Positions 1 to 64,000 of a stretch of DNA of 64,000 bases are shown here, one piece after another; positions within the stretch are counted from its first letter, which is position 1, and each line of letters opens with the position of its first letter. Both the position numbers and the translations under genes were made by a program. The notes beneath the pieces were generated by a model. That model had not been told where the DNA came from, made no database searches, and saw only the letters and a program-made list of their open reading frames with translations. Origin of the DNA: an uncultured Spirochaetota bacterium (GTDB taxonomy: Bacteria > Spirochaetota > Spirochaetia > SZUA-6 > Fen-1364); assembly GCA_963781885.1 (NCBI GenBank), contig CAWAHW010000002.1, forward strand, positions 320,001 to 384,000, written 5' to 3'.

Positions 1-598
1 CCGCATCGCGCTCCAGGCCGAGTGCGAGGCCCGCCGTGATGGTGGCCCCCGAGCGCGAGACGCCGGGGAATATCGCCAGCGCCTGCGCAAGCCCGATCAA
101 CGCGGCATCCACGAACCCGATCTTCGCGAACGGCCGCTTCTGTCTGCCCCACCAGTCGGCCAGGAGCAGCAGCCCTCCCAGGACGGCGATGGCAACCGCC
201 ATGAGGATCATGGACAGCCGGGGGATCGGCGCGACGTGGAAGGATGCCGTCACGTCCCCCTCGAACAGCACGCCGGCGATGCCGCCCGGGATGCACGCCA
301 GGAGCAGGTACCACGCCATGCGCGCGTCGGGGGAATCGTCGATGCGCAGGTGGAAGACGCTTCTGAACCACGCGCCGATCAGCCGCACCCAGTCGGAGGC
401 GAAGAATGCAACGACCGCGAGGAGCGTCCCCATGTGGAGCGCCACGTCGAAGGTGAGGCCGCCCAGGGCCGGGTCCGCCCATCCGAACAGCCAGGGGACG
501 ATCACGAGGTGGGCCGAGCTGGAGATGGGGATGAACTCCGTGAGCCCCTGGACGAGTCCCAGCGCGGCCGACTGAAGGACGAGGATGAATGTTGCCAT
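1..598 (-). CDS. uppP: Undecaprenyl-diphosphate phosphatase (3' end runs off the window)
   Basis: Not in the ORF track. Manual translation from ATG 598 gives MATFILVLQSAALGLVQGLTEFIPISSSAHL, the BacA/UppP signature; the second motif PGVSRSGAT lies near the window edge. Confidence 0.93.
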   Translation of the reverse strand, partial: MATFILVLQSAALGLVQGLTEFIPISSSAHLVIVPWLFGWADPALGGLTFDVALHMGTLLAVVAFFASDWVRLIGAWFRSVFHLRIDDSPDARMAWYLLLACIPGGIAGVLFEGDVTASFHVAPIPRLSMILMAVAIAVLGGLLLLADWWGRQKRPFAKIGFVDAALIGLAQALAIFPGVSRSGATITAGLALGLERDA

Positions 599-648
599 TG
601 AGTGGCAAGGTAATGGAGAGTGGCTCTGCCGGGCAAGGGTCCCGACAC

Positions 649-683
649 AAAAAAGCCTTCAGGCGGTGATACCGCCCGAAGGC
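649..683 (-). terminator. Rho-independent terminator of flaB
   Basis: Minus strand GCCTTCGGGCGGT-ATC-ACCGCCTGAAGGC followed by T6, 25 nt after the flaB stop. Confidence 0.85.
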
Positions 684-708
684 CTCATTTCTTCTGGAAC
701 GCGCGGTT

Positions 709-1569
709 CTACTTGAGGAGCTGAAGGACGGTCTGTGTCTTCGTGTTCGCCTGGGCGAGCATGGCGGTGGCTGCCTGGGTGAGGATGGCGTTCTTCGTGT
801 AGTCCACCATCTCGGTGGCCATGTCCGCGTCGCGGATCCTCGACTCGGCCGCCTGGAGGTTCTCCGCGCCGATGTCCAGGCCCTTCACCGCGTACTCCAG
901 CCTGTTCTGGTAGGCGCCCAGGTCCGCCCGCTGCTTGTTGATCGTCTTCAACGCCACGTCCAACTGTCCGATGGACCTGTTGGCCCCGTCGGGGGTGGAC
1001 AGCGAGATGATCGCCTTGCTGCCGACGTTGCGGATGCCCAGCGCCTCGGAGGTCATCGTGCCGACGAACACGCGCGTGCGCTGGTCCATGTTGGCCCCGA
1101 TCTGCAGCCACATGGAGGCGGTGACGACGTTCTGGCCGGCTTCGCGCGCGAAGCGTCCCGTGAGCATGTTCATGCCGTTGAACTGGGCATGAGAGGCGAT
1201 GCGGTCCACCTCGTTGACCAGGGCGGAGACCTCGACCTGGATCTGCATGCGGTCCTCGTCGGTGTAGACGCCGTTGGCCGACTGCACGGACAGCTCGCGC
1301 AGCCTCTGGATGATGTCCTGCGACTCCTGGAGGTAGCCCTCCGTGGTCTGGATGAAGGAGATGCCGTTGGCGGCGTTCGCGCTGGCCTGGGTGAGGCCGC
1401 GGATCTGGGAACGCATCTTTTCCGAGACGGCCAGACCCGACGCATCGTCGCCCGCGCGCGTGATCCTGCTTCCCGACGAGAGCTTCTCCATGTTCTTGTC
1501 GAGAGCCTGGTCGTTCAGTTTCAGCTGACGATCGGCGAAGATCGCGCTCATGTTGTGATTGATGATCAT
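709..1569 (-). CDS. flaB: Flagellin, spirochaete periplasmic filament core protein
   Basis: MIINHNMSA...[49 protein letters not shown]; SD AGGAGG before ATG 1569. Confidence 0.97.
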
Positions 1570-1623
1570 GTCATCCTCCTTGACAGCCACGCTCCGGAGT
1601 CAATCAACTGCCGGGCGCTTCCT

Positions 1624-1710
1624 CCGCCGCTCAACTCCGTGGATTACCACGGAAGGGCGGCATTTCATCCGCCGCTCAACTCCGTGGAATACCGTGGAAA
1701 GGCGGCATTT
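1624..1710. repeat. Two 42-bp direct repeats (period 45), each able to form a hairpin, in the flaB upstream region
   Basis: 1624-1665 CCGCCGCTCAACTCCGTGGATTACCACGGAAGGGCGGCATTT vs 1669-1710 CCGCCGCTCAACTCCGTGGAATACCGTGGAAAGGCGGCATTT. Confidence 0.9.
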
Positions 1711-1829
1711 TTCAGCCCCTCACCGCCGCGGCGATTTTCCTTCACGACTCTTTTTCCCCTGCCGAAATTGGGACTAAGGGAAGAAAGGCGGCGGGAGGCT
1801 CGACACGGCCAGAGCTATCCTCACTCCTT

Positions 1830-1857
1830 GTTTCGACAGACTGAAGTTTAAAAATTA
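1830..1857 (-). promoter_or_regulatory. Candidate sigma28 (FliA) promoter of flaB
   Basis: Minus strand TAAT-N16-GTCGAAAC resembles the TAAA-N15/16-GCCGATAA consensus; imperfect match. Confidence 0.45.
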
Positions 1858-1976
1858 CGGTGTTCGCGAAAAATATATTTCTCTCAAGTCTGGAGAATTT
1901 GCCGCCTCAGATGTATAGTCCGCGCGAGACGCCGCAAATGCCACTGGGTACAGTGGCCGCATTGGAGGGTGACGGC

Positions 1977-3209
1977 ATGGATGGACAATTCCTCCATACG
2001 TATGCACGGATTCTTCTCCGCGTCGGCGTCAATCTCCAGCAGGGCCAGAATATCCGCGTCTCCGGAGAGCCGATTCACAGGGATTTCATGCTGATCCTTG
2101 CCGAGGAAGCCTATCGCGCGGGCGGAAGGACCGTGAAGCTCCAGTACAACGACGAACGGCATGCCCTGATCCGCTCCCGGCACCTCGAGGCCCGCTATCT
2201 GGAGTACGTGCCGGGAAACGTCGTCCCGGAGCTCCAGAGCTATCTCGACGAGGACTGGGCCCTGTTGCGTATCGATGGCGCGGAGGACCCCGACATGCTC
2301 GCCGACGCCGACAAGGGCCGGCTTGCCGCCATGCAGAAGGCGCATTCGACCGTGAGCCAGTTCTTCAACCTCCAGGTGATGGCGAACAAGCTTCGGTGGT
2401 GCGTGGCTCCCCTGCCGACCCTCAAGTGGGCGGAGAAGGTGCTCGGGACAAGCCCGACCGGGAGCGACCCCATCGAAGCGCTCTGGAAGATTCTCATTCC
2501 CACGCTGCGTCTCGACCGCGACGATCCCGTCGCAGCGTGGGGCGCGCACGGCCGCACGCTCGGCCGGAGGGCCGAGACGCTCAATGAGATGGGGATCGAC
2601 CGTCTCCACTTCCTGGGCCCGGGAACGGACCTCACCATCGGTCTCATGCCCCGCTCGCGGTTCATTGGCGGTTCGGCCACGTCTCAGAAGGGGATAGGGT
2701 TCATGCCCAACCTGCCCACCGAGGAGGTCTTCACGACCCCGGATTTCAGACGGACCACCGGCACGGTCACGTGCACCCGGCCGGTGGAGGTGCTGGGCGT
2801 GCCGGTGGACGGGGTGAGCTTCGAGTTTGCCGACGGCGCCGTGACGGGTTTCAAAGCTCGTGAAGGCGGTGAGGCGCTGGACAAGTTTCTCGGCATGGAC
2901 CCCCACGCCCGGCATCTCGGCGAGATCGCGCTCGTGGACATCGATTCACCGGTCAACCGGGCCGGCGTGGTTTTTCATTCCATCCTGTTCGATGAGAACG
3001 CTGCCTGCCACATTGCTCTCGGCAATGGCTATCCCGATGCCATCGTGGACGGGGAATCTCTCGACGAAGAAGAGCTGCGTCGGATCGGCTGCAACATCTC
3101 TCTCGTGCATACGGATTTCATGATCAGCTCGCCCGCGGTATCTCTCTTTGCCGTCACCCGCGACGGTGGCCGCCGCGAGATCATGAGAAACGGAAAGCTG
3201 CTGTTCTAG
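1977..3209 (+). CDS. Aminopeptidase, M29 family (AmpS/PepS/AmpT-like)
   Basis: GVNLQQGQ, NLPTEEVFTTP, LGEIALV, LFDENAACHIALG, HTDFMI; SD GGAGGG before ATG 1977. Confidence 0.93.
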   Translation: MDGQFLHTYARILLRVGVNLQQGQNIRVSGEPIHRDFMLILAEEAYRAGGRTVKLQYNDERHALIRSRHLEARYLEYVPGNVVPELQSYLDEDWALLRIDGAEDPDMLADADKGRLAAMQKAHSTVSQFFNLQVMANKLRWCVAPLPTLKWAEKVLGTSPTGSDPIEALWKILIPTLRLDRDDPVAAWGAHGRTLGRRAETLNEMGIDRLHFLGPGTDLTIGLMPRSRFIGGSATSQKGIGFMPNLPTEEVFTTPDFRRTTGTVTCTRPVEVLGVPVDGVSFEFADGAVTGFKAREGGEALDKFLGMDPHARHLGEIALVDIDSPVNRAGVVFHSILFDENAACHIALGNGYPDAIVDGESLDEEELRRIGCNISLVHTDFMISSPAVSLFAVTRDGGRREIMRNGKLLF

Positions 3210-3584
3210 ACGCCGCCTTATCAGGGCCGCATATCCCCTCAGGCGGCGCCTTGTTCGACGATCGCGGCCAAAGTACAAACGCGCGTGCGTTGTAATTTAA
3301 TTTATTACAGAACAACAAATAAGCAGTAGGGTCTCATTCTCATGACCCCCGTCGCATGGGCTACTCAGCGGATCTGGCCGACGCGCGACATTCGAGGTCC
3401 TGGATATTTTTTGAACATGCGCCATGCGACGCTTCCCAACAAACACCTGTTCGAGAATTGCCGTTTATGACGCTTTTCTTTGTAGATATCTCAGTCTTTC
3501 TTGTGATACAGTGAATGCATTCACCTTTGTTTTTCATCGCAAGAGAAGCGGGATTTTTCAGATTGCGGTGAAGGAGTGTGAAGT

Positions 3585-5748
3585 ATGAAAAGAAAAATGG
3601 TCTTCGCAGCGGTATTCGTGCTTTCAGCGGGGATTGCGGGATTCGCGCAGTCCGCAACGGTCTCGCCACTGTCTCTTTCGATAGTGCCAAGCTTCACCTT
3701 GCCCGTGGGAAGTGACACCGCAGAGTTCTCGTACGGCGCCACTGGAACACTCCGCGGAGAATACCGGATGCCATTTCTGCCGCTCCTGTTTGTCGGGGCA
3801 GAGGCAGGGATTCTCCTACGTGCCGCTTGACATCGATCACTTCCGTGTCATTGATCAACGGCGGCGCAGTGGCAGGGGCGCGACTCGATTTTCTGAAGAC
3901 CCTCAGCTTCAGCGTGACCGCGGCGGGCGGATATTGGTACGCTTTCCTGAATGATGGGAGCGGCTCAGCCTCGAATCTATTCGCTTCCGTGGGGGCAGAG
4001 CTCTCCTGGACCCCTGTCCCGGCCCTTTCAATCGGCCTCGGGGCCACTTTTCGAGATTTCTTATACGGCGTTCAACGACATCGCCGTCACGCTGGGTGCG
4101 TCGTACAACTTCCTTCAGGGCGCAAGCCAGGCCGCCCCCATCCAGAAGGAACCGACTCCGGCCAAACCCACGCCTCTAAAAAGCAACGAGCAGCCCGCGA
4201 CGCCTGCGAAACCGCCGGAGGACAAGAACAAGGGAATCGTGATCCAGAACATCTCTTTCAACAAGGTGTTCCCGATCTTCCATGCTTTCTATGATACCCA
4301 TCCGATCGGCACGATCACGCTCGTCAACACGGACAGCTCGCCCGCGACTGACGTCGCAGTGACCTTGCAGATCAAGCAATATATGGACGCGCCGAAGGAT
4401 TGTGGAACGATTGCCACGCTGAAGCCCGGCGAATCGCAGGATGTCGATCTCCTTGCCCTGCTAAGAAGTGACATCCTGGAGATCACCCAGACGACAAAGG
4501 TCGCGGCCGAGATATCGGTTTCGTACACGAGGAACGGGAAGCCGGCAACGGCGACCAAGGTGGAAACACTCACGGTATATGACCGGAATGCGATGAGCTG
4601 GGACGACAACCAGAAGGCGGCGGCTTTCGTCACCCCCAAGGAGCCCGCCATCCTGTACTTCTCCAACAACATCAACGCGATGGTGAAGAACAAGATGAAC
4701 CGGGTCATGGACAAGAACCTGCAAACCGCCATGATTTTCCATGACGCGCTTCGCCTGTTGGGCATCAGCTACGTGTCCCCTCCGCTCACGTCGTATGCGG
4801 CTTTCTCCCAGGACAAGCAGGCCGTGGATTCGCTGAAGTTCCCCCGGGAAACCCTTTCCTACCGATCCGGCGATTGCAGCGATCTTTCCATCCTCTATTG
4901 CTCGCTGCTCGAATCGGTCCAGATCGAAACGGCATTCATCACGATTCCGGGCCATATCTTCATGGCATTCGCCCTGGATATGAACGAGGACCAGGCGCGC
5001 CGGACATTCACGAAGACGGATGAGTTCATATTCCAGGATGGGAAGGCATGGGTGCCGATCGAAATCACGGAACGCGACGGCATGTTCCTCACTGCCTGGC
5101 AGGAGGGAGCGAAAGAATGGCGGGAGAACCTGGCGAAAAAGCAGGCGGACTTCTATCCCGTGCGTGCCGCATGGAAGACATACGAGGCGGTTTTCTTCCC
5201 CGGCTCGGATGCTCAGCCGCAACTCCCCGATGCAAGCAAGGTCATCGCGGATTTCCAAACGGACCTCACTGGCAATGGTCACCCGGGAGATGGGGACGAA
5301 GGAAATGGTGCTGAAGGCGGCGGTGGCAAAGAATCCCGCCGATTCCAAATCAGCGAACTCGCTCGGTCTGCTGTATGCGCGCTATGACCTGGAGGACAAG
5401 GCGGAGGCCCAGTTCCAGAAGCTGATCGCGAAGAACGAGTACGTGCCGGCGCTCCTCAACCTCGGCAACCTTGCCTTCCTCAAGGGCGACTTTGACACGG
5501 CGCAGACCTACTACGAGCGGGCCTACAAGCAGAACCCCCACAGCCCGAACGTTCTTCTGTGCATGGCGCGGGTGAATCATGAGCAGCAGAACTACGGCTC
5601 GGTCAAGAAGTATTTCCAGGAGCTGAAGACCGCCGATCCCGACATGGCGGCCCAGTTCGCCTATCTGGACCTCCAGGGAGATGAATCGACGCGTGCCGCC
5701 GAGGCGAGCCACATCAACAACGTCGTCGTGTGGGAGGAAGAGAAATGA
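3585..5748 (+). CDS. Secreted protein with beta-barrel-like N-terminus, transglutaminase-like domain and TPR C-terminus; broken by four +1 indels
   Basis: Signal peptide MKRKMVFAAVFVLSAGIAGFA; amphipathic beta strands; P/K-rich linker; GDCSDLSILYCSLLES...PGHIFMAF...WVPIE; TPR helices. ORF pieces join if single bases near 3810, 3827, 4061 and 5271 are removed (2160 nt). Confidence 0.7.
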
Positions 5749-6846
5749 GAATGACGTTGAAAATCCTCATTGCCTGCGTTGTGACGTTGGCGATCGCTGG
5801 TTGCAGCGATATTTCGTTGAAGGGGATCATCGATCAGAAACTGGTCGGATTGGGCGGACCGATCGGGCGGCACCGTTGCGGCTCCGACATTCAACCCTCC
5901 TGCAGGTCCCGCCGGGACTTACGCGAGCGCGACGACGGTGACCATCAGCTGTACGACTGCGAACGCATCGATCCGCTTTACGACAGACGGAAGCACTCCC
6001 TCAAGCACGGCAGGTATTTCCTATGGCGGGGCTGTCAACGTGGGAACGGCTGAGACGATAAAGGCAGTTGCCTATGAAAGCGGCATGACAACTTCCACGG
6101 TCAGCGCAGCAGCCTTTGCGAACCCACTCACGACGATTCGAGTGGGAAGTGTTGCGGACTCGCGATTCAATAACGGCGGTTGGACTCTCGATGGTGGCGC
6201 GATGGTCTACACACGCGAAAAGCTGCTGAATCAATCGAATTTCGGCCCAAGCGGGACGTATGCGAAAACGATTGTGATCACCGACGTAAGCGCATCCATC
6301 GATGCCAGCATTCTCACGAATGTCGACGTCTTTTTTATTGGGAAAATGCCCGCAAGCTTCTCAGCCACGGAGCTGACTGCAATGACGAATTGGGTCAGCA
6401 CGGGGGGGGTCATGATTATCACTGCAAACGATACCCCCTCCGATCAAGTCTCGAATGCCTTTGGCCTTCCAGTAACTGCAACTTCTGCCGAGTCTTACAC
6501 TGTTCCATATGTAACTTATAATAGCCATGCAATTTGGACAGGCCCATTCGGCAATTTAAATAGCTTGGGTCATACCTATGGGGGCTCCATGTCTGCATAT
6601 TGGCCACTCGTCGATGTGCCTGCGAATACAACAATTCTTGGAATAGATGGTAGTAATAACTATACTGTGCTTGAAATGTCATACACGTCGGGGAAAGTCA
6701 TCTTCCTTGGGGATGTCGCCTTGATTGCTGATGACGGAAACTACACGATTTGGGATTTGAACGCCGCGATCAACACTTCAAGCGGCACAGCCAGTACCGG
6801 AAATGAGGCATTCCTTGGAAATCTTTTCGCCTACGCGCATAGGTAG
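5745..6846 (+). CDS. Lipoprotein with a chitobiase/FN3-associated-type domain and an unknown C-terminal domain; one +1 indel near 5866
   Basis: ATGA overlap with the upstream stop, SD GGAGGA, lipobox LAIAG-C; VAAPTFNPPAG...IRFTTDGSTP...TIKAVAY. Confidence 0.7.
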
Positions 6847-6878
6847 AGAATTCGCAGCCACGAAGGCAAGGATTTGAA

Positions 6879-6905
6879 AGGGGCGGCACATGCCGCTCCT
6901 TTTTT
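6879..6905 (+). terminator. Rho-independent terminator
   Basis: AGGGGCGGCA-CA-TGCCGCTCCT followed by a T run. Confidence 0.8.
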
Positions 6906-6984
6906 GTCTATGTTCCAATCATTCGGTGAGGCCGCATGGAGAGAATCCGGAATCCGCACATCAGGGACCCGCAGATGAGGATGA

Positions 6985-7296
6985 TCGCTTCAGATCGTCG
7001 GCGGTTGGCAGATCCTTGTGCCGCTGCGCGCAGGCTTCGGATTCGCGCTTCGACCATTCGACTTCGCGCTTTTTCTTGAAGCGGCTCCCGGCGCGGCCCT
7101 GTTTCAGCAGGGGCTTCTCCTTCTTGTCGGGCTTGGTGCTGTCGCAGAAGCAGCCTGGAGCGTGACCCCGCGGTTCGCGTTGTACTTCGCACCGGGCGTA
7201 CGCTGGACCTTGTGTCCCGCGTATCGCCTGGTAGACGGCACGTCGTACATGAGCCTCGATATTCCGCTCACCCTGGGGATGCGATTCAGCTTCTGA
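6985..7296 (+). pseudogene. C-terminal fragment of an outer-membrane beta-barrel-like protein
   Basis: Amphipathic strands ending LDIPLTLGMRFSF (terminal Phe); no signal peptide or SD; in-frame TGA at 6982. Confidence 0.45.
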
Positions 7297-7444
7297 GCCG
7301 GCGCCCCGTCACGCCGGGTGCATTCCCCTTGCCCGCCATTTCAGAAGGGCTGGTCAAACCGGCGTTCGCGTAGTACACATTTGCATCGGCGCGGTGCGCC
7401 CCGGCGCGATCCTGGCATCAGCAGATTCAAACGGCGGTGAATCG

Positions 7445-8743
7445 ATGGCAGCAGAAAAGAGCTTCGGTTTCGACACGCGCATGGTGCACGCCGGCCACAT
7501 ACCGGATTCGCAGACCGGTGCCCGCGCGGTGCCCATCTATCAAACGACCTCTTTCACCTTCTTCGACGCGGACCATGCCGCGGACCTCTTCGACCTGAAG
7601 CAATACGGGCACATCTATTCGCGCATCAGCAACCCAACGGTCTCCGTGCTCGAAGAAAGGGTTGCTTCGCTGGAAGGGGCAACGGGGGGAGTTGCGGCAT
7701 CGAGCGGCCTGGCAGCCCAGCTTGCCGTTTTCATGACCCTGCTGGAGCCCGGGGACGAGGTGGTCTCCTCGTCGCACCTCTACGGGGGAACCGCCAACCA
7801 GTTCACCTACACGCTGCCGAAGATGGGCAACAAGGTCACCTTCGTCGACCCGACACGACCGGACGACTGGGAGGCGGCCATCACCCCGAGGACGCGCGCG
7901 CTCTACGGGGAGACCGTCGGCAATCCCCAGGGAAGCATCCTCGACCTCGGGCGGCTGGCGGAGCTGGCCGCGGCAAGGAAGATCCCGCTTATCGTGGACA
8001 ACACCGTGCCAAGCCCGTACCTGTGCCGGCCCATCGAGCACGGGGCGACCATCGTCATCCATTCGGCAACGAAGTTCATCGGCGGTCATGGAAGCTCGCT
8101 GGGCGGCGTGCTCGTGGACTCGGGGAAGTTCGACTACTCCCGCTTCCCTTCCATCGCGGAGCCCTCTCCGCAGTACCACGACCTCCGCTTCTACGACACA
8201 TTCGGACACTACGGATTCCTCATGAAGGCGCGCATGGCGACCATGCGCGACAGCGGCGCCTGCCTTTCACCTCTCAATGCGTTCCTCCTCATCCAGGGAT
8301 TGGAGACGCTGTCGCTGCGGATGGAACGGCACATGGAGAACACGCGCAAGATTGCCACATTTCTGCACGGCCATCCCCGCGTGAGCTGGGTCGCCTGGGC
8401 AGGGCTGCCGGACCATCCGCAGCACGCGCTGGCTGAAAAATACCTGCCCCGAGGGCCGGGCTCCGTCTTCTCATTCGGCATCAAGCCCGGGCCGGGCGAG
8501 ACGGCGCGCGCCGCGGGAAAGGGATTCATCGAGCGCCTGAAGCTGTTCAGCCACCTCGCCAATATCGGCGACGTGCGAAGCCTCGTGATACACCCGGCAT
8601 CGACGACGCATCGCGAGATGTCGGATGAAGCGCTGGAGGCGGCCGGCGTCGGCCCGGACCTCATCCGCCTGTCGATCGGCATCGAAACCGTGGAGGACCT
8701 GTTATGGGACTTGGATCAGGCATTGCATGCGCCATCACGCTGA
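7445..8743 (+). CDS. metY: O-acetylhomoserine sulfhydrylase (Cys/Met metabolism PLP enzyme)
   Basis: AVPIYQTTSF, YSRISNPT, HSATKFIGGHG (PLP lysine), ANIGDVRSLVIHPASTTH. Confidence 0.93.
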   Translation: MAAEKSFGFDTRMVHAGHIPDSQTGARAVPIYQTTSFTFFDADHAADLFDLKQYGHIYSRISNPTVSVLEERVASLEGATGGVAASSGLAAQLAVFMTLLEPGDEVVSSSHLYGGTANQFTYTLPKMGNKVTFVDPTRPDDWEAAITPRTRALYGETVGNPQGSILDLGRLAELAAARKIPLIVDNTVPSPYLCRPIEHGATIVIHSATKFIGGHGSSLGGVLVDSGKFDYSRFPSIAEPSPQYHDLRFYDTFGHYGFLMKARMATMRDSGACLSPLNAFLLIQGLETLSLRMERHMENTRKIATFLHGHPRVSWVAWAGLPDHPQHALAEKYLPRGPGSVFSFGIKPGPGETARAAGKGFIERLKLFSHLANIGDVRSLVIHPASTTHREMSDEALEAAGVGPDLIRLSIGIETVEDLLWDLDQALHAPSR

Positions 8744-9243
8744 ACTCGGCGCTCACCGCCGCACAGAAGGCCGCCTACCAGGATTCTGAGGTCGTCCGGC
8801 GCATCCTGAATACGGCGCGGCGGATCGTGATCGTGGGATTGTCCTCCGACCCGCAGAAGGCAAGCTCGTATGTCGCAAGCTACCTGCGCGGCGCCGGCTA
8901 CGAGGTCATCCCGGTCAATCCGAAGGCGCGGGAGATCCAAGGTCTCCCGTGCTACCCGCGGCTTGCGGACGTGCCCGCTCCCGTCGATCTTGTCGACATC
9001 TTCCGGCCCGCGGCCGAATGCCCCGGGATCGTGGAGGAAGCGATCGCGGCAGGGGCGCGCGCCGTCTGGATGCAGTTGCGCGTCATCAGCCCGGCCGCGG
9101 CGGCGCGCGCCGTGGAGGCAGGACTGGACTGCGTCATGGACCTTTGCGTGAAGATGGAGCATGGCCGGTACACGGGCGGCCTCCACGAGGCGGGCATGAA
9201 CACGGAGATCGTTTCCGCGCGCCGCGTCCACCGGGCGATCTGA
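8704..9243 (+). CDS. CoA-binding protein (YccU-like)
   Basis: IVIVGLS...YEVIPVNP...VDLVDIFRP...AVWMQL...CVKMEH; SD GGAGGA before ATG 8704, inside the metY 3' end. Confidence 0.88.
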   Translation: MGLGSGIACAITLNSALTAAQKAAYQDSEVVRRILNTARRIVIVGLSSDPQKASSYVASYLRGAGYEVIPVNPKAREIQGLPCYPRLADVPAPVDLVDIFRPAAECPGIVEEAIAAGARAVWMQLRVISPAAAARAVEAGLDCVMDLCVKMEHGRYTGGLHEAGMNTEIVSARRVHRAI

Positions 9244-9258
9244 CCAGGAGCGCAATCC

Positions 9259-10077
9259 ATGAAGGCCCAAATCAGCTATTTCACGGGAACCGGCAATAGC
9301 CTACGCGCCGCGGATCTCTGTCGCCAGGCGCTGGAGGCCGCGGGGTATGAGACGGCCCTGAACGAGATCAGGCGCGGCGCGGCTCCCGTGCTCGACGGCG
9401 TCGACCTGTTCGGTCTCTGCTGCCCGGTCTATTCGCTGGGGGCGCCGCGCATCGTCCGCGAGTTTCTGCAAAGCTTGCCGGCCGTCCCCTCCCCGGTCCG
9501 GGCATTTGTCCTGGCGACCGCGGGTGACGCGCAGGACGTGGGTTGGACCATGCAGGAGGCCGCAACGGCCCTGGGCGCGAAGGGCTTTGACGTCGTCGTT
9601 GCCGATGCCGTGGAGATGCCGAACAACTGGCTGCCAATGTCGTATGTACCCACCGCCGCCGAGGCGGCGGAGATACTTGCGGCTGCGGAGTCAAAGATCA
9701 GCCAGACAGTTGCCGCGCTCCTGGCGGGCAGGCGCATCGTGCGGCCCCTGGACCTGGGGAGCATGGGCCGCGTACGCTCCGCCATGCTCCACGGGGCATT
9801 CCATCGCCTGGGCATACGCCGGCTGTGGTTCTTTTTCCGTACGAGTGACGCATGCACGGGCTGCGGTCAATGCGCGCGCATCTGCCCGACCCAGAGCATC
9901 AGCATGGTGAAAAGCCGACCGCGCTGGTCGCGGACCTGCGAGCAATGCCTTCGGTGCATGCACTTCTGCCCGTCCCGCGCCATCACGCAATTCGAGCTCA
10001 TGGGCAAGGGGAGCGCGCGCAACCGCTACCACGAGCCGCACTTCACGCCAGCGGGGCTGGAGGCGCCCGGGGTATGA
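9259..10077 (+). CDS. EFR1-type protein: flavodoxin-like N-terminus plus 2x[4Fe-4S] ferredoxin
   Basis: YFTGTGNS; CTGCGQCARICP and CEQCLRCMHFCP. Confidence 0.88.
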   Translation: MKAQISYFTGTGNSLRAADLCRQALEAAGYETALNEIRRGAAPVLDGVDLFGLCCPVYSLGAPRIVREFLQSLPAVPSPVRAFVLATAGDAQDVGWTMQEAATALGAKGFDVVVADAVEMPNNWLPMSYVPTAAEAAEILAAAESKISQTVAALLAGRRIVRPLDLGSMGRVRSAMLHGAFHRLGIRRLWFFFRTSDACTGCGQCARICPTQSISMVKSRPRWSRTCEQCLRCMHFCPSRAITQFELMGKGSARNRYHEPHFTPAGLEAPGV

Positions 10078-10107
10078 CCAGAGCCCGCGCCCGCTGCGCG
10101 GCACTCT

Positions 10108-11625
10108 TTACGTGAACCGGGCCCTGATCTCCGCGCTCACGTAGTCCAGGATGGCCACCGTGACCGCGATGAACCATACCGCGATACCGGCGGACCGGTA
10201 GTCCAGGAGCCGGATATACTGCACGAGGATGAATCCCACGCCCCCGCCGCCCACCAGGCCGATGACCGTCGACATGCGCACGTTCACGTCCCACCGGTAG
10301 ATGGAGAACGACACGAACGGGGAGATCATCTGCGGCACCACGGCGTACATGATGGTCTGCAGGCGCGTTGCCCCGGTGGCCTGTATCGCCTCGATGGGAC
10401 CAGGGTCGATCCCCTCGATGGCCTCCGAATAGAGCTTGCCGAGCGCTGCCACGGAATGCACCGTGAGCGCGACGATGCCCGCGAACGGCCCCAGGCCGAC
10501 CCACACCACCGCGATGAGCGCCCAGATGAGCGGCTCGATGGCGCGGATGACGTTCAGGATCGTGCGCGTGAGATAGTAGATGCCCACGAGGAGCGGCGAG
10601 CCGGACATGATGTTGCGCGCCGCGAGAAAGCTCACGGGGATGGAGAGGATGATGCCGAAGAGGGTCGCCATCATGCCCATGAATATCGTCTCCACCATGC
10701 GCTGGATCACGAGCAGGAGCGGCTCGCTCGGCTTCAGCGGGGCATATCCCACGGTCTGACGGGCCTCGACGCGATGCGGCTGTTCCTTGCCCTTTGCCGA
10801 TGGGCCGAGCGAGTACGGCATCACGACGTCCACCGTGAAGGCGCCGGTCTCATCGGGCATGACGGAGAGGTAGGAGCCGCTCTTGCGGAGCTGGAAATTG
10901 TTGCCCAAGGGATCGACCCACCACATCTCCACGGGGATGCCCGTCCTGAATCCAGTTGCCGTCAGGTGGAGTGTCGTGCCGACGATGGTCATGTTGTTGT
11001 CATCCAGCGCGGATAGCTCGCCCGTGCGGGGCGAGGAGTCGAGGTGCGGCTTGCCCTGCATGACGGGATCCGGCGCCGGTCCCCCGTTGGCGGCCGTCGG
11101 CACCATGATGGAGGCGCCGGCCACCGAGAGAATCGGGTCGCGCTCGACGGCGGCCTTCCACGGCCAGATCACCTCGCCCAAAGGCTTCATCGCCTGCGGG
11201 AAATCCTTCACGAGCTTCGCGGGAGAGATCTCGCTGATCTGCCAGCCCAGGGCGAAGAAGGCCAGGAGGATCAGCGCGAACATGACGAATCCCCCGCGGC
11301 GATCCTTTGCCTGCCGCCGGGCGTCCCAGGCGTTCCAGATCCAGATCAGGGCCGTGAACGCGAGCAGGGTCGCCGTGAAGCCCGGCTGCAGCTCGAATGC
11401 CTTGGCGATCTTTGCCGCCAGGGTCGTCTGCAAATGGCCGATCAGGTCCACTCTCCAGAGCAGCATGCCGAGGATTGCCGCGGCGGAGCAGAGGATCAGG
11501 ACGCCGCGCCACACCGCGCGTCCAAGGGCCTGGCCGAGGCCCGGCACGATGAGGGAGCACAGGCCGGCAACCCAGGGAGGGACAAGGGAGGGGAGCACCT
11601 CTTTGCGGGGGCCTTTCCTTCTCAT
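10108..11625 (-). CDS. phnE: Phosphonate/phosphate-type ABC permease with N-terminal extension and large soluble insertion
   Basis: C-terminal ETIFMG...LGKLYSEAIEGIDPGPIEA...RWDVNVRMSTVIGLVGGGGVG. Confidence 0.88.
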   Translation of the reverse strand: MRRKGPRKEVLPSLVPPWVAGLCSLIVPGLGQALGRAVWRGVLILCSAAAILGMLLWRVDLIGHLQTTLAAKIAKAFELQPGFTATLLAFTALIWIWNAWDARRQAKDRRGGFVMFALILLAFFALGWQISEISPAKLVKDFPQAMKPLGEVIWPWKAAVERDPILSVAGASIMVPTAANGGPAPDPVMQGKPHLDSSPRTGELSALDDNNMTIVGTTLHLTATGFRTGIPVEMWWVDPLGNNFQLRKSGSYLSVMPDETGAFTVDVVMPYSLGPSAKGKEQPHRVEARQTVGYAPLKPSEPLLLVIQRMVETIFMGMMATLFGIILSIPVSFLAARNIMSGSPLLVGIYYLTRTILNVIRAIEPLIWALIAVVWVGLGPFAGIVALTVHSVAALGKLYSEAIEGIDPGPIEAIQATGATRLQTIMYAVVPQMISPFVSFSIYRWDVNVRMSTVIGLVGGGGVGFILVQYIRLLDYRSAGIAVWFIAVTVAILDYVSAEIRARFT

Positions 11626-11629
11626 GCGC

Positions 11630-12412
11630 TCACTCCTCCACCGAGAGCCCGGCGCTCGTGCGCACGGCTTCCTCGCCGTAGACGTCCTTGAACTCGGAGT
11701 CCGTCATACGCCGCACGTCCTCACCCGTGCCCTGCCAGACGAGGCGCCCCGCCCGCAGGCCGATCACCTGTGTCGCGTACTTCTGCACGAGATCGAGGTA
11801 GTGAAGGCTGCAGAGCACCGTGATGTGGTCTTCCCTGTTGAGCCTCTCGAGGTAGCCGAGGATGGAATGCGCGAGCACCGGGTCGAGGCTCGCGACCGGC
11901 TCGTCGGCGAGGATCATGCGGGGCTGCTGCATGAGGGCTCGCGCGATGCCGACGCGCTGCTGCTGCCCGCCGGAGAGCTCGCGCGCCTGCTTGCGTGCCT
12001 GCTCCCGCAGGCCGACCCGGTCGAGCGCCTTCCAGGCGAGCTCCCGGTCCGCGACGGGAAAGCGATGCACGAGGCTTGCGGCCGTATTGACGTACCCCAG
12101 CCTGCCCGCGAGCACGTTCGTGAGCACCGACGACCTCTTTACGAGATTGAACTGCTGGAAGACCATGCCGATCTGCCGCCGGACGCGGCGAAGGTCCTCA
12201 CCCTGCATCGCGGTCACGTCAACGCCGTCCCAGAGTATCTTCCCCTCCGTGGGATCGTGCAGGCGATTGATGCAACGCAACAGGGTTGATTTGCCGGACC
12301 CGCTCAGGCCGATGATGACCAGGAACTCCTGCGGGCGCACGGTGAAGCTCACGTCGCGGAGGGCCACGGTGCCGTCGTCGTATGTCTTGGAAAGGTGCTG
12401 AACCTCGAGCAT
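11630..12412 (-). CDS. phnC: Phosphonate-type ABC ATP-binding protein
   Basis: [36 protein letters not shown]. Confidence 0.92.
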   Translation of the reverse strand: MLEVQHLSKTYDDGTVALRDVSFTVRPQEFLVIIGLSGSGKSTLLRCINRLHDPTEGKILWDGVDVTAMQGEDLRRVRRQIGMVFQQFNLVKRSSVLTNVLAGRLGYVNTAASLVHRFPVADRELAWKALDRVGLREQARKQARELSGGQQQRVGIARALMQQPRMILADEPVASLDPVLAHSILGYLERLNREDHITVLCSLHYLDLVQKYATQVIGLRAGRLVWQGTGEDVRRMTDSEFKDVYGEEAVRTSAGLSVEE

Positions 12413-12484
12413 GGGCGGGCCGCTCCTTCCTGCAAACAGGGGGCCGCGCGGCCCCCTGTGAATCGATCAGGTCTGTCCGGTCCC

Positions 12485-13384
12485 TTATTTCTTCGGAAGA
12501 AGGACGTCCGCCGTCACGCCGGCCGCCTGCAGCACCTGGCGGAATCCGTCGTAGAACGAATCGTCGTGCTTTTCCAGCGCGGTCCACTGGTAGGCGGTAT
12601 TGATCGCCGCCTTGCCGGCATCGGTCTTGATGATGTCGAGCAGCGCGTTGACGATCGTGTTCCGCAATGCCGCGGTGACCGACGGATGGAACTGCACGCC
12701 GTCGTTGGGGATGTTCCCCGATATCTTCACGACAACCACTTTATCCATCACGTCGGGATGGTCCGCCTGGATATTCGCCCGGGCGTCGACAAAGCACGCG
12801 CCGGCGTCGGCCTGTCCGTTGTAGACGGCGGTGGCGACTGCCGGATGGCTGCCGGCGTCGATCACCTTCATGTCCTTCTCAGGGTCGAGCCCGGCCGCCT
12901 TGAGCATGAGGCTGGGTATGATCCAGCCGCTGGCGGACAGGGGGTCGACGCGCGCGAAGGTGTGACCCTTGAGGTCGGCCAGTGTCTTGATGCCCAGACC
13001 CGCCTGCGCGATGATCTCGCCCTGGTAGAACGCGCTGCCGTTCCTCTGGGACACGAGCGCGGCCTGCGCCACCTTCTGGTCGGCGGCGAGGATGTACGCG
13101 GCCGTTGCCAAAGACGTCATCTGCGCTTTGGGCGGGTTGGCCTTCAGCGCCTCGATGACGCCGACGTAGTCCGTGGCGACAAACGTCTTGAAGAAGAGAC
13201 CCGTCTTTGCGTGCAGCAGGTCGGCGACGCTCTGGGCGCCCGCGGAGACCTTCGATGTATCTCCCGACGGCACGTACGCCCAGATGATGGGATTCTTTTC
13301 GCTTCCCAGCGGGTCGGCTGCCATGGCGGCCATGGCGGAAAGCACAAGCAGGGCGGCCACGAGGATCGAGACTTTCCTGGACAT
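12485..13384 (-). CDS. phnD: Phosphate/phosphite/phosphonate ABC substrate-binding protein
   Basis: Signal peptide, DYVGVIEAL, DPLSASGWIIP, AGSHPAV, IPND; SD GGAGG before ATG 13384. Confidence 0.88.
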   Translation of the reverse strand: MSRKVSILVAALLVLSAMAAMAADPLGSEKNPIIWAYVPSGDTSKVSAGAQSVADLLHAKTGLFFKTFVATDYVGVIEALKANPPKAQMTSLATAAYILAADQKVAQAALVSQRNGSAFYQGEIIAQAGLGIKTLADLKGHTFARVDPLSASGWIIPSLMLKAAGLDPEKDMKVIDAGSHPAVATAVYNGQADAGACFVDARANIQADHPDVMDKVVVVKISGNIPNDGVQFHPSVTAALRNTIVNALLDIIKTDAGKAAINTAYQWTALEKHDDSFYDGFRQVLQAAGVTADVLLPKK

Positions 13385-13402
13385 GCAAACCTCCTTTGGT
13401 AG

Positions 13403-13446
13403 GTGAACGTTTTCGCTAGAGTACGTGAGCCGCCGGCCCGCGTCAA
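13403..13446 (-). promoter_or_regulatory. Sigma70-type promoter of the phnD operon with a LacI-like operator near +1
   Basis: TTGACG (13446-13441)-N17-TACTCT (13423-13418); GTGAACGTTTTC at 13403-13414. Confidence 0.55.
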
Positions 13447-13461
13447 GCAATTCCCCTTTTC

Positions 13462-13490
13462 TTGCCTTCGGCGCGTCTCGAGGATAGACT
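13462..13490 (+). promoter_or_regulatory. Sigma70-type promoter ending 7 nt before the ATG (leaderless candidate)
   Basis: TTGCCT-N17-TAGACT-N7-ATG 13498. Confidence 0.6.
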
Positions 13491-13497
13491 CCCTGCC

Positions 13498-14220
13498 ATG
13501 GCTGCGGACATCCATGAGGTCATCCTTCTCCTGGGCAGGCCGGCCTCCGGCAAGAGCGAGACGTTGGACTATCTCCAGCGCTGCGATCCCGTCGAGCGCA
13601 GGGCGCGCTTCAGGATCGGCCGTCTCCTTACCCTGGACGATTTCCCCCTTCTCTGGGCGTGGTTCGAGGAGGACGACCTGCTTTCGGCCATGGGAAAGCC
13701 GCGTCTGCACACGACTGCCGATGGATACTTCTCCGCGCGTCACCTCTGGGACGTGCTCATCAGGCGGCTGTGTCTGGAGTACGACAAGCTGTGCGCCCGG
13801 GAGCCATCGCTTCTCCAGACGACCACGGTCATCATCGAGTTCTCCCGGGGGACGGAGCACGGCGGCTATGCAATGGCGCTGGAAGCGCTTTCCGACACCG
13901 TACTCCGCAGGGCGGGGGCGCTCTACGTCTCCGTGTCGTTCGAGGAGTCTTTGCGGAAGAACCGCCGCCGTTTCAACGCGGCCAGGCCCGACAGCATACT
14001 GGAACACGCCCTGCCGGACGACAAGCTGGAGAGGCTTTACAGGCTCGACGACTGGAACGACCTTCCGCGATCCGACCCCGGGCATCTCATCGTCCGCGGG
14101 CAGCGCATGCCGTCCGTCGTCTTCGACAACGACAACGATGTCACGACGCCCCGGGGCGAGGCGCTGGGGGCCCGGCTGGAGGCGACCCTCGGGACGCTCT
14201 GGGATCGCCGGCGGACGTGA
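13498..14220 (+). CDS. Uncharacterised P-loop protein, nucleoside/nucleotide-kinase-like
   Basis: N-terminal Walker A ILLLGRPASGKSE; VIIEFSRG; lid-like RKNRRR. Confidence 0.72.
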   Translation: MAADIHEVILLLGRPASGKSETLDYLQRCDPVERRARFRIGRLLTLDDFPLLWAWFEEDDLLSAMGKPRLHTTADGYFSARHLWDVLIRRLCLEYDKLCAREPSLLQTTTVIIEFSRGTEHGGYAMALEALSDTVLRRAGALYVSVSFEESLRKNRRRFNAARPDSILEHALPDDKLERLYRLDDWNDLPRSDPGHLIVRGQRMPSVVFDNDNDVTTPRGEALGARLEATLGTLWDRRRT

Positions 14221-14317
14221 GGCTGCGTGCGTCAAAGGGGAGCTCGCCGATGAGCCGGCATGAGGCACCCCGCGGCCCGGGGGGACCCGCGGGCTGCGCT
14301 CGCGTCGGGGACTTCTC

Positions 14318-15403
14318 CTATGCGGTTGCGCCGGGTCGGCGGAGCTGGCGGGTGAGCTCCCTGAAGGTGAGGAGAAGCTTCCTTTTCTCGTCCCAGACCT
14401 TCAGGCGCACGGACCTCAGGCTGGGCCACAGCCGCAGGGGATCTGAAAGCTGGAGCTCCGGCGTCTGATTCAGGCATTCCTGCAGATTGTAATTCGGGAT
14501 CCGCGGCCGCAGATGGTGGATGTGGTGGAACCCGATGTTGCCCGATATCCACTGCAGGAGCTTCGGGAGCTTGTAATACGATGAGCCCTGCATCGCGGCA
14601 TCCATGGATTCCCACTCCTCCGTGCGCGCCCAGTAGGCCGGGTCGAACTGATGCTGCACGTAGAAGAGCCACACGCCGCCGGCGCCGCCCAGCAGCATCA
14701 CCGGCATCTGGATCAGGAGGTATGCCTTGATGCCGATGGTGAGCGATGCCGCCGTGACGATCCCCGCGATCACGAGGTCAGTCAGAAGGATGCTGAGCAT
14801 CTGCTTCCTGCCGGTGCCGCGCCCCGGCCACCGCTGACCGAGCACGAATATGAAAAATGGCCCCAGGCCGAACATGATCAGCGGATTGCGGAACAAGCGG
14901 TAGCGGAAGCGCCGAAAAGGGGTGCTTGCCACGTATTCATCCGCCGTCATCGTCCACACGTCGCCCACGCCGCGCCTGTCCAGGTTGCCGGAGGTCGAAT
15001 GGTGGATGCCGTGCTCGTGCCTCCAGTTCGCAAAGGACGAGAAGGTGAGCACGCCCGTGATGTTGCCGATGATCTGCCGTCCCAGCTCCGATGCGACGTA
15101 CGAACCGTGGCCGCAATCGTGGAAGAAGATGAAGATGCGCACGAGAAGCGCTCCCGCCGGCACGGCAAGCAGGAACGTGATCCAGTACGGCAGCCCCCAC
15201 CTCATGGTCAGGTACATCAGGACCAGCAGGGCGAGGTAGGGAATCAGGGTATCGATCAGTTGCACGGCCGCCTTGCCCGCGTTCGGCTTTTCGAATTTTT
15301 TCAGGCCGCTGACCCAGGCTGGCTTTTGCGTTTTTGCGGTGAAAGCGGTATCGATGGGGGACGCCGGCGCGCCGTGAGCGGCTCCCGGATTTTCTTCAGG
15401 CAT
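14318..15403 (-). CDS. des: Membrane fatty-acid desaturase (Bacillus Des-like)
   Basis: Three His boxes HDCGH, HGIHH, HHIHH; FYVQHQF; RIPNYNL; SD GAGGAGG before ATG 15403. Confidence 0.9.
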   Translation of the reverse strand: MPEENPGAAHGAPASPIDTAFTAKTQKPAWVSGLKKFEKPNAGKAAVQLIDTLIPYLALLVLMYLTMRWGLPYWITFLLAVPAGALLVRIFIFFHDCGHGSYVASELGRQIIGNITGVLTFSSFANWRHEHGIHHSTSGNLDRRGVGDVWTMTADEYVASTPFRRFRYRLFRNPLIMFGLGPFFIFVLGQRWPGRGTGRKQMLSILLTDLVIAGIVTAASLTIGIKAYLLIQMPVMLLGGAGGVWLFYVQHQFDPAYWARTEEWESMDAAMQGSSYYKLPKLLQWISGNIGFHHIHHLRPRIPNYNLQECLNQTPELQLSDPLRLWPSLRSVRLKVWDEKRKLLLTFRELTRQLRRPGATA

Positions 15404-15573
15404 TCGTTCCTCCTCTGGAGCGCTCTCGGAACGCTTCGACACACAAATATATCCAATTTGCCGATGGCGGGGTCCGATAGGGATGATATTTCACTTCAGG
15501 GCGCCGCCATGACGCGGGAGAATCGTGCGGCCACTTTCTGCCCGGCAGCGACAGCAGTACTCCGGCGCTCCTC

Positions 15574-15602
15574 TTGACAAAGGGTCGGTGATCCTGTAGA
15601 GT
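15574..15602 (+). promoter_or_regulatory. Sigma70-type promoter of the RRM gene
   Basis: TTGACA-N17-TAGAGT. Confidence 0.75.
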
Positions 15603-15799
15603 ACCCGTGAATACCACAAGATGGCTTCGTGGATTCCGATGAAACAAAAGAAGCCTGAACATTAGGGCCTTTCCAATCCTACCCTGAAGGAACACCCGAC
15701 CGGACAGTGCGGCATCTCCGAAAGATCCAGCGACGTTCTGCTCCTTGGGCGGTATGGAGCAAAGGGCGATGATGGACCGACACTCCTGAGGAGGAGAAC

Positions 15800-16093
15800 A
15801 TGAACAAGAAACTTTACGTGGGCGGACTTTCGTATTCAGTGACGGACGCGCAGCTCCAGGCGCTTTTCGCCAGCCATGGGACGGTTGAATCCGCCAAGGT
15901 CGTGATGGACCGCGAAACGGACCGCTCGCGCGGATTCGGATTCGTCGAGATGAGCACGCAGGAAGAGGCCGAAAAGGCCATCGCAGCGCTCAATGGGACG
16001 CAGCACGAGGGGCGGAGCCTCACGGTGAACATTTCCAAGCCCCGCGAGGATCGTCCCGCGCGGAGCGGCGGCGGCGGACGCGACCGCTACTAA
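15800..16093 (+). CDS. Single-RRM RNA-binding protein with Gly/Arg-rich tail
   Basis: RNP2 LYVGGL, RNP1 RGFGFVEM; SD GAGGAGG. Confidence 0.95.
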   Translation: MNKKLYVGGLSYSVTDAQLQALFASHGTVESAKVVMDRETDRSRGFGFVEMSTQEEAEKAIAALNGTQHEGRSLTVNISKPREDRPARSGGGGRDRY

Positions 16094-16114
16094 GCGGCAC
16101 AACTTTCAAACAGG

Positions 16115-16144
16115 CAGGGGGCAGGTCGGCCCCCTGTTTTTTTT
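16115..16144 (+). terminator. Rho-independent terminator
   Basis: CAGGGGGC-AGGTCG-GCCCCCTG followed by T8. Confidence 0.85.
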
Positions 16145-16159
16145 GCGTCTTCCTCTTCG

Positions 16160-16188
16160 TTGACTCCGACGATTTTATCTGTTACATT
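16160..16188 (+). promoter_or_regulatory. Sigma70-type promoter of the recombinase-like gene
   Basis: TTGACT-N17-TACATT. Confidence 0.65.
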
Positions 16189-16228
16189 ACTGATGTATTG
16201 TCGGTCCGGCGAAAGGAGTGTGGCCCCT

Positions 16229-17176
16229 ATGCGGGAAGACGATGTGTCGAAGACGGATCAGGAAGCGCTTCTGGCAGAGTTGGAAGGCATACGCGACATC
16301 TACCGGTCGGACGTGAAGCAGTTCATCGGGTTCGTGCGGGAACGGAAGCTCCACCTCGTGGACGGATTCAAGAAATACGCCCAGTGGCTGGACGAGGAGC
16401 ATGACGGCAAGACTTATTCACCGGCAACGATCAACCGCAAGATAGCCGCGGCGCGCAGCCGGGTCCGCTATGCCTTCAAGCAGAGCGCTTTCGCCGGAAG
16501 CCTCCGCCGGAAACATCGCCTGGAAGACATTTTGAAGGCGGTCCGGCTCAAGAAGATCGAGATCGTGCCGGTGGCGTCGGACAAGGTGCTGGACATCGAA
16601 GAGGCGCGGAAGCTGGTGGGCAAGACACGGGATGCGACCATACGGCTGATGGTCACCTTCCTCGTGAGCACGGGTGTCCGCGTGTCCGAGATGCTCGGGC
16701 TGAAGCTCACCGATCTCAAAGATGTCAAAGGCGAGCTCGTCCAGGTCCGGGTGAGAGGCAAGGGCGCGCGCGAGAGGACCATCTACGTGAAAAAGGCATT
16801 CCGGGACCGCATCAGGAGATACTTCCACGGTGCGACGTACCTCTTCGAGCACCAGGGCAGGCAATACAACCGGATATCCGTGACCAACAGGATCAAGCTT
16901 GAAGCGCTACGGATACTCGGACGCGAGGTGACGGCGCAGCAGCTGCGCCACAGCTGGGCGGCCATCCAGATCAAGAGGGGCCGCGACATCGCGGCAGTGG
17001 CGGCCGTGCTCGGGCACGCGCATCAGGGTCCCGCCTCACGGACGAGCTCCGGGACGCGCCTGCGGCCCGAGGATTCATTCCTCGACATCGAAGGGGCGAA
17101 ACGCCAAGGCCGGGAAAGGCCGGATGACGAGGCCTCCCGGGAAGGCGAAGAGCAGGGCGGGAACGCCGCCGGTTGA
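16229..17176 (+). CDS. Tyrosine recombinase-family protein with a degenerate active site
   Basis: SPATINRK, TGVRVSE, VRGKG, QQLRHS, LGH; no Tyr anywhere after LGH; SD AAGGAG. Confidence 0.82.
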   Translation: MREDDVSKTDQEALLAELEGIRDIYRSDVKQFIGFVRERKLHLVDGFKKYAQWLDEEHDGKTYSPATINRKIAAARSRVRYAFKQSAFAGSLRRKHRLEDILKAVRLKKIEIVPVASDKVLDIEEARKLVGKTRDATIRLMVTFLVSTGVRVSEMLGLKLTDLKDVKGELVQVRVRGKGARERTIYVKKAFRDRIRRYFHGATYLFEHQGRQYNRISVTNRIKLEALRILGREVTAQQLRHSWAAIQIKRGRDIAAVAAVLGHAHQGPASRTSSGTRLRPEDSFLDIEGAKRQGRERPDDEASREGEEQGGNAAG

Positions 17177-17180
17177 GCGG

Positions 17181-18115
17181 CTATCCCTCGCCGCCTCCAG
17201 CCTTCGCCCCGCCCGGTCCCTCCGTCCGCGTCTCCCGGGGCGACTCCGACTGAGGCTCGATATGGATGAGGACGCTGGTATTGGACAGTCTGGCTTCCAG
17301 CTCTTTTTCGATGATGTCGCACAGCTGGTGGGAATCCCGCACGCTCATGCCCGCGGGCACGGTGAGATGAAAATCGATGTGCTTCGTGCCGCCGGCGCGC
17401 GGGTGCGCACCGCGTGCAGACCGGCATCGGGATGACGGGCGACGCTCTGCTCGATGGCGGCAAGCTCTTCCGCCGAGATGCTTGCATCCAGGAGCGGCGC
17501 GAATGCCTTCCGCAGCATTTTCCACGCTTCGACCAGGATCAGGAGCGCGATGGCGATGGCAACGGCCGGATCGAGATAATAGGCCCATGACAGGTTGAAG
17601 GCGCGGACGACCACGAGGATGATGAGGAGGCTGCCTGCCACGCCGAGGGAGGACCAGACATCGGTCTTGTGATGCAACGCGTCGGCCTCAAGGGCGACGC
17701 TCTGCTCCTGCCGCGCCACACGGGAGAGGATGCGCGCGACGACCAGGTTGACGATCCCGGAAACGAGCATGACGGCGACCCCGAGCTCAAGGTGCTCGAC
17801 CGGTTGGTGGTGCGCCAGCTTTCTCACCGCCTCCGCGATGATGAGCACCGCCGCGGCAAATATGAGGATCGACTCGATGACGCCGGAAACATTCTCCACT
17901 TTTTCATGACCGTAGGGATGCTCGGTGTCGGCGGGACGTTGCGCGATGCGGATGGAAAAAAAGGCCATCACCGCGGCGGCCAGGTCCATGAGCGAGTGGA
18001 TTGCCTCTGAGATGATGCTGACGGCTCCGCTCAGGATCCCGACCAGAAGCTTCAGGGCGATGAGAAGGACATTGGAGAGTATGGAAAGCCGCGCCGTGCG
18101 GGCCGCACGGTTCAT
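17181..18115 (-). CDS. Cation diffusion facilitator (FieF-like); one -1 indel near 17398
   Basis: SEAIHSLMD, HPYGHEKVE, ADALHHKTD; dimerisation domain KHIDFHL...VLIHIEP continues in the adjacent frame. Confidence 0.88.
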
Positions 18116-18315
18116 TCGGGACTCCTTTCTTCACGGCACCCCTGCGCCGCAAGTCGGAAGTCCCACAGCTTCTGCTGCTGCCCGCCGAAAAGCGACGGGC
18201 CCGGCAATCACCTGATCTTCCGCGAAAACAGCATGGGGGCAGTATCCGCTTTTGTCAAGGCGGGGTCGTCCGGGGCATCGCGCGTGGCGCCGTCAATGCC
18301 ACGGGCTACCGTGTG

Positions 18316-18344
18316 TTGCATATCTTCTCACGTCTTCCTATAGT
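18316..18344 (+). promoter_or_regulatory. Sigma70-type promoter of the GH5 gene
   Basis: TTGCAT-N17-TATAGT. Confidence 0.65.
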
Positions 18345-18359
18345 CGGGGCGGCCACCTC

Positions 18360-20255
18360 ATGATGCAGATCAATGGCTCGTCCTTCATCGACGAACAAGG
18401 TCGGACGCTGATGCTTCGGGGCGTGAATCTCGGAGGATCGAGCAAGGTGCCCCGGGTGCCGGACGGGGCCACGCATCTGCGGAATGGATTCCTCGACCAT
18501 CGCTCCGTCTCCTTCATCGGCCGGCCGTTTCCGCTGGAAGAGGCAGACGAGCATTTCGCGCGCCTGCATTCATGGGGCATGCGATTCCTTCGCTTTCTCA
18601 TCACCTGGGAGGCAGTGGAGCACGCGGGACCGGGCATCTACGATGATGCCTACATCGCCTACGTCCACGACATCGTGGAGAAGGCGGCCGCGCACGGCAT
18701 CTCGCTTTTCATCGATCCGCACCAGGACATGTGGAGCAGGTGGACGGGCGGCGACGGCGCGCCGGGGTGGACGCTGGAGGCGGCAGGCTTCGATCCCGGC
18801 AGCCTCGATGAGACAGGGGCTGCCTTCACGCACCAGGGGCACGGCGACCCCTTTCCGCGCGTGACGTGGCCGGCCAATTCCGGCAAGCTCGCCACGGCCA
18901 CGATGTTCACCCTCTTTTTCGCCGGCAACATCCTCGCCCCGACGGTCCTCATCGACGGGGAGCGGGCACAGGACTACCTGCAACGCCATTACATCGACGC
19001 CATCTGCCGCGTCGCGCGGCGGCTCCGCGATCTGCCGAACGTGGTCGGCTATGGGACGATGAACGAGCCGCTGCCGGGCTACGTCGGCTGGAAGGACCTG
19101 GAGCGCACCGGCGGCCTCGTCACGATCGGGACCTGTCCCACGGGCCTGCAGGGCATGGCGCTCGGCGACGGGATCCCGCAGGACGTCGGCGTGTGGCGGA
19201 TGCGTGCGACCCGCATCGCGCGCGTGGGCACCGTGACGATGAACGCCGGGCGGCGTCGCGCGTGGGGTGACGGGACGGCGTGCATCTGGCGCCGGAGCGG
19301 CGTGTGGGACGTGGACGCGACGGGCCTGCCGCGTCTTCTGGCGCCCCGGTATTTCGTTGAATCGAACGGCCGACCCCTGGATTTCGGCCAGGACTTCTTC
19401 AAGCCTTTTGCGGAGAGATACCATCGCGCGATTTCCGCCGCCCATCCGGGAGCGCTCATATTCGTCGAGACGGAGGCATTCACGTGGCCGCCTGCATGGG
19501 CTGCTGGAGACGCGGCTGATTTCATCCTTGCGCCCCACTGGTACGACGAGCTTGTGCTCGCCAAGAGGCGCTACCTGTCCTTCGTCGCGCTGGAGTTTTC
19601 GTCGCACAAGGTGGCCCTCGGCAGGCGCGCCATCCGCCGCGCGTTCGCGCGCCAGCTCGCCTGGCTTCAGCAGGGGGCGCGCGAGCGGCTGGGGGGCGCG
19701 CCGGTCATACTCGGCGAGCTCGGCATCCCCTTCGACCTGCGCGGCATGCGCGCCCGGCAGTCGGGCGATTATCGACAGCAGGAGCGCGCCCTGGACCGCA
19801 GCTATCGCGCCGTGGAAGATCGTCTCCTTGGATGCACGCTCTGGAACTACACGGCGGACAACACCCGCGAGCGGGGCGATCAGTGGAACGGGGAGGACTT
19901 TTCCATCTACCGCCGCGACCCGCAATCGAGCTCATCCGGCGCCGACGACGGTGCCCGCGCAGCCCGCGCCTTTCAAAGGCCGTATCCGGTTGCAACCGCG
20001 GGCACGCCCCTTTGCCTGGAATACGACATGCGGCGGGGAAGGCTCACGTTCCGCTTCCGTCACGACCCGGTCGTGAACGCACCGACGGAGATATTCCTGC
20101 CGCGGCGCATGTACGGCGCGGGCTGCCGGGTGATCGTGAGTGACGGGACCTGGGAGCTTCAGCCCGGAAGCCAGACACTTCTCTACCATCACGATCCCCG
20201 GCAGCCCGTGCACGAGCTGCGCGTCCTGCCGGCCGGCCGCCGCGGGGGGAGGTAG
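18360..20255 (+). CDS. Glycoside hydrolase family 5, endoglycoceramidase/steryl-beta-glucosidase-like
   Basis: LRGVNLGGSSK, WEAVEHAGPG, DPHQDMWSR, NEP acid/base, GELG nucleophile, WNY, C-terminal RPYP beta domain. Confidence 0.88.
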   Translation: MMQINGSSFIDEQGRTLMLRGVNLGGSSKVPRVPDGATHLRNGFLDHRSVSFIGRPFPLEEADEHFARLHSWGMRFLRFLITWEAVEHAGPGIYDDAYIAYVHDIVEKAAAHGISLFIDPHQDMWSRWTGGDGAPGWTLEAAGFDPGSLDETGAAFTHQGHGDPFPRVTWPANSGKLATATMFTLFFAGNILAPTVLIDGERAQDYLQRHYIDAICRVARRLRDLPNVVGYGTMNEPLPGYVGWKDLERTGGLVTIGTCPTGLQGMALGDGIPQDVGVWRMRATRIARVGTVTMNAGRRRAWGDGTACIWRRSGVWDVDATGLPRLLAPRYFVESNGRPLDFGQDFFKPFAERYHRAISAAHPGALIFVETEAFTWPPAWAAGDAADFILAPHWYDELVLAKRRYLSFVALEFSSHKVALGRRAIRRAFARQLAWLQQGARERLGGAPVILGELGIPFDLRGMRARQSGDYRQQERALDRSYRAVEDRLLGCTLWNYTADNTRERGDQWNGEDFSIYRRDPQSSSSGADDGARAARAFQRPYPVATAGTPLCLEYDMRRGRLTFRFRHDPVVNAPTEIFLPRRMYGAGCRVIVSDGTWELQPGSQTLLYHHDPRQPVHELRVLPAGRRGGR

Positions 20256-20259
20256 CAGC

Positions 20260-21342
20260 ATGCGCATTGCAGGCAGAGAGCTCAGCCGCAAGGACATCGA
20301 ACGCCACGTGGGCAGCCTGCGGCAGATCGGTGGCGTGCGGCCCATCGAGCTGGTGGAAGGCAGGGCGCGGGGCGTCCGGTGCTTCCAGGTGGAGACGGGC
20401 TCGGGGCTCGGCTTCACGGTGGTTGCCGACAGGGGCCTCGACATAGCCGACTGCACCTTCAAGGGTGTGAACCTCGTCTATCATGCCCCGGGAGGCATCG
20501 CGCATCCCTCCTACCACGACCCGTCGGGCTCGGAGTGGCTGCGCGTCTTTTTCGGCGGCCTCCTCACCACGTGCGGTCTCACCTATTTCGGCGCCCCGGG
20601 CCGGGACGGCGCATCCGAGCTCGGTTTGCACGGAAGGTATTCGGCCCTGCCGGCGGCGCGCGTCTCCGACGACTCCCGCTGGGAGGGGGACGAGTACGTG
20701 CTTTCCGTCACTGGCTGCGTGGAGGAGGCCGTGCTCTTTGGTGACAGGCTGCGCCTGACGCGCAGCATCACCACCCATCTTGGATCGAAGAGCATCCGCA
20801 TCCTCGACCGGGTGGAGAACTTCGGCGCGAAAGAGTCTCCCTTCACGATCCTCTACCACGTGAATCCCGGGTACCCGCTTCTTGGTCCGGAAAGCAGGAT
20901 ATACGTCTCCACCACGGGCATCGAGCCCTATGACGAGCATGCGGCAGAGGGCCTCCCGGCGGCCGATACAGTGCAGGAGCCGGACCCCGCATATCGCGAG
21001 ATGAACTTCCTGCACACCGCGGCCGCCGATGCAGGAGGCTTTGCGCGCGCAGCGCTCGTCAACCGGGACCTTGCAGGAGGCCTGGGCCTCGCGCTGGCGT
21101 GGCGCATCGACAGTCTCCCGTTTCTCAGCGAATGGAAAATGCTCGCACCGGGAGAATACGTCGTGGGCCTGGAGCCCGTGAATACGAAGATCGCAAATCG
21201 CGCCGCGCTGCGCGCAGCCGGAAGGCTGCCCCTGCTCGCCGCGGGCGAATCGCGCACGATGGAGCTCGAGCTCAGCGTTTTGGAAGGGGATGAAATCGAT
21301 GGTTTCGCGGCGGAGGTGGCGCGGATCCGCGCCCGGGCGTAA
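20260..21342 (+). CDS. Aldose 1-epimerase-superfamily protein (DUF4432-like)
   Basis: DRGLDI, GGLLTTCG, LHGR, LYHVNPGYP, YVVGLEP. Confidence 0.85.
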   Translation: MRIAGRELSRKDIERHVGSLRQIGGVRPIELVEGRARGVRCFQVETGSGLGFTVVADRGLDIADCTFKGVNLVYHAPGGIAHPSYHDPSGSEWLRVFFGGLLTTCGLTYFGAPGRDGASELGLHGRYSALPAARVSDDSRWEGDEYVLSVTGCVEEAVLFGDRLRLTRSITTHLGSKSIRILDRVENFGAKESPFTILYHVNPGYPLLGPESRIYVSTTGIEPYDEHAAEGLPAADTVQEPDPAYREMNFLHTAAADAGGFARAALVNRDLAGGLGLALAWRIDSLPFLSEWKMLAPGEYVVGLEPVNTKIANRAALRAAGRLPLLAAGESRTMELELSVLEGDEIDGFAAEVARIRARA

Positions 21343-21351
21343 GGGGTCGAG

Positions 21352-21380
21352 TTGCCTTTCGCGCCGCGCGGTGCTACACT
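21352..21380 (+). promoter_or_regulatory. Sigma70-type promoter with extended -10
   Basis: TTGCCT-N17-TACACT, TG at the extended position. Confidence 0.65.
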
Positions 21381-21420
21381 TTTATGGCGGAAGCGGACGT
21401 GCTTCCGAACAGGAGAAAGA

Positions 21421-21468
21421 ATGGAACACGACGACAACAGTGGGTGGTGTCCTGTCGTGCCCGCCTAG
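21421..21468 (+). CDS. Putative 15-aa leader peptide MEHDDNSGWCPVVPA
   Basis: AGGAG 5 nt before the ATG; lies between the promoter and the membrane-protein gene; followed by a hairpin. Confidence 0.45.
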   Translation: MEHDDNSGWCPVVPA

Positions 21469-21516
21469 GGGATGAGCTTCATCTCCCGGCGGGCCTGCGC
21501 CGATCGGAGGTGGAGC

Positions 21517-22155
21517 ATGATGAAAAAAACGGCATTTCTCGACGTCTTCGTGGTGAGCGGTTTCATCACGGGTTTTTTCTATGGATTTCTGAATCCTCTG
21601 TACATCAGCATGATCCTTTCCCGTCTTGACGGCAGGATCATCGCCCTGGGGTCCTTCATGTCCTCCGCGTTCCCCGTGCTCGTGGGGGCGCTCCTGGGCA
21701 GCCGTCGGGTCTCCGCGCGTCTCTACGCGATTCTGCCGGTGGTCATGGTTCTGGAGCTCGCGGCAGCGGCAGGAGCCGCCCTGGTGGCGTTTTTCGACAT
21801 CGTTGCGTATTACCTGGTGTCGATGTTCGTCCTGGGCGTGTTCTCCTCCTGCGTCGTGTATCTGCTCCAGAAGATCAAGGAATCGCGCTATCGCCGCAAC
21901 CGCGCGGCATTCGATCGGCGCTGCGACATGGCCGACGCGCTCGGCCTGGTCCTCGGTTCCGCCTTGAGTCTCGTGGGAATGGGTTTTCTCACCAATCCGC
22001 GTGCCGTGGCCCTGGCTGGCTGCGCGCAGACGGCCGTCGTCTACGGCCTTTTCCTCATCCTGTACCGCAAGGTTCCCACCCGCAGGGAAAGGCGCGCGGA
22101 CGAGGAGGCCCACCCATGTGCGCCGCGCCTGAGCATGTTGCCAATTGCCGCGTGA
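21517..22155 (+). CDS. Uncharacterised membrane protein, about 6 TM (half-MFS-like)
   Basis: About six hydrophobic segments; SD GGAGG before ATG 21517. Confidence 0.72.
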   Translation: MMKKTAFLDVFVVSGFITGFFYGFLNPLYISMILSRLDGRIIALGSFMSSAFPVLVGALLGSRRVSARLYAILPVVMVLELAAAAGAALVAFFDIVAYYLVSMFVLGVFSSCVVYLLQKIKESRYRRNRAAFDRRCDMADALGLVLGSALSLVGMGFLTNPRAVALAGCAQTAVVYGLFLILYRKVPTRRERRADEEAHPCAPRLSMLPIAA

Positions 22156-22185
22156 GCGGCCTGACGTAAAGGAACGGGATGACTT

Positions 22186-24030
22186 TCAGAGACCCAGGAC
22201 CGCCAGGGCGTACTGCGTCTTTCCCAGCGGCGTGGAAAGCTGGACGCCTGCCACGGTGCCGCGAAGCGCCTCGAAAAGCTCGCGCGCGATGGCGGCCCCT
22301 TCTTCCAGGGCCGACTCTTTCGTGTCGCAGAGGCCCATGCGCGTGATGATGGAATCCGGCACCTCGACGCCCGGGACCTCGTTTTTCATGAACTCGGCCA
22401 TCCGCAGGCTCACGAGGGGCCAGATGCCCGATATGACCGGGATGCGGCGCAGCCCGCTCGCCTTGTCGAGGAAGCGGAAAAGAGGCGCCGCGTCGAAAAG
22501 GGGCTGCGTGATCACGAACTCCGCGCCCGCGTCCAGCTTCCACTTGAAGCGATCCAGCTCCCTCTCCGGGTTCAGGGCGCTCGGATTGAGCGCCACGCCA
22601 TAACAGAGCCCGATGGGACCCCCGACGGGGTTGTGGCCCAGGTCAAAGCCGTGGTTGAGCTGGTTCACCATGTTGCAGAGGCCGATGGCATCGATATCGA
22701 ACACGGCCGTGGCGTCAGGATACGTGCCCATATTCGGCGGATCGCCCGTGACGAGCAGAAGGTTCCGTATGCCCAGCGCATGCGCGCCCAGTATTTCGGC
22801 CTGGAGCGCGAGCAGGTTCTTGTCCTTGCAGGTGACGTGGGGGATCGTCTCGATGCCCGCCCGCGTCTGGATCACGGCAGAGGCGGCCACGGCCCCCATC
22901 TTGGCCTGGGCGCGCGGGCTGTCGGGCACATTGACGGCGTCGATGCCTTTCTCTTTCAGGGTCTTCGCGCTCGCCACGAGCTTCTCAAGATCGAAGCCCT
23001 TCGGCGGAACGAGCTCCACGCAGGACACGAAATCCCCCCGGGCAAGGCGCGCCGCCCACCCGCTTTTCTTTTCCAGCGGAATGGGGTCCATCGCGCGATC
23101 GTCCAGCACGAAGCTGATGCGCTCCTTTGGCAGGCCGGGGGTGAGGGCGCGTATCTCGCTGCGCATCTCGCGGATGTGCGCCGGCGTCGTGCCGCAGCAT
23201 CCCCCGACGATGAGCACGCCGGTCTGGATCATGCGCTTCGCGTACCGTGCCATGTAGCGCGGCGTGGTCTGGTAGATGTTGCGTCCGTCGACATTGACGG
23301 GAACGCCCGCGTTGGGCTGGACGCAGAGCGGCCGGCGGGCGACGCGGATCATTCTTTCGGCGGTCTCCAGCATGATGCGCGGACCGCCCGTGCAGTTCAG
23401 GCCGATGACGTCCGGTGCAAGGGCGTCCAGCGCCGCCGTGAACGCCTCCGGCTCCGTGCCGTACAGCGACGTGCCTTCACCGTTGATCGTGAGGGAGGCC
23501 ACGAGCGGCAGGCTGCACGCAGCGCGCACGCCGCGGATGGCCGCCGTGAGCTCCGCCACGTCCACGAATGTCTCCAGCACGATGAGGTCCGCGCCCGCCG
23601 CCGCTAGGTGCCCCGCCTGCTGGCGAAACAGCTCCTGCGCTTCTTCAACGGAGAGGGCGCCCAGCGGCGACAGCTTCATCCCGAGCGGCCCGATGGATCC
23701 CGCGATCCAGGTGGAGTCCGCGCGCCGCGACTCCTCGATGGCCTGCCGCGCGAGCCGCACGGCCTGCTCGTTGATGGCGGCGAAACGGTCCGCGAGCCCG
23801 GCGGCGCGCAGCTTCGGGATGCCGGCGCCCCAGCTGTTTGTCGTGATCACGTCGGCGCCCGCCTCCAGGTAGTCGTGGTGGATGCCGAGCACGACGCGCG
23901 GATCGGAGAGGCACACCTCCTCGAAGACGCGGTTCAGGAAGATGCCGCGCTCGTAGAGCATGGTGCCCATGGCGCCGTCGAAGAGGATGGTTTCCCGCCT
24001 TTCCAGGCGGGTGGCAAAATCGACTTTCAT
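22186..24030 (-). CDS. yitJ: Bifunctional homocysteine S-methyltransferase / methylenetetrahydrofolate reductase (YitJ-like)
   Basis: DGAMGT, GLNC, GGCCGTTPAHI; C-terminal MTHFR ELVPPKG, TGDPP, FVITQP. Confidence 0.92.
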   Translation of the reverse strand: MKVDFATRLERRETILFDGAMGTMLYERGIFLNRVFEEVCLSDPRVVLGIHHDYLEAGADVITTNSWGAGIPKLRAAGLADRFAAINEQAVRLARQAIEESRRADSTWIAGSIGPLGMKLSPLGALSVEEAQELFRQQAGHLAAAGADLIVLETFVDVAELTAAIRGVRAACSLPLVASLTINGEGTSLYGTEPEAFTAALDALAPDVIGLNCTGGPRIMLETAERMIRVARRPLCVQPNAGVPVNVDGRNIYQTTPRYMARYAKRMIQTGVLIVGGCCGTTPAHIREMRSEIRALTPGLPKERISFVLDDRAMDPIPLEKKSGWAARLARGDFVSCVELVPPKGFDLEKLVASAKTLKEKGIDAVNVPDSPRAQAKMGAVAASAVIQTRAGIETIPHVTCKDKNLLALQAEILGAHALGIRNLLLVTGDPPNMGTYPDATAVFDIDAIGLCNMVNQLNHGFDLGHNPVGGPIGLCYGVALNPSALNPERELDRFKWKLDAGAEFVITQPLFDAAPLFRFLDKASGLRRIPVISGIWPLVSLRMAEFMKNEVPGVEVPDSIITRMGLCDTKESALEEGAAIARELFEALRGTVAGVQLSTPLGKTQYALAVLGL

Positions 24031-24049
24031 TATTCCTCCGCGGAATGCG

Positions 24050-26377
24050 TCAGGAACGGCCGGCCCGTGCCGCCGCGCCCGCGTTTTTTTCCTTGTGTGT
24101 CACCCGCATGTCGGCTGCCGCGGCCACCAGGGCGCGGAGGGCAGGCTCCACTTCCTTCCACTGGCGCGTCTTCAGGCCGCAGTCGGGGTTGACCCAGAGC
24201 TGCTCCGCCGGCAGGACCTCCAGCGCTTTTGTGAGGAGCCCGTGTATCTCCTGCTCCGTCGGAACGCGCGGCGAGTGGATGTCGTAGACGCCGGGACCGA
24301 TCTCGTTCGGGTAGCGGAAGCTCTTGAAGGCGCCCAGCAGCTCCATGCGCGACCTTGCCGATTCGATGGAAAGCACGTCGGCGTCCATGGCTGCGATGGA
24401 AGGCAGGATCTCGTTGAACTCCGAGTAGCACATGTGGGTGTGGATCTGCGTGGCATCCGCGACGCCCGAGGATGCCAGGCGGAAGCTCTCCACCGCCCAT
24501 TCCAAGTAGGCCGCGCGGTCCGCCGCGCGCAGGGGAAGCCCTTCCCGCAGGGCGGGCTCGTCGATCTGGATGATGCGGATGCCGGCCGCTTCCAGGTCCG
24601 TCACTTCGTCCCGGATGGCAAGGGCGATCTGCCGGCAGGTGGCGGCGCGCGGCTGGTCGTCCCGCACGAACGACCACTGGAGGATCGTCACCGGTCCCGT
24701 GAGCATGCCCTTCATCGGCCGCGAAGTGAGGGACTGGGCGTAGGCGGACCAGCGCACCGTCATGGGCGCGGGACGCTCCACGTCGCCGTAGATGACCGGG
24801 GGCTTCACGCAGCGGGAGCCATAGCTCTGCACCCAGCCGTTCTTCGTGAAGGCGAAACCGGAAAGCATCTCGCCGAAGTATTCCACCATGTCAGTGCGCT
24901 CGCTCTCGCCGTGGACAAGGACGTCCAGGCCCATCTCTTCCTGCGTGCGCACCGTGCGCGCGATCTCCTGCTCGAGGAAGCGCTCGTAGTCCTCCCGGGA
25001 GATGTTTCCGCGGCGGAAATCGGCCCGGTGGGCGCGCACGTCACCCGTCTGCGGGAAGCTGCCGATGGTGGTCGTCGGGAAGAGGGGGAGCTTGATGGTG
25101 GCGGATTGAATCGTGCGGCGGTCCTCGTAGGGCGTGCCGCGGCGCGACATGGCCGGCGTGAGGGATGCGATCCGCGCCCGCACCGCCGCTCGCGTCACGC
25201 GCGGAGAAGCCGCGCGGCTTTGGAGCGCGCGCGTGTTCGCCTGAAGCGCGGCGCTCACGCTTGCGCCGCCGTTGTTGAGCGCCTTCGCGATGACGGCAAT
25301 CTCGTCGACCTTCTGCCGCGCAAATGACAGCCAGCCCCGCAGCTCGGGGTCCAGCTCCGTTTCAAGCTGGAGGTCCTCGGGACAATGCAGGAGCGAGCAG
25401 GAGGGCGCCACGATGAGACGATCCGGACCCAGAGCCCCCGCGACTTTCTCCGCGGTCCGCAGAGCCGCCCCGAGGTCCGCCTTCCAGATGTTGCGGCCGT
25501 CCACGAGACCGAGCGACACCGCGATGTCCCGCGGTTTCGCGGCGACGATCGCCTCTGCCTGCCCCGGTCCTCGGACCAGGTCCAGATGCAGTCCTGCCAC
25601 GGGCAGCTTCAGGACCAGATCCATATTCTCCTTGAGATCGCCAAAATAGGTCGTGAGCATGATCCGCACGGATGACGCCCTTGCCAGGCGGCCATAGACG
25701 TCGGCAAAGGCCTTTTTCCTGCGTGCATCGAGGTCGGTGACGAGCACGGGCTCGTCCATCTGCACCCACATCGCGCCTTGGGAAGCGAGCCTCTTCAGCG
25801 CCTCTTCATATACCGGGAGGACCGCATCGAGCAGGTCCAAGGGATTCGACCTGCCATCGGCGGACTTTGCCAGGGAGAGGAACGTCACGGGGCCCAGGAG
25901 CACCGGCCGCGTGTCGATCCCGAGCGACCTCGCCTCGACAAAATGATCGATCACCCGGGTCGAGGAGAGCGTGAAGCGCATGCGCGGCTCGACTTCCGGA
26001 ACGATGTAATGGTAATTCGTATCGAACCACTTCGTCATTTCCAGTGCCGGCACGTCGACGCCCGCTTCCTGGCGCCCGCGTGCCATGGCGAAATACACCG
26101 GCAGGCCGACGACCCCCGCGGGCGCCCCGTAGCGGGCGGGCACCGCGCCGAGCATGACGGCCGTGTCGAGCACGTGGTCGTACAGGGAGAAGTCCCCCGA
26201 GGGCACGAAGGTGATGCCGGCATCGCGCACGGTCTTCCAGTGATGCGCGCGGATCTGCGCCGTTTCCTCGTGCAACGCCTGTTCGCCGATCTGGGACGCC
26301 CAGTATCGCTCCAGTGCCCTCTTCAGCTCACGCCCCGCGCCGATCCGCGGGTACCCCAGCAAAGCGGTTTGTATCAT
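24050..26377 (-). CDS. metE: Cobalamin-independent methionine synthase
   Basis: LGYPRIG, KWFDTNYHYIVPE, TTIGSFPQT, HTHMCYSEF, WVNPDCGLKTR. Confidence 0.97.
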   Translation of the reverse strand: MIQTALLGYPRIGAGRELKRALERYWASQIGEQALHEETAQIRAHHWKTVRDAGITFVPSGDFSLYDHVLDTAVMLGAVPARYGAPAGVVGLPVYFAMARGRQEAGVDVPALEMTKWFDTNYHYIVPEVEPRMRFTLSSTRVIDHFVEARSLGIDTRPVLLGPVTFLSLAKSADGRSNPLDLLDAVLPVYEEALKRLASQGAMWVQMDEPVLVTDLDARRKKAFADVYGRLARASSVRIMLTTYFGDLKENMDLVLKLPVAGLHLDLVRGPGQAEAIVAAKPRDIAVSLGLVDGRNIWKADLGAALRTAEKVAGALGPDRLIVAPSCSLLHCPEDLQLETELDPELRGWLSFARQKVDEIAVIAKALNNGGASVSAALQANTRALQSRAASPRVTRAAVRARIASLTPAMSRRGTPYEDRRTIQSATIKLPLFPTTTIGSFPQTGDVRAHRADFRRGNISREDYERFLEQEIARTVRTQEEMGLDVLVHGESERTDMVEYFGEMLSGFAFTKNGWVQSYGSRCVKPPVIYGDVERPAPMTVRWSAYAQSLTSRPMKGMLTGPVTILQWSFVRDDQPRAATCRQIALAIRDEVTDLEAAGIRIIQIDEPALREGLPLRAADRAAYLEWAVESFRLASSGVADATQIHTHMCYSEFNEILPSIAAMDADVLSIESARSRMELLGAFKSFRYPNEIGPGVYDIHSPRVPTEQEIHGLLTKALEVLPAEQLWVNPDCGLKTRQWKEVEPALRALVAAAADMRVTHKEKNAGAAARAGRS

Positions 26378-26387
26378 AGGTGAAAGT

Positions 26388-26417
26388 AAGATAGGCACGT
26401 GAAGCGTTGGCAGTCAA
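26388..26417 (-). promoter_or_regulatory. Sigma70-type promoter of metE, 10 nt from the ATG
   Basis: TTGACT-N18-TATCTT-N10-ATG; no SD. Confidence 0.55.
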
Positions 26418-26544
26418 CGGAAACCGGGCCGTGCCTCGCCGCCTTTTCATCGCCTTCCGTGCGGCACAGGTCCTGCAATGGCGGCGCTGCGCCGGGCATG
26501 CGGCGGCGCGTCGTCAGCTCCGCGCTGAAATGGACGGCCTGCGT

Positions 26545-27399
26545 CTAGAATGAGGTGACGGCCTCCAGGGGAACAGCGGGATAGACCTGCCCCGGCACCG
26601 GCGGCATCGGATTGTACACCCAGTCGATTTCCGCGCACCCGCAGGCGAAGCCGCCCAGACGGCGGATGCCCTTGTACGTTCCCCGCACCAGGACGTCCTC
26701 CATGTTGAGCGTCATGCCGAAAATGGCAAGCGGGGCGCCTGCCGGTATCTCTTCCAGCTCTTCGCGATAGGCACGGAGCGAAAAGATGACCCGGTCATGG
26801 GATGCCGTCTGCGCCTGCAGAATGGGGACGATGCGCGGGAATCCATCCGCTCCAATCCACGAGGCAAACTTCAGATTCCCCATCTTGCCCAGCAGCGTAC
26901 GCGTCCACGGGTTGAGGGCCTTGCAGCCTCGGGAAGCGCCGGCGGCTGCACGCGCTGCGGCTGTTGCCAGGGAGGCTGCGACGATGCGTCCCATGGGCAG
27001 GCTCTCCCTGCCCCCGTGCGACACGAGATCGAGATAGTAGACCGTGTGGATTCCGAAATAGGCGTTGTAGCGGAACATCGGCTCGTTGTTGTAGTCGTCG
27101 TAGTCGGGACCCGCCTTCTCCGTGTGGGTATAGACGGCCTGTCCGCGCCATAGCTCCCGCTGGAGCGTCATGGCGAGAAAGCCCGTCTTGGGGTTTCTGC
27201 CGACATTGCCCTTGCTCGTGCCCTCGGTGAATTGCCCGAACGAAAGCCGTCTGGAGGAGGCCGCGCGGATGCTGCTCAGGAGCGTGAGGTGGGGGAGCCC
27301 GGCGTCGTTCACCGTGGCAAGCATGCCGATCTTCATCGCCGGCCGGAGCCCTTCGATGTCTGCGTCCTGGAATGTCGTCTGCTGCTTTTCTCCGCTCAT
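26545..27399 (-). CDS. Tandem pyridoxamine-5'-phosphate-oxidase-like (split-barrel) protein
   Basis: Two similar halves: KIGMLATVNDAGLPHLTLL... and LKFASWIGADGFPRIVPI...; ATGA overlap with the activase stop. Confidence 0.75.
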   Translation of the reverse strand: MSGEKQQTTFQDADIEGLRPAMKIGMLATVNDAGLPHLTLLSSIRAASSRRLSFGQFTEGTSKGNVGRNPKTGFLAMTLQRELWRGQAVYTHTEKAGPDYDDYNNEPMFRYNAYFGIHTVYYLDLVSHGGRESLPMGRIVAASLATAAARAAAGASRGCKALNPWTRTLLGKMGNLKFASWIGADGFPRIVPILQAQTASHDRVIFSLRAYREELEEIPAGAPLAIFGMTLNMEDVLVRGTYKGIRRLGGFACGCAEIDWVYNPMPPVPGQVYPAVPLEAVTSF

Positions 27400-28403
27400 G
27401 ATCGTACGGTCTCCTCTATCTCGGTATGCGCCGGCCGCGTGGCGCCGGTGACGGCGACGCGCGATGGATCCACGCCCGACGCCCGCGCCCATCCTGCAAT
27501 CTCTTCGAGCTGCGATGTTTCGTACAACGGAGTTTCCGCGTACGCCCACTCCATTCCCAGCCGCCGGTACTGCTCCCGGCAGAGGTTGTTGAACGCGCAC
27601 AGCTCCCATCGCTCCAGCATGCCGTCCAGGTGCCGCGCGATGAAACGCCCGATGCCGTTGAGATTCTCCCGTGTCGCCGTTGCGCCGGGAATCAACGGCG
27701 TCCGAATCCAGAGCCGTACCCCCGCTTCCCCCGTCTCCCGGAGCCTTCGCGCAAGGAGCATGTTTTGCAGGATGGGCTCGTTCGGTTGGCCGGTGAAGGC
27801 GATGTGGGATTCCCGGTCCATGATCTTCAGGTCGAAGAGGAGGACATCAGCCTCGTTCAGCGCCCGCGTGAAAACGTCCGCGGCGGCGAATCCGCAGGTA
27901 TCAAGCGCCGTGCCGATGCCCTTTTCCTTGAGACGCCGCAGGAGCGCAGTCGTAAAAACAGACTGGGCAAGCGGCTCTCCGCCCGAAAGCGTCACCCCGC
28001 CACCCGACGATTCGTAGTAGGCCCTGTCCTTGGAAAGCTCCTCCACCAGCGCCGGAACGCTTACCCGTCTGCCCAGGAGCTCCAGCGCATTGGTCGGGCA
28101 TTCCTCGACGCAGGCGCCGCAGCCGTCGCAGCGCGCGCGATCCAGGAGGAATCCAGTGGGGCCGAAGGAGATGCAGCGGGTCGGGCAGGCCTTTTCACAC
28201 GAATGACAGCCCATGCAGCGCGTGGCATACCACTGAAGCTGCGGCTGGCCGGAGATGCTCTCGGGGTTGTGGCACCAGCGGCAGGAGAGCGGGCATCGCT
28301 TGAAAAAGACCGTCGAGCGTATCCCGGGGCCGTCCTCCGTCGAGAGGCGCTGGACGTGGAGGATGAGACCGGTGGGCTCGCCTTCGGCTTGCACGCTGCT
28401 CAC
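27396..28403 (-). CDS. Glycyl-radical enzyme activating protein (radical SAM with 2x[4Fe-4S] insert)
   Basis: EDGPGIRSTVFFK, CPLSCRWCHNPES, CMGCHSCEKACP, CDGCGACVEECP, SGGEP, RTPLIPG; GTG start overlaps the GRE stop. Confidence 0.93.
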   Translation of the reverse strand: MSSVQAEGEPTGLILHVQRLSTEDGPGIRSTVFFKRCPLSCRWCHNPESISGQPQLQWYATRCMGCHSCEKACPTRCISFGPTGFLLDRARCDGCGACVEECPTNALELLGRRVSVPALVEELSKDRAYYESSGGGVTLSGGEPLAQSVFTTALLRRLKEKGIGTALDTCGFAAADVFTRALNEADVLLFDLKIMDRESHIAFTGQPNEPILQNMLLARRLRETGEAGVRLWIRTPLIPGATATRENLNGIGRFIARHLDGMLERWELCAFNNLCREQYRRLGMEWAYAETPLYETSQLEEIAGWARASGVDPSRVAVTGATRPAHTEIEETVRS

Positions 28404-30934
28404 CTCAGCGCGTGCGATTCGCGGGCGATGATCTCGTCCTGCAGCTCTTTCCCCACGGTCGTGAAATAGGCGTTGTAGCCCGTCACGCGCACCAGGAGGT
28501 GGCGGTAGTTTTCCGGGTGCGCCTGCGCGTCTTTCAGCATCTCCGCGTCGATCATGTTGATCTGCAGCGCCGAGCCTCCGTTGCGGGCATAGCCGCGCAG
28601 GTATGCGGTAAGCTTCGCGCGATGCTCGGGGTCCCGCGCCATGGTGGGGTTGAAACTGATGGTGTGGCTGCCGCCATTGGGCAGAAGGTTTTCCGTGGCA
28701 AAGCGAACCCCGTCCTTCTCCGCCTCCCCGGCGAGGACCTTGCCCACGGAGTTCGCATTGGCGGTCGGGCCGTTCGTGTCCGCTCCATTGGAGGGGCACA
28801 GCGCGTTGGAGAGGAACCTGCCCTTCGGACGCCCGTCGGGGCTCGCCGCCAGGATGAAACCGTCGGAGACCCAGTAGTTCCAGCTCAGCATGCCGGGTCT
28901 GAACTGCCGGTGCGTCGAGCGCGTCCGGTATCGCCATGTCTCCGCCGTCCACAGCTCCATGACGCGCCGCGCCATGGCGTCCGCCTCGTCGTCGTCACGG
29001 CCGTACTTCGGGGCCTTGTTGACCGCCAGGGCCTGCAGCTTTTCGTGGCCGACCCAGTTGTCCGCGAGCGCGGCGACAAGCTCCTCCATGGTACAGGCGG
29101 CGCGGTCGTAGACGAGGTACTTCACGGCGAGGAGCGAATCCACCGTTGTCGCGAATGTGACGGCCTCTATCGTCACGAAGCCTATCTCCGCGCCGCCCTG
29201 GGTCACGTCGAGGCCCTTGTCGACGCAGCCGCGCACGAGGCAGGAGAGATACGGCGTCGGCGAGAACCGCGCGCGCACGGATTCGCTCGATTCGTAGAGG
29301 TCCACCAGCTTCTTCGTGATGAAGCGGTTCTGCGCGGCATATGCCGACCAGAACTGGTCGAATGTGCGGAATGCGGCAGGATCGCCGGTGTCGGGGCCGC
29401 TTCTCTTTCGGGGATCTGTTTTCCCCGTCATGGGATCGACAAAAGGCACCAGATCATGGCCGCCCGTCAGTGCCAGCTCCACCGCCTTGAGAAGATTCAG
29501 GTTCACGTCCACCGTGCCCGACCTGTCGTTGCCCGGCATCGTGTTCTCCAGGCATCCCACCGAGGCATAGTCCGCCACGTTTCGGGGCGTGATCAGCTTT
29601 TCCATGTCCGCAAGACGCGCCTCCAGGAGCATGCCCGCCTCCGAGCGCTCGTCGAAGTTGAGGAGGAACGGCGAGCCCTGGCTGCTTGCGATCATGTCGA
29701 CGAGCTTGTCCAGGAGCCTGTCCGGCGAGGCCCGATGCAGCCGCACGTTCGGCTTGGGCTCCAGGATGGGCGACATCTCATCGATCACCTCGAGAATGGC
29801 ATAGGTCAGGTCATTCGTCATATCGCTCCCGTCCGGGCCGCGGCCCGAGAGGGAGAGGAGCTGCCCGTAGCCCGCCGTGATGCCCTGGTGCGCGCCGGTG
29901 CGTATCATGGCATCATAGGCCGTGTTGCAGTGGATCCAGAAGCATTTGAGTATTTCCTTGCCGCGCTCACGGTCCATTCCCTGGGCAAGGGACCTTTGCC
30001 AGTACGGCAGGAGGTACTGGTCGATGCGGCCGAAGGACAGGCCGGGGCCCGGATAGTTCTCGTCGCTCATGACGAGCATGTGGGTGAGCCACAGGCTCTG
30101 CACGGCCTCCCAGAAAGTGCTCGCCGGGCCCCAGGGGACAAGGGCGAGGTTCCTCGCCATCTCGCTGAGCTCCCGTGCGCGCGCGGGATCCTCTGCCGTG
30201 GCAGCGAGGCCCCGGCAGACCGTCTCGTAGCGTGCGGCCAGCTCCCGGGCCGTACCGGCGGCGATGAGCATGCCCCGAAGCTGCGCGGCGCGGCTGCCGT
30301 TTTTCTCCCGGGCCGGCAGTGCGTCCAGTGCCTGCTCGATTTCGACGGTCACGCCGCGCCATCCATTCTTGAGGATGCGCGGATAATCGGGGATCAGGTG
30401 TCCGCTTGTCGCGCCGGCATTTCCGTAGCCGTGATCGTGCGCCCATTTCACTGCCTGCCGCGTGCCTGCTTGTCCCACGACCAGGCGGTCGAACTCCGCC
30501 GCTTCCTTTCGCGTCATGCACGTGGAGGTCATGACATTGAATCGCGCACCGGCGATCAGATCACCGGGCAGCAGCTCGCAGGGCACATGGCGCGTCATGA
30601 CGTCCCGCAGGAACCAGGCGCGGCGCTCCGGCAGGCTCCACGACCAGAAGTGGGGATCGAGCTCCACGCGGCGTGCGGTCTGGCGGAAAGCTGCGCGAAA
30701 AGTCGGAAAGAACGTATAGGTTTCCGGCACGATATAGAAGGTGAGCTCGTTGAACTGGAAGTCCCACGGTGTGCCGGTGGTCCACGAGGTGAACTCGTTG
30801 TTCCATGCGCGCGCCGTGCCGCGGAAATAGTAGTCGCGCAGCCAGGCGATCCGCGGCGAAAGGTTGGAAGGGGTCTTGATTGCGTGCGGGCGTTCGGAGG
30901 GCGCACGGGACGTGGCAGTGACGTTTCCGGCCAT
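28400..30934 (-). CDS. Glycyl radical enzyme, PFL superfamily, substrate unknown
   Basis: Cys loop YASVGCLENT, Gly loop LLVRVTGYNAYF, SFGRIDQYL, ASPDGR; SD GGAGGA before ATG 30934. Confidence 0.93.
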   Translation of the reverse strand: MAGNVTATSRAPSERPHAIKTPSNLSPRIAWLRDYYFRGTARAWNNEFTSWTTGTPWDFQFNELTFYIVPETYTFFPTFRAAFRQTARRVELDPHFWSWSLPERRAWFLRDVMTRHVPCELLPGDLIAGARFNVMTSTCMTRKEAAEFDRLVVGQAGTRQAVKWAHDHGYGNAGATSGHLIPDYPRILKNGWRGVTVEIEQALDALPAREKNGSRAAQLRGMLIAAGTARELAARYETVCRGLAATAEDPARARELSEMARNLALVPWGPASTFWEAVQSLWLTHMLVMSDENYPGPGLSFGRIDQYLLPYWQRSLAQGMDRERGKEILKCFWIHCNTAYDAMIRTGAHQGITAGYGQLLSLSGRGPDGSDMTNDLTYAILEVIDEMSPILEPKPNVRLHRASPDRLLDKLVDMIASSQGSPFLLNFDERSEAGMLLEARLADMEKLITPRNVADYASVGCLENTMPGNDRSGTVDVNLNLLKAVELALTGGHDLVPFVDPMTGKTDPRKRSGPDTGDPAAFRTFDQFWSAYAAQNRFITKKLVDLYESSESVRARFSPTPYLSCLVRGCVDKGLDVTQGGAEIGFVTIEAVTFATTVDSLLAVKYLVYDRAACTMEELVAALADNWVGHEKLQALAVNKAPKYGRDDDEADAMARRVMELWTAETWRYRTRSTHRQFRPGMLSWNYWVSDGFILAASPDGRPKGRFLSNALCPSNGADTNGPTANANSVGKVLAGEAEKDGVRFATENLLPNGGSHTISFNPTMARDPEHRAKLTAYLRGYARNGGSALQINMIDAEMLKDAQAHPENYRHLLVRVTGYNAYFTTVGKELQDEIIARESHALR

Positions 30935-30967
30935 GGGATGATCCTCCAGATGACGTGATTCTTTTCC

Positions 30968-30996
30968 ACTATAAACCCGCCGGCGAGAGGGCGCAA
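30968..30996 (-). promoter_or_regulatory. Sigma70-type promoter of the GRE operon
   Basis: TTGCGC-N17-TATAGT. Confidence 0.65.
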
Positions 30997-31058
30997 GAAA
31001 AAAGGGGTCCGGCGCTTGCATGCCGGTCCGTAAGGGGCGCTGTCTTGGAAGAGACATG

Positions 31059-31087
31059 TTGACCGAATGATGACGCGGGTGTACATT
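31059..31087 (+). promoter_or_regulatory. Sigma70-type promoter of copA
   Basis: TTGACC-N17-TACATT. Confidence 0.7.
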
Positions 31088-31093
31088 CTTTCT

Positions 31094-31123
31094 GTGACCC
31101 CACCCCTGGAGGGGAGGGGTCAC
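31094..31123. promoter_or_regulatory. CsoR-type operator (C-tract/G-tract palindrome)
   Basis: GTGACCCC-A-CCCCT-GG-AGGGG-A-GGGGTCAC at the predicted +1 of an operon encoding CsoR. Confidence 0.72.
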
Positions 31124-31135
31124 GGGGGGAGCGTC

Positions 31136-33634
31136 ATGAAGACCCAGGATATCACGGTCACCGGCATGACTTGCGCATCGTGCTCCGCGCGGGTGGAGAA
31201 GGTCGTCGGAAGGCTCGAAGGGGTCGCAAAAGCGAGCGTGAACCTTGCGACGGAGAAGCTGCATCTCGAGTACGACGAATCGCTCCTTGCGGCGGGCGCC
31301 GTGCGAAAGGCGGTGGAGGCGGCGGGGTACGGCCTTCGCGAAGAGGCAGCGGCGAAGCACGTGACGATCCCCATCGAAGGCATGACGTGCGCCTCGTGTG
31401 TCGCGCGCATCGAGAAGGTCGTGGGCAGACTCGACGGCGTCGCCGGGGTTTCCGTCAATCTCGCAACGGAGAGGGCGGACGTCACCTATGCTCCAGAGAC
31501 GGTCCGTCTCTCCGCCATCAAGAAGGCAATCACCGACGCGGGGTATACACCGCGGGAAATCGATGCGACCGAAACCGTGGACCAGGACGCGGCGCGCAAG
31601 GCGGCCGAGATACGCCTCCTGTGGACGAAGTTCATCGTCGCCGCCGCGGTGGCGGTGCCCCTCCTCTATCTCGCCATGGGGCACATGATCCCGGCGCTGA
31701 AGTTTCCGCTCCCGTGGTTCCTGGACCCCATGATGCATCCGCTTGCCTTCGCGCTGGTGCAGGTGGCGCTCGTGATACCTGCCATTGTCGCCGGCAATCG
31801 CTTCTATAGAGTGGGCGGCAAGGCACTCTGGCACCTGGCGCCGAACATGGATTCCCTCATCGCCATTGGAACCGCTGCCGCGGTGCTCTACAGCCTCTAT
31901 TCGACCTGGAGGATCGCGGCGGGCGACGTCTCCGCGGTGAGCAATCTCTATTTCGAGACTGCGGCGGTCATCATCGCCCTGATCACGCTGGGAAAAACGC
32001 TGGAAAGCGTCTCCAAGGGGCGCACGTCCCAGGCCATCAAGAAGCTCATGGGCCTGGCGCCGAAGACGGCGGTGGTGATCCACGACGGCGTGGAGAGCGA
32101 GATACCGATCGCCGAGGTGGAGGTGGGCGATCTCGTGCGGGTCCGTCCCGGCGGGAAGGTGCCCGTGGACGGCGACGTGGTGGATGGCTACACGTCGGTG
32201 GACGAATCGATGCTCACGGGGGAGAGCATACCCGTGGAGAAAAAGGCGGGTGACCCTGTCACCGGGGCGAGCATCAACAAGAACGGCACCATCACATTCC
32301 GCGCGACGCGTGTCGGCGGCGACACTGCCCTGGCCCAGATCATCAAGCTCGTCGAGCAGGCGCAGGGAAGCAAGGCGCCCATCGCGCGGCTCGCCGACGT
32401 CGTCTCGGGCTATTTCGTGCCCATCGTGATGCTCGTCGCGCTGGCGGCAGGCGCGGCGTGGCTCTTGAGCGGCCAGAGCGTGGCATTCAGCATGAGCATC
32501 TTCACCGCGGTGCTCGTGATCGCCTGCCCGTGCGCGCTGGGGCTTGCCACGCCCACGGCCATCATGGTGGGGACGGGCCGGGGGGCAGAGATGGGAATTC
32601 TCATCAAGGGCGGGGCGGCGCTGGAAGAGACGCACAGGATCCGCACCGTGATCCTCGACAAGACGGGCACCATCACGGAGGGAGCGCCTGTCGTCACGGA
32701 CATCGCCCTTTCAAACGGCACATCCGAAGATGCCTTGCTGCAGCTCGCGGCTTCCGCGGAGAAGGGCTCCGAGCACCCCCTGGGGGATGCAGTCGTGCAG
32801 GGCGCGGAAAGGCGGAACCTTCCGCTCCTGCCTCTGGAGAGCTTCCAGGCGCTGCCGGGTCTTGGAATCGAGGCGCGCATCGACGGCAAGGCCGTTCTCC
32901 TGGGGAACGAAAAGTTGATGGCGGAGCGGAGCATCGACCTGGGCAGCCTGCGTCCCGCCGCGGCCCTTCTGGCGGAGGCGGGGAAGACACCGATGTTCGT
33001 CGCCGTGGACCGGATGACCGCCGGCGTGATTGCCGTTGCCGATGTGCCGAAGCAGACGAGCGCGCCGGCGATCGCAGAGCTCCGCGCACTGGGCCTGGAG
33101 GTCGTCATGATCACGGGCGACAACGAGAGAACGGCGCAGGCCGTTGCGCGGCAGGTCGGCGTGGACAGGGTATACGCCGGGGTGCTGCCGCACCAGAAGG
33201 CGGAGGCGGTGAGGCGCATCCAGGCCGAGGGAGCCGGGGGCCGGGTCGCCATGGTCGGGGACGGCATCAACGACGCGGCGGCGCTGGCGCAGGCCGACAT
33301 CGGCATCGCCATCGGATCGGGCACGGACGTCGCCATCGAATCCGCCGACATCGTGCTCATGAAGAGCGACCTTTCCGACGTGGCAGGGGCCATCCGCCTG
33401 AGCCGGGCCACCATCCGCACGATCAGGCAGAATCTCTTCTGGGCTTTCTGCTACAACGTGCTGGGCATCCCGATTGCCGCGGGTGTCCTCCACCTTTTTG
33501 GAGGCCCGCTCCTGAACCCCATCTTCGCCGCCGCGGCCATGTCGCTGAGCTCGGTGTCCGTGGTGAGCAACGCCCTTCGGCTACGCCGATTCTCCGCGCA
33601 CCGGGGCATGGAGGTCGCGTATGGATCACGGTAG
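31136..33634 (+). CDS. copA: Cu(I)-translocating P1B-type ATPase
   Basis: Two GMTCASC HMA domains, TGES, CPC, DKTGT, SEHPL, GDGIND, YN and MSLSS. Confidence 0.96.
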
Positions 33635-33896
33635 TCATGAATCCCACAAGGCAATGGCGCTCCTGAAGACGGCCCGCGGCCAGGTGGACGGCGTGCTGCG
33701 CATGGTGGAGGAGGACCGCTATTGCATCGACGTGGCGAAACAGGTCCTGGCCACCATCGCCCTTCTGAAGAAGGCGAACATCGTGATCCTCCGCCAGCAC
33801 ATGGACACGTGCGTGAAGGACGCGATCCGCACCGACAAGGGCGCGGAAAAGATCGACGAGATTTCGATGATTCTCGAGACCTATCTGGAGAGATGA
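33621..33896 (+). CDS. csoR: Copper-sensing repressor
   Basis: [18 protein letters not shown]...HMDTCV (Cys, His, Cys ligands). Confidence 0.9.
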
Positions 33897-33906
33897 GGAG
33901 GAACAC

Positions 33907-34071
33907 ATGGCAGCATCGACAGGGAAAGTGAAGGATCCCGTGTGCGGCATGACGATCGACGCCGCCACCGCGGCGGCAAAGCGGAGCCATGACGGGAAGG
34001 ACTACTACTTCTGCGCGCAGGGCTGCGCCCGCGCCTTCGATTCCGATCCCGCGAAATACGCGGTGAAGTAG
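33907..34071 (+). CDS. YHS/TRASH domain protein
   Basis: Not in the ORF track: MAASTGKVKDPVCGMTID...YYFCAQGCARAFDSDPAKY; SD GAGGAGG. Confidence 0.9.
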   Translation: MAASTGKVKDPVCGMTIDAATAAAKRSHDGKDYYFCAQGCARAFDSDPAKYAVK

Positions 34072-34078
34072 GTCCGCT

Positions 34079-34681
34079 CTAGCCTTTCGAGCCGATCGTG
34101 GCGAGCACGCCGCCGGCCACGATGCGCCGCTGTGACCTGATGTCCAGTCCGGCACCCGTGAAGAGGGCGGCAATCTCGGCGCGCGTGTGGATGCGCTGGT
34201 GGGCGATGATGCCTCCCGCGAGCGACGGCAGGACGCCATCGGCGAGGCAGAAGAAGCCATTCGGCCGCAGCACGCGCGCGATCTCCCGCAGGCCTGCCGC
34301 CTGGTCATGCCAGTGATGGAAAGAGACGGTGCTGAAGGCGACGTCCACGGAAGAGTCGGGGAGGGGCACCGCCTCGCCCCTTCCGACGTGGAAAGAGGCC
34401 GAAGGCGTCAGGAGCCGCGCAAGCTCGATCATGCCTTCCGCCGGGTCCACGCCCACATGATGAGCGGTCGGCCATCGCGCGGAGGCCCGCCGGAGCAACC
34501 GGCCCGTGCCGCAGCCGACATCGAGGACGCTCTCCGGCACCCGGCCGTCCAGCTGCGCCTCCACGAGATTCAGGACTGCCCGATGCACGGGGCCGAAAAA
34601 GAAGAACTGCCCGAGGGAACGTTCGTACGTGCGCGACCAGCGGTGGAACTTGTCGACGTCCTCTCTGGAAGGTGTCACCAT
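34079..34681 (-). CDS. Class I SAM-dependent methyltransferase
   Basis: VLDVGCGTG, GVDP, SFHHW, RVLRPNG. Confidence 0.9.
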   Translation of the reverse strand: MVTPSREDVDKFHRWSRTYERSLGQFFFFGPVHRAVLNLVEAQLDGRVPESVLDVGCGTGRLLRRASARWPTAHHVGVDPAEGMIELARLLTPSASFHVGRGEAVPLPDSSVDVAFSTVSFHHWHDQAAGLREIARVLRPNGFFCLADGVLPSLAGGIIAHQRIHTRAEIAALFTGAGLDIRSQRRIVAGGVLATIGSKG

Positions 34682-34725
34682 GGCGTAAAGGTACCGATTT
34701 TTGCGTTCAGCCGTCCGCCGCGCCG

Positions 34726-36758
34726 TCACGAGCCGTCATGCGGGCGAAGGACCTCGGTGCCCGGAAGATGCGCGGGGTATTCCTCGCGGATGTCCAGCGC
34801 CGCACCCAGGGTGGAGGATGCAACCCACGAAGCGGCACTGCCGTAGGAGCCCTTGCCCCCCACCAGGTGGTGCATGTAGTCCCAGTCGGTGTGATTATAT
34901 TGTTCGGGCTGGTAGCCGACGAAGTCGGGGCCGCAGTTGAGCGGCCGCTCGGGCGTGGAGATCATCTGGCCGCAGAAACCCATCAGGTCGTGCGCATAAT
35001 CCGCCCAGCAAGGCTCCGAAAGTGCCGAGGAAAGACGGAGGAAGTCCAGGGCGATCATCATCCCGTACGGATCGAGGTGATGGTGCGCGACTGACACCGT
35101 CGTTCCACCGTACGTGTGGAAGCCCATCCGCCCCAGGGGACTCTGCGCGGAGAAAGGCACGTCCCACGTGAACTGCCAGCCCAGGCAGAACGCGGCTGCT
35201 TCCCGCGCAGCTTCGATGAGCGCCGGATCCCCTGTCACGCGGTGGAGGAGCAGGAAGGCGCGCAGGAGGGCGTGCCCTGCCTCCTTGTCCGTGCACTCGG
35301 CGTCCAGCGTGTCGAAGGTGAAGCGCTGCGGCTTCACCGCGGCATTAATGAAGTAGTCCGCCGCCCGACGCGCGGCGGGCAGCCAGGATCGGTCGCCCAT
35401 GCGGATGAGCTCCGCCATGAGCCAGATGATGTAGGCGCCATTCGTGCCGCGCGCATCGAGCAACTCTCCGGTCGGCGACCAGAATCGGCCGAAATTCCCG
35501 TCGGGCAGTTGATGCGCCGCGAAGAAGTCCGCGATGCGCCGTGCGTGATCGAGCCACCTTTCATCCCGGCCGCTGCCGGCACGATCGTAGAGGAGGGCAT
35601 ACTGCTGCGCCGACTCTCCCATGCACCGGGTGGATGCCACGGCAGCAAGACCGCGGCCGGGGAAAAAGAAGCCGCCGAAGCGCCGGGCATGAATGCTGTA
35701 GTCGTCGAATGCCAGACCGCTGGGAAGCTCTCCGCCGAGCATGAATGAAGCAATCTCCCGCGCAGCCGCCGGCAGGTCGGCGTCGCGGTATTCCCGGCCC
35801 AGCCGATGGAAACTTGCCGCCGCTTCCAGGCCTTTTGCAAGGAAAGATCCGCCGAGGAAATCGCCGAAAAAGCGCTGGAGGATGGGCGGCAGGCGCAGCT
35901 CCCGCATGATGCCTGTCGCTGCGCCCTTCCGGTACAACGCGTGCGTCCGCAGCCAATGCGTTTTCAGCGCGATGAAACGATTCCAGTCGACGCCGGCCCA
36001 GAGGTCGAGTCCTTCCGGCCTGCAGCGGCGCCGCGCAGCGGCAAAGACCTCCCGATAGGGGATCCGGGAGCCCGGGGAGTGCAGGAGGATGAATGCCCTT
36101 TCGAATCGGAAGCCGGGGCCGGGTGAAACCACGCGCGGCGCGGCCCGTGCAGACCGCCGATGAGGACTCCTTTCTCCCGGTAGGACGATGGGCTTTCTTC
36201 ATACGGCGTGGCGATTTCGAGCTCCACGAAGCCCTGCCGCGACTTCGAACGGATGCTTCCGATCTCTTCCTCCGTGCGCGCGGGAAGGGAGAAGAACGCC
36301 CAGGCCCCGGCGTCCCCGGCAAGGATGGCGCAGGATGGAATCGGGCACCGGTCCTCTCGAAAGGACCATCCGACGTCCAGACCGCCGCGGGGGAACCTGC
36401 CGGCGCCTTCGTGATTGCCGTCCACCATGACCGCGGGCACCACCCATTCGGAAAAGGTACCTTCAAGCTCCACGACGCAGGGCAGACGGACAGGGGCCCG
36501 TGTGGCGAGCTCCCATACGCGATGGATCTCCAGCGCCCCGTCGGCAGCGGTGCACAGCTCGTCGCGCACCGTGCCCAAGGGTCCTTCGGCGCGCACGCCA
36601 CCGCCCTCCACGGTCACGGTGCGTGGCGGGATCCTGCCGCGCGGCGTGATCAGCTCGTAAAGGATGACGACCGCAGGTCCTTTGGCAAGATGCACGCGGA
36701 CGGCCGTGCCGTCCCGGACAGCCTCGATTCTGAAGCTCACCGGCGCCCCTCCCGACAT
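34726..36758 (-). CDS. Uncharacterised protein, probable (alpha/alpha)6 glycosidase-like enzyme; one -1 indel near 36127
   Basis: Beta-rich N-half and helical-hairpin C-half (WLDHARRIADFF, WLPAARRAADYF, LDAECTDKEAG); frames join by restoring one T in a T run. Fold is inferred. Confidence 0.6.
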
Positions 36759-36793
36759 TTTTGACCCCTTTGCCCCGCCGCCTCCGGTGCGCC

Positions 36794-38194
36794 TCAGCTC
36801 GATGATTGTCCCCGATCCTCGGACAATCCGTAGCGGGCGATCTTCTGTGCCAGGGTCTTTCGCGTGATGTGCAGCTCGCGCGCGGTCTTCGACTTGTTGC
36901 CGTCGTTGCGCGTAAGGCTGTCGGCGATCCGCCGCCTTTCGTATTCCCGGGTGATCGCTCCCAGGCCGCTTTTCAGGCCGGTGTCGGTGGGCGATGCCGT
37001 GTCTTCCCCGGGGGGCCGTATGACGCGCGGTGCTCCGGGTCGGCCCGGCGCCAAGAAGCTTTTTTCCCCCAGCAGCACGATCTGGTTCACCGTGTTCTCC
37101 AGCTCCCGGACATTGCCCGGCCAGCTCCACGCTTCCAGCGCCTTCAGGGTGTCGGCGCTCAGCGTGATCGGCGCGCGGGTATACCGTTCCTTGTACTTCG
37201 CAAGGAAATGCCCGACGAGCAGGGGGATGTCGCCCTGCCGCTCGCGCAGCGGCGAAAGGTGGAGCGACACGACGTTGAGGCGATAGAAGAGGTCCTCGCG
37301 GAACCTTCCGTCGCGGATGAGAGCCGCGAGGTCCTTGTTGGTGGCCGCGATGATGCGCGCGTCGACGCTGATCCGCTTCACGCCGCCCACCCGCTCGAAG
37401 CTGGACTCCTCGATCACGCGCAGGAGCTTCGCCTGGGTGTCCATCGACATGTCGCCGATCTCGTCCAGAAGGAGCGTGCCTCCATTGGCCAGCTCGAACT
37501 TTCCCCTCTTTCTCTCCACCGCGCCCGTGAAGGCGCCCCGCTCGTGGCCGAAGAGCTCGGAGAGCAGCAGGCTTTCGCTGAGGGCGGCGCAGTTGATGGA
37601 GATGAATTCGCCGTCTCGGCGCGCGCCGGTGAAGTGGATGTAGCGCGCAAGCACCTCCTTGCCGGTGCCGCTCTCCCCCGTGATGAGGACCGTGACCGCC
37701 GTGTCCTTCACCTTGTCGGCGGTGGCGAGCAGCGCCTGGACCGCCGGATCGCGCGTGACAAAGGTGTGGGGCACGGACCGCAGCGTGAGCTCGTCGCGGA
37801 GGAAACGGTTCTCCCGCGCGAGGGTGCGGAGCTGCAGGTTCCTGCGCACGGCGTCCAGAAGCTTCGCGTTGTCGATGGGCTTGAGGAAATAGTCCGCGGC
37901 GCCGCCCTTCATGGAGGTGATGACGCTGTCGATGCTGCCGAAGCCGGTGATGACGATCACCACGACGTCGGGCTCCTGGCGCTTCAATTCGCGCAGAAGG
38001 TCGATGCCCGAGCGCTCCCCGCGCAGGCGGATGTCGATCAGGGCAGCGTCCAGCGGGTACTTCCCCGCCGCGGCCACGGCCGCGTCGAAATCGGCTGCGC
38101 TGTGCACGGAGAATCCCTCCTTGCGGAAAAGGTTCTCCAGGCCGTGGCGGATCCCCTCTTCGTCATCCACGATCAGGATCGATGCGCCCTTCAC
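36794..38194 (-). CDS. Sigma54-dependent response regulator (NtrC family)
   Basis: Receiver ILIVDDE; GESGTGKE; ELFGHERGAFTGA; WPGNVREL; Fis-type HTH. Confidence 0.95.
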   Translation of the reverse strand: MKGASILIVDDEEGIRHGLENLFRKEGFSVHSAADFDAAVAAAGKYPLDAALIDIRLRGERSGIDLLRELKRQEPDVVVIVITGFGSIDSVITSMKGGAADYFLKPIDNAKLLDAVRRNLQLRTLARENRFLRDELTLRSVPHTFVTRDPAVQALLATADKVKDTAVTVLITGESGTGKEVLARYIHFTGARRDGEFISINCAALSESLLLSELFGHERGAFTGAVERKRGKFELANGGTLLLDEIGDMSMDTQAKLLRVIEESSFERVGGVKRISVDARIIAATNKDLAALIRDGRFREDLFYRLNVVSLHLSPLRERQGDIPLLVGHFLAKYKERYTRAPITLSADTLKALEAWSWPGNVRELENTVNQIVLLGEKSFLAPGRPGAPRVIRPPGEDTASPTDTGLKSGLGAITREYERRRIADSLTRNDGNKSKTARELHITRKTLAQKIARYGLSEDRGQSSS

Positions 38195-40327
38195 GATGCT
38201 GCCCTCGCGCCCGTGGGGCCGTCGGGCCTGCACGGCAGGCTCAGGGAGAAGCGTGCGCCGCGGCCTTCCCGGCTTTTCACGTCGATCGCCCCGTTGTATT
38301 TCGTGACGATGCCGTACACCACGGACAGGCCGAGGCCCGTGCCTTCCCCGTTGGCCTTCGTCGTGAAGAACGGGTCGAAGATGCGCGGCACGATCTCCTT
38401 GGGAATGCCCCCGCCGGTATCCGCGATCGACAGTGCCACGCGGCCGGTGCCGTTCACGCGGCGCGTGCTGATGAGGATCCTCCCCGGCCCGTCGATGGCC
38501 CGAATCGAGTTGGAAAGCAGGTTGATGACGACCTGCTTCAGCTCATCCGTGCTCACGACGGTCGCGGGCAGGTCCTTTCCCAGACGGGTGTCGATGCGGA
38601 TCCGCTCTTCCCGGGCGAGGGAGCGGCTCACCAGCCCGATCACCTCCCGCACCACCTGGTTCACATCGGAGCCGGCCGTGCGGTCGGAATCGGTGGCGGC
38701 GAAGTTCAGAAGCTCCTGCACGATGCGCGCGATGCGCCGCGTCTCCTGCTCGATCCACTTCAGGGAGACGCGCCGCTCGGGGCTCGATTCGTCGTCGATG
38801 AGATTCTGCACGTTCGTGAGGATGGACCCCAGCGGGTTGTTGATCTCGTGGGCCATGCCCGCGGACAGCATGCTGATGGTGGCGAGCTTCTCCGCCTGGA
38901 AGATCTTCTGCTCCAGCTCCGTCTTCGCGCTGATGTCCTCCGCCATGAACACGCATCCCGAGGCCTCGTGGAACTCGCCCTCCGAGCTGTAGAAGGGGTA
39001 GAGACGGATCTCGTAGACCCTGCCCCTCCCCGAGCGCTTCACTTCCGAATGGAACTCGCGCTCCCGGCGGAAGATGGAGAAGATTTTCTCCGCGATCGAC
39101 TCATCGATGATGTCGATGGCGAGGTACGTGAGGGGCACGCCGATCACGTGCGCCTCCGACAGGTGGAACGATTCGAGGAAGGCATTGTTCGCCTTCTCCA
39201 CGACCAGGTCGCGGTTGACGATCGCGATGCCGGCCCGGATGGAGTCGACGATTTTCTCATTGTATTCCTTCAGGAGCATCGTCTCCTGGAGCGCCTCGTG
39301 GATCGCGGTGCGATTCTGGGAGAGCTCGCGCGCCATGTCGTTGAAGCTCGTGAAAAGCCTCCCGATCTCGTAGCCGCCGATGGTGCGGACCTGGGTGTCG
39401 AGCGCCCCTTCGCGGATGCGCCTCATCGCGGCGAACAGCTCGGCGATGGGATGGGTGATATTGCGCGAGAGGAAGATGCTGAGCACCAGGGTGAGCAGGG
39501 CGCCGGCAAGGGACACCGCGAGGATCGTCCTGTCCAGCAGGAGCAGCTTCGCGTCGTAAGGGTCATTGGAGAGGAAGGTCCCCAGAAAGAGCTCGTCCCC
39601 CTCCTGCCCATTGTCACAGGCGCCCTATCTTCTGGAATGCCGCGTTGAAGGTCTCCCGGCCCATGCGCTGGTCGTACAGCTCGCGGTAGGCGCTCTGCAT
39701 GCCGGCGGGGTCGAAGAAGCCGGGCGTCGCGTCCGGCGCGAGGGAGGATGCCATGACGCGCGTGCCCTGGAGGAATACCACGAATGACTTCCTGTTCAAC
39801 GTAAGCTGGGCGCAGAAGTCACGGTCGATGCGCTTGAGGAAAAAGGCATCGGCGCGTGGTCCCCCCGGGGCGCCGATGCGCGTCGCCCCGATGAGGCAGA
39901 GCGTGCCGCGGATGCTCACCAACTGGATGTAGGGGTACTCCCGGGAGTTGGCGAGCTCCTGCAGATCGGAAATGTCCAGGGTCCCGGGAAAGGTCTGGAC
40001 GAAACCCGAAACGCCCCCGCGCATGTTCTTCAGCGCCAGCGCATCCACCTTGCTCGTAAGCAGGAGCTCCCTCAAGGAGCGGTCGAGCGCATCCGGGGCT
40101 TCGCGCGCAACCCGCGGGGCGTTCGCGAGCTCGATGAGGCTTTTCCAGATCTGGCGCTTCCAGGAGTTGAAGCCGTCGTAGAGGACGGTCGCCTCATCCC
40201 CCAGCTCTCTGCCCGCGTCGGCGAGGTTGGCCCTTCGGGTGACGTTCGTGATCAGCAGGATCGTGAGCGCGGCCTGGAAAACAATGACGCCGATAAAAAA
40301 GAGGAATGTCTTCCTGAAAAGCTTCAT
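38191..40327 (-). CDS. Membrane sensor histidine kinase (HAMP-PAS-HisKA-HATPase); one +1 indel near 39616
   Basis: N-terminal TM and sensor domain, second TM, AHEINNPL, DPFFTTK, GTGLGL; removing one T gives a continuous 2136-nt frame. Confidence 0.88.
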
Positions 40328-41085
40328 GCGTCCTGTTTCACCACCGTTTCCGCCCCCACGATGAGGCTCACGACCTCATCGGCGTTGGTGTCCTTCGTGA
40401 TCAGCTCGGCGACCTTCTCTCCACGGCGCATGATGGCCATGCGGTCGGCGACCTGGAAGATGTCGTGCATCTGGTGGCTGATGACGATGATGCCGATGCC
40501 GTGGCTCTTCAGCAGGTTGATCGTGTCGATGACCTTCTTCTGTTCTGCCACGCCGAGGGCCGCGGTGGGCTCGTCCATGATGAGGAACTTTGCGTCCCAG
40601 TAGATCGAGCGGGAGATGGCGACCGCCTGGCGCTGGCCGCCGGAGAGCGCCCGTATGCGGTTGCGAAGGGAGGGGATGAGGATGTCCAGCTTTTCCAGTA
40701 TCTTGCGGCTCTCCGTCTGCATGTACGAATGGTCCAGGACATTGAGGAAGCCCAGGATCTTTTTCATCTTCTCCCGTCCGAGGAAGATGTTGGCGGGGGT
40801 GTTGAGGTTTTCCGCCAGCGCAAGGTCCTGGTAGATCGTCTCGATGCCCATCGCCAGCGCGTCCATGGGGGAGTCGATCTGCACCTCCTTGTCCATGAAC
40901 AGGATCTTTCCCGAGTCCGCCTTGTACACCCCGGAGATCACCTTGATGAGGGTGGACTTTCCCGCCCCGTTGTCCCCGAGCAGCCCGACGACCTCTCCCG
41001 CCTGCACGCCCAGGCTCACGTTGTCGACGGCCACCAGACCGCCGAATCGCTTCGTGATATTCCTGACTTCAAGCACGAATCCCAT
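40324..41085 (-). CDS. Monosaccharide (CUT2) ABC ATP-binding protein, single domain
   Basis: GDNGAGKST, IYQDLAL, LSGGQRQ, MDEPTAALG. Confidence 0.93.
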   Translation of the reverse strand: MGFVLEVRNITKRFGGLVAVDNVSLGVQAGEVVGLLGDNGAGKSTLIKVISGVYKADSGKILFMDKEVQIDSPMDALAMGIETIYQDLALAENLNTPANIFLGREKMKKILGFLNVLDHSYMQTESRKILEKLDILIPSLRNRIRALSGGQRQAVAISRSIYWDAKFLIMDEPTAALGVAEQKKVIDTINLLKSHGIGIIVISHQMHDIFQVADRMAIMRRGEKVAELITKDTNADEVVSLIVGAETVVKQDA

Positions 41086-41089
41086 GCCG

Positions 41090-42136
41090 CTAGTCCTCCT
41101 TGTGAATCATCTCGGGGAAGAACTGGTCGATCAATACGGCAAAGATCAGGATGACCCCCACCGCGATGTACTTGTCGAAGGTCTGCACGCCCATCATCTT
41201 CAGCCCCATCTCCAGGATGGAGAGGATGAGGACACCGAGGATTGTCCGCCAGATGGTGCCCACACCGCCGAACAGGCTCGCGCCGCCGATCACGACGGCC
41301 ACGACCGAGTCGAGCATGAAGGAGGAGCCCGCGTCCGCCTTGCCCGACACGTACTCCAGCATGTAGATGATGCCCGAAAGGGTGGCGAAGAAGGAGGACA
41401 TGACGTAGATCACGATCAGGTGTCTGCTCGTGTTGATTCCCGCGCGCACCGCGGCATCGATATTGCCGCCAATGGCGTAGGTGTGCCTGCCGAACCGTGT
41501 GCGCTTCAGGAGGAACGCCGCCACCGCGATCACGAGCACTGTCACGACGACCATCGTGGGGATGATGTCGATCACGTCGGCTCCGCCTTCCGGGCGGGCG
41601 AAGAACCAGATACCCTTGCCGGGGACCAGGTGGATGAAGTAGCTGTTGCCGATGATGTTCGCCAGATTCGGCACGTTGATGGCGGCGGAGCCCTGCGTGA
41701 TCAGCAGGGAGGTGCCATAGGTGATTCCCTGCACGGCGAATGTCGCGAGGAATGGCGGCACCTTCAAGCGCGCCACCAGGACGCCGTTGACAAAGCCTGG
41801 GAGCAGGCCTATCGCGAGAGTGATCAGGATGGCAAAGAGGATTGAGAGCTCGGGAGGCAGCCCTAGAACATCGAAGCGAACGGCGAGCTTGGCCGACACG
41901 ACGGAGGCAAATCCCATGACGAATCCCACGGAGAGGTCAATGCCGCCCGTGACGATGACGAACGTCTCCGCGGTGGCGAGCAGGGCCAGGGTCGTGCTGT
42001 AAAACAGCACGATCTGGAAGCCGTTCAGGGAAAAGAACCCGCCCCCCAGGAAGCTGAAGAAGACCAGCTCGATGAGGAGGAAGAGCATGGCCCATCGTTG
42101 TCCGATGAGGGAGGTGAATCCGCGTGCGCGCGCCAT
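41090..42136 (-). CDS. CUT2 sugar ABC permease
   Basis: GGIDLSVG, TRFGRHTYAIGGN, AVVIGGASLFGG; SD AAGGAG. Confidence 0.92.
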   Translation of the reverse strand: MARARGFTSLIGQRWAMLFLLIELVFFSFLGGGFFSLNGFQIVLFYSTTLALLATAETFVIVTGGIDLSVGFVMGFASVVSAKLAVRFDVLGLPPELSILFAILITLAIGLLPGFVNGVLVARLKVPPFLATFAVQGITYGTSLLITQGSAAINVPNLANIIGNSYFIHLVPGKGIWFFARPEGGADVIDIIPTMVVVTVLVIAVAAFLLKRTRFGRHTYAIGGNIDAAVRAGINTSRHLIVIYVMSSFFATLSGIIYMLEYVSGKADAGSSFMLDSVVAVVIGGASLFGGVGTIWRTILGVLILSILEMGLKMMGVQTFDKYIAVGVILIFAVLIDQFFPEMIHKED

Positions 42137-42150
42137 TGTCCGCTCCTTGC

Positions 42151-43233
42151 TCAAAAGAGATCCGGGAAGAGCTGGTCGATCACGACCGCGACGATGAGGA
42201 TGAGCCCGACGGCGATGTAGCGGTAAAAGGGTTGGACGCCCGACAGGTTCAGCCCGTTCTCCAGCACCTTCAGGAGGATCACCCCGACGGCGGAGGCGAG
42301 TATCCGCCCCTTGCCGCCCATGAGGCTCGCGCCGCCGATGATGACGGCGGCGATTGCGAAAAGCTCCAACTGGGCGCCGAATGTCGTGAAGTTGCCGGTC
42401 CCGCTCTGGAAAAGGTCCACGACGCCCGCCAGACCCGCGAGGAAGGTGGAAAGGACGTAGACAAGGATGAGGTGCCGGCGGGTGTTGATGCCTGCCCGGA
42501 CGGCGGCGTCCATGCTGCCGCCGATGGCGTACGTGTGCTGCCCGAAGCGGGTGTTTTTCAGGAGGTGCCAGAGCAGGAGGAGAAAGACGAAGATGAGGAT
42601 GAAGGAAATCGGGGCGATCCGCACCAGCTCCTTGATCTGGTTGGCGGCGACGCTCGCCGGACGGGCGAAAAAGCTCCAGGCGCCGCTCGCGGGATGCACG
42701 TAGAGCACGTACATGTTGCCGATGTCCGTCAGCCCCGGCGGCAGGTAGCCGATCGGGAAGCCGCCGCAGATATGGTAGGAAACGCCGATGGCGATGCCCA
42801 TCGTCCCGAGGGTGGCGATGAAAGGAGGCACCTTGAAGCGCGCGATCATCACGCCGGCAACCAGACCGCACGCAACGCTGGCCGCGATCCCCACGACGAT
42901 CCCCACGAGCACGCTCGCCGGCGCGCTCCAGTGGGCCGCGTAGAGAAGCTGCATGGTGCTTGCAGACGCCACCGCGGAAAGCCCGAGGACGAAGCCGACC
43001 GAGAGGTCGACGCCGCCGGTGATGATGACGAATGTCTCGGCGCACGCGAGGAGGAGCCCCGTCGTCGCCAGGTGGATGATGCTCTGGAAGTTATTCAGCG
43101 CGAAGAAGTTCTTTCCCGTAAAGGAAAAGATCACGACGATGAGCACGAGAAAGAAAAAAGACCAGTTGCGCGCGAGCACGGAAAACACCGACGCCTTTTC
43201 CCTGCCGCCTGTTGCCAGAGCCTTGTCTCCCAT
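42151..43233 (-). CDS. CUT2 sugar ABC permease
   Basis: GGVDLSVG, PPFIATLG, AVIIGGASLMGG. Confidence 0.92.
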   Translation of the reverse strand: MGDKALATGGREKASVFSVLARNWSFFFLVLIVVIFSFTGKNFFALNNFQSIIHLATTGLLLACAETFVIITGGVDLSVGFVLGLSAVASASTMQLLYAAHWSAPASVLVGIVVGIAASVACGLVAGVMIARFKVPPFIATLGTMGIAIGVSYHICGGFPIGYLPPGLTDIGNMYVLYVHPASGAWSFFARPASVAANQIKELVRIAPISFILIFVFLLLLWHLLKNTRFGQHTYAIGGSMDAAVRAGINTRRHLILVYVLSTFLAGLAGVVDLFQSGTGNFTTFGAQLELFAIAAVIIGGASLMGGKGRILASAVGVILLKVLENGLNLSGVQPFYRYIAVGLILIVAVVIDQLFPDLF

Positions 43234-43305
43234 TGGTCACCTCTTCCCCGCGCCGATCGAAAAGCGATAGTACTCCATGATTGATGCAGTCGCAATCAGA
43301 AGGCG

Positions 43306-43335
43306 AAAAAAGGGCCGGCTCTCGAGAGCCGGCCC
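43306..43335 (-). terminator. Hairpin with T tract after the binding-protein gene (partial terminator or stabiliser)
   Basis: Perfect palindrome GGGCCGGCTCTCGAGAGCCGGCCC followed by T6 on the minus strand. Confidence 0.75.
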
Positions 43336-43351
43336 GCACGACGCACGTGAG

Positions 43352-44347
43352 CTACTTCGTATAGATGTACTGCTGCATGTCGGGGCTGTTGACGTTGTCC
43401 TTCGTGAAGAACTGGAACCCCGGGATGATTTTCTTCTGGGGAGCAGTCTTCGCGGTCAGGTACTTGTATCCCGCGTCCACGCCCAGTGACCCGATCTGGC
43501 CGGGAAGCTGCGCGAGCACCAGGTCGATGTCTCCTGCCTTCAGGGAATCGATGAGGGTCTGGGTCGCATCCCACGATGCGATCTTCACGGCGCCGGCAAG
43601 ACCCGCGTTCTTCACTGCCTGGGAAGAGCCCTGCGCGCTGAACACGTTCACGCCGAAGATTCCGACGATGTCGGGGTCCTTCTGCAGGGCCGCCGTGGTG
43701 AGCTCCATCGCCTTTTGCTGGTTGTCCATGCAGTAGTCCATTCCGACCAGCGTGATGTTGGGGAACTCCGCGATGCCTTCCTTGAACCCGTTGCCGCGGT
43801 CGATGACCGAGGAGACGTCAGGGTTCGTGTTGCACACGTAGACCTTGCCCTTCTCACCGATCAGCTTCGCCAGCTGCTCGGCAACCTGCTTGCCGCCCAG
43901 CTTGTTGTCGGTTCCGATGTACGCGAGCGGGAAGCTGTAGTCGCTGGCCTTGGAGTAGTCGCCGTCGCCGAGGTACGTGTCAACGGTGATCACGGGTATT
44001 CCCTTGTCGGAGATGGCCTTCAGAGGCGCCACGAGCGCTGTCGTGGAGGTCGGCGCGATGAGGAGGAGGTCGATGCCGCCTTTTGCCATGAGGGCCTGAA
44101 GGTTGGGGACCTGCTTGTCGGGGCCCCACGAATCAGGGTAATCACCGACGACGACGTTCACCCCGAGCTCCTTTGCCTTTGCGCGGATGCCCTTCTCCAT
44201 CGTATAATAGAAAGGATCGGCCACGCCCGGCATGAACGCGATGGTGATGGTCTTCTTTGCGGTTTCGGCCGTGCCGGTCGCGAACACGGGCACCGCCATC
44301 AGAGCAACGAGTGCCACAGCGAGAACAAGGATAAGAGATCTCTTCAT
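43352..44347 (-). CDS. Sugar ABC substrate-binding protein (RbsB-like)
   Basis: Signal peptide ending VFA-TGTAE; DPFY; IPVITVD; GTDN; SD GGAGG. Confidence 0.92.
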   Translation of the reverse strand: MKRSLILVLAVALVALMAVPVFATGTAETAKKTITIAFMPGVADPFYYTMEKGIRAKAKELGVNVVVGDYPDSWGPDKQVPNLQALMAKGGIDLLLIAPTSTTALVAPLKAISDKGIPVITVDTYLGDGDYSKASDYSFPLAYIGTDNKLGGKQVAEQLAKLIGEKGKVYVCNTNPDVSSVIDRGNGFKEGIAEFPNITLVGMDYCMDNQQKAMELTTAALQKDPDIVGIFGVNVFSAQGSSQAVKNAGLAGAVKIASWDATQTLIDSLKAGDIDLVLAQLPGQIGSLGVDAGYKYLTAKTAPQKKIIPGFQFFTKDNVNSPDMQQYIYTK

Positions 44348-44397
44348 ACAAACCTCCTGGCATAGATGAGAGAGTGGTTGACAACCGTTGGAAGAGT

Positions 44398-44413
44398 TGC
44401 AATAGGCGTGCCA
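44398..44413 (-). promoter_or_regulatory. Sigma54 -24/-12 promoter
   Basis: TGGCAC-GCCTA-TTGCA, exact consensus, 50 nt upstream of the SBP start; an NtrC-type activator is encoded downstream in the same orientation. Confidence 0.9.
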
Positions 44414-44726
44414 GGCAAGCCGGCGGATGACAACTAATGCAACTCTTTTTCCAGTAAAAAGATAGGAGGTGGGCCGTTCTGCGATGACGCGTCGCCGCGG
44501 CATCTATGTGTATAGCGAGATATCCAGTTGCTGGATACAAAAACACGCCATTGGCTGCACAGTGGCCATTTGCCGTGTCAAACCGCACATCCGCCTTTCC
44601 CCCGATGTGGGCATGGTGCGCTCGCCGAAGTCCCGAACCGCGCATCCGATGGTTTTCTCTTGCGGGTAAAAGGTCTACCCTCGGGGAGTCCATGCGTAGA
44701 TCAGTCTCGTTTTGCCATGAGAACTC

Positions 44727-47135
44727 ATGACAGGCCCGAATCGCGGTCCTGATAGCCCGAGGCTCATCGGCGTCTTTACCGCCCAGCTCGATGACGCCTA
44801 CCAGACGGCGATCTGGCGCGGCATCGAGGCGCGCGCCGGCGCCCGCGGCGTCGGAGTCATCTGCTTCGTCGGCCACAGGATCGCCTCCCCGATTGCCTCG
44901 GAGGCTGCGGCCAACATCGCCTACGGCCTCGCCGATCGGCGCAATATCGACGGCCTGATCGTCCTCTCCTCCGCCATAGCCACATTCCTCGACCGGGACG
45001 GAATGAGCAGGCTGTTCAGCGCGCGCCGGGGCATCCCCCAGGTCTCGCTGGGGCTTGCCGTTCCGGGCGTGCCGAGCGTCACCTCCGACGGCTCGGAGGG
45101 CATGGCGGTCGTCGTCCGCCACCTCGTGCGCGAGCATGGGTTGCGGCGATTCGCGATGATCGGCGGCCCGGCGGGCCACCTCGAGGCGGACGACCGCGAG
45201 CGTTCCTTCCGACGCACGCTCGCAGAATCCGACATCCCCTTCGACGAGAGACTGGCGACAAAAGGGACATTCCTCCGCTCGTCGGGTGAGGAAGCCGCCC
45301 GGCATTTCCTGGACACCGGCGTGCCGTTCGACGCCGTGGTGTGCATGAACGACCGCATGGCGCTGGGCGCCCTGGAGGTACTCCAGGCGGCCGGCCGGCG
45401 CGTCCCCGACGACGTCGCAGTGGTGGGTTTCGACGACACCGAGGAAAGCGGGTACGTCACCCCGTCGCTCACGACGGTCATGCAGCCCCTGCGCGAGCTG
45501 GGCACCTCCGCCGTGGACCTGCTCCTGGAGCTCATGGACGGGGTCGAACGGCGGGATCGCATCCTCACCTGCACGCCGGTGATCCGCGAATCCTGCGGAT
45601 GCCCGCCGCGCCGCACCTACGACGCGGACATGACCACGATGCCGCGCGACGCCACACCGGATGAGCTCGAGGCCGTGCGGGAACTGACCGCGTGCGCGGC
45701 CCGCGGCGATTCCGATGGCTTCATCGCCCGTCTCACCCGCGCCCTCGCCGCGACCACCATCGCCGGGGAAGCGCCCGGCAAGTGGAACAACTACCTCACC
45801 GCCGTGCGGGCGCAAACGGTGGCCGCGGACGGGGCGCGCGCGGAGGAAACGCTCTTCGAGTTCGCCCGGGTGCTCGTCGGGGAGGCGGAGGCGCGGCGCC
45901 AGGCCGCGCGCCGCGTCGCCGCGGAGCACCGCCTGGCGACGCTTCGGGCCATCAGCTCGTCGCTCGCCGGCGCCTTCGAGATGCCCGTCATGCTCGGGCG
46001 CCTCGAATCCGGACTCACGCGTCTGGGCATCGGTGGAGGCTACATCGCGCTGTTCGACCACCAGGCGCCCGACGCCGAGTGGTCCCGCCTGGTCATGGGG
46101 CCGCGCGCCGATGAGACGCACCCTTTTCCGCCGCGCGGCGTCCGTTTCCGCACGAAGCACCTCCTGCCCTCGGTGACTGCCGAACCGTGGCGCACCCGGC
46201 CCTGGGTGCTCGAGCCTCTTGTGTTCCAGGACGAACCGCTGGGTTTCACGTTGCTTCCCGGCGGCGCGGAAGAGCCGGCGGTCTATGACACGCTGCGGGA
46301 GCAGGTCGCGAGCGCGCTGAAGGGGGCGCTTCTCCTCGACCAGGTGCTCACGCACGAAAGGCGGCTGCAGGTGGCCGTGGCCCGGCGCACGGCGGAGCTC
46401 ACGAGCGCCAACGCCGAGCTCACCCGCGAGGTGGAGCGGCGTATGCGGCTGGAGCGCGAGGTGAGCGAGATCTCCGACCGCACGATGCAGCGCATCGGAC
46501 AGGACCTTCACGACGATCTGTGCCAGCACCTCGCCGGCATCGCGATGCTTACGTCCGTGCTCCGCGGCGCGCTCGCGGGCTCCGCGCCCGCCGCCGTCAC
46601 GGCCGTGGAGCACATCGGCACGCTCCTCGCCGATTCGATCACGCGCGCGAAGCAGATCGCGCGGGGGCTGTATCCGGCGGGCCTGGAGGAGAACGGGCTG
46701 GTGGCCGCCCTGGAGGAGCTCGTGGAAGCGGCGCGCCGCAATTACCCGGCCGTCGTCGAGCTCCGCGCCGCGCCCGACTTCCGCATGCCCGGCACCGACC
46801 GCGCGCTCCAGGTCTACCGCATCGTGCAGGAGGCCCTGTCCAATGCCCTGAAGCACTCGCGGTCGGCGCGCATCGAGGTGAAGCTCTACCGGGAGGACCC
46901 GCAGAGTCCCGGCAGTCGGCGGGGCGCGCGTCCGACGGAGGAACGGCGCACCGTGCTCGTGGCGGAAGTGAGCGACGACGGGGACGGCCTTCCCACGTCA
47001 GTCAACGGCAACGGCATGGGCCTGCGCATCATGCGGTACCGCGCGGAGACGGCCGGCGCGGAGCTGCGCATCGAGAGGCTCGCGCGGGGCACGCGCATCT
47101 CGTGCCGCATCGACAGTTCCCAGGGGGAGACGTGA
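44727..47135 (+). CDS. Soluble histidine kinase with N-terminal LacI-type sugar-binding domain (HisKA_3)
   Basis: NDRMALG...VPDDVAVVGFDD...LTTVMQP; RIGQDLHDDLCQ; RIVQEALSNALKH; GMGL; no TM segment or HTH. Confidence 0.9.
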   Translation: MTGPNRGPDSPRLIGVFTAQLDDAYQTAIWRGIEARAGARGVGVICFVGHRIASPIASEAAANIAYGLADRRNIDGLIVLSSAIATFLDRDGMSRLFSARRGIPQVSLGLAVPGVPSVTSDGSEGMAVVVRHLVREHGLRRFAMIGGPAGHLEADDRERSFRRTLAESDIPFDERLATKGTFLRSSGEEAARHFLDTGVPFDAVVCMNDRMALGALEVLQAAGRRVPDDVAVVGFDDTEESGYVTPSLTTVMQPLRELGTSAVDLLLELMDGVERRDRILTCTPVIRESCGCPPRRTYDADMTTMPRDATPDELEAVRELTACAARGDSDGFIARLTRALAATTIAGEAPGKWNNYLTAVRAQTVAADGARAEETLFEFARVLVGEAEARRQAARRVAAEHRLATLRAISSSLAGAFEMPVMLGRLESGLTRLGIGGGYIALFDHQAPDAEWSRLVMGPRADETHPFPPRGVRFRTKHLLPSVTAEPWRTRPWVLEPLVFQDEPLGFTLLPGGAEEPAVYDTLREQVASALKGALLLDQVLTHERRLQVAVARRTAELTSANAELTREVERRMRLEREVSEISDRTMQRIGQDLHDDLCQHLAGIAMLTSVLRGALAGSAPAAVTAVEHIGTLLADSITRAKQIARGLYPAGLEENGLVAALEELVEAARRNYPAVVELRAAPDFRMPGTDRALQVYRIVQEALSNALKHSRSARIEVKLYREDPQSPGSRRGARPTEERRTVLVAEVSDDGDGLPTSVNGNGMGLRIMRYRAETAGAELRIERLARGTRISCRIDSSQGET

Positions 47136-47794
47136 TGGCAGATCCAGTGACATTCCTCGTCGTCGACGACCACCCGGTGTTCCGCCAGGGTCTTGTGGCT
47201 CTCATCAAGAGCGACGAGCGCTACCAGGTCTGCGGCGAGGCAGGCACCGTGGCGGAATCCCTTGCCGCGCTGGAGAAGGCGGTGCCGGACATCGCGCTCG
47301 TCGACATCTCGCTGGTCGGCCAGAACGGCCTCGACCTGGTGAAGACGCTCAAGGCGACGCATCCCGAGGTGCTCGTGCTCATCATCTCCATGCACGACGA
47401 GGTCATTTACGCCGAACGGGCGCTGAAGGCCGGCGCGCGGGGCTACGTCATGAAGCAGGAGGCCGCCTCCGTCATGGTCGACGCCATCGAGACCGTGCTC
47501 TCAGGAAAGATCTACGTCTCTGCCATCATGCGCGACCGACTCCTGGAGACGATGTTCAGCCGCCGCGAGGAGACAGAGGCGCCGTCGGTGGAGCGCCTGA
47601 GCGACCGTGAGCTGGAGGTGCTCGATCTGATCGGCCAGGGCTATGGCGCGGCAGAGACCGCCAAGGTCATGAATCTTTCGGTGAAAACGGTCAACGCCTA
47701 CAGCGACCACATCAAGGAAAAGCTCCAGATCTCGAACGCCGGCGCGTTGCGCCGTTTTGCCGTGAAGTGGGTGCAGAGCCGGGACAGGCAATAG
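47135..47794 (+). CDS. NarL/FixJ-family response regulator
   Basis: VVDDHPVFRQG, LVDISL, LSDRELEV...SVKTV. Confidence 0.94.
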   Translation: MADPVTFLVVDDHPVFRQGLVALIKSDERYQVCGEAGTVAESLAALEKAVPDIALVDISLVGQNGLDLVKTLKATHPEVLVLIISMHDEVIYAERALKAGARGYVMKQEAASVMVDAIETVLSGKIYVSAIMRDRLLETMFSRREETEAPSVERLSDRELEVLDLIGQGYGAAETAKVMNLSVKTVNAYSDHIKEKLQISNAGALRRFAVKWVQSRDRQ

Positions 47795-48485
47795 TTCCTT
47801 TTGTGGCTCCTGTGCGATTCTGCCCAATTTCTTTGATGAAGCCTTGATGCGGCGCTGACAGCGATTTGTATCAAGGGCCGCCCACGCCGGTTCATGGAGG
47901 TGTCGCGTGGACATGGTGCCCGTGAAAAAAATCGGCGACATCTATCCGCAGAGGAATGGTATCCTGGCTCACGATAGACAACTGAATAGATCGAAGCGTC
48001 AGCGGGCAAATCGCAGACTCGGTGCGGAGATGAAACGGTAGGATTTCGTTCGCCCCGAAATTGGATCGGCAGGGATAGGTAATATCGCCTATTTTCGAAT
48101 TCGCCATTTGTCCGAGTCCGCAGTAATCCGAGACGCGCATCAGCATAGGAATAAATCCCTAATGTCCGCACCATGATTTTGGCGGCCAACAGAAAATGGC
48201 CGGGGACAGAAATATGAGTTCTTGCGCGAACGGCACGTGGCGCCTTTGCGTGACTGACAGCCGATGAGCAGAAATGCCTTTTTCACCTGAAATCCCATAT
48301 ATTCCGCAAAATATCCCAATAAATATTGGGTGAGTGTGCATTTTAGCGCAGGCGTCCGTCAGCGTCCCTTTCCTGTTTGCCAATTTCGAGTGCCGCATTG
48401 ACCGAAGACGGGAAGCGCTGTCGGAAAATCGGCGCGAGCGTTGCGCTCAGAAGTGAGTGATGCTTCTCTATCGCGCCTTTTTTTC

Positions 48486-48514
48486 TTGACGGCTGAAAAT
48501 GAATGATTTATGAT
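48486..48514 (+). promoter_or_regulatory. Sigma70-type promoter of the CUT1 ABC operon
   Basis: TTGACG-N17-TATGAT. Confidence 0.75.
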
Positions 48515-48560
48515 AACACGATTTTCAACTATTTCTTTTTACTAGAGAGGAGGTCTCTGG

Positions 48561-49895
48561 ATGAAGCGAAGGTGGGGAATTGGAATTGCTCTTCTGGTGC
48601 TGTTCAGCTTCAGCATGCCGCTGTTCGCACAACAGAAGAAGGTAATCAACCTGTGGAGCTTCACTGACGAAGTGCCCAAGATGCTCGTGAAGTACATGCA
48701 GATGAATCCGAAGGTTGATGCGGCGTATGAGATCAAGACGACCATCGTCGCCACGACGAACGGCGCCTACCAGCCGGCCCTTGACCAGGCACTGATGGGC
48801 GGCGGCAAGGACGCACCTGATATCTACACCGCTGAGTCCGCGTTCGTGCTCAAGTACACGCAGGGCGACGCTGGCCAGTTTGCCGCTCCCTACAAGGATC
48901 TCGGCATCGACGTGGCCACCCTTCTGAAGAAGGCCGACATCGCCCAGTATACGATCGATATCGGCACCAACCCGGTGTCGAAGCAGCTCATTGGTCTTGG
49001 CTATCAGGCCACGGGCGGCGCGTTCATCTATCGCCGCTCCATCGCGAAGGACGTCTTCGGTACGGACGATCCGGCGGTGATCAAAGGCAAGGTCGGACCG
49101 GGCTGGGACAAGTTCTTCCAGGCGGCTGCGGCGCTGAACGCCAAGGGCTACGGCATCGTCTCCGGCGACGGGGACATCTGGCACGCAATCGAAGGCGGCT
49201 CCAAGCAGGGCTGGATCGTCAACGGCAAGCTCTTCATCGACAAGGACCGCGAGGCCTTCCTGGATCTTTCAAAGAAGTTGAAGGACAGCGGCTACGACAA
49301 CGATACGCAGGACTGGACTGACGCCTGGTTTGCCGACATGAAGGATGCCAGCGCGAAGAAGATATTCGGTTTCTTCGGCCCCGCATGGCTCATCAACTAC
49401 GTCATGGCAGGAAACTCCGGCGGCAAGCAGCCCGGCGAAGGCACCTACGGTGACTGGGCCGTGTGCGAACCGCCCATCGGCTTCTTCTGGGGCGGCACAT
49501 GGGTCCTCGCCAACAAGAACAGCAAGGTGAAGAGCGTCATCGGCGACATGATCAAGTGGATCACGCTGGACAGCTCCGAGACCGGTCTGCAGTACTATTG
49601 GGCGAACGGCACCCTCAACGGGCCCGGCGGCACCAAGGACACTGTCGCCTCCGGAACCGTCATGAAGATGTCAAACGGCACGCTGCCGTTCCTGGGCGGA
49701 CAGAACATGTTCGACGTTTTCGTCCCTGCGGGCAAGTTCGCAACGGGGAAGAACAAGACCCAGTATGACGAAACCATCAACAACATCTGGCGCGGTCAGG
49801 TGCGCGAATACACCGCGGGCAACAAGAGCCGTGCCCAGGCCATTATTGACTTCAAGCAGCAGGTCAAGGACCAGCTCGACCTCGACTCAAATTGA
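48561..49895 (+). CDS. Oligosaccharide (CUT1) ABC substrate-binding protein
   Basis: Signal peptide, INLWSFTDE, APDI, YRRSIAK, GPAW, WGGTW. Confidence 0.9.
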   Translation: MKRRWGIGIALLVLFSFSMPLFAQQKKVINLWSFTDEVPKMLVKYMQMNPKVDAAYEIKTTIVATTNGAYQPALDQALMGGGKDAPDIYTAESAFVLKYTQGDAGQFAAPYKDLGIDVATLLKKADIAQYTIDIGTNPVSKQLIGLGYQATGGAFIYRRSIAKDVFGTDDPAVIKGKVGPGWDKFFQAAAALNAKGYGIVSGDGDIWHAIEGGSKQGWIVNGKLFIDKDREAFLDLSKKLKDSGYDNDTQDWTDAWFADMKDASAKKIFGFFGPAWLINYVMAGNSGGKQPGEGTYGDWAVCEPPIGFFWGGTWVLANKNSKVKSVIGDMIKWITLDSSETGLQYYWANGTLNGPGGTKDTVASGTVMKMSNGTLPFLGGQNMFDVFVPAGKFATGKNKTQYDETINNIWRGQVREYTAGNKSRAQAIIDFKQQVKDQLDLDSN

Positions 49896-49908
49896 CCTGA
49901 ATTCCGGT

Positions 49909-49938
49909 GTGGGCGGACACTGTCCGCCCACTTTTTTT
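49909..49938 (+). terminator. Hairpin with T7 after the SBP gene
   Basis: GTGGGCGGACA-C-TGTCCGCCCAC-TTTTTTT. Confidence 0.8.
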
Positions 49939-50129
49939 CCATGCGCCCGGAAAATATTATCATCCTGGCCTATCAATCTTTCTCAATAAGATGAACATCG
50001 ACGATTAATTTAATTGAGCCTGAGTTTCGCGGCGAATTGCCGGCCGCGGAGGCATACCGGGAGCGAAAAAGTCGGCGCAGGAATACCAAGGTCGGAATCG
50101 CTCGTTCTGTCACGGGGAGGTGAACGCTC

Positions 50130-51113
50130 ATGCGGCGCAAAGGCGTAAGCTACGCAAAGTACGGCTACTTCTTTTCCATACCTTTTGTGCTGGCTTTTCT
50201 GATCTTTTCGCTCTACCCGCTGATCTATACGCTTGTGATCGGTTTCACGGATCTGCGCGGCCTTGCCAAGACGACCTTCGCGTTCCTGGCAGACCCCTTT
50301 CTGAATTACAAAACAATGCTTCAGACGGCGGCGTTCAGGCTCTCCTTGTCCAATACGGCCATCATCTGGGGCGTCAACTTCGTTCCGCAAGTCCTCCTCG
50401 CGCTTCTGCTCGCCGCCTGGTTTACGAACCGGCGCCTCAAGGTAAAGGGGCAAGGTGCCTTCAAGGTCCTGATCTACATGCCCAACATCATCACGGCGGC
50501 AACGATCGCCGTCCTGTTCAACACCCTGTTTGGCTACCCAAAAGGACCGGTGAACGACATTCTCCTGGGCCTGGGCTGGATCCACTCTCCCCTCAATTTT
50601 CCCCTCCAGAAATGGACGTCTCGGTACGTCGTGTCGTTCATCCAATTCTGGCTCTGGTACGGGAACACGATGATCGTGCTGATTGCAGGCATCCTGGGCA
50701 TCAGTCCGACGCTCTTTGAGAGCGCTGAGATCGACGGCGCGAGCTCGTTCCAGACCTTCTTCAGAATAACGCTGCCAAGCATACGGACGATAATCGTCTA
50801 TACCCTGGTGACGAGCCTCATCGGAGGCCTGCAGATGTTCGACATTCCCTGGCTCTACCAATTCGGCGGTCCCGACCAGGCGACAATGACTGCCGCCGTA
50901 TTCATCTACCGACAGGCTTTCAGCGGCAGCTACCTGTACAACCGCGCGGCGGCCGCGAGCATGATCCTGTTTGTCATCATCGCGATTCTCTCAAGCATCG
51001 TCTTCTACATTCTGCGTGACAGGGACGCCATTTTGCTGAAGAAACAGAAGAAGGCCCTGCGCAGGGAAGCAAAATCCGCGGCGAAACTGGCCGGGGAAGG
51101 CGCAGCGATATGA
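50130..51113 (+). CDS. CUT1 ABC permease (MalF-like)
   Basis: EAA motif LFESAEIDGA...FFRITLP. Confidence 0.92.
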   Translation: MRRKGVSYAKYGYFFSIPFVLAFLIFSLYPLIYTLVIGFTDLRGLAKTTFAFLADPFLNYKTMLQTAAFRLSLSNTAIIWGVNFVPQVLLALLLAAWFTNRRLKVKGQGAFKVLIYMPNIITAATIAVLFNTLFGYPKGPVNDILLGLGWIHSPLNFPLQKWTSRYVVSFIQFWLWYGNTMIVLIAGILGISPTLFESAEIDGASSFQTFFRITLPSIRTIIVYTLVTSLIGGLQMFDIPWLYQFGGPDQATMTAAVFIYRQAFSGSYLYNRAAAASMILFVIIAILSSIVFYILRDRDAILLKKQKKALRREAKSAAKLAGEGAAI

Positions 51114-51958
51114 GAAGGAATGCCGGCATCTCCCGCAGCGCTGCGAAGACGGTCATTTTTGTGGTCTGCGTTTTTCTGGCCCTTCTGAGCATTTTCCCAT
51201 TCTGGGTGATGTTCATAAACGCGACGCGAGGCACCTACGAGATCCAGCAGGGCTCCATCGCTTTGCTGCCCTCGTCACATTTCGTGGATAATCTAAGGAT
51301 CCTCCTTGGCAAAAGCTTCAACCCCTTGACCGGGCTGATGAACTCCTTGATAATATCCTGCAGCGCGACCCTCCTCGCGGTTTATTTTTCCTCCCTGACC
51401 GCCTATGGCCTGGTGGCGTACAGCTGGAAATTGCGCCAGCCTTTTTTCACATTCATCATGGCGGTTCTCATGATTCCTGCGCAGGTTGCCGCCATCGGTT
51501 TCTACAAGTTCATCTATGCGATCCATTTGACGAACACCTTCTGGCCCTTGATATTGCCCGCCATTGCCTCACCGGCGATGGTTTTCTTCATGCGGCAATA
51601 CCTGATTGGGACGTTGTCCATCGACATCGTCAATTCGGCAAGAATTGACGGCGCCGGGGAGCTCTATACGTTCAACCGGATCATTTTGCCCATCATGACG
51701 CCGGCCCTGGCAACGCAGGCCATATTTTCATTTGTGTTCAGTTGGAACAACTTTTTCATCCCCCTGATCCTCCTCACCGACAGCAGAAAATACACCATGC
51801 CGATCATGGTGAGTCTGCTCAGGGGAGATATCTACAGGACCGAATACGGTTCAGTCTATCTCGCATTGGCTCTCACGGTTCTGCCGCTTTTCATCTTCTA
51901 CTTCGCCCTGTCAAAGTACATCATCGGCGGCGTCGCGCTTGGAGCATTGAAGGAATAA
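51110..51958 (+). CDS. CUT1 ABC permease (MalG-like)
   Basis: FFMRQY...SARIDGAGE...IILP; WNNF. Confidence 0.92.
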   Translation: MRRNAGISRSAAKTVIFVVCVFLALLSIFPFWVMFINATRGTYEIQQGSIALLPSSHFVDNLRILLGKSFNPLTGLMNSLIISCSATLLAVYFSSLTAYGLVAYSWKLRQPFFTFIMAVLMIPAQVAAIGFYKFIYAIHLTNTFWPLILPAIASPAMVFFMRQYLIGTLSIDIVNSARIDGAGELYTFNRIILPIMTPALATQAIFSFVFSWNNFFIPLILLTDSRKYTMPIMVSLLRGDIYRTEYGSVYLALALTVLPLFIFYFALSKYIIGGVALGALKE

Positions 51959-52844
51959 ATGGCGAATGATATCCCGCGCGATCCTCCGCCGCCTGGTGAA
52001 CAGGAATCGGAGGCCGCGGATGGGGCCGGAGGAAAGGCACCGCGGGCCGGCCCAGCAGGAGCACGGCGTGCACGGCATCCTCCGGTGTGAGGCCGAGTGT
52101 TTTCTTGCACCGCGGGCTGGCATTCACTGCATTCTGGGCAAGTGTCACGAAGCACGTGCCAAACCCCGCCGATTGGGCCGCAAGTGAAAGTGCAAATGCT
52201 GCCAGCACGCAATCCTCTCTTGGCGTGGGGATGAGCACTCGTGAATGAAAAAGCAGGACCGTCGGGGCGCCGTAGAAGATCGGGTCCTCGCCGCGGCTCA
52301 GCTTTTCCAGCAGTGCGCGGATTTTCCCGCCGTACTCCGGGTCGCGCAGGAACTCGCGCGTGGTTGCCCCGACGAATGGCCGCAGCACCATCGACAAAAG
52401 TGCACTGTTGAGCAGGGCGCCCCTCTTGGCGTAAATGTTTGTGAGCTCCGCAAGAAGGGCAGCCCTCGTTGCTCCCATCGGCAGGACGGTGATCTCATGC
52501 GCGCGCCTGTTGCCGCCCGACGGCGTGTAGCGGGCCGCCTCGATCAGTCGGCCGAGGCTCTCCGGTGAAGGCTCGTCCGGCAGGAAGTGCCGGGTACTCC
52601 TCTGCGACGCAAGGAAACCCTCCAGTGCGTCGAATCCAATGCGGGATCCCTGCGCGGGGGCATCGTGTCGTGCGCCGTTTCGGACGGTGATTGCACCTTC
52701 CGGGCACACCGCGTAACAGTGGAGGCACCCCCCACAGTCGCCCGTGCCCAGCGTGGCGCTCACTTTGCCCTTGGTGCACTCCCGTGCACAGGTGCCGCAG
52801 CCGGTGCACAGGGACCTGTCAACCTCGATTGCAAAGACGCTCAT
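51921..52844 (-). CDS. Nitroreductase with N-terminal 4Fe-4S ferredoxin domain
   Basis: CTGCGTCAREC, CGGCLHCYAVCP, QRSTRHF, TPSGGN, GFGTC; SD AAGGAG. Confidence 0.88.
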   Translation of the reverse strand: MSVFAIEVDRSLCTGCGTCARECTKGKVSATLGTGDCGGCLHCYAVCPEGAITVRNGARHDAPAQGSRIGFDALEGFLASQRSTRHFLPDEPSPESLGRLIEAARYTPSGGNRRAHEITVLPMGATRAALLAELTNIYAKRGALLNSALLSMVLRPFVGATTREFLRDPEYGGKIRALLEKLSRGEDPIFYGAPTVLLFHSRVLIPTPREDCVLAAFALSLAAQSAGFGTCFVTLAQNAVNASPRCKKTLGLTPEDAVHAVLLLGRPAVPFLRPHPRPPIPVHQAAEDRAGYHSPFIPSMLQARRRR

Positions 52845-52894
52845 GCGAATCTCCTTTGTTTCCAGAAGATTCGATGCCGGGAATGCCCCTCCGG

Positions 52895-53701
52895 TTACGG
52901 GGCGGCGGCAGCCTTTTTTTCGAGCTCTGCGAGGTATCTCATGAGGCCTTCGGTCCTGTACACGAGCGGAGGAAGCTGGCCGTAGCGCGCGGTGATTTCC
53001 TTGACCTGTCCGCGCAGGAAGTCGATGAATGCAGCATCCGTCGGTGTTGCGCGCGCCTTGAGGCGAACCCTGCCCAGGAGCTCGGGATCGTAGGCAAGGG
53101 CGAAGCCCACGCGCGACGCGCAGGTGCAGGAGGGATCGTCGGGGTTGAGCCACTGGCAGCGGCCGCGGAAAAACTTCTCCATCGCCGCATGGGCGCGGTG
53201 CAACCGTGCTTTCACGACCGGCGCGGAGACCTCCAGCGCCTCTGCAATCTCCCTGTAGGTGAAGCGGAGGACCGTGTACATGACGTAGGGGATCCGCTGC
53301 TCGTCGGTGAGCCTGAATGCCATGAAGTGGAGGCAGCCTTGGTTCACCTCGTTGAGCAGGGCCTGGAGATACACCGCCTGCACGGGGTCGTCGAACCAGT
53401 CCCGGACCTCCGCGGGAATATCGTCGCGGAATGACGCGATCTTTTCATCGAGTGAATCGAGATAGGCGGCATCGAGCTTCCTCTTTGCCTGGAGGCTGAG
53501 ATTCAGGGCGATGCGATGGATCCACGTCGCAATTGCGCTCTCTCCCCGAAATGCTGCCAGTCCTTGGAAGACGCGCAGGAATGTCTCCTGCACGACATCT
53601 TCCGCGTCCTGCCTGTTCCCGGTGACGCGGAAGGCGAGATTGAAAACCTTCTGCCCGTGACTCTCGACGAGGGAGGTGATGTCCCGATCCGCCGCACCCA
53701 T
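52895..53701 (-). CDS. ECF sigma factor with Cys-containing C-terminal extension
   Basis: DAEDVVQETF, WIHRIA, EIAEAL..VKARLHRA; extension RCQWLNPDDPSCTC. Confidence 0.88.
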   Translation of the reverse strand: MGAADRDITSLVESHGQKVFNLAFRVTGNRQDAEDVVQETFLRVFQGLAAFRGESAIATWIHRIALNLSLQAKRKLDAAYLDSLDEKIASFRDDIPAEVRDWFDDPVQAVYLQALLNEVNQGCLHFMAFRLTDEQRIPYVMYTVLRFTYREIAEALEVSAPVVKARLHRAHAAMEKFFRGRCQWLNPDDPSCTCASRVGFALAYDPELLGRVRLKARATPTDAAFIDFLRGQVKEITARYGQLPPLVYRTEGLMRYLAELEKKAAAAP

Positions 53702-53747
53702 GCATCATAGCCTACACGCAAGGGGCGGCTCCCGCAATGTGCGCCAC

Positions 53748-54338
53748 TCAGAGGGAGAGCGAGCCGCCTCCCAGGGTGTGAAGCGTCGGGGCGATCAATG
53801 CCTGGAAGTAGCCGTTCATCTGGTCCGCGGTGAAGGTAATGTCGTTGTCCAGCCACCACGTGAGAAGCCCCAGAAAAGCGCTCACGCAGTAGGGCACGAC
53901 CACGTTGAGGGGGACCGTGCCTTTCTTTCTCGTCCCGAATGCCTGGAAATGCTCGGTGAGGTACAGGGTGAGGCTCTCCCGGATGCGCCCCACCACGACG
54001 TCGCCCACCTGTTTTCCCAGCATCGCCTTGAACACGCGCCGCTGTTCCTCGGCGTGTCGGAAAAGCGCGAGGCTGAAGTCCCACCGGGGTTTGCCGCGCG
54101 ACGAGTGGGAACGGAACTCCTCGAAGGCGGTTTGCATCTTCTCGGAGCCGCTGAGCAGCAGGTGCTCCTTGTCCTGAAAATGGGCGTAGAACGTCGAGCG
54201 CCCGACGTCGGCACGGTCAATGACGTCCTGCACGGTCACCGCCTCGTATCCCTTTTCGAGGATCAGCTCGAGGAGCGCGTCCAGCAGCATACGGCGCGTG
54301 CGCTGCACCCGTCTGTCCGGAACGTTTTTCCGGCTCAT
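53748..54338 (-). CDS. TetR-family regulator
   Basis: DRRVQRTR, VGRSTFYAHFQDK. Confidence 0.93.
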   Translation of the reverse strand: MSRKNVPDRRVQRTRRMLLDALLELILEKGYEAVTVQDVIDRADVGRSTFYAHFQDKEHLLLSGSEKMQTAFEEFRSHSSRGKPRWDFSLALFRHAEEQRRVFKAMLGKQVGDVVVGRIRESLTLYLTEHFQAFGTRKKGTVPLNVVVPYCVSAFLGLLTWWLDNDITFTADQMNGYFQALIAPTLHTLGGGSLSL

Positions 54339-54442
54339 CCCAGTCTCCATTTCTGAACGAATGCCTGCCGCCTGTCCCGAATCGGACGAAGACGGCGTCT
54401 TTGTTTGTTGACCCGCTGCCCGGGAGGCATTACCGTAAAAAA

Positions 54443-54474
54443 GTACACCGTGTTCATAATAAAACATATTGTAC
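54443..54474. promoter_or_regulatory. Two adjacent ACA-N3-TGT palindromes, candidate TetR operators
   Basis: GTACACCGTGTTC and AAACATATTGTAC in the AT-rich gap between divergent tetR and the ABC operon. Confidence 0.55.
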
Positions 54475-54508
54475 ATAAATCCCTGACAAGAGAAAAGGAG
54501 GAGAGCCC

Positions 54509-55261
54509 ATGCTCACACAGACCAGGACACGTGCCGCCCCGCACCGGGACGCGGAGGCGGCGAGCACCGCAGGGGTGATCGAGCTGAGGGGCGTGAGCAA
54601 GGCATACGAGCTTGCCGCCGGGAGATTCATGGCGCTCAAGGGCATCGACCTGCGGGTGGCGGAAGGAGAGTTCGTCGCGGTGGTCGGCAAATCGGGCAGC
54701 GGCAAGTCCACCCTGATCAACGTGATCACAGGTATCGACTCGCCGACGGCGGGCGAGGTCATCGTGGGCAGGACCGCGGTCCATACCCTGAGCCAGGAGC
54801 AGCTCGCGGTCTGGCGCGGGAGAAACGTGGGCATCGTCTTCCAGTTCTTCCAGCTCCTCCCCACGCTCACGGTCGCGGAAAATGTCGTCCTGCCGATGGA
54901 TTTCTGCCGCGTCCACGCGGCGCGCGAGCGGCGCGACCGGGCGCGGGCGCTGCTGGAAAAGGTGGGCATCGCCGCGCAGGCGGACAAGCTTCCTGCCGCG
55001 CTCTCCGGGGGCGAGCAGCAGCGCGCCGCCATTGCCCGCGCGCTTGCCAACGACCCGCATCTCATCGTCGCCGATGAGCCGACAGGCAACCTCGACTCCC
55101 GTACGGCTGATGCCGTGCTGCAGCTCTTTGCCGGCCTTGCGGGGGAGGGGAGGACCGTGGTCATGGTGACGCACGAGCGTGACGTCAGCAGGTACCTTGC
55201 CCGCACCATCATGCTGTCCGACGGTGCCATTGTCGCGGACGGACGGGGGACGTATGCGTAG
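54509..55261 (+). CDS. ABC ATP-binding protein (LolD/MacB-like)
   Basis: [34 protein letters not shown]. Confidence 0.93.
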
Positions 55262-57668
55262 CCCGCGCTGGACGAAGATGCTGCGCGACCTGCAGGCGGC
55301 GGGGGGCCGCATGGCCATGATGGTCATCGCCATCGCCGTGAGCATCATCGGCGTGGGCGCAATCCTGAGCGCATACACGATCCTCACGCGGGAGATCCGC
55401 AGGAACTACCTCGGCACGAACCCCGCGTCGGCTTTCATCGAGCTTGACAGTGTCGACGACACAGTCATCCAGGCGGTCCGCGGCCGCCCGGGCATTCAGG
55501 ACGCGGAAGCCACCTCCTGGGTCGTTGCGCGCGCGCAGGTGAAGCCGAACGAGTGGCTGCCGCTCCTGCTCTTCGTCATTCCGGATTTCCGCGGCCTGCG
55601 TATCGACACATTCAGGCCGGAGTCCGGCGCGTGGCCGCCGCCGGAAAAATCCCTCGTTCTGGAACGCGAAGCGCTGAAGATGATAGCGGCAAGGGTCGGG
55701 GACTCTCTCGACGTCCAGACGCCGCATGGGCCACGCCGCTCCATGACGATCGCCGGCTCGGTCCATGACCCGGGGCTTGCCCCCGCGTGGCAGGAGCGTA
55801 CGGTGTACGGGTATGCGACCCCTGCAACGCTCTCGTGGCTGGGAGAAGGGGACGCGCTGCATATCCTCAAGGTGATCGTGGCGGACCAGCCGCGCGGCAT
55901 CGCCTCGATCGATGCGGCCGTGGGCGGGCTCGCGCAGTGGCTCGGAGGGCAGGGACACACGGTGGGGGAGATCCGCATACCGCCGCCCGGGATGCATCCC
56001 CACCAAAGCCAGATGAGCTCCATCCTCATCCTCCTGCTGATATTCAGCGTGATGGCTCTCGTGCTCAGCGCGATACTCACCGCGGCCATGATTGGCGGTC
56101 TCCTGGCACAGCAGATGCGGCAGATCGGGATCATGAAGGCAATCGGCGCGCGCACGCGCCAGATCACCGGTCTGTATCTCGCCCTGATCGCAGTCCTGGG
56201 CCTCGTCGCCGTCGTTGCCGGCCTGCCGCTGGGCATTGCCGCGGGCCGCGTTCTTTCGGGGGTGGTCGCCCAGCTCTTGAACTTCACACTCGTGAGCCGC
56301 GCGGTCCCGGCCTGGGTTTTCATCGTGCTCCTCCTGATGGGGATCCTCGTGCCGCTCCTGGTTGCGCAGGGCCCGATCCGTCGATCCACCCGCACCACGG
56401 TGCAGAAGATCCTCAACGACTACGGCACCAGCCGCGAGGCATACGCGTCGCGGAGGGCACGCCCGTGGCGCGGCAGGCCTCGGAGGGCGGACAGCTCGCT
56501 CATACTCGCCTTCCGGAATACCTTCCGGCGCCGCGGCCGACTGGCATTGACGCTCGGGCTTCTTGCGGCGGCAGGCGCCATGTTCATGACCGGCATCAAC
56601 GTCAAGGCCGGCTGGGAGCGCTTTCTCGCCGACGGGGTGGCCAACCGTCACGACGACCTGGAGGTACGCCTGAACCAGGCGCGGCCGCAGGCAGGGCTCC
56701 TCTCCCTGGTTGCCGCGGTCCCCGGGGTACGACAGGTTGAAGCCTGGAGTCTCATGCCTCTTGCCGTCTCCCGCGCCGACGGCCTCGATATCGTGCGGAC
56801 GTATCCGGACGGGGGCCACGGCAGCTTCACGCTCACGGCTGCTCCCCCCGGGAGCCGGATGCTCCAGTCGCCGATCACGAGCGGGCGATGGCTTCTGCCG
56901 GGCGACTCCGATGGAATCGCGTTGAACCAGCTTGCGGCGGTTTTTTTTCCGCGCGTGAAAGTGGGCGATACCGTGCGCGTGCTGATCAATGGCCGCCCCG
57001 CCGCCTTCCGCGTCGTCGGGCTGGTGCGACAGATCATGACGCCTGCAAACGCCTATGTCACGCCGGATGCCTTCGCCCGCGCGGCGGGCTTCGCCGCCGG
57101 CGATGCCAACGCGCTGCGCATCGTCATGGACAAACACGACCCGGCATCGGTCGACACCGTGACGGGAACGATCGGCCGCACGCTGGAGGCGGCCGCCATC
57201 GGTGTGAAAATGCTCATCCCGCGCACGATCCTTGAAGGTGCAAGTGACGCCCACGTCCTGATCTTCATTTATACGCTGATCGTCATGGCAGTGATCATGG
57301 CCGTTGTCGGCGGCCTGGGGCTCATGTCCACCATGGGAACGAGCGTCGTCGAGCGCACGCGCGAGTTTGGCGTCATGCGCGCCATTGGTGCCACCTCCCA
57401 CACGATTCTGCGCAACGTCATCAGCGAGGGTCTCCTCATCGGTCTCATGAGCTTCGTCGTTGCCGTTGCGCTTTCCCTGCTGCCGACGATTGGAATCGAC
57501 CGGCTGATCGGCGGCATGTTCTCCCGGGTTCCCCTGACCCTGGTTGTCGCCCCCGCGGCGCTCGCGAGCTGGATCGTGGTCGTCCTGATCGGCTCGGCCG
57601 CTGCCAGCGCTTTTCCTGCGTGGCAGGCATCGCGTCTTACCGTGCGGGAAACCCTGTCCTATGTCTGA
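55254..57668 (+). CDS. FtsX/MacB-type permease with two repeated halves
   Basis: [10 protein letters not shown] and [14 protein letters not shown], each after a large extracytoplasmic domain. Confidence 0.92.
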
Positions 57669-57680
57669 AAGGAGGCATCC

Positions 57681-57815
57681 ATGAAAACGAAACGGAAGAG
57701 GGTCGCGGCATGGGCGATCGTCGCGGCAATCGTTGTCATCGCGGTGATCCTGGCCGCGCGCCTTTTGCGCGGCGTCGACGTCGTCGGTTATCTGAAAATG
57801 CTCCACGGGGGCTGA
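57681..57815 (+). CDS. 44-aa single-TM protein
   Basis: Not in the ORF track: SD AAGGAGG; MKTKRKRVAAWAIVAAIVVIAVILAARLLRGVDVVGYLKMLHGG. Confidence 0.7.
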   Translation: MKTKRKRVAAWAIVAAIVVIAVILAARLLRGVDVVGYLKMLHGG

Positions 57816-57829
57816 TGGAAGGAGGAAAT

Positions 57830-58003
57830 ATGCTTCGAAAAGTAATGGGATCTGTCATGGTGATTGCCGCGCTTGTCTTGGGTGCCATCCTGCTCATCGG
57901 CGGGCGGCCGGTGCTTCCGCACATGCTGGGTCCCGGCATCCTCGCGATTGCGGGGATACTGCTGCTCGTGATCAGGAAGAAACGGGCAGGCAGGACCACG
58001 TGA
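57830..58003 (+). CDS. 57-aa two-TM protein
   Basis: SD AAGGAGG; MLRKVMGSVMVIAALVLGAILLIGGRPVLPHMLGPGILAIAGILLLVIRKK. Confidence 0.7.
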   Translation: MLRKVMGSVMVIAALVLGAILLIGGRPVLPHMLGPGILAIAGILLLVIRKKRAGRTT

Positions 58004-58027
58004 TGATCGTCGGCGCGCGGGCGCCAG

Positions 58028-59542
58028 CTATATGCCGGTGCCCACCGCTTGTGCCAGTTTCTCGACTCCTTCCCTGATGAGATCCTCGCTGAGCGCGGCG
58101 TATCCGAGGAGGAAAATCGGACGACGGGGCGGTCGGGAATAGCAGGGACCCGCCGGATAAACCGCGATTCCCCGCTGGGCCGCCGCGGCGCGCACCCGTC
58201 CCTCGATCTGCGCGGCAGACACACCGCGGCGCGCGGCGGTCAACGTCACCATCACGTGCATTCCGACGCTCGAGTCGGACACCTCAATGGAGTCTCCGAA
58301 GTGCATGTCGAGCGCTGCCCGCATCGCCTCGCGCCGCGCGGAGACCAGCCGGCGCATCCTCCGCAAGTGACGCTCGAAGTGACCCTCGTGCAGGAAATCC
58401 GTGAGCGCGAGCTGCTCGAGCGTCGGCGTCTGTCGGTCGGCGAGCCACTTGGTCCGCATGAACGGTTCCGCCAATTCAGGGGGAAGCACGACGTAGCCGA
58501 TCCTGAGGGGCGGAAAGAGGACGGTGGAAAACGTGCCGACATAGACAACCTTCCGGGAACGGTCGAGCCCCTGGAGGGATTCCACGAGGCGTCCGGGGGC
58601 GCGAAACTCGCTGTCGTAGTCGTCCTCCACGATGAGGACATTTCGCCGGGCCGCCCAACGCAGCAGGGCGAGGCGACGGGAAAGGGACAGCACCGCGCCC
58701 GTGGGAAACTGGTGCGACGGGGTCACGTAAAGCAGGCGGGGAGCCGCCCGGGCGCTCGTCATCTTCTCCAGGGCGCCCACGTCGATTCCATCCTCGTCGA
58801 CAGGGACGAAAAGCTTCCGCTGGCCCGGACCGGCAAGCACGCGCCGCGCATCCGGATACCCGGGATCCTCCAGGGCGACGGCATCGCCCGGCGTGAGGAA
58901 CGATCGCGCGATCAGATCGAGCGCCTGTTGCGACCCGTTGACGATGACGACCTGTTCGGGGCGCGCGGTGACTCCCCGGGAAATGCCGAGGTGGCGCGCG
59001 ATGGCATCTCGAAGGGGATAGTGTCCCCCGGGCTCGCCATACGTCCGCAGCTCGCCGGCCTTCGAGCGCAGCGCCCTGCCCAGAAGGCGCAGCCACAGTC
59101 CCTTGGGAAAGGCATCCCAGTCCGGGGTGCCCGGCCGCAGGTCGATGGGCAACGTCCCGACCCCTGCGCTTTCCGGTCCCGCCTGCCGCGGAAAGTGCCG
59201 CCCTCCGTCGGACTTTTCCTGCTTCTGCGACAAAGGTCTTCTTTTCCATTTCTCTTCGGAACCCCACAGCAGCTCGGCGAGGCCGTCCGCCACATAGCTT
59301 CCGTCTCCCACCCTGCCCCTGATGTAGCCTTCCGCAAGGAGATCCTCGTACGCCCGCGCGACCGTGTTTCGCGCAACCCCGAGACTGCGTGAAAGCTCGC
59401 GGGTCGCGGGAAGCCGATCGCCGGATCGGAGACGGCCGTCCCGGATGGCGTCGCGAATCTGTGCAAATACCTGCCGGTGCCAGGGACGGGAAGACCCCGT
59501 CGTCTTTTTTTCCAGCGTGATGATGAGGTCTTCCGCCCGCAT
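58028..59542 (-). CDS. pdxR: MocR/GabR-family regulator, divergent from pdxST
   Basis: GntR HTH (LPATRELS..VARNTV..AY) plus aminotransferase-like domain (YVTPSHQFPTG, IVEDDYDSEF). GTFST has Thr where the PLP Lys usually lies. Confidence 0.85.
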   Translation of the reverse strand: MRAEDLIITLEKKTTGSSRPWHRQVFAQIRDAIRDGRLRSGDRLPATRELSRSLGVARNTVARAYEDLLAEGYIRGRVGDGSYVADGLAELLWGSEEKWKRRPLSQKQEKSDGGRHFPRQAGPESAGVGTLPIDLRPGTPDWDAFPKGLWLRLLGRALRSKAGELRTYGEPGGHYPLRDAIARHLGISRGVTARPEQVVIVNGSQQALDLIARSFLTPGDAVALEDPGYPDARRVLAGPGQRKLFVPVDEDGIDVGALEKMTSARAAPRLLYVTPSHQFPTGAVLSLSRRLALLRWAARRNVLIVEDDYDSEFRAPGRLVESLQGLDRSRKVVYVGTFSTVLFPPLRIGYVVLPPELAEPFMRTKWLADRQTPTLEQLALTDFLHEGHFERHLRRMRRLVSARREAMRAALDMHFGDSIEVSDSSVGMHVMVTLTAARRGVSAAQIEGRVRAAAAQRGIAVYPAGPCYSRPPRRPIFLLGYAALSEDLIREGVEKLAQAVGTGI

Positions 59543-59653
59543 CGCCCGATCCCTCCTCCGGTTCCTCATGGAAAATGGCCCATTCGATCGGTAATAAATT
59601 GGCTCTTTTATAATACCATTTGATGCGTATCTTTGATACCGCGGAGGAAGACG

Positions 59654-60535
59654 ATGGAACAGTCGACGTGGCTCACAAAGAAGGGCCTGGCACAGATGCT
59701 GAAAGGCGGCGTCATCATGGACGTCGTTACGACGGAGCATGCCCGGATCGCTGAGGACGCGGGGGCCTGCGCGGTCATGGCGCTGGAGCGCGTTCCCGCC
59801 GATATCCGGGCGGCCGGCGGCGTGGCGCGGATGAGCGACCCGGAGCTGATCCTGCACATCATGGAGGCCGTATCCATCCCCGTCATGGCAAAGTGCCGCA
59901 TCGGTCACTTCGTCGAGGCGCAGGTGCTGGAGTCATTGGGAATCGATTACGTGGACGAGTCCGAGGTGCTCACCCCCGCCGACGATGAGCACCACATCGA
60001 CAAGCACGCCTTCCGTGTCCCGTTCGTCTGCGGATGCCGGGACCTCGGCGAGGCCCTGCGCAGGGTCGCGGAAGGGGCCGCCATGATCCGCACGAAGGGA
60101 GAAGCCGGCACGGGCAACGTGGTCGAGGCGGTGCGTCACATGCGCGCGGTGCAGGGCGCGATCCGCCGTCTTCATGGGGCGTCACACGAAGAGCTGGCCG
60201 CCGAGGCAAAGAAGCTGAGCGCGCCGTATGATCTTGTCGCGGAAGTCGCCCGCGAAGGGCGTCTTCCCGTCGTGAACTTTGCGGCGGGCGGGCTGGCCAC
60301 TCCGGCGGACGCCGCGCTTCTCATGCAGCTGGGCGCCGACGGCGTCTTCGTCGGATCGGGCATCTTCAAGTCGGAGGATCCCGCCCGCCGCGCGGCGGCG
60401 ATCGTGCAGGCGACAACTCATTTCAGGGATCCCGAGGTCATCGCCCGGGTCTCCCGCGGAATCGGCGGAGCCATGCCCGGGCTCGAGATATCCGCCATCT
60501 CCCCTGACATGCTTCTGGCTGCCCGCGGCAGGTGA
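59654..60535 (+). CDS. pdxS: PLP synthase lyase subunit
   Basis: [42 protein letters not shown]. Confidence 0.97.
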
Positions 60536-60539
60536 GACG

Positions 60540-61194
60540 ATGAAAATCGGCATCCTTGCGCTCCAGGGTGACTTTGCCGAGCACGCGGCCATTCTTCGGG
60601 GTCTGAACGCCGATCGCTTCGAGTGCATCGACGTCGTGGAGATTCGCACGGCGCGGCAGCTGTCGGAGATCGACGGCCTCATCATCCCCGGCGGGGAGAG
60701 CACGACGATCGGCAAGCTCATGAAGGACTGCGGTCTGCTCGATCCGCTGCGCGAACGCATCACGGCGGGAATGCCGACGTTTGGGACGTGCGCCGGCGCC
60801 ATCGTGCTTGCCCGCGATATCGGCGGGCTGCGTCAGCCTCTTATCGGGACGATGGACCTCAGCATGCGGCGCAATGCCTTCGGCCGGCAGCTCCAGTCCT
60901 TTGAGGCCCTTCTCCCGATTCCGGTGCTGGGCGATCCCCCGATGCGGGCCGTCTTCATCCGCGCGCCTGCCATTGCCTCGGTGGGGGCTGGCGGAGAGGT
61001 GCTCGCCCGTCTCCCGGACGGGACCATCGTTGCGGCACGGCAGGGGCACATGCTTGTCGCCGCATTCCACCCGGAGCTCGACCGGGGACGACAGGCTGCA
61101 TCGCTACTTCATCGAGCTTATTCGCGGCTGTGCGCCGACGGCGGGGTGGACGTCGGCCCCCGACAAGACGCGGGGTGTTCGCGAAACGGCGTGA
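60540..61194 (+). CDS. pdxT: PLP synthase glutaminase subunit; one +1 indel near 61080
   Basis: GILALQG, PGGESTT, GTCAG, RNAFGRQ, FIRAP, FHPEL; canonical TGDDRLHRYF continues in the next frame. Confidence 0.92.
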
Positions 61195-61207
61195 CGGCGG
61201 AGCCGGC

Positions 61208-61981
61208 TTATTCGTTCAGGTACTTGTCGATGTCCGCCGCCGTCAATTCGCCCGACTTCTGGACCACGCCGCGCTTGTCGATGAGGAAGAGCGCGGGGAT
61301 GGCGTGGATGCGGTAGGCAGTCATCTGGGCGCTGGAGAAGTCGTAGTCGCCCTGCGCATCAGGCTCGCTCAACAGGATTGGAAAGCTCAGGCCGAGGGAT
61401 TGCGCGGCCTGGGCAGCGCGGTCGGCGTCTCCTTCGATATTGACGCCGAACACCTTCAGTCCGCGCGCCGCGTATTTCTTGTACAGGGCCTGCGTATCGG
61501 GCAGCGCGTGCATGCAGGGCTGGCACCAGCTTGCCCAGAAATCAAGGACGATGACCTTGCCGCGAAGATCGGACAGCCTGACCTTCTGTCCCGTGCCTCC
61601 CAGCACGCTCAAGGTGAAATCGGGGGCCGGCTCTTTTACGACTCCCCACTCGATGCTCTTGTCCGCGCTTACCGTGCACGTCCTGCCGCTGGGGAGGGAG
61701 AACGATCGATCGTACTCCTTTCCCTTCTCGAAGGTGATTTCAATCGTCACCTGCTCGGGGGTTTGCACGACCGTGTAGCCGTCCGAGTCCACCCAGACGG
61801 AGATTCCGCCATTCAGCTCGTAAAGCTTCCAGTCCCCGTCGATCTGCCGGGGATTCCTTTTCTCAATGGAAAAAACGGTATCCTTGTACCTGTCGACCAG
61901 GGCGCGGTCGGCTGCGGTGGGTCCGGCGGAAAGGAGAACGGGAGCAGCCAGCAAAAAAAGAGCGACAAGCGGGCTTTTCAT
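61208..61981 (-). CDS. Exported TlpA/ResA-like thiol-disulfide oxidoreductase with extra N-terminal domain
   Basis: Signal peptide; APDFTL, LDFWASWCQPC, IPALFLIDK. Confidence 0.88.
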   Translation of the reverse strand: MKSPLVALFLLAAPVLLSAGPTAADRALVDRYKDTVFSIEKRNPRQIDGDWKLYELNGGISVWVDSDGYTVVQTPEQVTIEITFEKGKEYDRSFSLPSGRTCTVSADKSIEWGVVKEPAPDFTLSVLGGTGQKVRLSDLRGKVIVLDFWASWCQPCMHALPDTQALYKKYAARGLKVFGVNIEGDADRAAQAAQSLGLSFPILLSEPDAQGDYDFSSAQMTAYRIHAIPALFLIDKRGVVQKSGELTAADIDKYLNE

Positions 61982-62022
61982 GACCCGATTATCGCTCCTC
62001 AATGACCGTTTCGCAAGCGTCG

Positions 62023-63030
62023 CTACCCCGACGAGCCGCGCGGTGCGGCCGTCGATTCGCGCACGATGAGGCGCGTCGGCAGCAGGATCTTCTGCGTGTA
62101 GTGCGCCCTTCCCGCGATGGAGTGAAAGAGCGTTTCCGCGGCGAGTCTCCCCATCAGCTCCTTGGGCACCTGCGCGGTGGTCAGGGGCGGCATCACCTCC
62201 GCGGAGAGTGAGATGTCGTCGAAGCCCACGATGCTCATGTCCGCGGGGATGGAGAGGCCGTGCTGCTTGATGGCGTCCATCGCGCCGATGGCCACCATGT
62301 CGTTGTAGGCGATCACTGCCGTGGGCCGCTTTGACGGCCGTCGGGCGAGGATGCGCTCCATCGCCTCGAAGCCGCCCGAGATCGATTCCGGGCACTCCTC
62401 CACCAGCTCGGGGTCCACGACGAACCCGCAGGCCGCCCGCGCAAGGTCGAACCCGTGCCGCCGCTCCTGGGAGGAGAGGCTGTCGATGGTCCCCGAGATG
62501 TAGGCGACCTTCTTGTGGCCCAGCTCCGCGAGGTGCTTCGCCGTCCTCATGATGCCGTCCACGTTGTCCACGAGGATCGCGTCGATGTCCTCCGTCGGCA
62601 CCGCGTAGTCGACAAGGATCACCGGCACCTTCTGCGCGCGCAGCCGCAGGAGGAAGTCGCGGTCGTAGGTGCCGACGATCACCACACCCGCCAGGTCGTT
62701 GAAGCGTATGGAAAGCCGGTTGAAGGGAAGCTCGCCTCGCGCGATGGCGCTGAACTGGAAGAAGTACTTCCGCGAGGCCACTTCCTTCTCCGCCGCGGAG
62801 ATGATGTTCGTATAGAAGAGGCTGGAGAGGTTGAACATCTCCTTGTCGATCAGGAACGCGACCGTCCGTCCGATCCTGCGCCGCGGCCGATAGCCCAGCT
62901 TCTCTGCGGTCTCCAGGATCGACCGGCGCACCTCTTCGGAGACTGCGTCCTCGGACCCCGAGATGACGCGGGACACCGTGGCAATGCTCACCCCGCGCGC
63001 CCCGGCAATCTCCTTCATCGTCACCGCCAT
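62023..63030 (-). CDS. LacI-family regulator
   Basis: TMKEIA..GVSIATVSRVI, LGYRP, SIVGFDD, PLTT. Confidence 0.93.
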   Translation of the reverse strand: MAVTMKEIAGARGVSIATVSRVISGSEDAVSEEVRRSILETAEKLGYRPRRRIGRTVAFLIDKEMFNLSSLFYTNIISAAEKEVASRKYFFQFSAIARGELPFNRLSIRFNDLAGVVIVGTYDRDFLLRLRAQKVPVILVDYAVPTEDIDAILVDNVDGIMRTAKHLAELGHKKVAYISGTIDSLSSQERRHGFDLARAACGFVVDPELVEECPESISGGFEAMERILARRPSKRPTAVIAYNDMVAIGAMDAIKQHGLSIPADMSIVGFDDISLSAEVMPPLTTAQVPKELMGRLAAETLFHSIAGRAHYTQKILLPTRLIVRESTAAPRGSSG

Positions 63031-63056
63031 ACGCCCAATCCTTCCTCGGGCCCGCC

Positions 63057-64000
63057 TCAGGGCTCGATCACGACCTTCAGCGCGAGCTGCTTCCGCAACA
63101 GGTCCAGACCCTTGTGGATGTCGGCAAGCGGCATGCGGTGGGTCACGACCACGTCCAGCGGCAGCTTCCCGCTTTCCAGAATCCGCGCCACCCGTGCGAA
63201 GCTGTGTCTCCCGATGAAACCACCGCGGATCGTCAGCTCCTTCTTGATGATGTCCTTCATCGGCACCTTCGGCTCGGCCAGCTCATCGTGGCCGAACTGG
63301 AGCACCGTGCCGGCAAAGCGCGCGAGATGCATCGCGGTGACCAGGAGCTGGCCGACCGCTTCCACGACGACGTCGGCGCCGTCACCCGTCTCTTCGCGCA
63401 CCACCGCGGCCAGGTCCTCCTTCGTGGGATCGACCACGCGCGTGGCCCCGCACAGGGTCGCCTTCTCGCGGCGGAATGCCGAAGGCTCGGAGACGATCAG
63501 GGGAGAGGCTCCGGCCGCCCGCAGGACGGCCGTGAAGAGGCACCCGATCGGCCCTGCGCCCAGCACCACGACGGAGTCACCCGGCTTCACACCGAGCTTG
63601 CCTACAGAGTGAAGCACACAGGCGAGGGGCTCTGCAAGCGCAGCAAGATGCGTCGGCACCCGCTTGCGCAGCTTGTACAGGCCGTAGAAGGGTACCACGA
63701 CGTGCGTGGCGAATCCACCGTCGGAGAAGATGCCGATCGTTCCCGGGTGTCCCGGCTCGCCCGACGCGGCGATCAGCGTCGTGCACTGGTCGGGAAAACC
63801 ATTGCGGCACTGCGCGCACTGGCCGCAGCCAGGGTGCGGGTCGACGATGACCTGGTCGCCGGGAGCGAACTCCTTTGCGGCGGCGCCCACTTCCACCACC
63901 TCGCCGGTGAACTCGTGCCCCTGGATGATGTTCAGGCGCGCGGGGTGGGCGGGGGGCACCTGGAGGATGTGGAGGTCCGTCCCGCAGATGCCGACGCCCT
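63057..64000 (-). CDS. Zn-dependent alcohol/polyol dehydrogenase (5' end outside the window)
   Basis: GICGTDLH at the window edge, GHEFTG, CGQCAQC..C, GAGPIG. Confidence 0.9.
   Translation of the reverse strand, partial: GVGICGTDLHILQVPPAHPARLNIIQGHEFTGEVVEVGAAAKEFAPGDQVIVDPHPGCGQCAQCRNGFPDQCTTLIAASGEPGHPGTIGIFSDGGFATHVVVPFYGLYKLRKRVPTHLAALAEPLACVLHSVGKLGVKPGDSVVVLGAGPIGCLFTAVLRAAGASPLIVSEPSAFRREKATLCGATRVVDPTKEDLAAVVREETGDGADVVVEAVGQLLVTAMHLARFAGTVLQFGHDELAEPKVPMKDIIKKELTIRGGFIGRHSFARVARILESGKLPLDVVVTHRMPLADIHKGLDLLRKQLALKVVIEP

Follow-up and report, generated by a model that had tools for sequence, protein, structure and literature searches.

Glycyl radical enzymes (GREs) perform some of the hardest anaerobic reactions and, to our knowledge, each newly assigned GRE family has opened a pathway (e.g., choline, hydroxyproline, isethionate and anhydroglucitol). 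The closest described systems to the locus reported here are the GRE eliminases and isomerases (glycerol and propanediol dehydratases, HypD, CutC and PflD/YbiW), which have in common with it the fold, a CXE loop, an RVxGY loop, a His at the position of glycerol dehydratase (GD) His164 and an activase with a ferredoxin insert. However, the GRE of our locus is only 22-28% identical to these enzymes, does not keep their substrate-binding residues (in the case of GD, in part) and has a distinct aromatic N-terminus. The available sections of a GRE review (June 2026) list no partner protein for these enzymes, whereas the family described here always occurs with one. HPAD (gamma), benzylsuccinate synthase (BSS; beta, gamma) and methylalkylsuccinate synthase (MASS; beta, gamma, delta) likewise pair a catalytic chain with small proteins of their own from one operon. 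The HPAD chain carries a GCLE loop. As far as the same review covers them, all known GRE subunits contain Fe, being either HiPIP-like [4Fe-4S] proteins or rubredoxin-like ones, and the small subunits of HPAD, BSS and MASS cover hydrophobic surface, aid solubility and serve as gates to the channel or to the glycyl radical domain (GRE review, June 2026, section 4.2). In contrast to these Fe proteins, the partner at our locus is a 284-aa double split barrel without an invariant Cys. LssP, a putative PNPOx-type protein, is expressed from the limonenylsuccinate synthase GRE operon; in the available part of its description that operon holds a fumarate-adding GRE and many other genes, and the likeness to our partner is by description only (PMC12583861). 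No published description of the present GRE-activase-partner system was found in the main-text literature searched.

Within the window (the whole stretch of DNA analyzed, 64,000 nucleotides), three codirectional genes on the minus strand follow the order GRE, activase, partner:

30968..30996, minus strand: candidate promoter (TTGCGC - 17 nt - TATAGT), read by eye, a weak consensus match
30942..30947, minus strand: ribosome-binding site GGAGGA, 7 nt ahead of the GRE start codon
28400..30934, minus strand: GRE, 844 aa, ATG start (Pfam, NCBIfam, structure model, homologues)
27396..28403, minus strand: GRE-activating radical SAM enzyme, 335 aa, GTG start (Pfam and TIGR02494)
26545..27399, minus strand: tandem split-barrel (PNPOx/FMN-binding-protein fold) protein, 284 aa, ATG start, predicted GRE subunit (fold, complex model)

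Both the coordinates and a reading of the sequence agree with the original prediction of three genes that overlap at GTGA and ATGA: GTGA is common to the stop of the GRE and the start of the activase (...AGGTGAGC...), and ATGA to the stop of the activase and the start of the partner (...TCATGAGC...). Inspection of the operon genes also agreed with its statement that no shell protein, transporter or aldehyde dehydrogenase is encoded among them, and the three-gene observation as a whole is confirmed. Its weakest element is the single sigma70 promoter, which can be read as TTGCGC-17 nt-TATAGT at 30996-30968 but matches the consensus weakly and is missing from a consensus scan because its -35 hexamer fits at only three of six positions. 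Homologues, with lengths of 825-847 aa and 98-100% coverage of the query, support the GRE start codon. A 1411-aa open frame was rejected as the GRE gene, being a high-GC artefact upstream of the true start.

The GRE matches PF02901 (E = 3.2e-118, residues 176-686) and PF01228 (E = 5.8e-22), with its N-terminal 175 residues outside the Pfam model match. Its structural model has the GRE barrel fold (Z = 30.2 to 5i2g over 705 residues, rmsd 3.3), with the Cys and Gly loops modeled at low confidence. The motifs originally read from the letters are present: the loop SVGCLE has a single Cys (C461, E463) and no Cys-Cys, so the hallmark of PFL is absent; the glycyl radical motif RVxG[FWY] occurs as RVTGY, with the Gly at G819, and is invariant among 40 GRE homologues; and the N-terminus is rich in aromatic residues over positions ~20-125 (22 of 81 residues, or 27%, are W/F/Y in 30-110 versus 7.9% in 126-844). 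The cognate activase, thought from the outset to have a ferredoxin insert, contains both radical-SAM and Fer4 Pfam domains, and its cysteines fit CX3CX2C plus two ferredoxin-type motifs (a two-cluster insert). It exceeds the cut-off of TIGR02494 (296.9 versus 174.35 bits) and falls below that of every equivalog activase model.

We placed the GRE relative to characterized classes by its HMM scores and its structural Z-scores. It misses the cut-off of each curated GRE family, with all NCBIfam equivalogs scoring far below theirs (bits/cut-off: PFL2-3 subfamily TIGR01774, 406.8/678.2; HypD NF043068, 355/1100; HpsG, 348.1/1000; HpfG, 345.3/1000; CutC TIGR04394, 301.2/1050; HPAD NF033715, 169/1150; PFL TIGR01255, 90.4/994). 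For HPAD, the low score is accompanied by the lack of any Fe-S small-subunit gene in the operon. The nearest structural neighbors are eliminases and isomerases, all tied (Z = 29-30, 672-711 residues aligned, 22-28% identity), with lower values for HPAD (Z = 26), BSS (Z = 25.5) and PFL (Z = 21); whereas the chains of HPAD and BSS are a decarboxylase and a hydroalkylase, that of our locus is eliminase-like.

At the level of single residues, the catalytic Cys of each of IseG, CutC, HypD and GD falls at C461 in the alignment. The position of CutC Asp216, which we take to be equivalent to GD His164, is occupied by H179, and that of HypD Asp278, presumably an active-site residue, by P297; neither Asp is conserved. 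Among the further residues that we assume to contact substrate in GD, His281 and Ser282 align with P297 and G298, and Asp447 with V475, which D476 adjoins. H179, C461 and E463 align with GD H164, C433 and E435, and His164 is named as the proton donor in the part of the GRE review (June 2026) available for section 5.6. The CXE motif defined in sections 5.6 and 5.7 of that review, as available, is present as C461-L-E463. The sulfonate anchor of IseG is given there as Arg187, Gln191 and Arg676, and this IseG/IslA/HpsG anchor is kept at one of its three positions (A175, H179 and R679, the last aligned with Arg676; the IseG numbering offset of 20 was deduced from the catalytic Cys). Judged from these alignments, the active site looks like that of a CXE eliminase or dehydratase. 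As the original prediction had proposed, the GRE belongs to no characterized class: all equivalog HMMs are below cut-off, and the substrate residues of IseG/IslA, CutC and HypD, and in part those of GD, are not retained. Membership of a characterized class with its substrate residues intact, which would have told against that prediction, was not seen in these scores and alignments.

The description of the 284-aa partner as two split-barrel PNPOx-like halves holds at the level of fold only. A search with its AF2 model (pLDDT 85.6, pTM 0.85) gave 77 Foldseek matches in the PDB at E <= 1e-3 (best 7kpz, 1.1e-6), each spanning one half only (E = 1e-6 to 1e-4, target TM 0.5-0.76; 0.65-0.76 for the top single-barrel proteins, ranks 1-8). 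The top matches include haem-binding HupZ proteins, which are not flavoproteins; other neighbors are the Desulfovibrio vulgaris FMN-binding protein, MSMEG_3380, Rv1155 and the prFMN maturase PhdC. Each half superposes on barrels of ~120-150 aa from HupZ, COG3576 proteins, the D. vulgaris protein, F420-dependent FDORs and PhdC. PNPOx-like single-barrel proteins are homodimers, whereas the partner comprises two fused barrels, dissimilar in sequence, with a conserved extra loop and tail predicted to bind the GRE.

By sequence, no similarity was detectable between the two halves (BLASTP E = 40), and PF01243 matches below its cut-off (17.6 versus 28.1 bits, E = 0.0052, residues 19-87 only), while many homologues have a precomputed PF01243 match. 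Weak profile matches to Rv2991 and COG3576 "flavin-nucleotide-binding" proteins cover residues 7-81. Against PDB chains, matches were at chance level with the single sequence and had E >= 0.0066 with a profile, and a search of the ESM Atlas returned only the unnamed or PNPOx-named clusters of the family itself. No Cys is invariant among 42 homologues. Within the family, F57, G60 and K63 do not vary and conservation of S62 and P70 is 90% or more, and the N-terminal barrel contains a T-x3-S-K...N-P stretch that we take to resemble the FMN-phosphate motif of PNPOx, a likeness that leaves room for a cofactor role. The family is compact, its 446 representative clusters consisting of proteins of ~260-300 aa and of fragments. 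A search of longer proteins gave one activase-partner fusion (P0243, 624 aa), which is also the protein found in L013.

A conserved linkage of GRE, activase and partner was borne out across phyla. The three genes occur in the same order in 20 of the 22 loci fetched with the partner, a set that spans at least five phyla (record titles name Spirochaetota, Chloroflexota/Anaerolineae, Leptospirales, Firestonebacteria, Syntrophaceae, Bacteroidales and a "delta proteobacterium"); of the other two, L003 is cut at a contig start and L005 has GRE and partner without an activase match. Among 401 Spirochaetota genomes, the partner was matched in 57 and the GRE in 56, the lone exception (G307) having the last 27 aa of its GRE at a contig end. 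Each gene was matched in 35 of 301 genomes from the class of G401 (that of L002, titled Anaerolineae), 34 of them shared, and both exceptions carry all three genes on inspection. The family is thus present in 57/401 and 36/301 genomes, and with contig ends inspected all 93 of the 702 sampled genomes that have either gene have both, in several cases on different contigs. Homologues lacking the PNPOx-like gene, which would have spoken against the original prediction, did not emerge in these genomes, and among the fetched loci the partner was seen in no other context. Source records are titled as fen, peat and digester genomes, and their annotation of the GRE family goes no further than "pyruvate formate lyase family" or is wrong.

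The association extends to a divergent clade, in which GREs are 48-52% and partners 23-36% identical to the proteins of the window. All three genes are found in 12 of 12 fetched loci, often with unrelated, heterogeneous genes between activase and partner; these intervening genes, and the separate contigs in several genomes, count against an obligate subunit. The clade keeps GRE residues H179, C461, E463, D476, R679 and G819 and the partner segments FRYNAYxGI and PPxPG, while partner T58, S62 and K63 are replaced by L, T and E, so that the phosphate-motif-like stretch is not kept.

A complex of GRE residues 1-715 with the partner was predicted with an ipSAE of 0.85 (runs 0.84, 0.87 and 0.85) versus 0.00 for the best of three controls, values that express the model's own confidence and are not measurements. 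For calibration, 58 of 80 solved complexes attain this ipSAE mark, as against 2 of 110 mismatched pairs; these counts hold only roughly, since the alignments were our own. The runs share at least 78% of contacts, with partner pLDDT of at least 85. It is unlikely that the model recalls a solved complex, because the available sections of the GRE review list no similar assembly. The modeled GRE was cut at residue 715 and so has neither the glycyl radical domain nor a second protomer, whose places the partner may occupy. In the model, the partner sits on the aromatic-rich N-terminal region of the GRE, toward which its conserved loop 107-118 and, on the side of the N-terminal barrel that holds the pocket, residues 57-60 are turned.

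Conservation on the partner side follows this arrangement. Conservation in the partner is highest at the interface (mean identity 0.793 versus 0.588; reached in 0 of 2000 permutations), and it is also high in two segments of low confidence in the monomer model, loop 105-120 (0.887) and tail 260-274 (0.856). Conservation on the GRE side is no higher at the interface than in the rest of the protein (0.719 versus 0.723), a point against the subunit reading. In the divergent clade, 13 of 43 GRE interface positions are identical versus 312 of 653 elsewhere, a divergence of the interface that we count in favor of it. At the predicted contact of GRE 82 with partner 265, a small residue is paired with Met in 18 of 19 clade-A pairs and Tyr with Gly in 10 of 13 clade-B pairs; at GRE 77 and partner 234, the clade-A pairs include one with Lys/Glu and one with Glu/Lys. 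These substitutions may be compensating, as examples that rest on one or two evolutionary events. Of the three roles originally suggested for the partner (electron donation with a bound flavin, processing of the product, or a structural part), the modeling favors that of a structural subunit. Overall, the original interpretation is supported in part.

We propose that the locus probably encodes a heteromeric CXE-type (dehydratase-like) GRE of an uncharacterized family, with the split-barrel protein as its obligate subunit. The radical SAM activase would install the radical on Gly819, from which it would move to Cys461 in turnover. At a carbinol carbon of the substrate, Cys461 would abstract a hydrogen; the hydroxyl would lose its proton to Glu463 of the CXE motif, and the neighboring leaving group would depart with the aid of His179 at the GD His164 position. 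From these steps we infer dehydratase- or eliminase-like chemistry on a substrate that is probably small and anionic, held partly by Arg679. The partner, acting as a subunit and not as a separate pathway enzyme, would dock through its FRYNAYxGI loop, barrel surfaces around residues 57-60, 163-166 and 230-236, and the C-terminal PPxPG tail. Its docking surface on the GRE would comprise the aromatic-rich N-terminal region, which is specific to the family, together with residues 342-348 and 686-693. The latter adjoin stretches modeled at low confidence, including positions aligned to an active-site residue of a solved GRE. In this position it would lend stability to the catalytic chain, control or complete the opening through which substrate enters, or do both, as the Fe-S subunits of HPAD and BSS do.

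The surroundings of the genes gave no pathway. In 10 of 22 loci the gene just upstream of the GRE encodes a GntR/FCD-family regulator, which we count in favor of the proposed reading. NanR, PdhR, LldR, GlcC and FadR are sensors of small acids, and these are the best NCBIfam matches of the regulators, all far below cut-offs. Neighboring genes are unrelated housekeeping genes (MinCD, RodA, acyltransferase, GATase, ABC1 kinase, methyltransferases); only 4 of the 22 loci have a CrtI-family FAD oxidoreductase in the vicinity, and MetE downstream is common only to the window and its closest relative, L001. No conserved catabolic gene or transporter pointing to a pathway was found in the 22 loci or those of the divergent clade, and Rfam gave no match in 20000-36000. 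No RNA run is listed for the stretch, only two DNA runs of one study (shares 0.35 and 0.05).

An alternative hypothesis is that the partner is a redox subunit that binds a flavin (FMN or deazaflavin) and either passes electrons to or takes them from the GRE active site in a net redox reaction or reduces the clusters of the activase. We consider this unlikely, although several observations are consistent with it: fold neighbors that bind FMN or F420, the weak Rv2991 and COG3576 profile matches, the invariant F57, G60 and K63 within the phosphate-motif-like stretch, and the orientation of residues 57-60 toward the GRE. The activase-partner fusion can be added to these, as it hints weakly that the activase, and not the GRE, is the functional neighbor, a single case being weak evidence either way. 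Against a flavin subunit, PF01243 stays below cut-off in the partner of the window, the motif is lost in the divergent clade and the top fold matches include the non-flavoprotein HupZ. Moreover, in the available text of sections 5.4-5.7 of the GRE review (June 2026), all characterized PFL-like GRE reactions are redox-neutral and proceed without an electron donor. The barrel pocket could instead act as a ligand carrier that presents a bulky substrate or cofactor-like molecule (tetrapyrrole, flavin or nucleotide-like) to the GRE; HupZ among the top fold matches, the GRE-facing pocket side (57-60) and loop 107-118, and the lack of a conserved transporter or downstream enzyme agree with this. We regard it as the least probable reading, as His179, the CXE motif and Arg679 point to a small polar substrate, as in known eliminases, and the below-cut-off matches of the regulators to NanR, PdhR, LldR, GlcC and FadR also argue against it.

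The partner might also be a free-standing enzyme that converts the product of the GRE (e.g., a reactive aldehyde, enamine or imine) and forms no stable complex with it. Product-handling enzymes often take the last position of an operon, which is where the partner gene lies, and in the divergent clade it may be several kilobases from the GRE, with an aminotransferase gene between them in two loci. We nevertheless find this improbable, since the predicted interface is strong and specific and coincides with the most conserved, otherwise disordered segments of the partner, and since the two genes co-occur one to one in 93 genomes within a compact family (446 clusters) that has no other context among the fetched loci. 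An obligate subunit thus remains our preferred reading. Such a subunit may itself carry a flavin-type cofactor or substrate at the side that faces the GRE, with an active site built from both proteins, but this we hold to be a doubtful extension. If true, it would be the first GRE radical chemistry coupled to a second, non-iron cofactor subunit, allowing a net redox reaction or another new reaction type, in about one-eighth of the sampled genomes both of Spirochaetota and of the class of L002.

The complex model predicts that the split-barrel partner is a bound subunit, a kind that the available sections of the review, which list Fe-containing subunits only, do not give for the GRE superfamily. 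If this is true, the locus would encode the fourth multisubunit GRE and the first with a non-iron subunit, and would bear on the purpose of GRE accessory subunits in general. The family is abundant in uncultured fermenters, and its three genes form a compact, portable module.

Three minus-strand genes make up the operon, encoding the glycyl radical enzyme (GRE), its radical SAM activase, and the tandem split-barrel partner, with a methionine synthase region directly downstream:

28400-30934, minus strand: GRE, 844 aa
27396-28403, minus strand: activase, 335 aa, GTG start
26545-27399, minus strand: partner gene, 284 aa
30996-30968, minus strand: candidate GRE promoter TTGCGC-17-TATAGT, read in the sequence
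22186-26398, minus strand: metE (cobalamin-independent methionine synthase, 782 aa) and a 614-aa homocysteine S-methyltransferase/MTHFR fusion

The GTGA and ATGA junctions of the original prediction can both be read, and GGAGGA stands before the GRE start codon. Since the locus is GC-rich (~0.65), long spurious frames abound in the window; a 1411-aa frame containing the GRE reaches far upstream of the real start and was rejected as the extent of the gene. The predicted sigma70 promoter can be read as TTGCGC-17-TATAGT but is missing from the list of a consensus promoter scan, and is therefore plausible but unproven. A GC-rich hairpin and its trailing T run (CCGGC...GCCGG ACCCCTTTTT; 31009-31026, minus strand) lie just upstream of this site, in the short intergenic region between the operon and a divergent gene (31067-33634, plus strand, 855 aa) that by eye resembles a copper-type P-type ATPase with two putative N-terminal metal-binding CxxC repeats. 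On the other side, 146 nt containing a promoter-like site (26417-26388) separate the partner gene from metE. Among 22 fetched loci, a related ORF (~784 aa) follows the partner gene only in the closest relative (L001), so adjacency to the SAM-consuming metE/MTHFR system looks coincidental. Elsewhere in the window, two lower-GC stretches (48001-52000 and 4001-8000; GC of 0.545-0.557 and 0.574-0.582 compared to ~0.65) may represent acquired DNA or RNA genes.

The GRE matches Pfam models PF02901 (residues 176-686) and, C-terminally, PF01228, while residues 1-175 matched no Pfam model. The N terminus is as aromatic as originally described, with a W/F/Y content of 27% in residues 30-110 compared to 7.9% in residues 126-844. 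Against curated NCBIfam models, the GRE scored under every cutoff, including that of the broad PFL2-3 subfamily (406.8 bits against 678.2) and those of the best equivalogs (HypD, 355 against 1100; HpsG, 348 against 1000; HpfG, 345 against 1000; CutC, 301 against 1050). Top E values against PDB sequences were nearly equal, from 3e-84 (IseG) to ~1e-70. An AF2 model (pLDDT 77.8) aligned equally well (Z of 29-30, 22-28% identity) with propanediol and glycerol dehydratases, CutC, PFL2, PflD, and HypD, and more weakly with C-S lyases (Z of ~27), decarboxylases (~26), BSS (25.5), PFL (21), and NrdD (~15). On these scores the GRE is eliminase-like and clusters with no characterized member, which bears out its placement outside the characterized classes. 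Family members are named in sources only as "pyruvate formate lyase family protein," "formate C-acetyltransferase," "trans-4-hydroxy-L-proline dehydratase," or "hypothetical." A second GRE in the same genome as the operon (G000, C3:183185-184891, locus L025) is 34% identical over residues 249-844, and no partner-like gene was found elsewhere in that genome.

The activase passed the generic GRE-activase model (296.9 against a cutoff of 174.35) and none of the equivalog activase models; its CX3CX2C motif and two ferredoxin-type Cys motifs agree with the predicted ferredoxin insert. For the partner, two PNPOx-like halves are upheld at the level of fold. A confident AF2 model (pLDDT 85.6, pTM 0.85) comprises two split barrels linked by a helix, each superposing on single-barrel PNPOx-like proteins, among them HupZ, a COG3576 protein, F420 reductases, the prFMN maturase PhdC, and the Desulfovibrio FMN-binding protein. 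At the level of sequence they are not: the sole Pfam match (PF01243) is subthreshold, and no similarity between the halves was detectable. The partner family has no conserved cysteine.

A sequence search among 8000 scored candidates returned 2056 partner proteins at an E value of ≤0.001, the best 120 of which are 51-87% identical and nearly all ~284 aa long. Searching 1.84 billion representatives with a profile gave 446 clusters at ≤0.001 (317 at 1e-10, 138 at 1e-30), with lengths of 81-359 aa throughout the best 150. From these matched lengths and cluster counts, the family is compact. The 22 fetched loci carrying the partner come from genomes titled Spirochaetes, Anaerolineae/Chloroflexota, Leptospirales, Firestonebacteria, Syntrophaceae, Bacteroidales, and "delta proteobacterium." Gene order is GRE-activase-partner in 20 of them; L003, one of the two exceptions, is cut by the contig start. 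Identity across phyla is higher for the GRE (65-92%) than for the activase (45-83%) or partner (43-87%). In L005, a CrtI-family oxidoreductase lies between GRE and partner, in the usual place of the activase, and 4 of the 22 loci have such an FAD oxidoreductase (TIGR02734, 328 bits) beside the operon or close to it:

L005:3049-4551, CrtI-family FAD oxidoreductase
L009:9013-10590, CrtI-family FAD oxidoreductase
L012:8097-9428, CrtI-family FAD oxidoreductase
L014:13776-15275, CrtI-family FAD oxidoreductase

Across 401 sampled genomes of the window's phylum, 57 had a partner match, and 56 of these also had a GRE match (E ≤ 1e-150); in the lone exception, G307, the last 27 residues of the GRE lie at a contig end. 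In 301 genomes of the class holding the L002 genome (titled Anaerolineae), GRE and partner each occurred in 35, with 34 in common, and inspection of the two exceptions found all three genes. Most GRE- and partner-bearing genomes of this class, together with two Spirochaetota genomes, carry a divergent clade (clade B; GRE of ~799 aa, 48-52% identical; partner of ~264 aa, 23-36% identical). Each of the 12 loci fetched for this clade has all three genes, sometimes with unrelated genes between activase and partner. One such gene encodes a class-III aminotransferase (L036:4058-5314; L038:3974-5227), a possible hint of an amine or carbonyl substrate in the divergent clade; L038 also has DUF6206 and Ntn-hydrolase-like genes. 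Because the divergent clade also keeps all three genes, the pairing is old, and it is exceptionless in these samples. The outcomes named as counting against the original prediction, a GRE within a characterized class or a lack of co-occurrence with the PNPOx-like gene, were both examined and neither was found.

The GRE/activase/partner observation is real and the family is uncharacterized. A full-text literature search found no description of this GRE family or of a GRE-split-barrel pairing. In the consulted text of a superfamily review dated June 2026, listed GRE subunits are all HiPIP-like or rubredoxin-like iron proteins, and a term search of that text found no "FMN," "PNPOx," or "pyridoxamine" (PMC13450708). 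The nearest item in print, by description, is LssP, a putative PNPOx-type protein with no assigned role from the limonenylsuccinate synthase operon (PMC12583861).

Two segments of the partner had low confidence in the monomer model although no part of the protein is more conserved: loop 105-120 (FRYNAYFGIH; mean identity 0.887) and tail 260-274 (WVYNPMPPVPGQ; 0.856). Segments that fold onto a second protein typically show this combination. When GRE residues 1-715 and the partner, both supplied as alignments, were modeled as a complex, the ipSAE reached 0.85 (runs of 0.84, 0.87, and 0.85) compared to 0.00 in all three controls, with at least 78% of contacts agreeing between runs and partner pLDDT of at least 85. 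In calibration, the mark was reached by 58 of 80 solved complexes and 2 of 110 mismatched pairs, a guide that is only rough here as our own alignments were used. Recall of a known complex by the model is unlikely, as solved GRE assemblies include none with such a partner, according to section 4.2 of the review (PMC13450708). The predicted interface joins partner loop 105-120, tail 260-274, and residues 57-60, 163-166, and 230-236 to GRE residues 35-123 (aromatic-rich), 342-348, 501-502, and 686-693. Residues of the partner at the interface are better conserved than its other residues (0.793 compared to 0.588; reached in 0 of 2000 permutations). In the divergent clade, GRE interface positions have diverged further than the rest of the protein (13 of 43 identical, compared to 312 of 653 elsewhere). 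GRE 82 and partner 265 are a small residue and Met in 18 of 19 window-like (clade A) pairs and Tyr and Gly in 10 of 13 clade B pairs; GRE 77 and partner 234 form one Lys/Glu and one Glu/Lys pair. Both patterns and these compensating changes at predicted contacts agree with the interface, though the substitutions represent few evolutionary events and no statistical proof.

Of the roles originally proposed for the partner, that of a structural subunit thus gains support from the complex model, and several points count against it. The modeled GRE lacked its glycyl radical domain and dimer mate, and GRE interface residues are no more conserved than the very conserved rest (0.719 compared to 0.723). 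The lack of an activase stop codon in a Firestonebacteria genome places activase and split-barrel protein in one frame (L013:3187-5061; P0243, 624 aa); this fusion, the only one found among longer proteins, could be either real or an assembly error. The most novel alternative, and a less likely one, is that the partner brings a cofactor or forms a composite site with the GRE. Its N-terminal barrel has a conserved F-T-x-G-x-S-K...N-P stretch, which we take to resemble the FMN-phosphate motif of PNPOx, and this stretch faces the GRE in the complex model and is not kept in the divergent clade. Overall, the best interpretation is that the partner is a GRE subunit of a new type.

When the GRE is aligned to solved GREs with HMMER, C461 and E463 fall on the CXE pair, and P297 and G298 fall on HypD Asp278 and glycerol dehydratase His281/Ser282, residues with roles in those enzymes. 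R679 aligns with Arg676 of IseG, one of its sulfonate anchors, whereas the other two are replaced by A175 and H179. The counterpart of H179 in glycerol dehydratase is His164, which according to the review donates a proton to the departing hydroxyl (PMC13450708); IseG has Gln and CutC has Asp at this position. The divergent clade retains all six key residues (H179, C461, E463, D476, R679, and G819). The most economical reading of these residues is that C-H abstraction at the carbinol carbon of a small substrate bearing an anionic group would be followed by base-assisted departure of a neighboring group. In 10 of the 22 loci, the gene directly upstream encodes a GntR/FCD regulator; known members of this family sense small carboxylates, which would fit a small anionic substrate. 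Low-confidence stretches of the GRE model (296-298, 344-357, 461-465, and 683-729) take in the Cys loop along with other residues whose counterparts in solved GREs are substrate or active-site residues. Because the modeled partner contacts at GRE 342-348 and 686-693 lie at or beside two of these stretches, we propose that the partner subunit may order or gate the entrance to the GRE active site.
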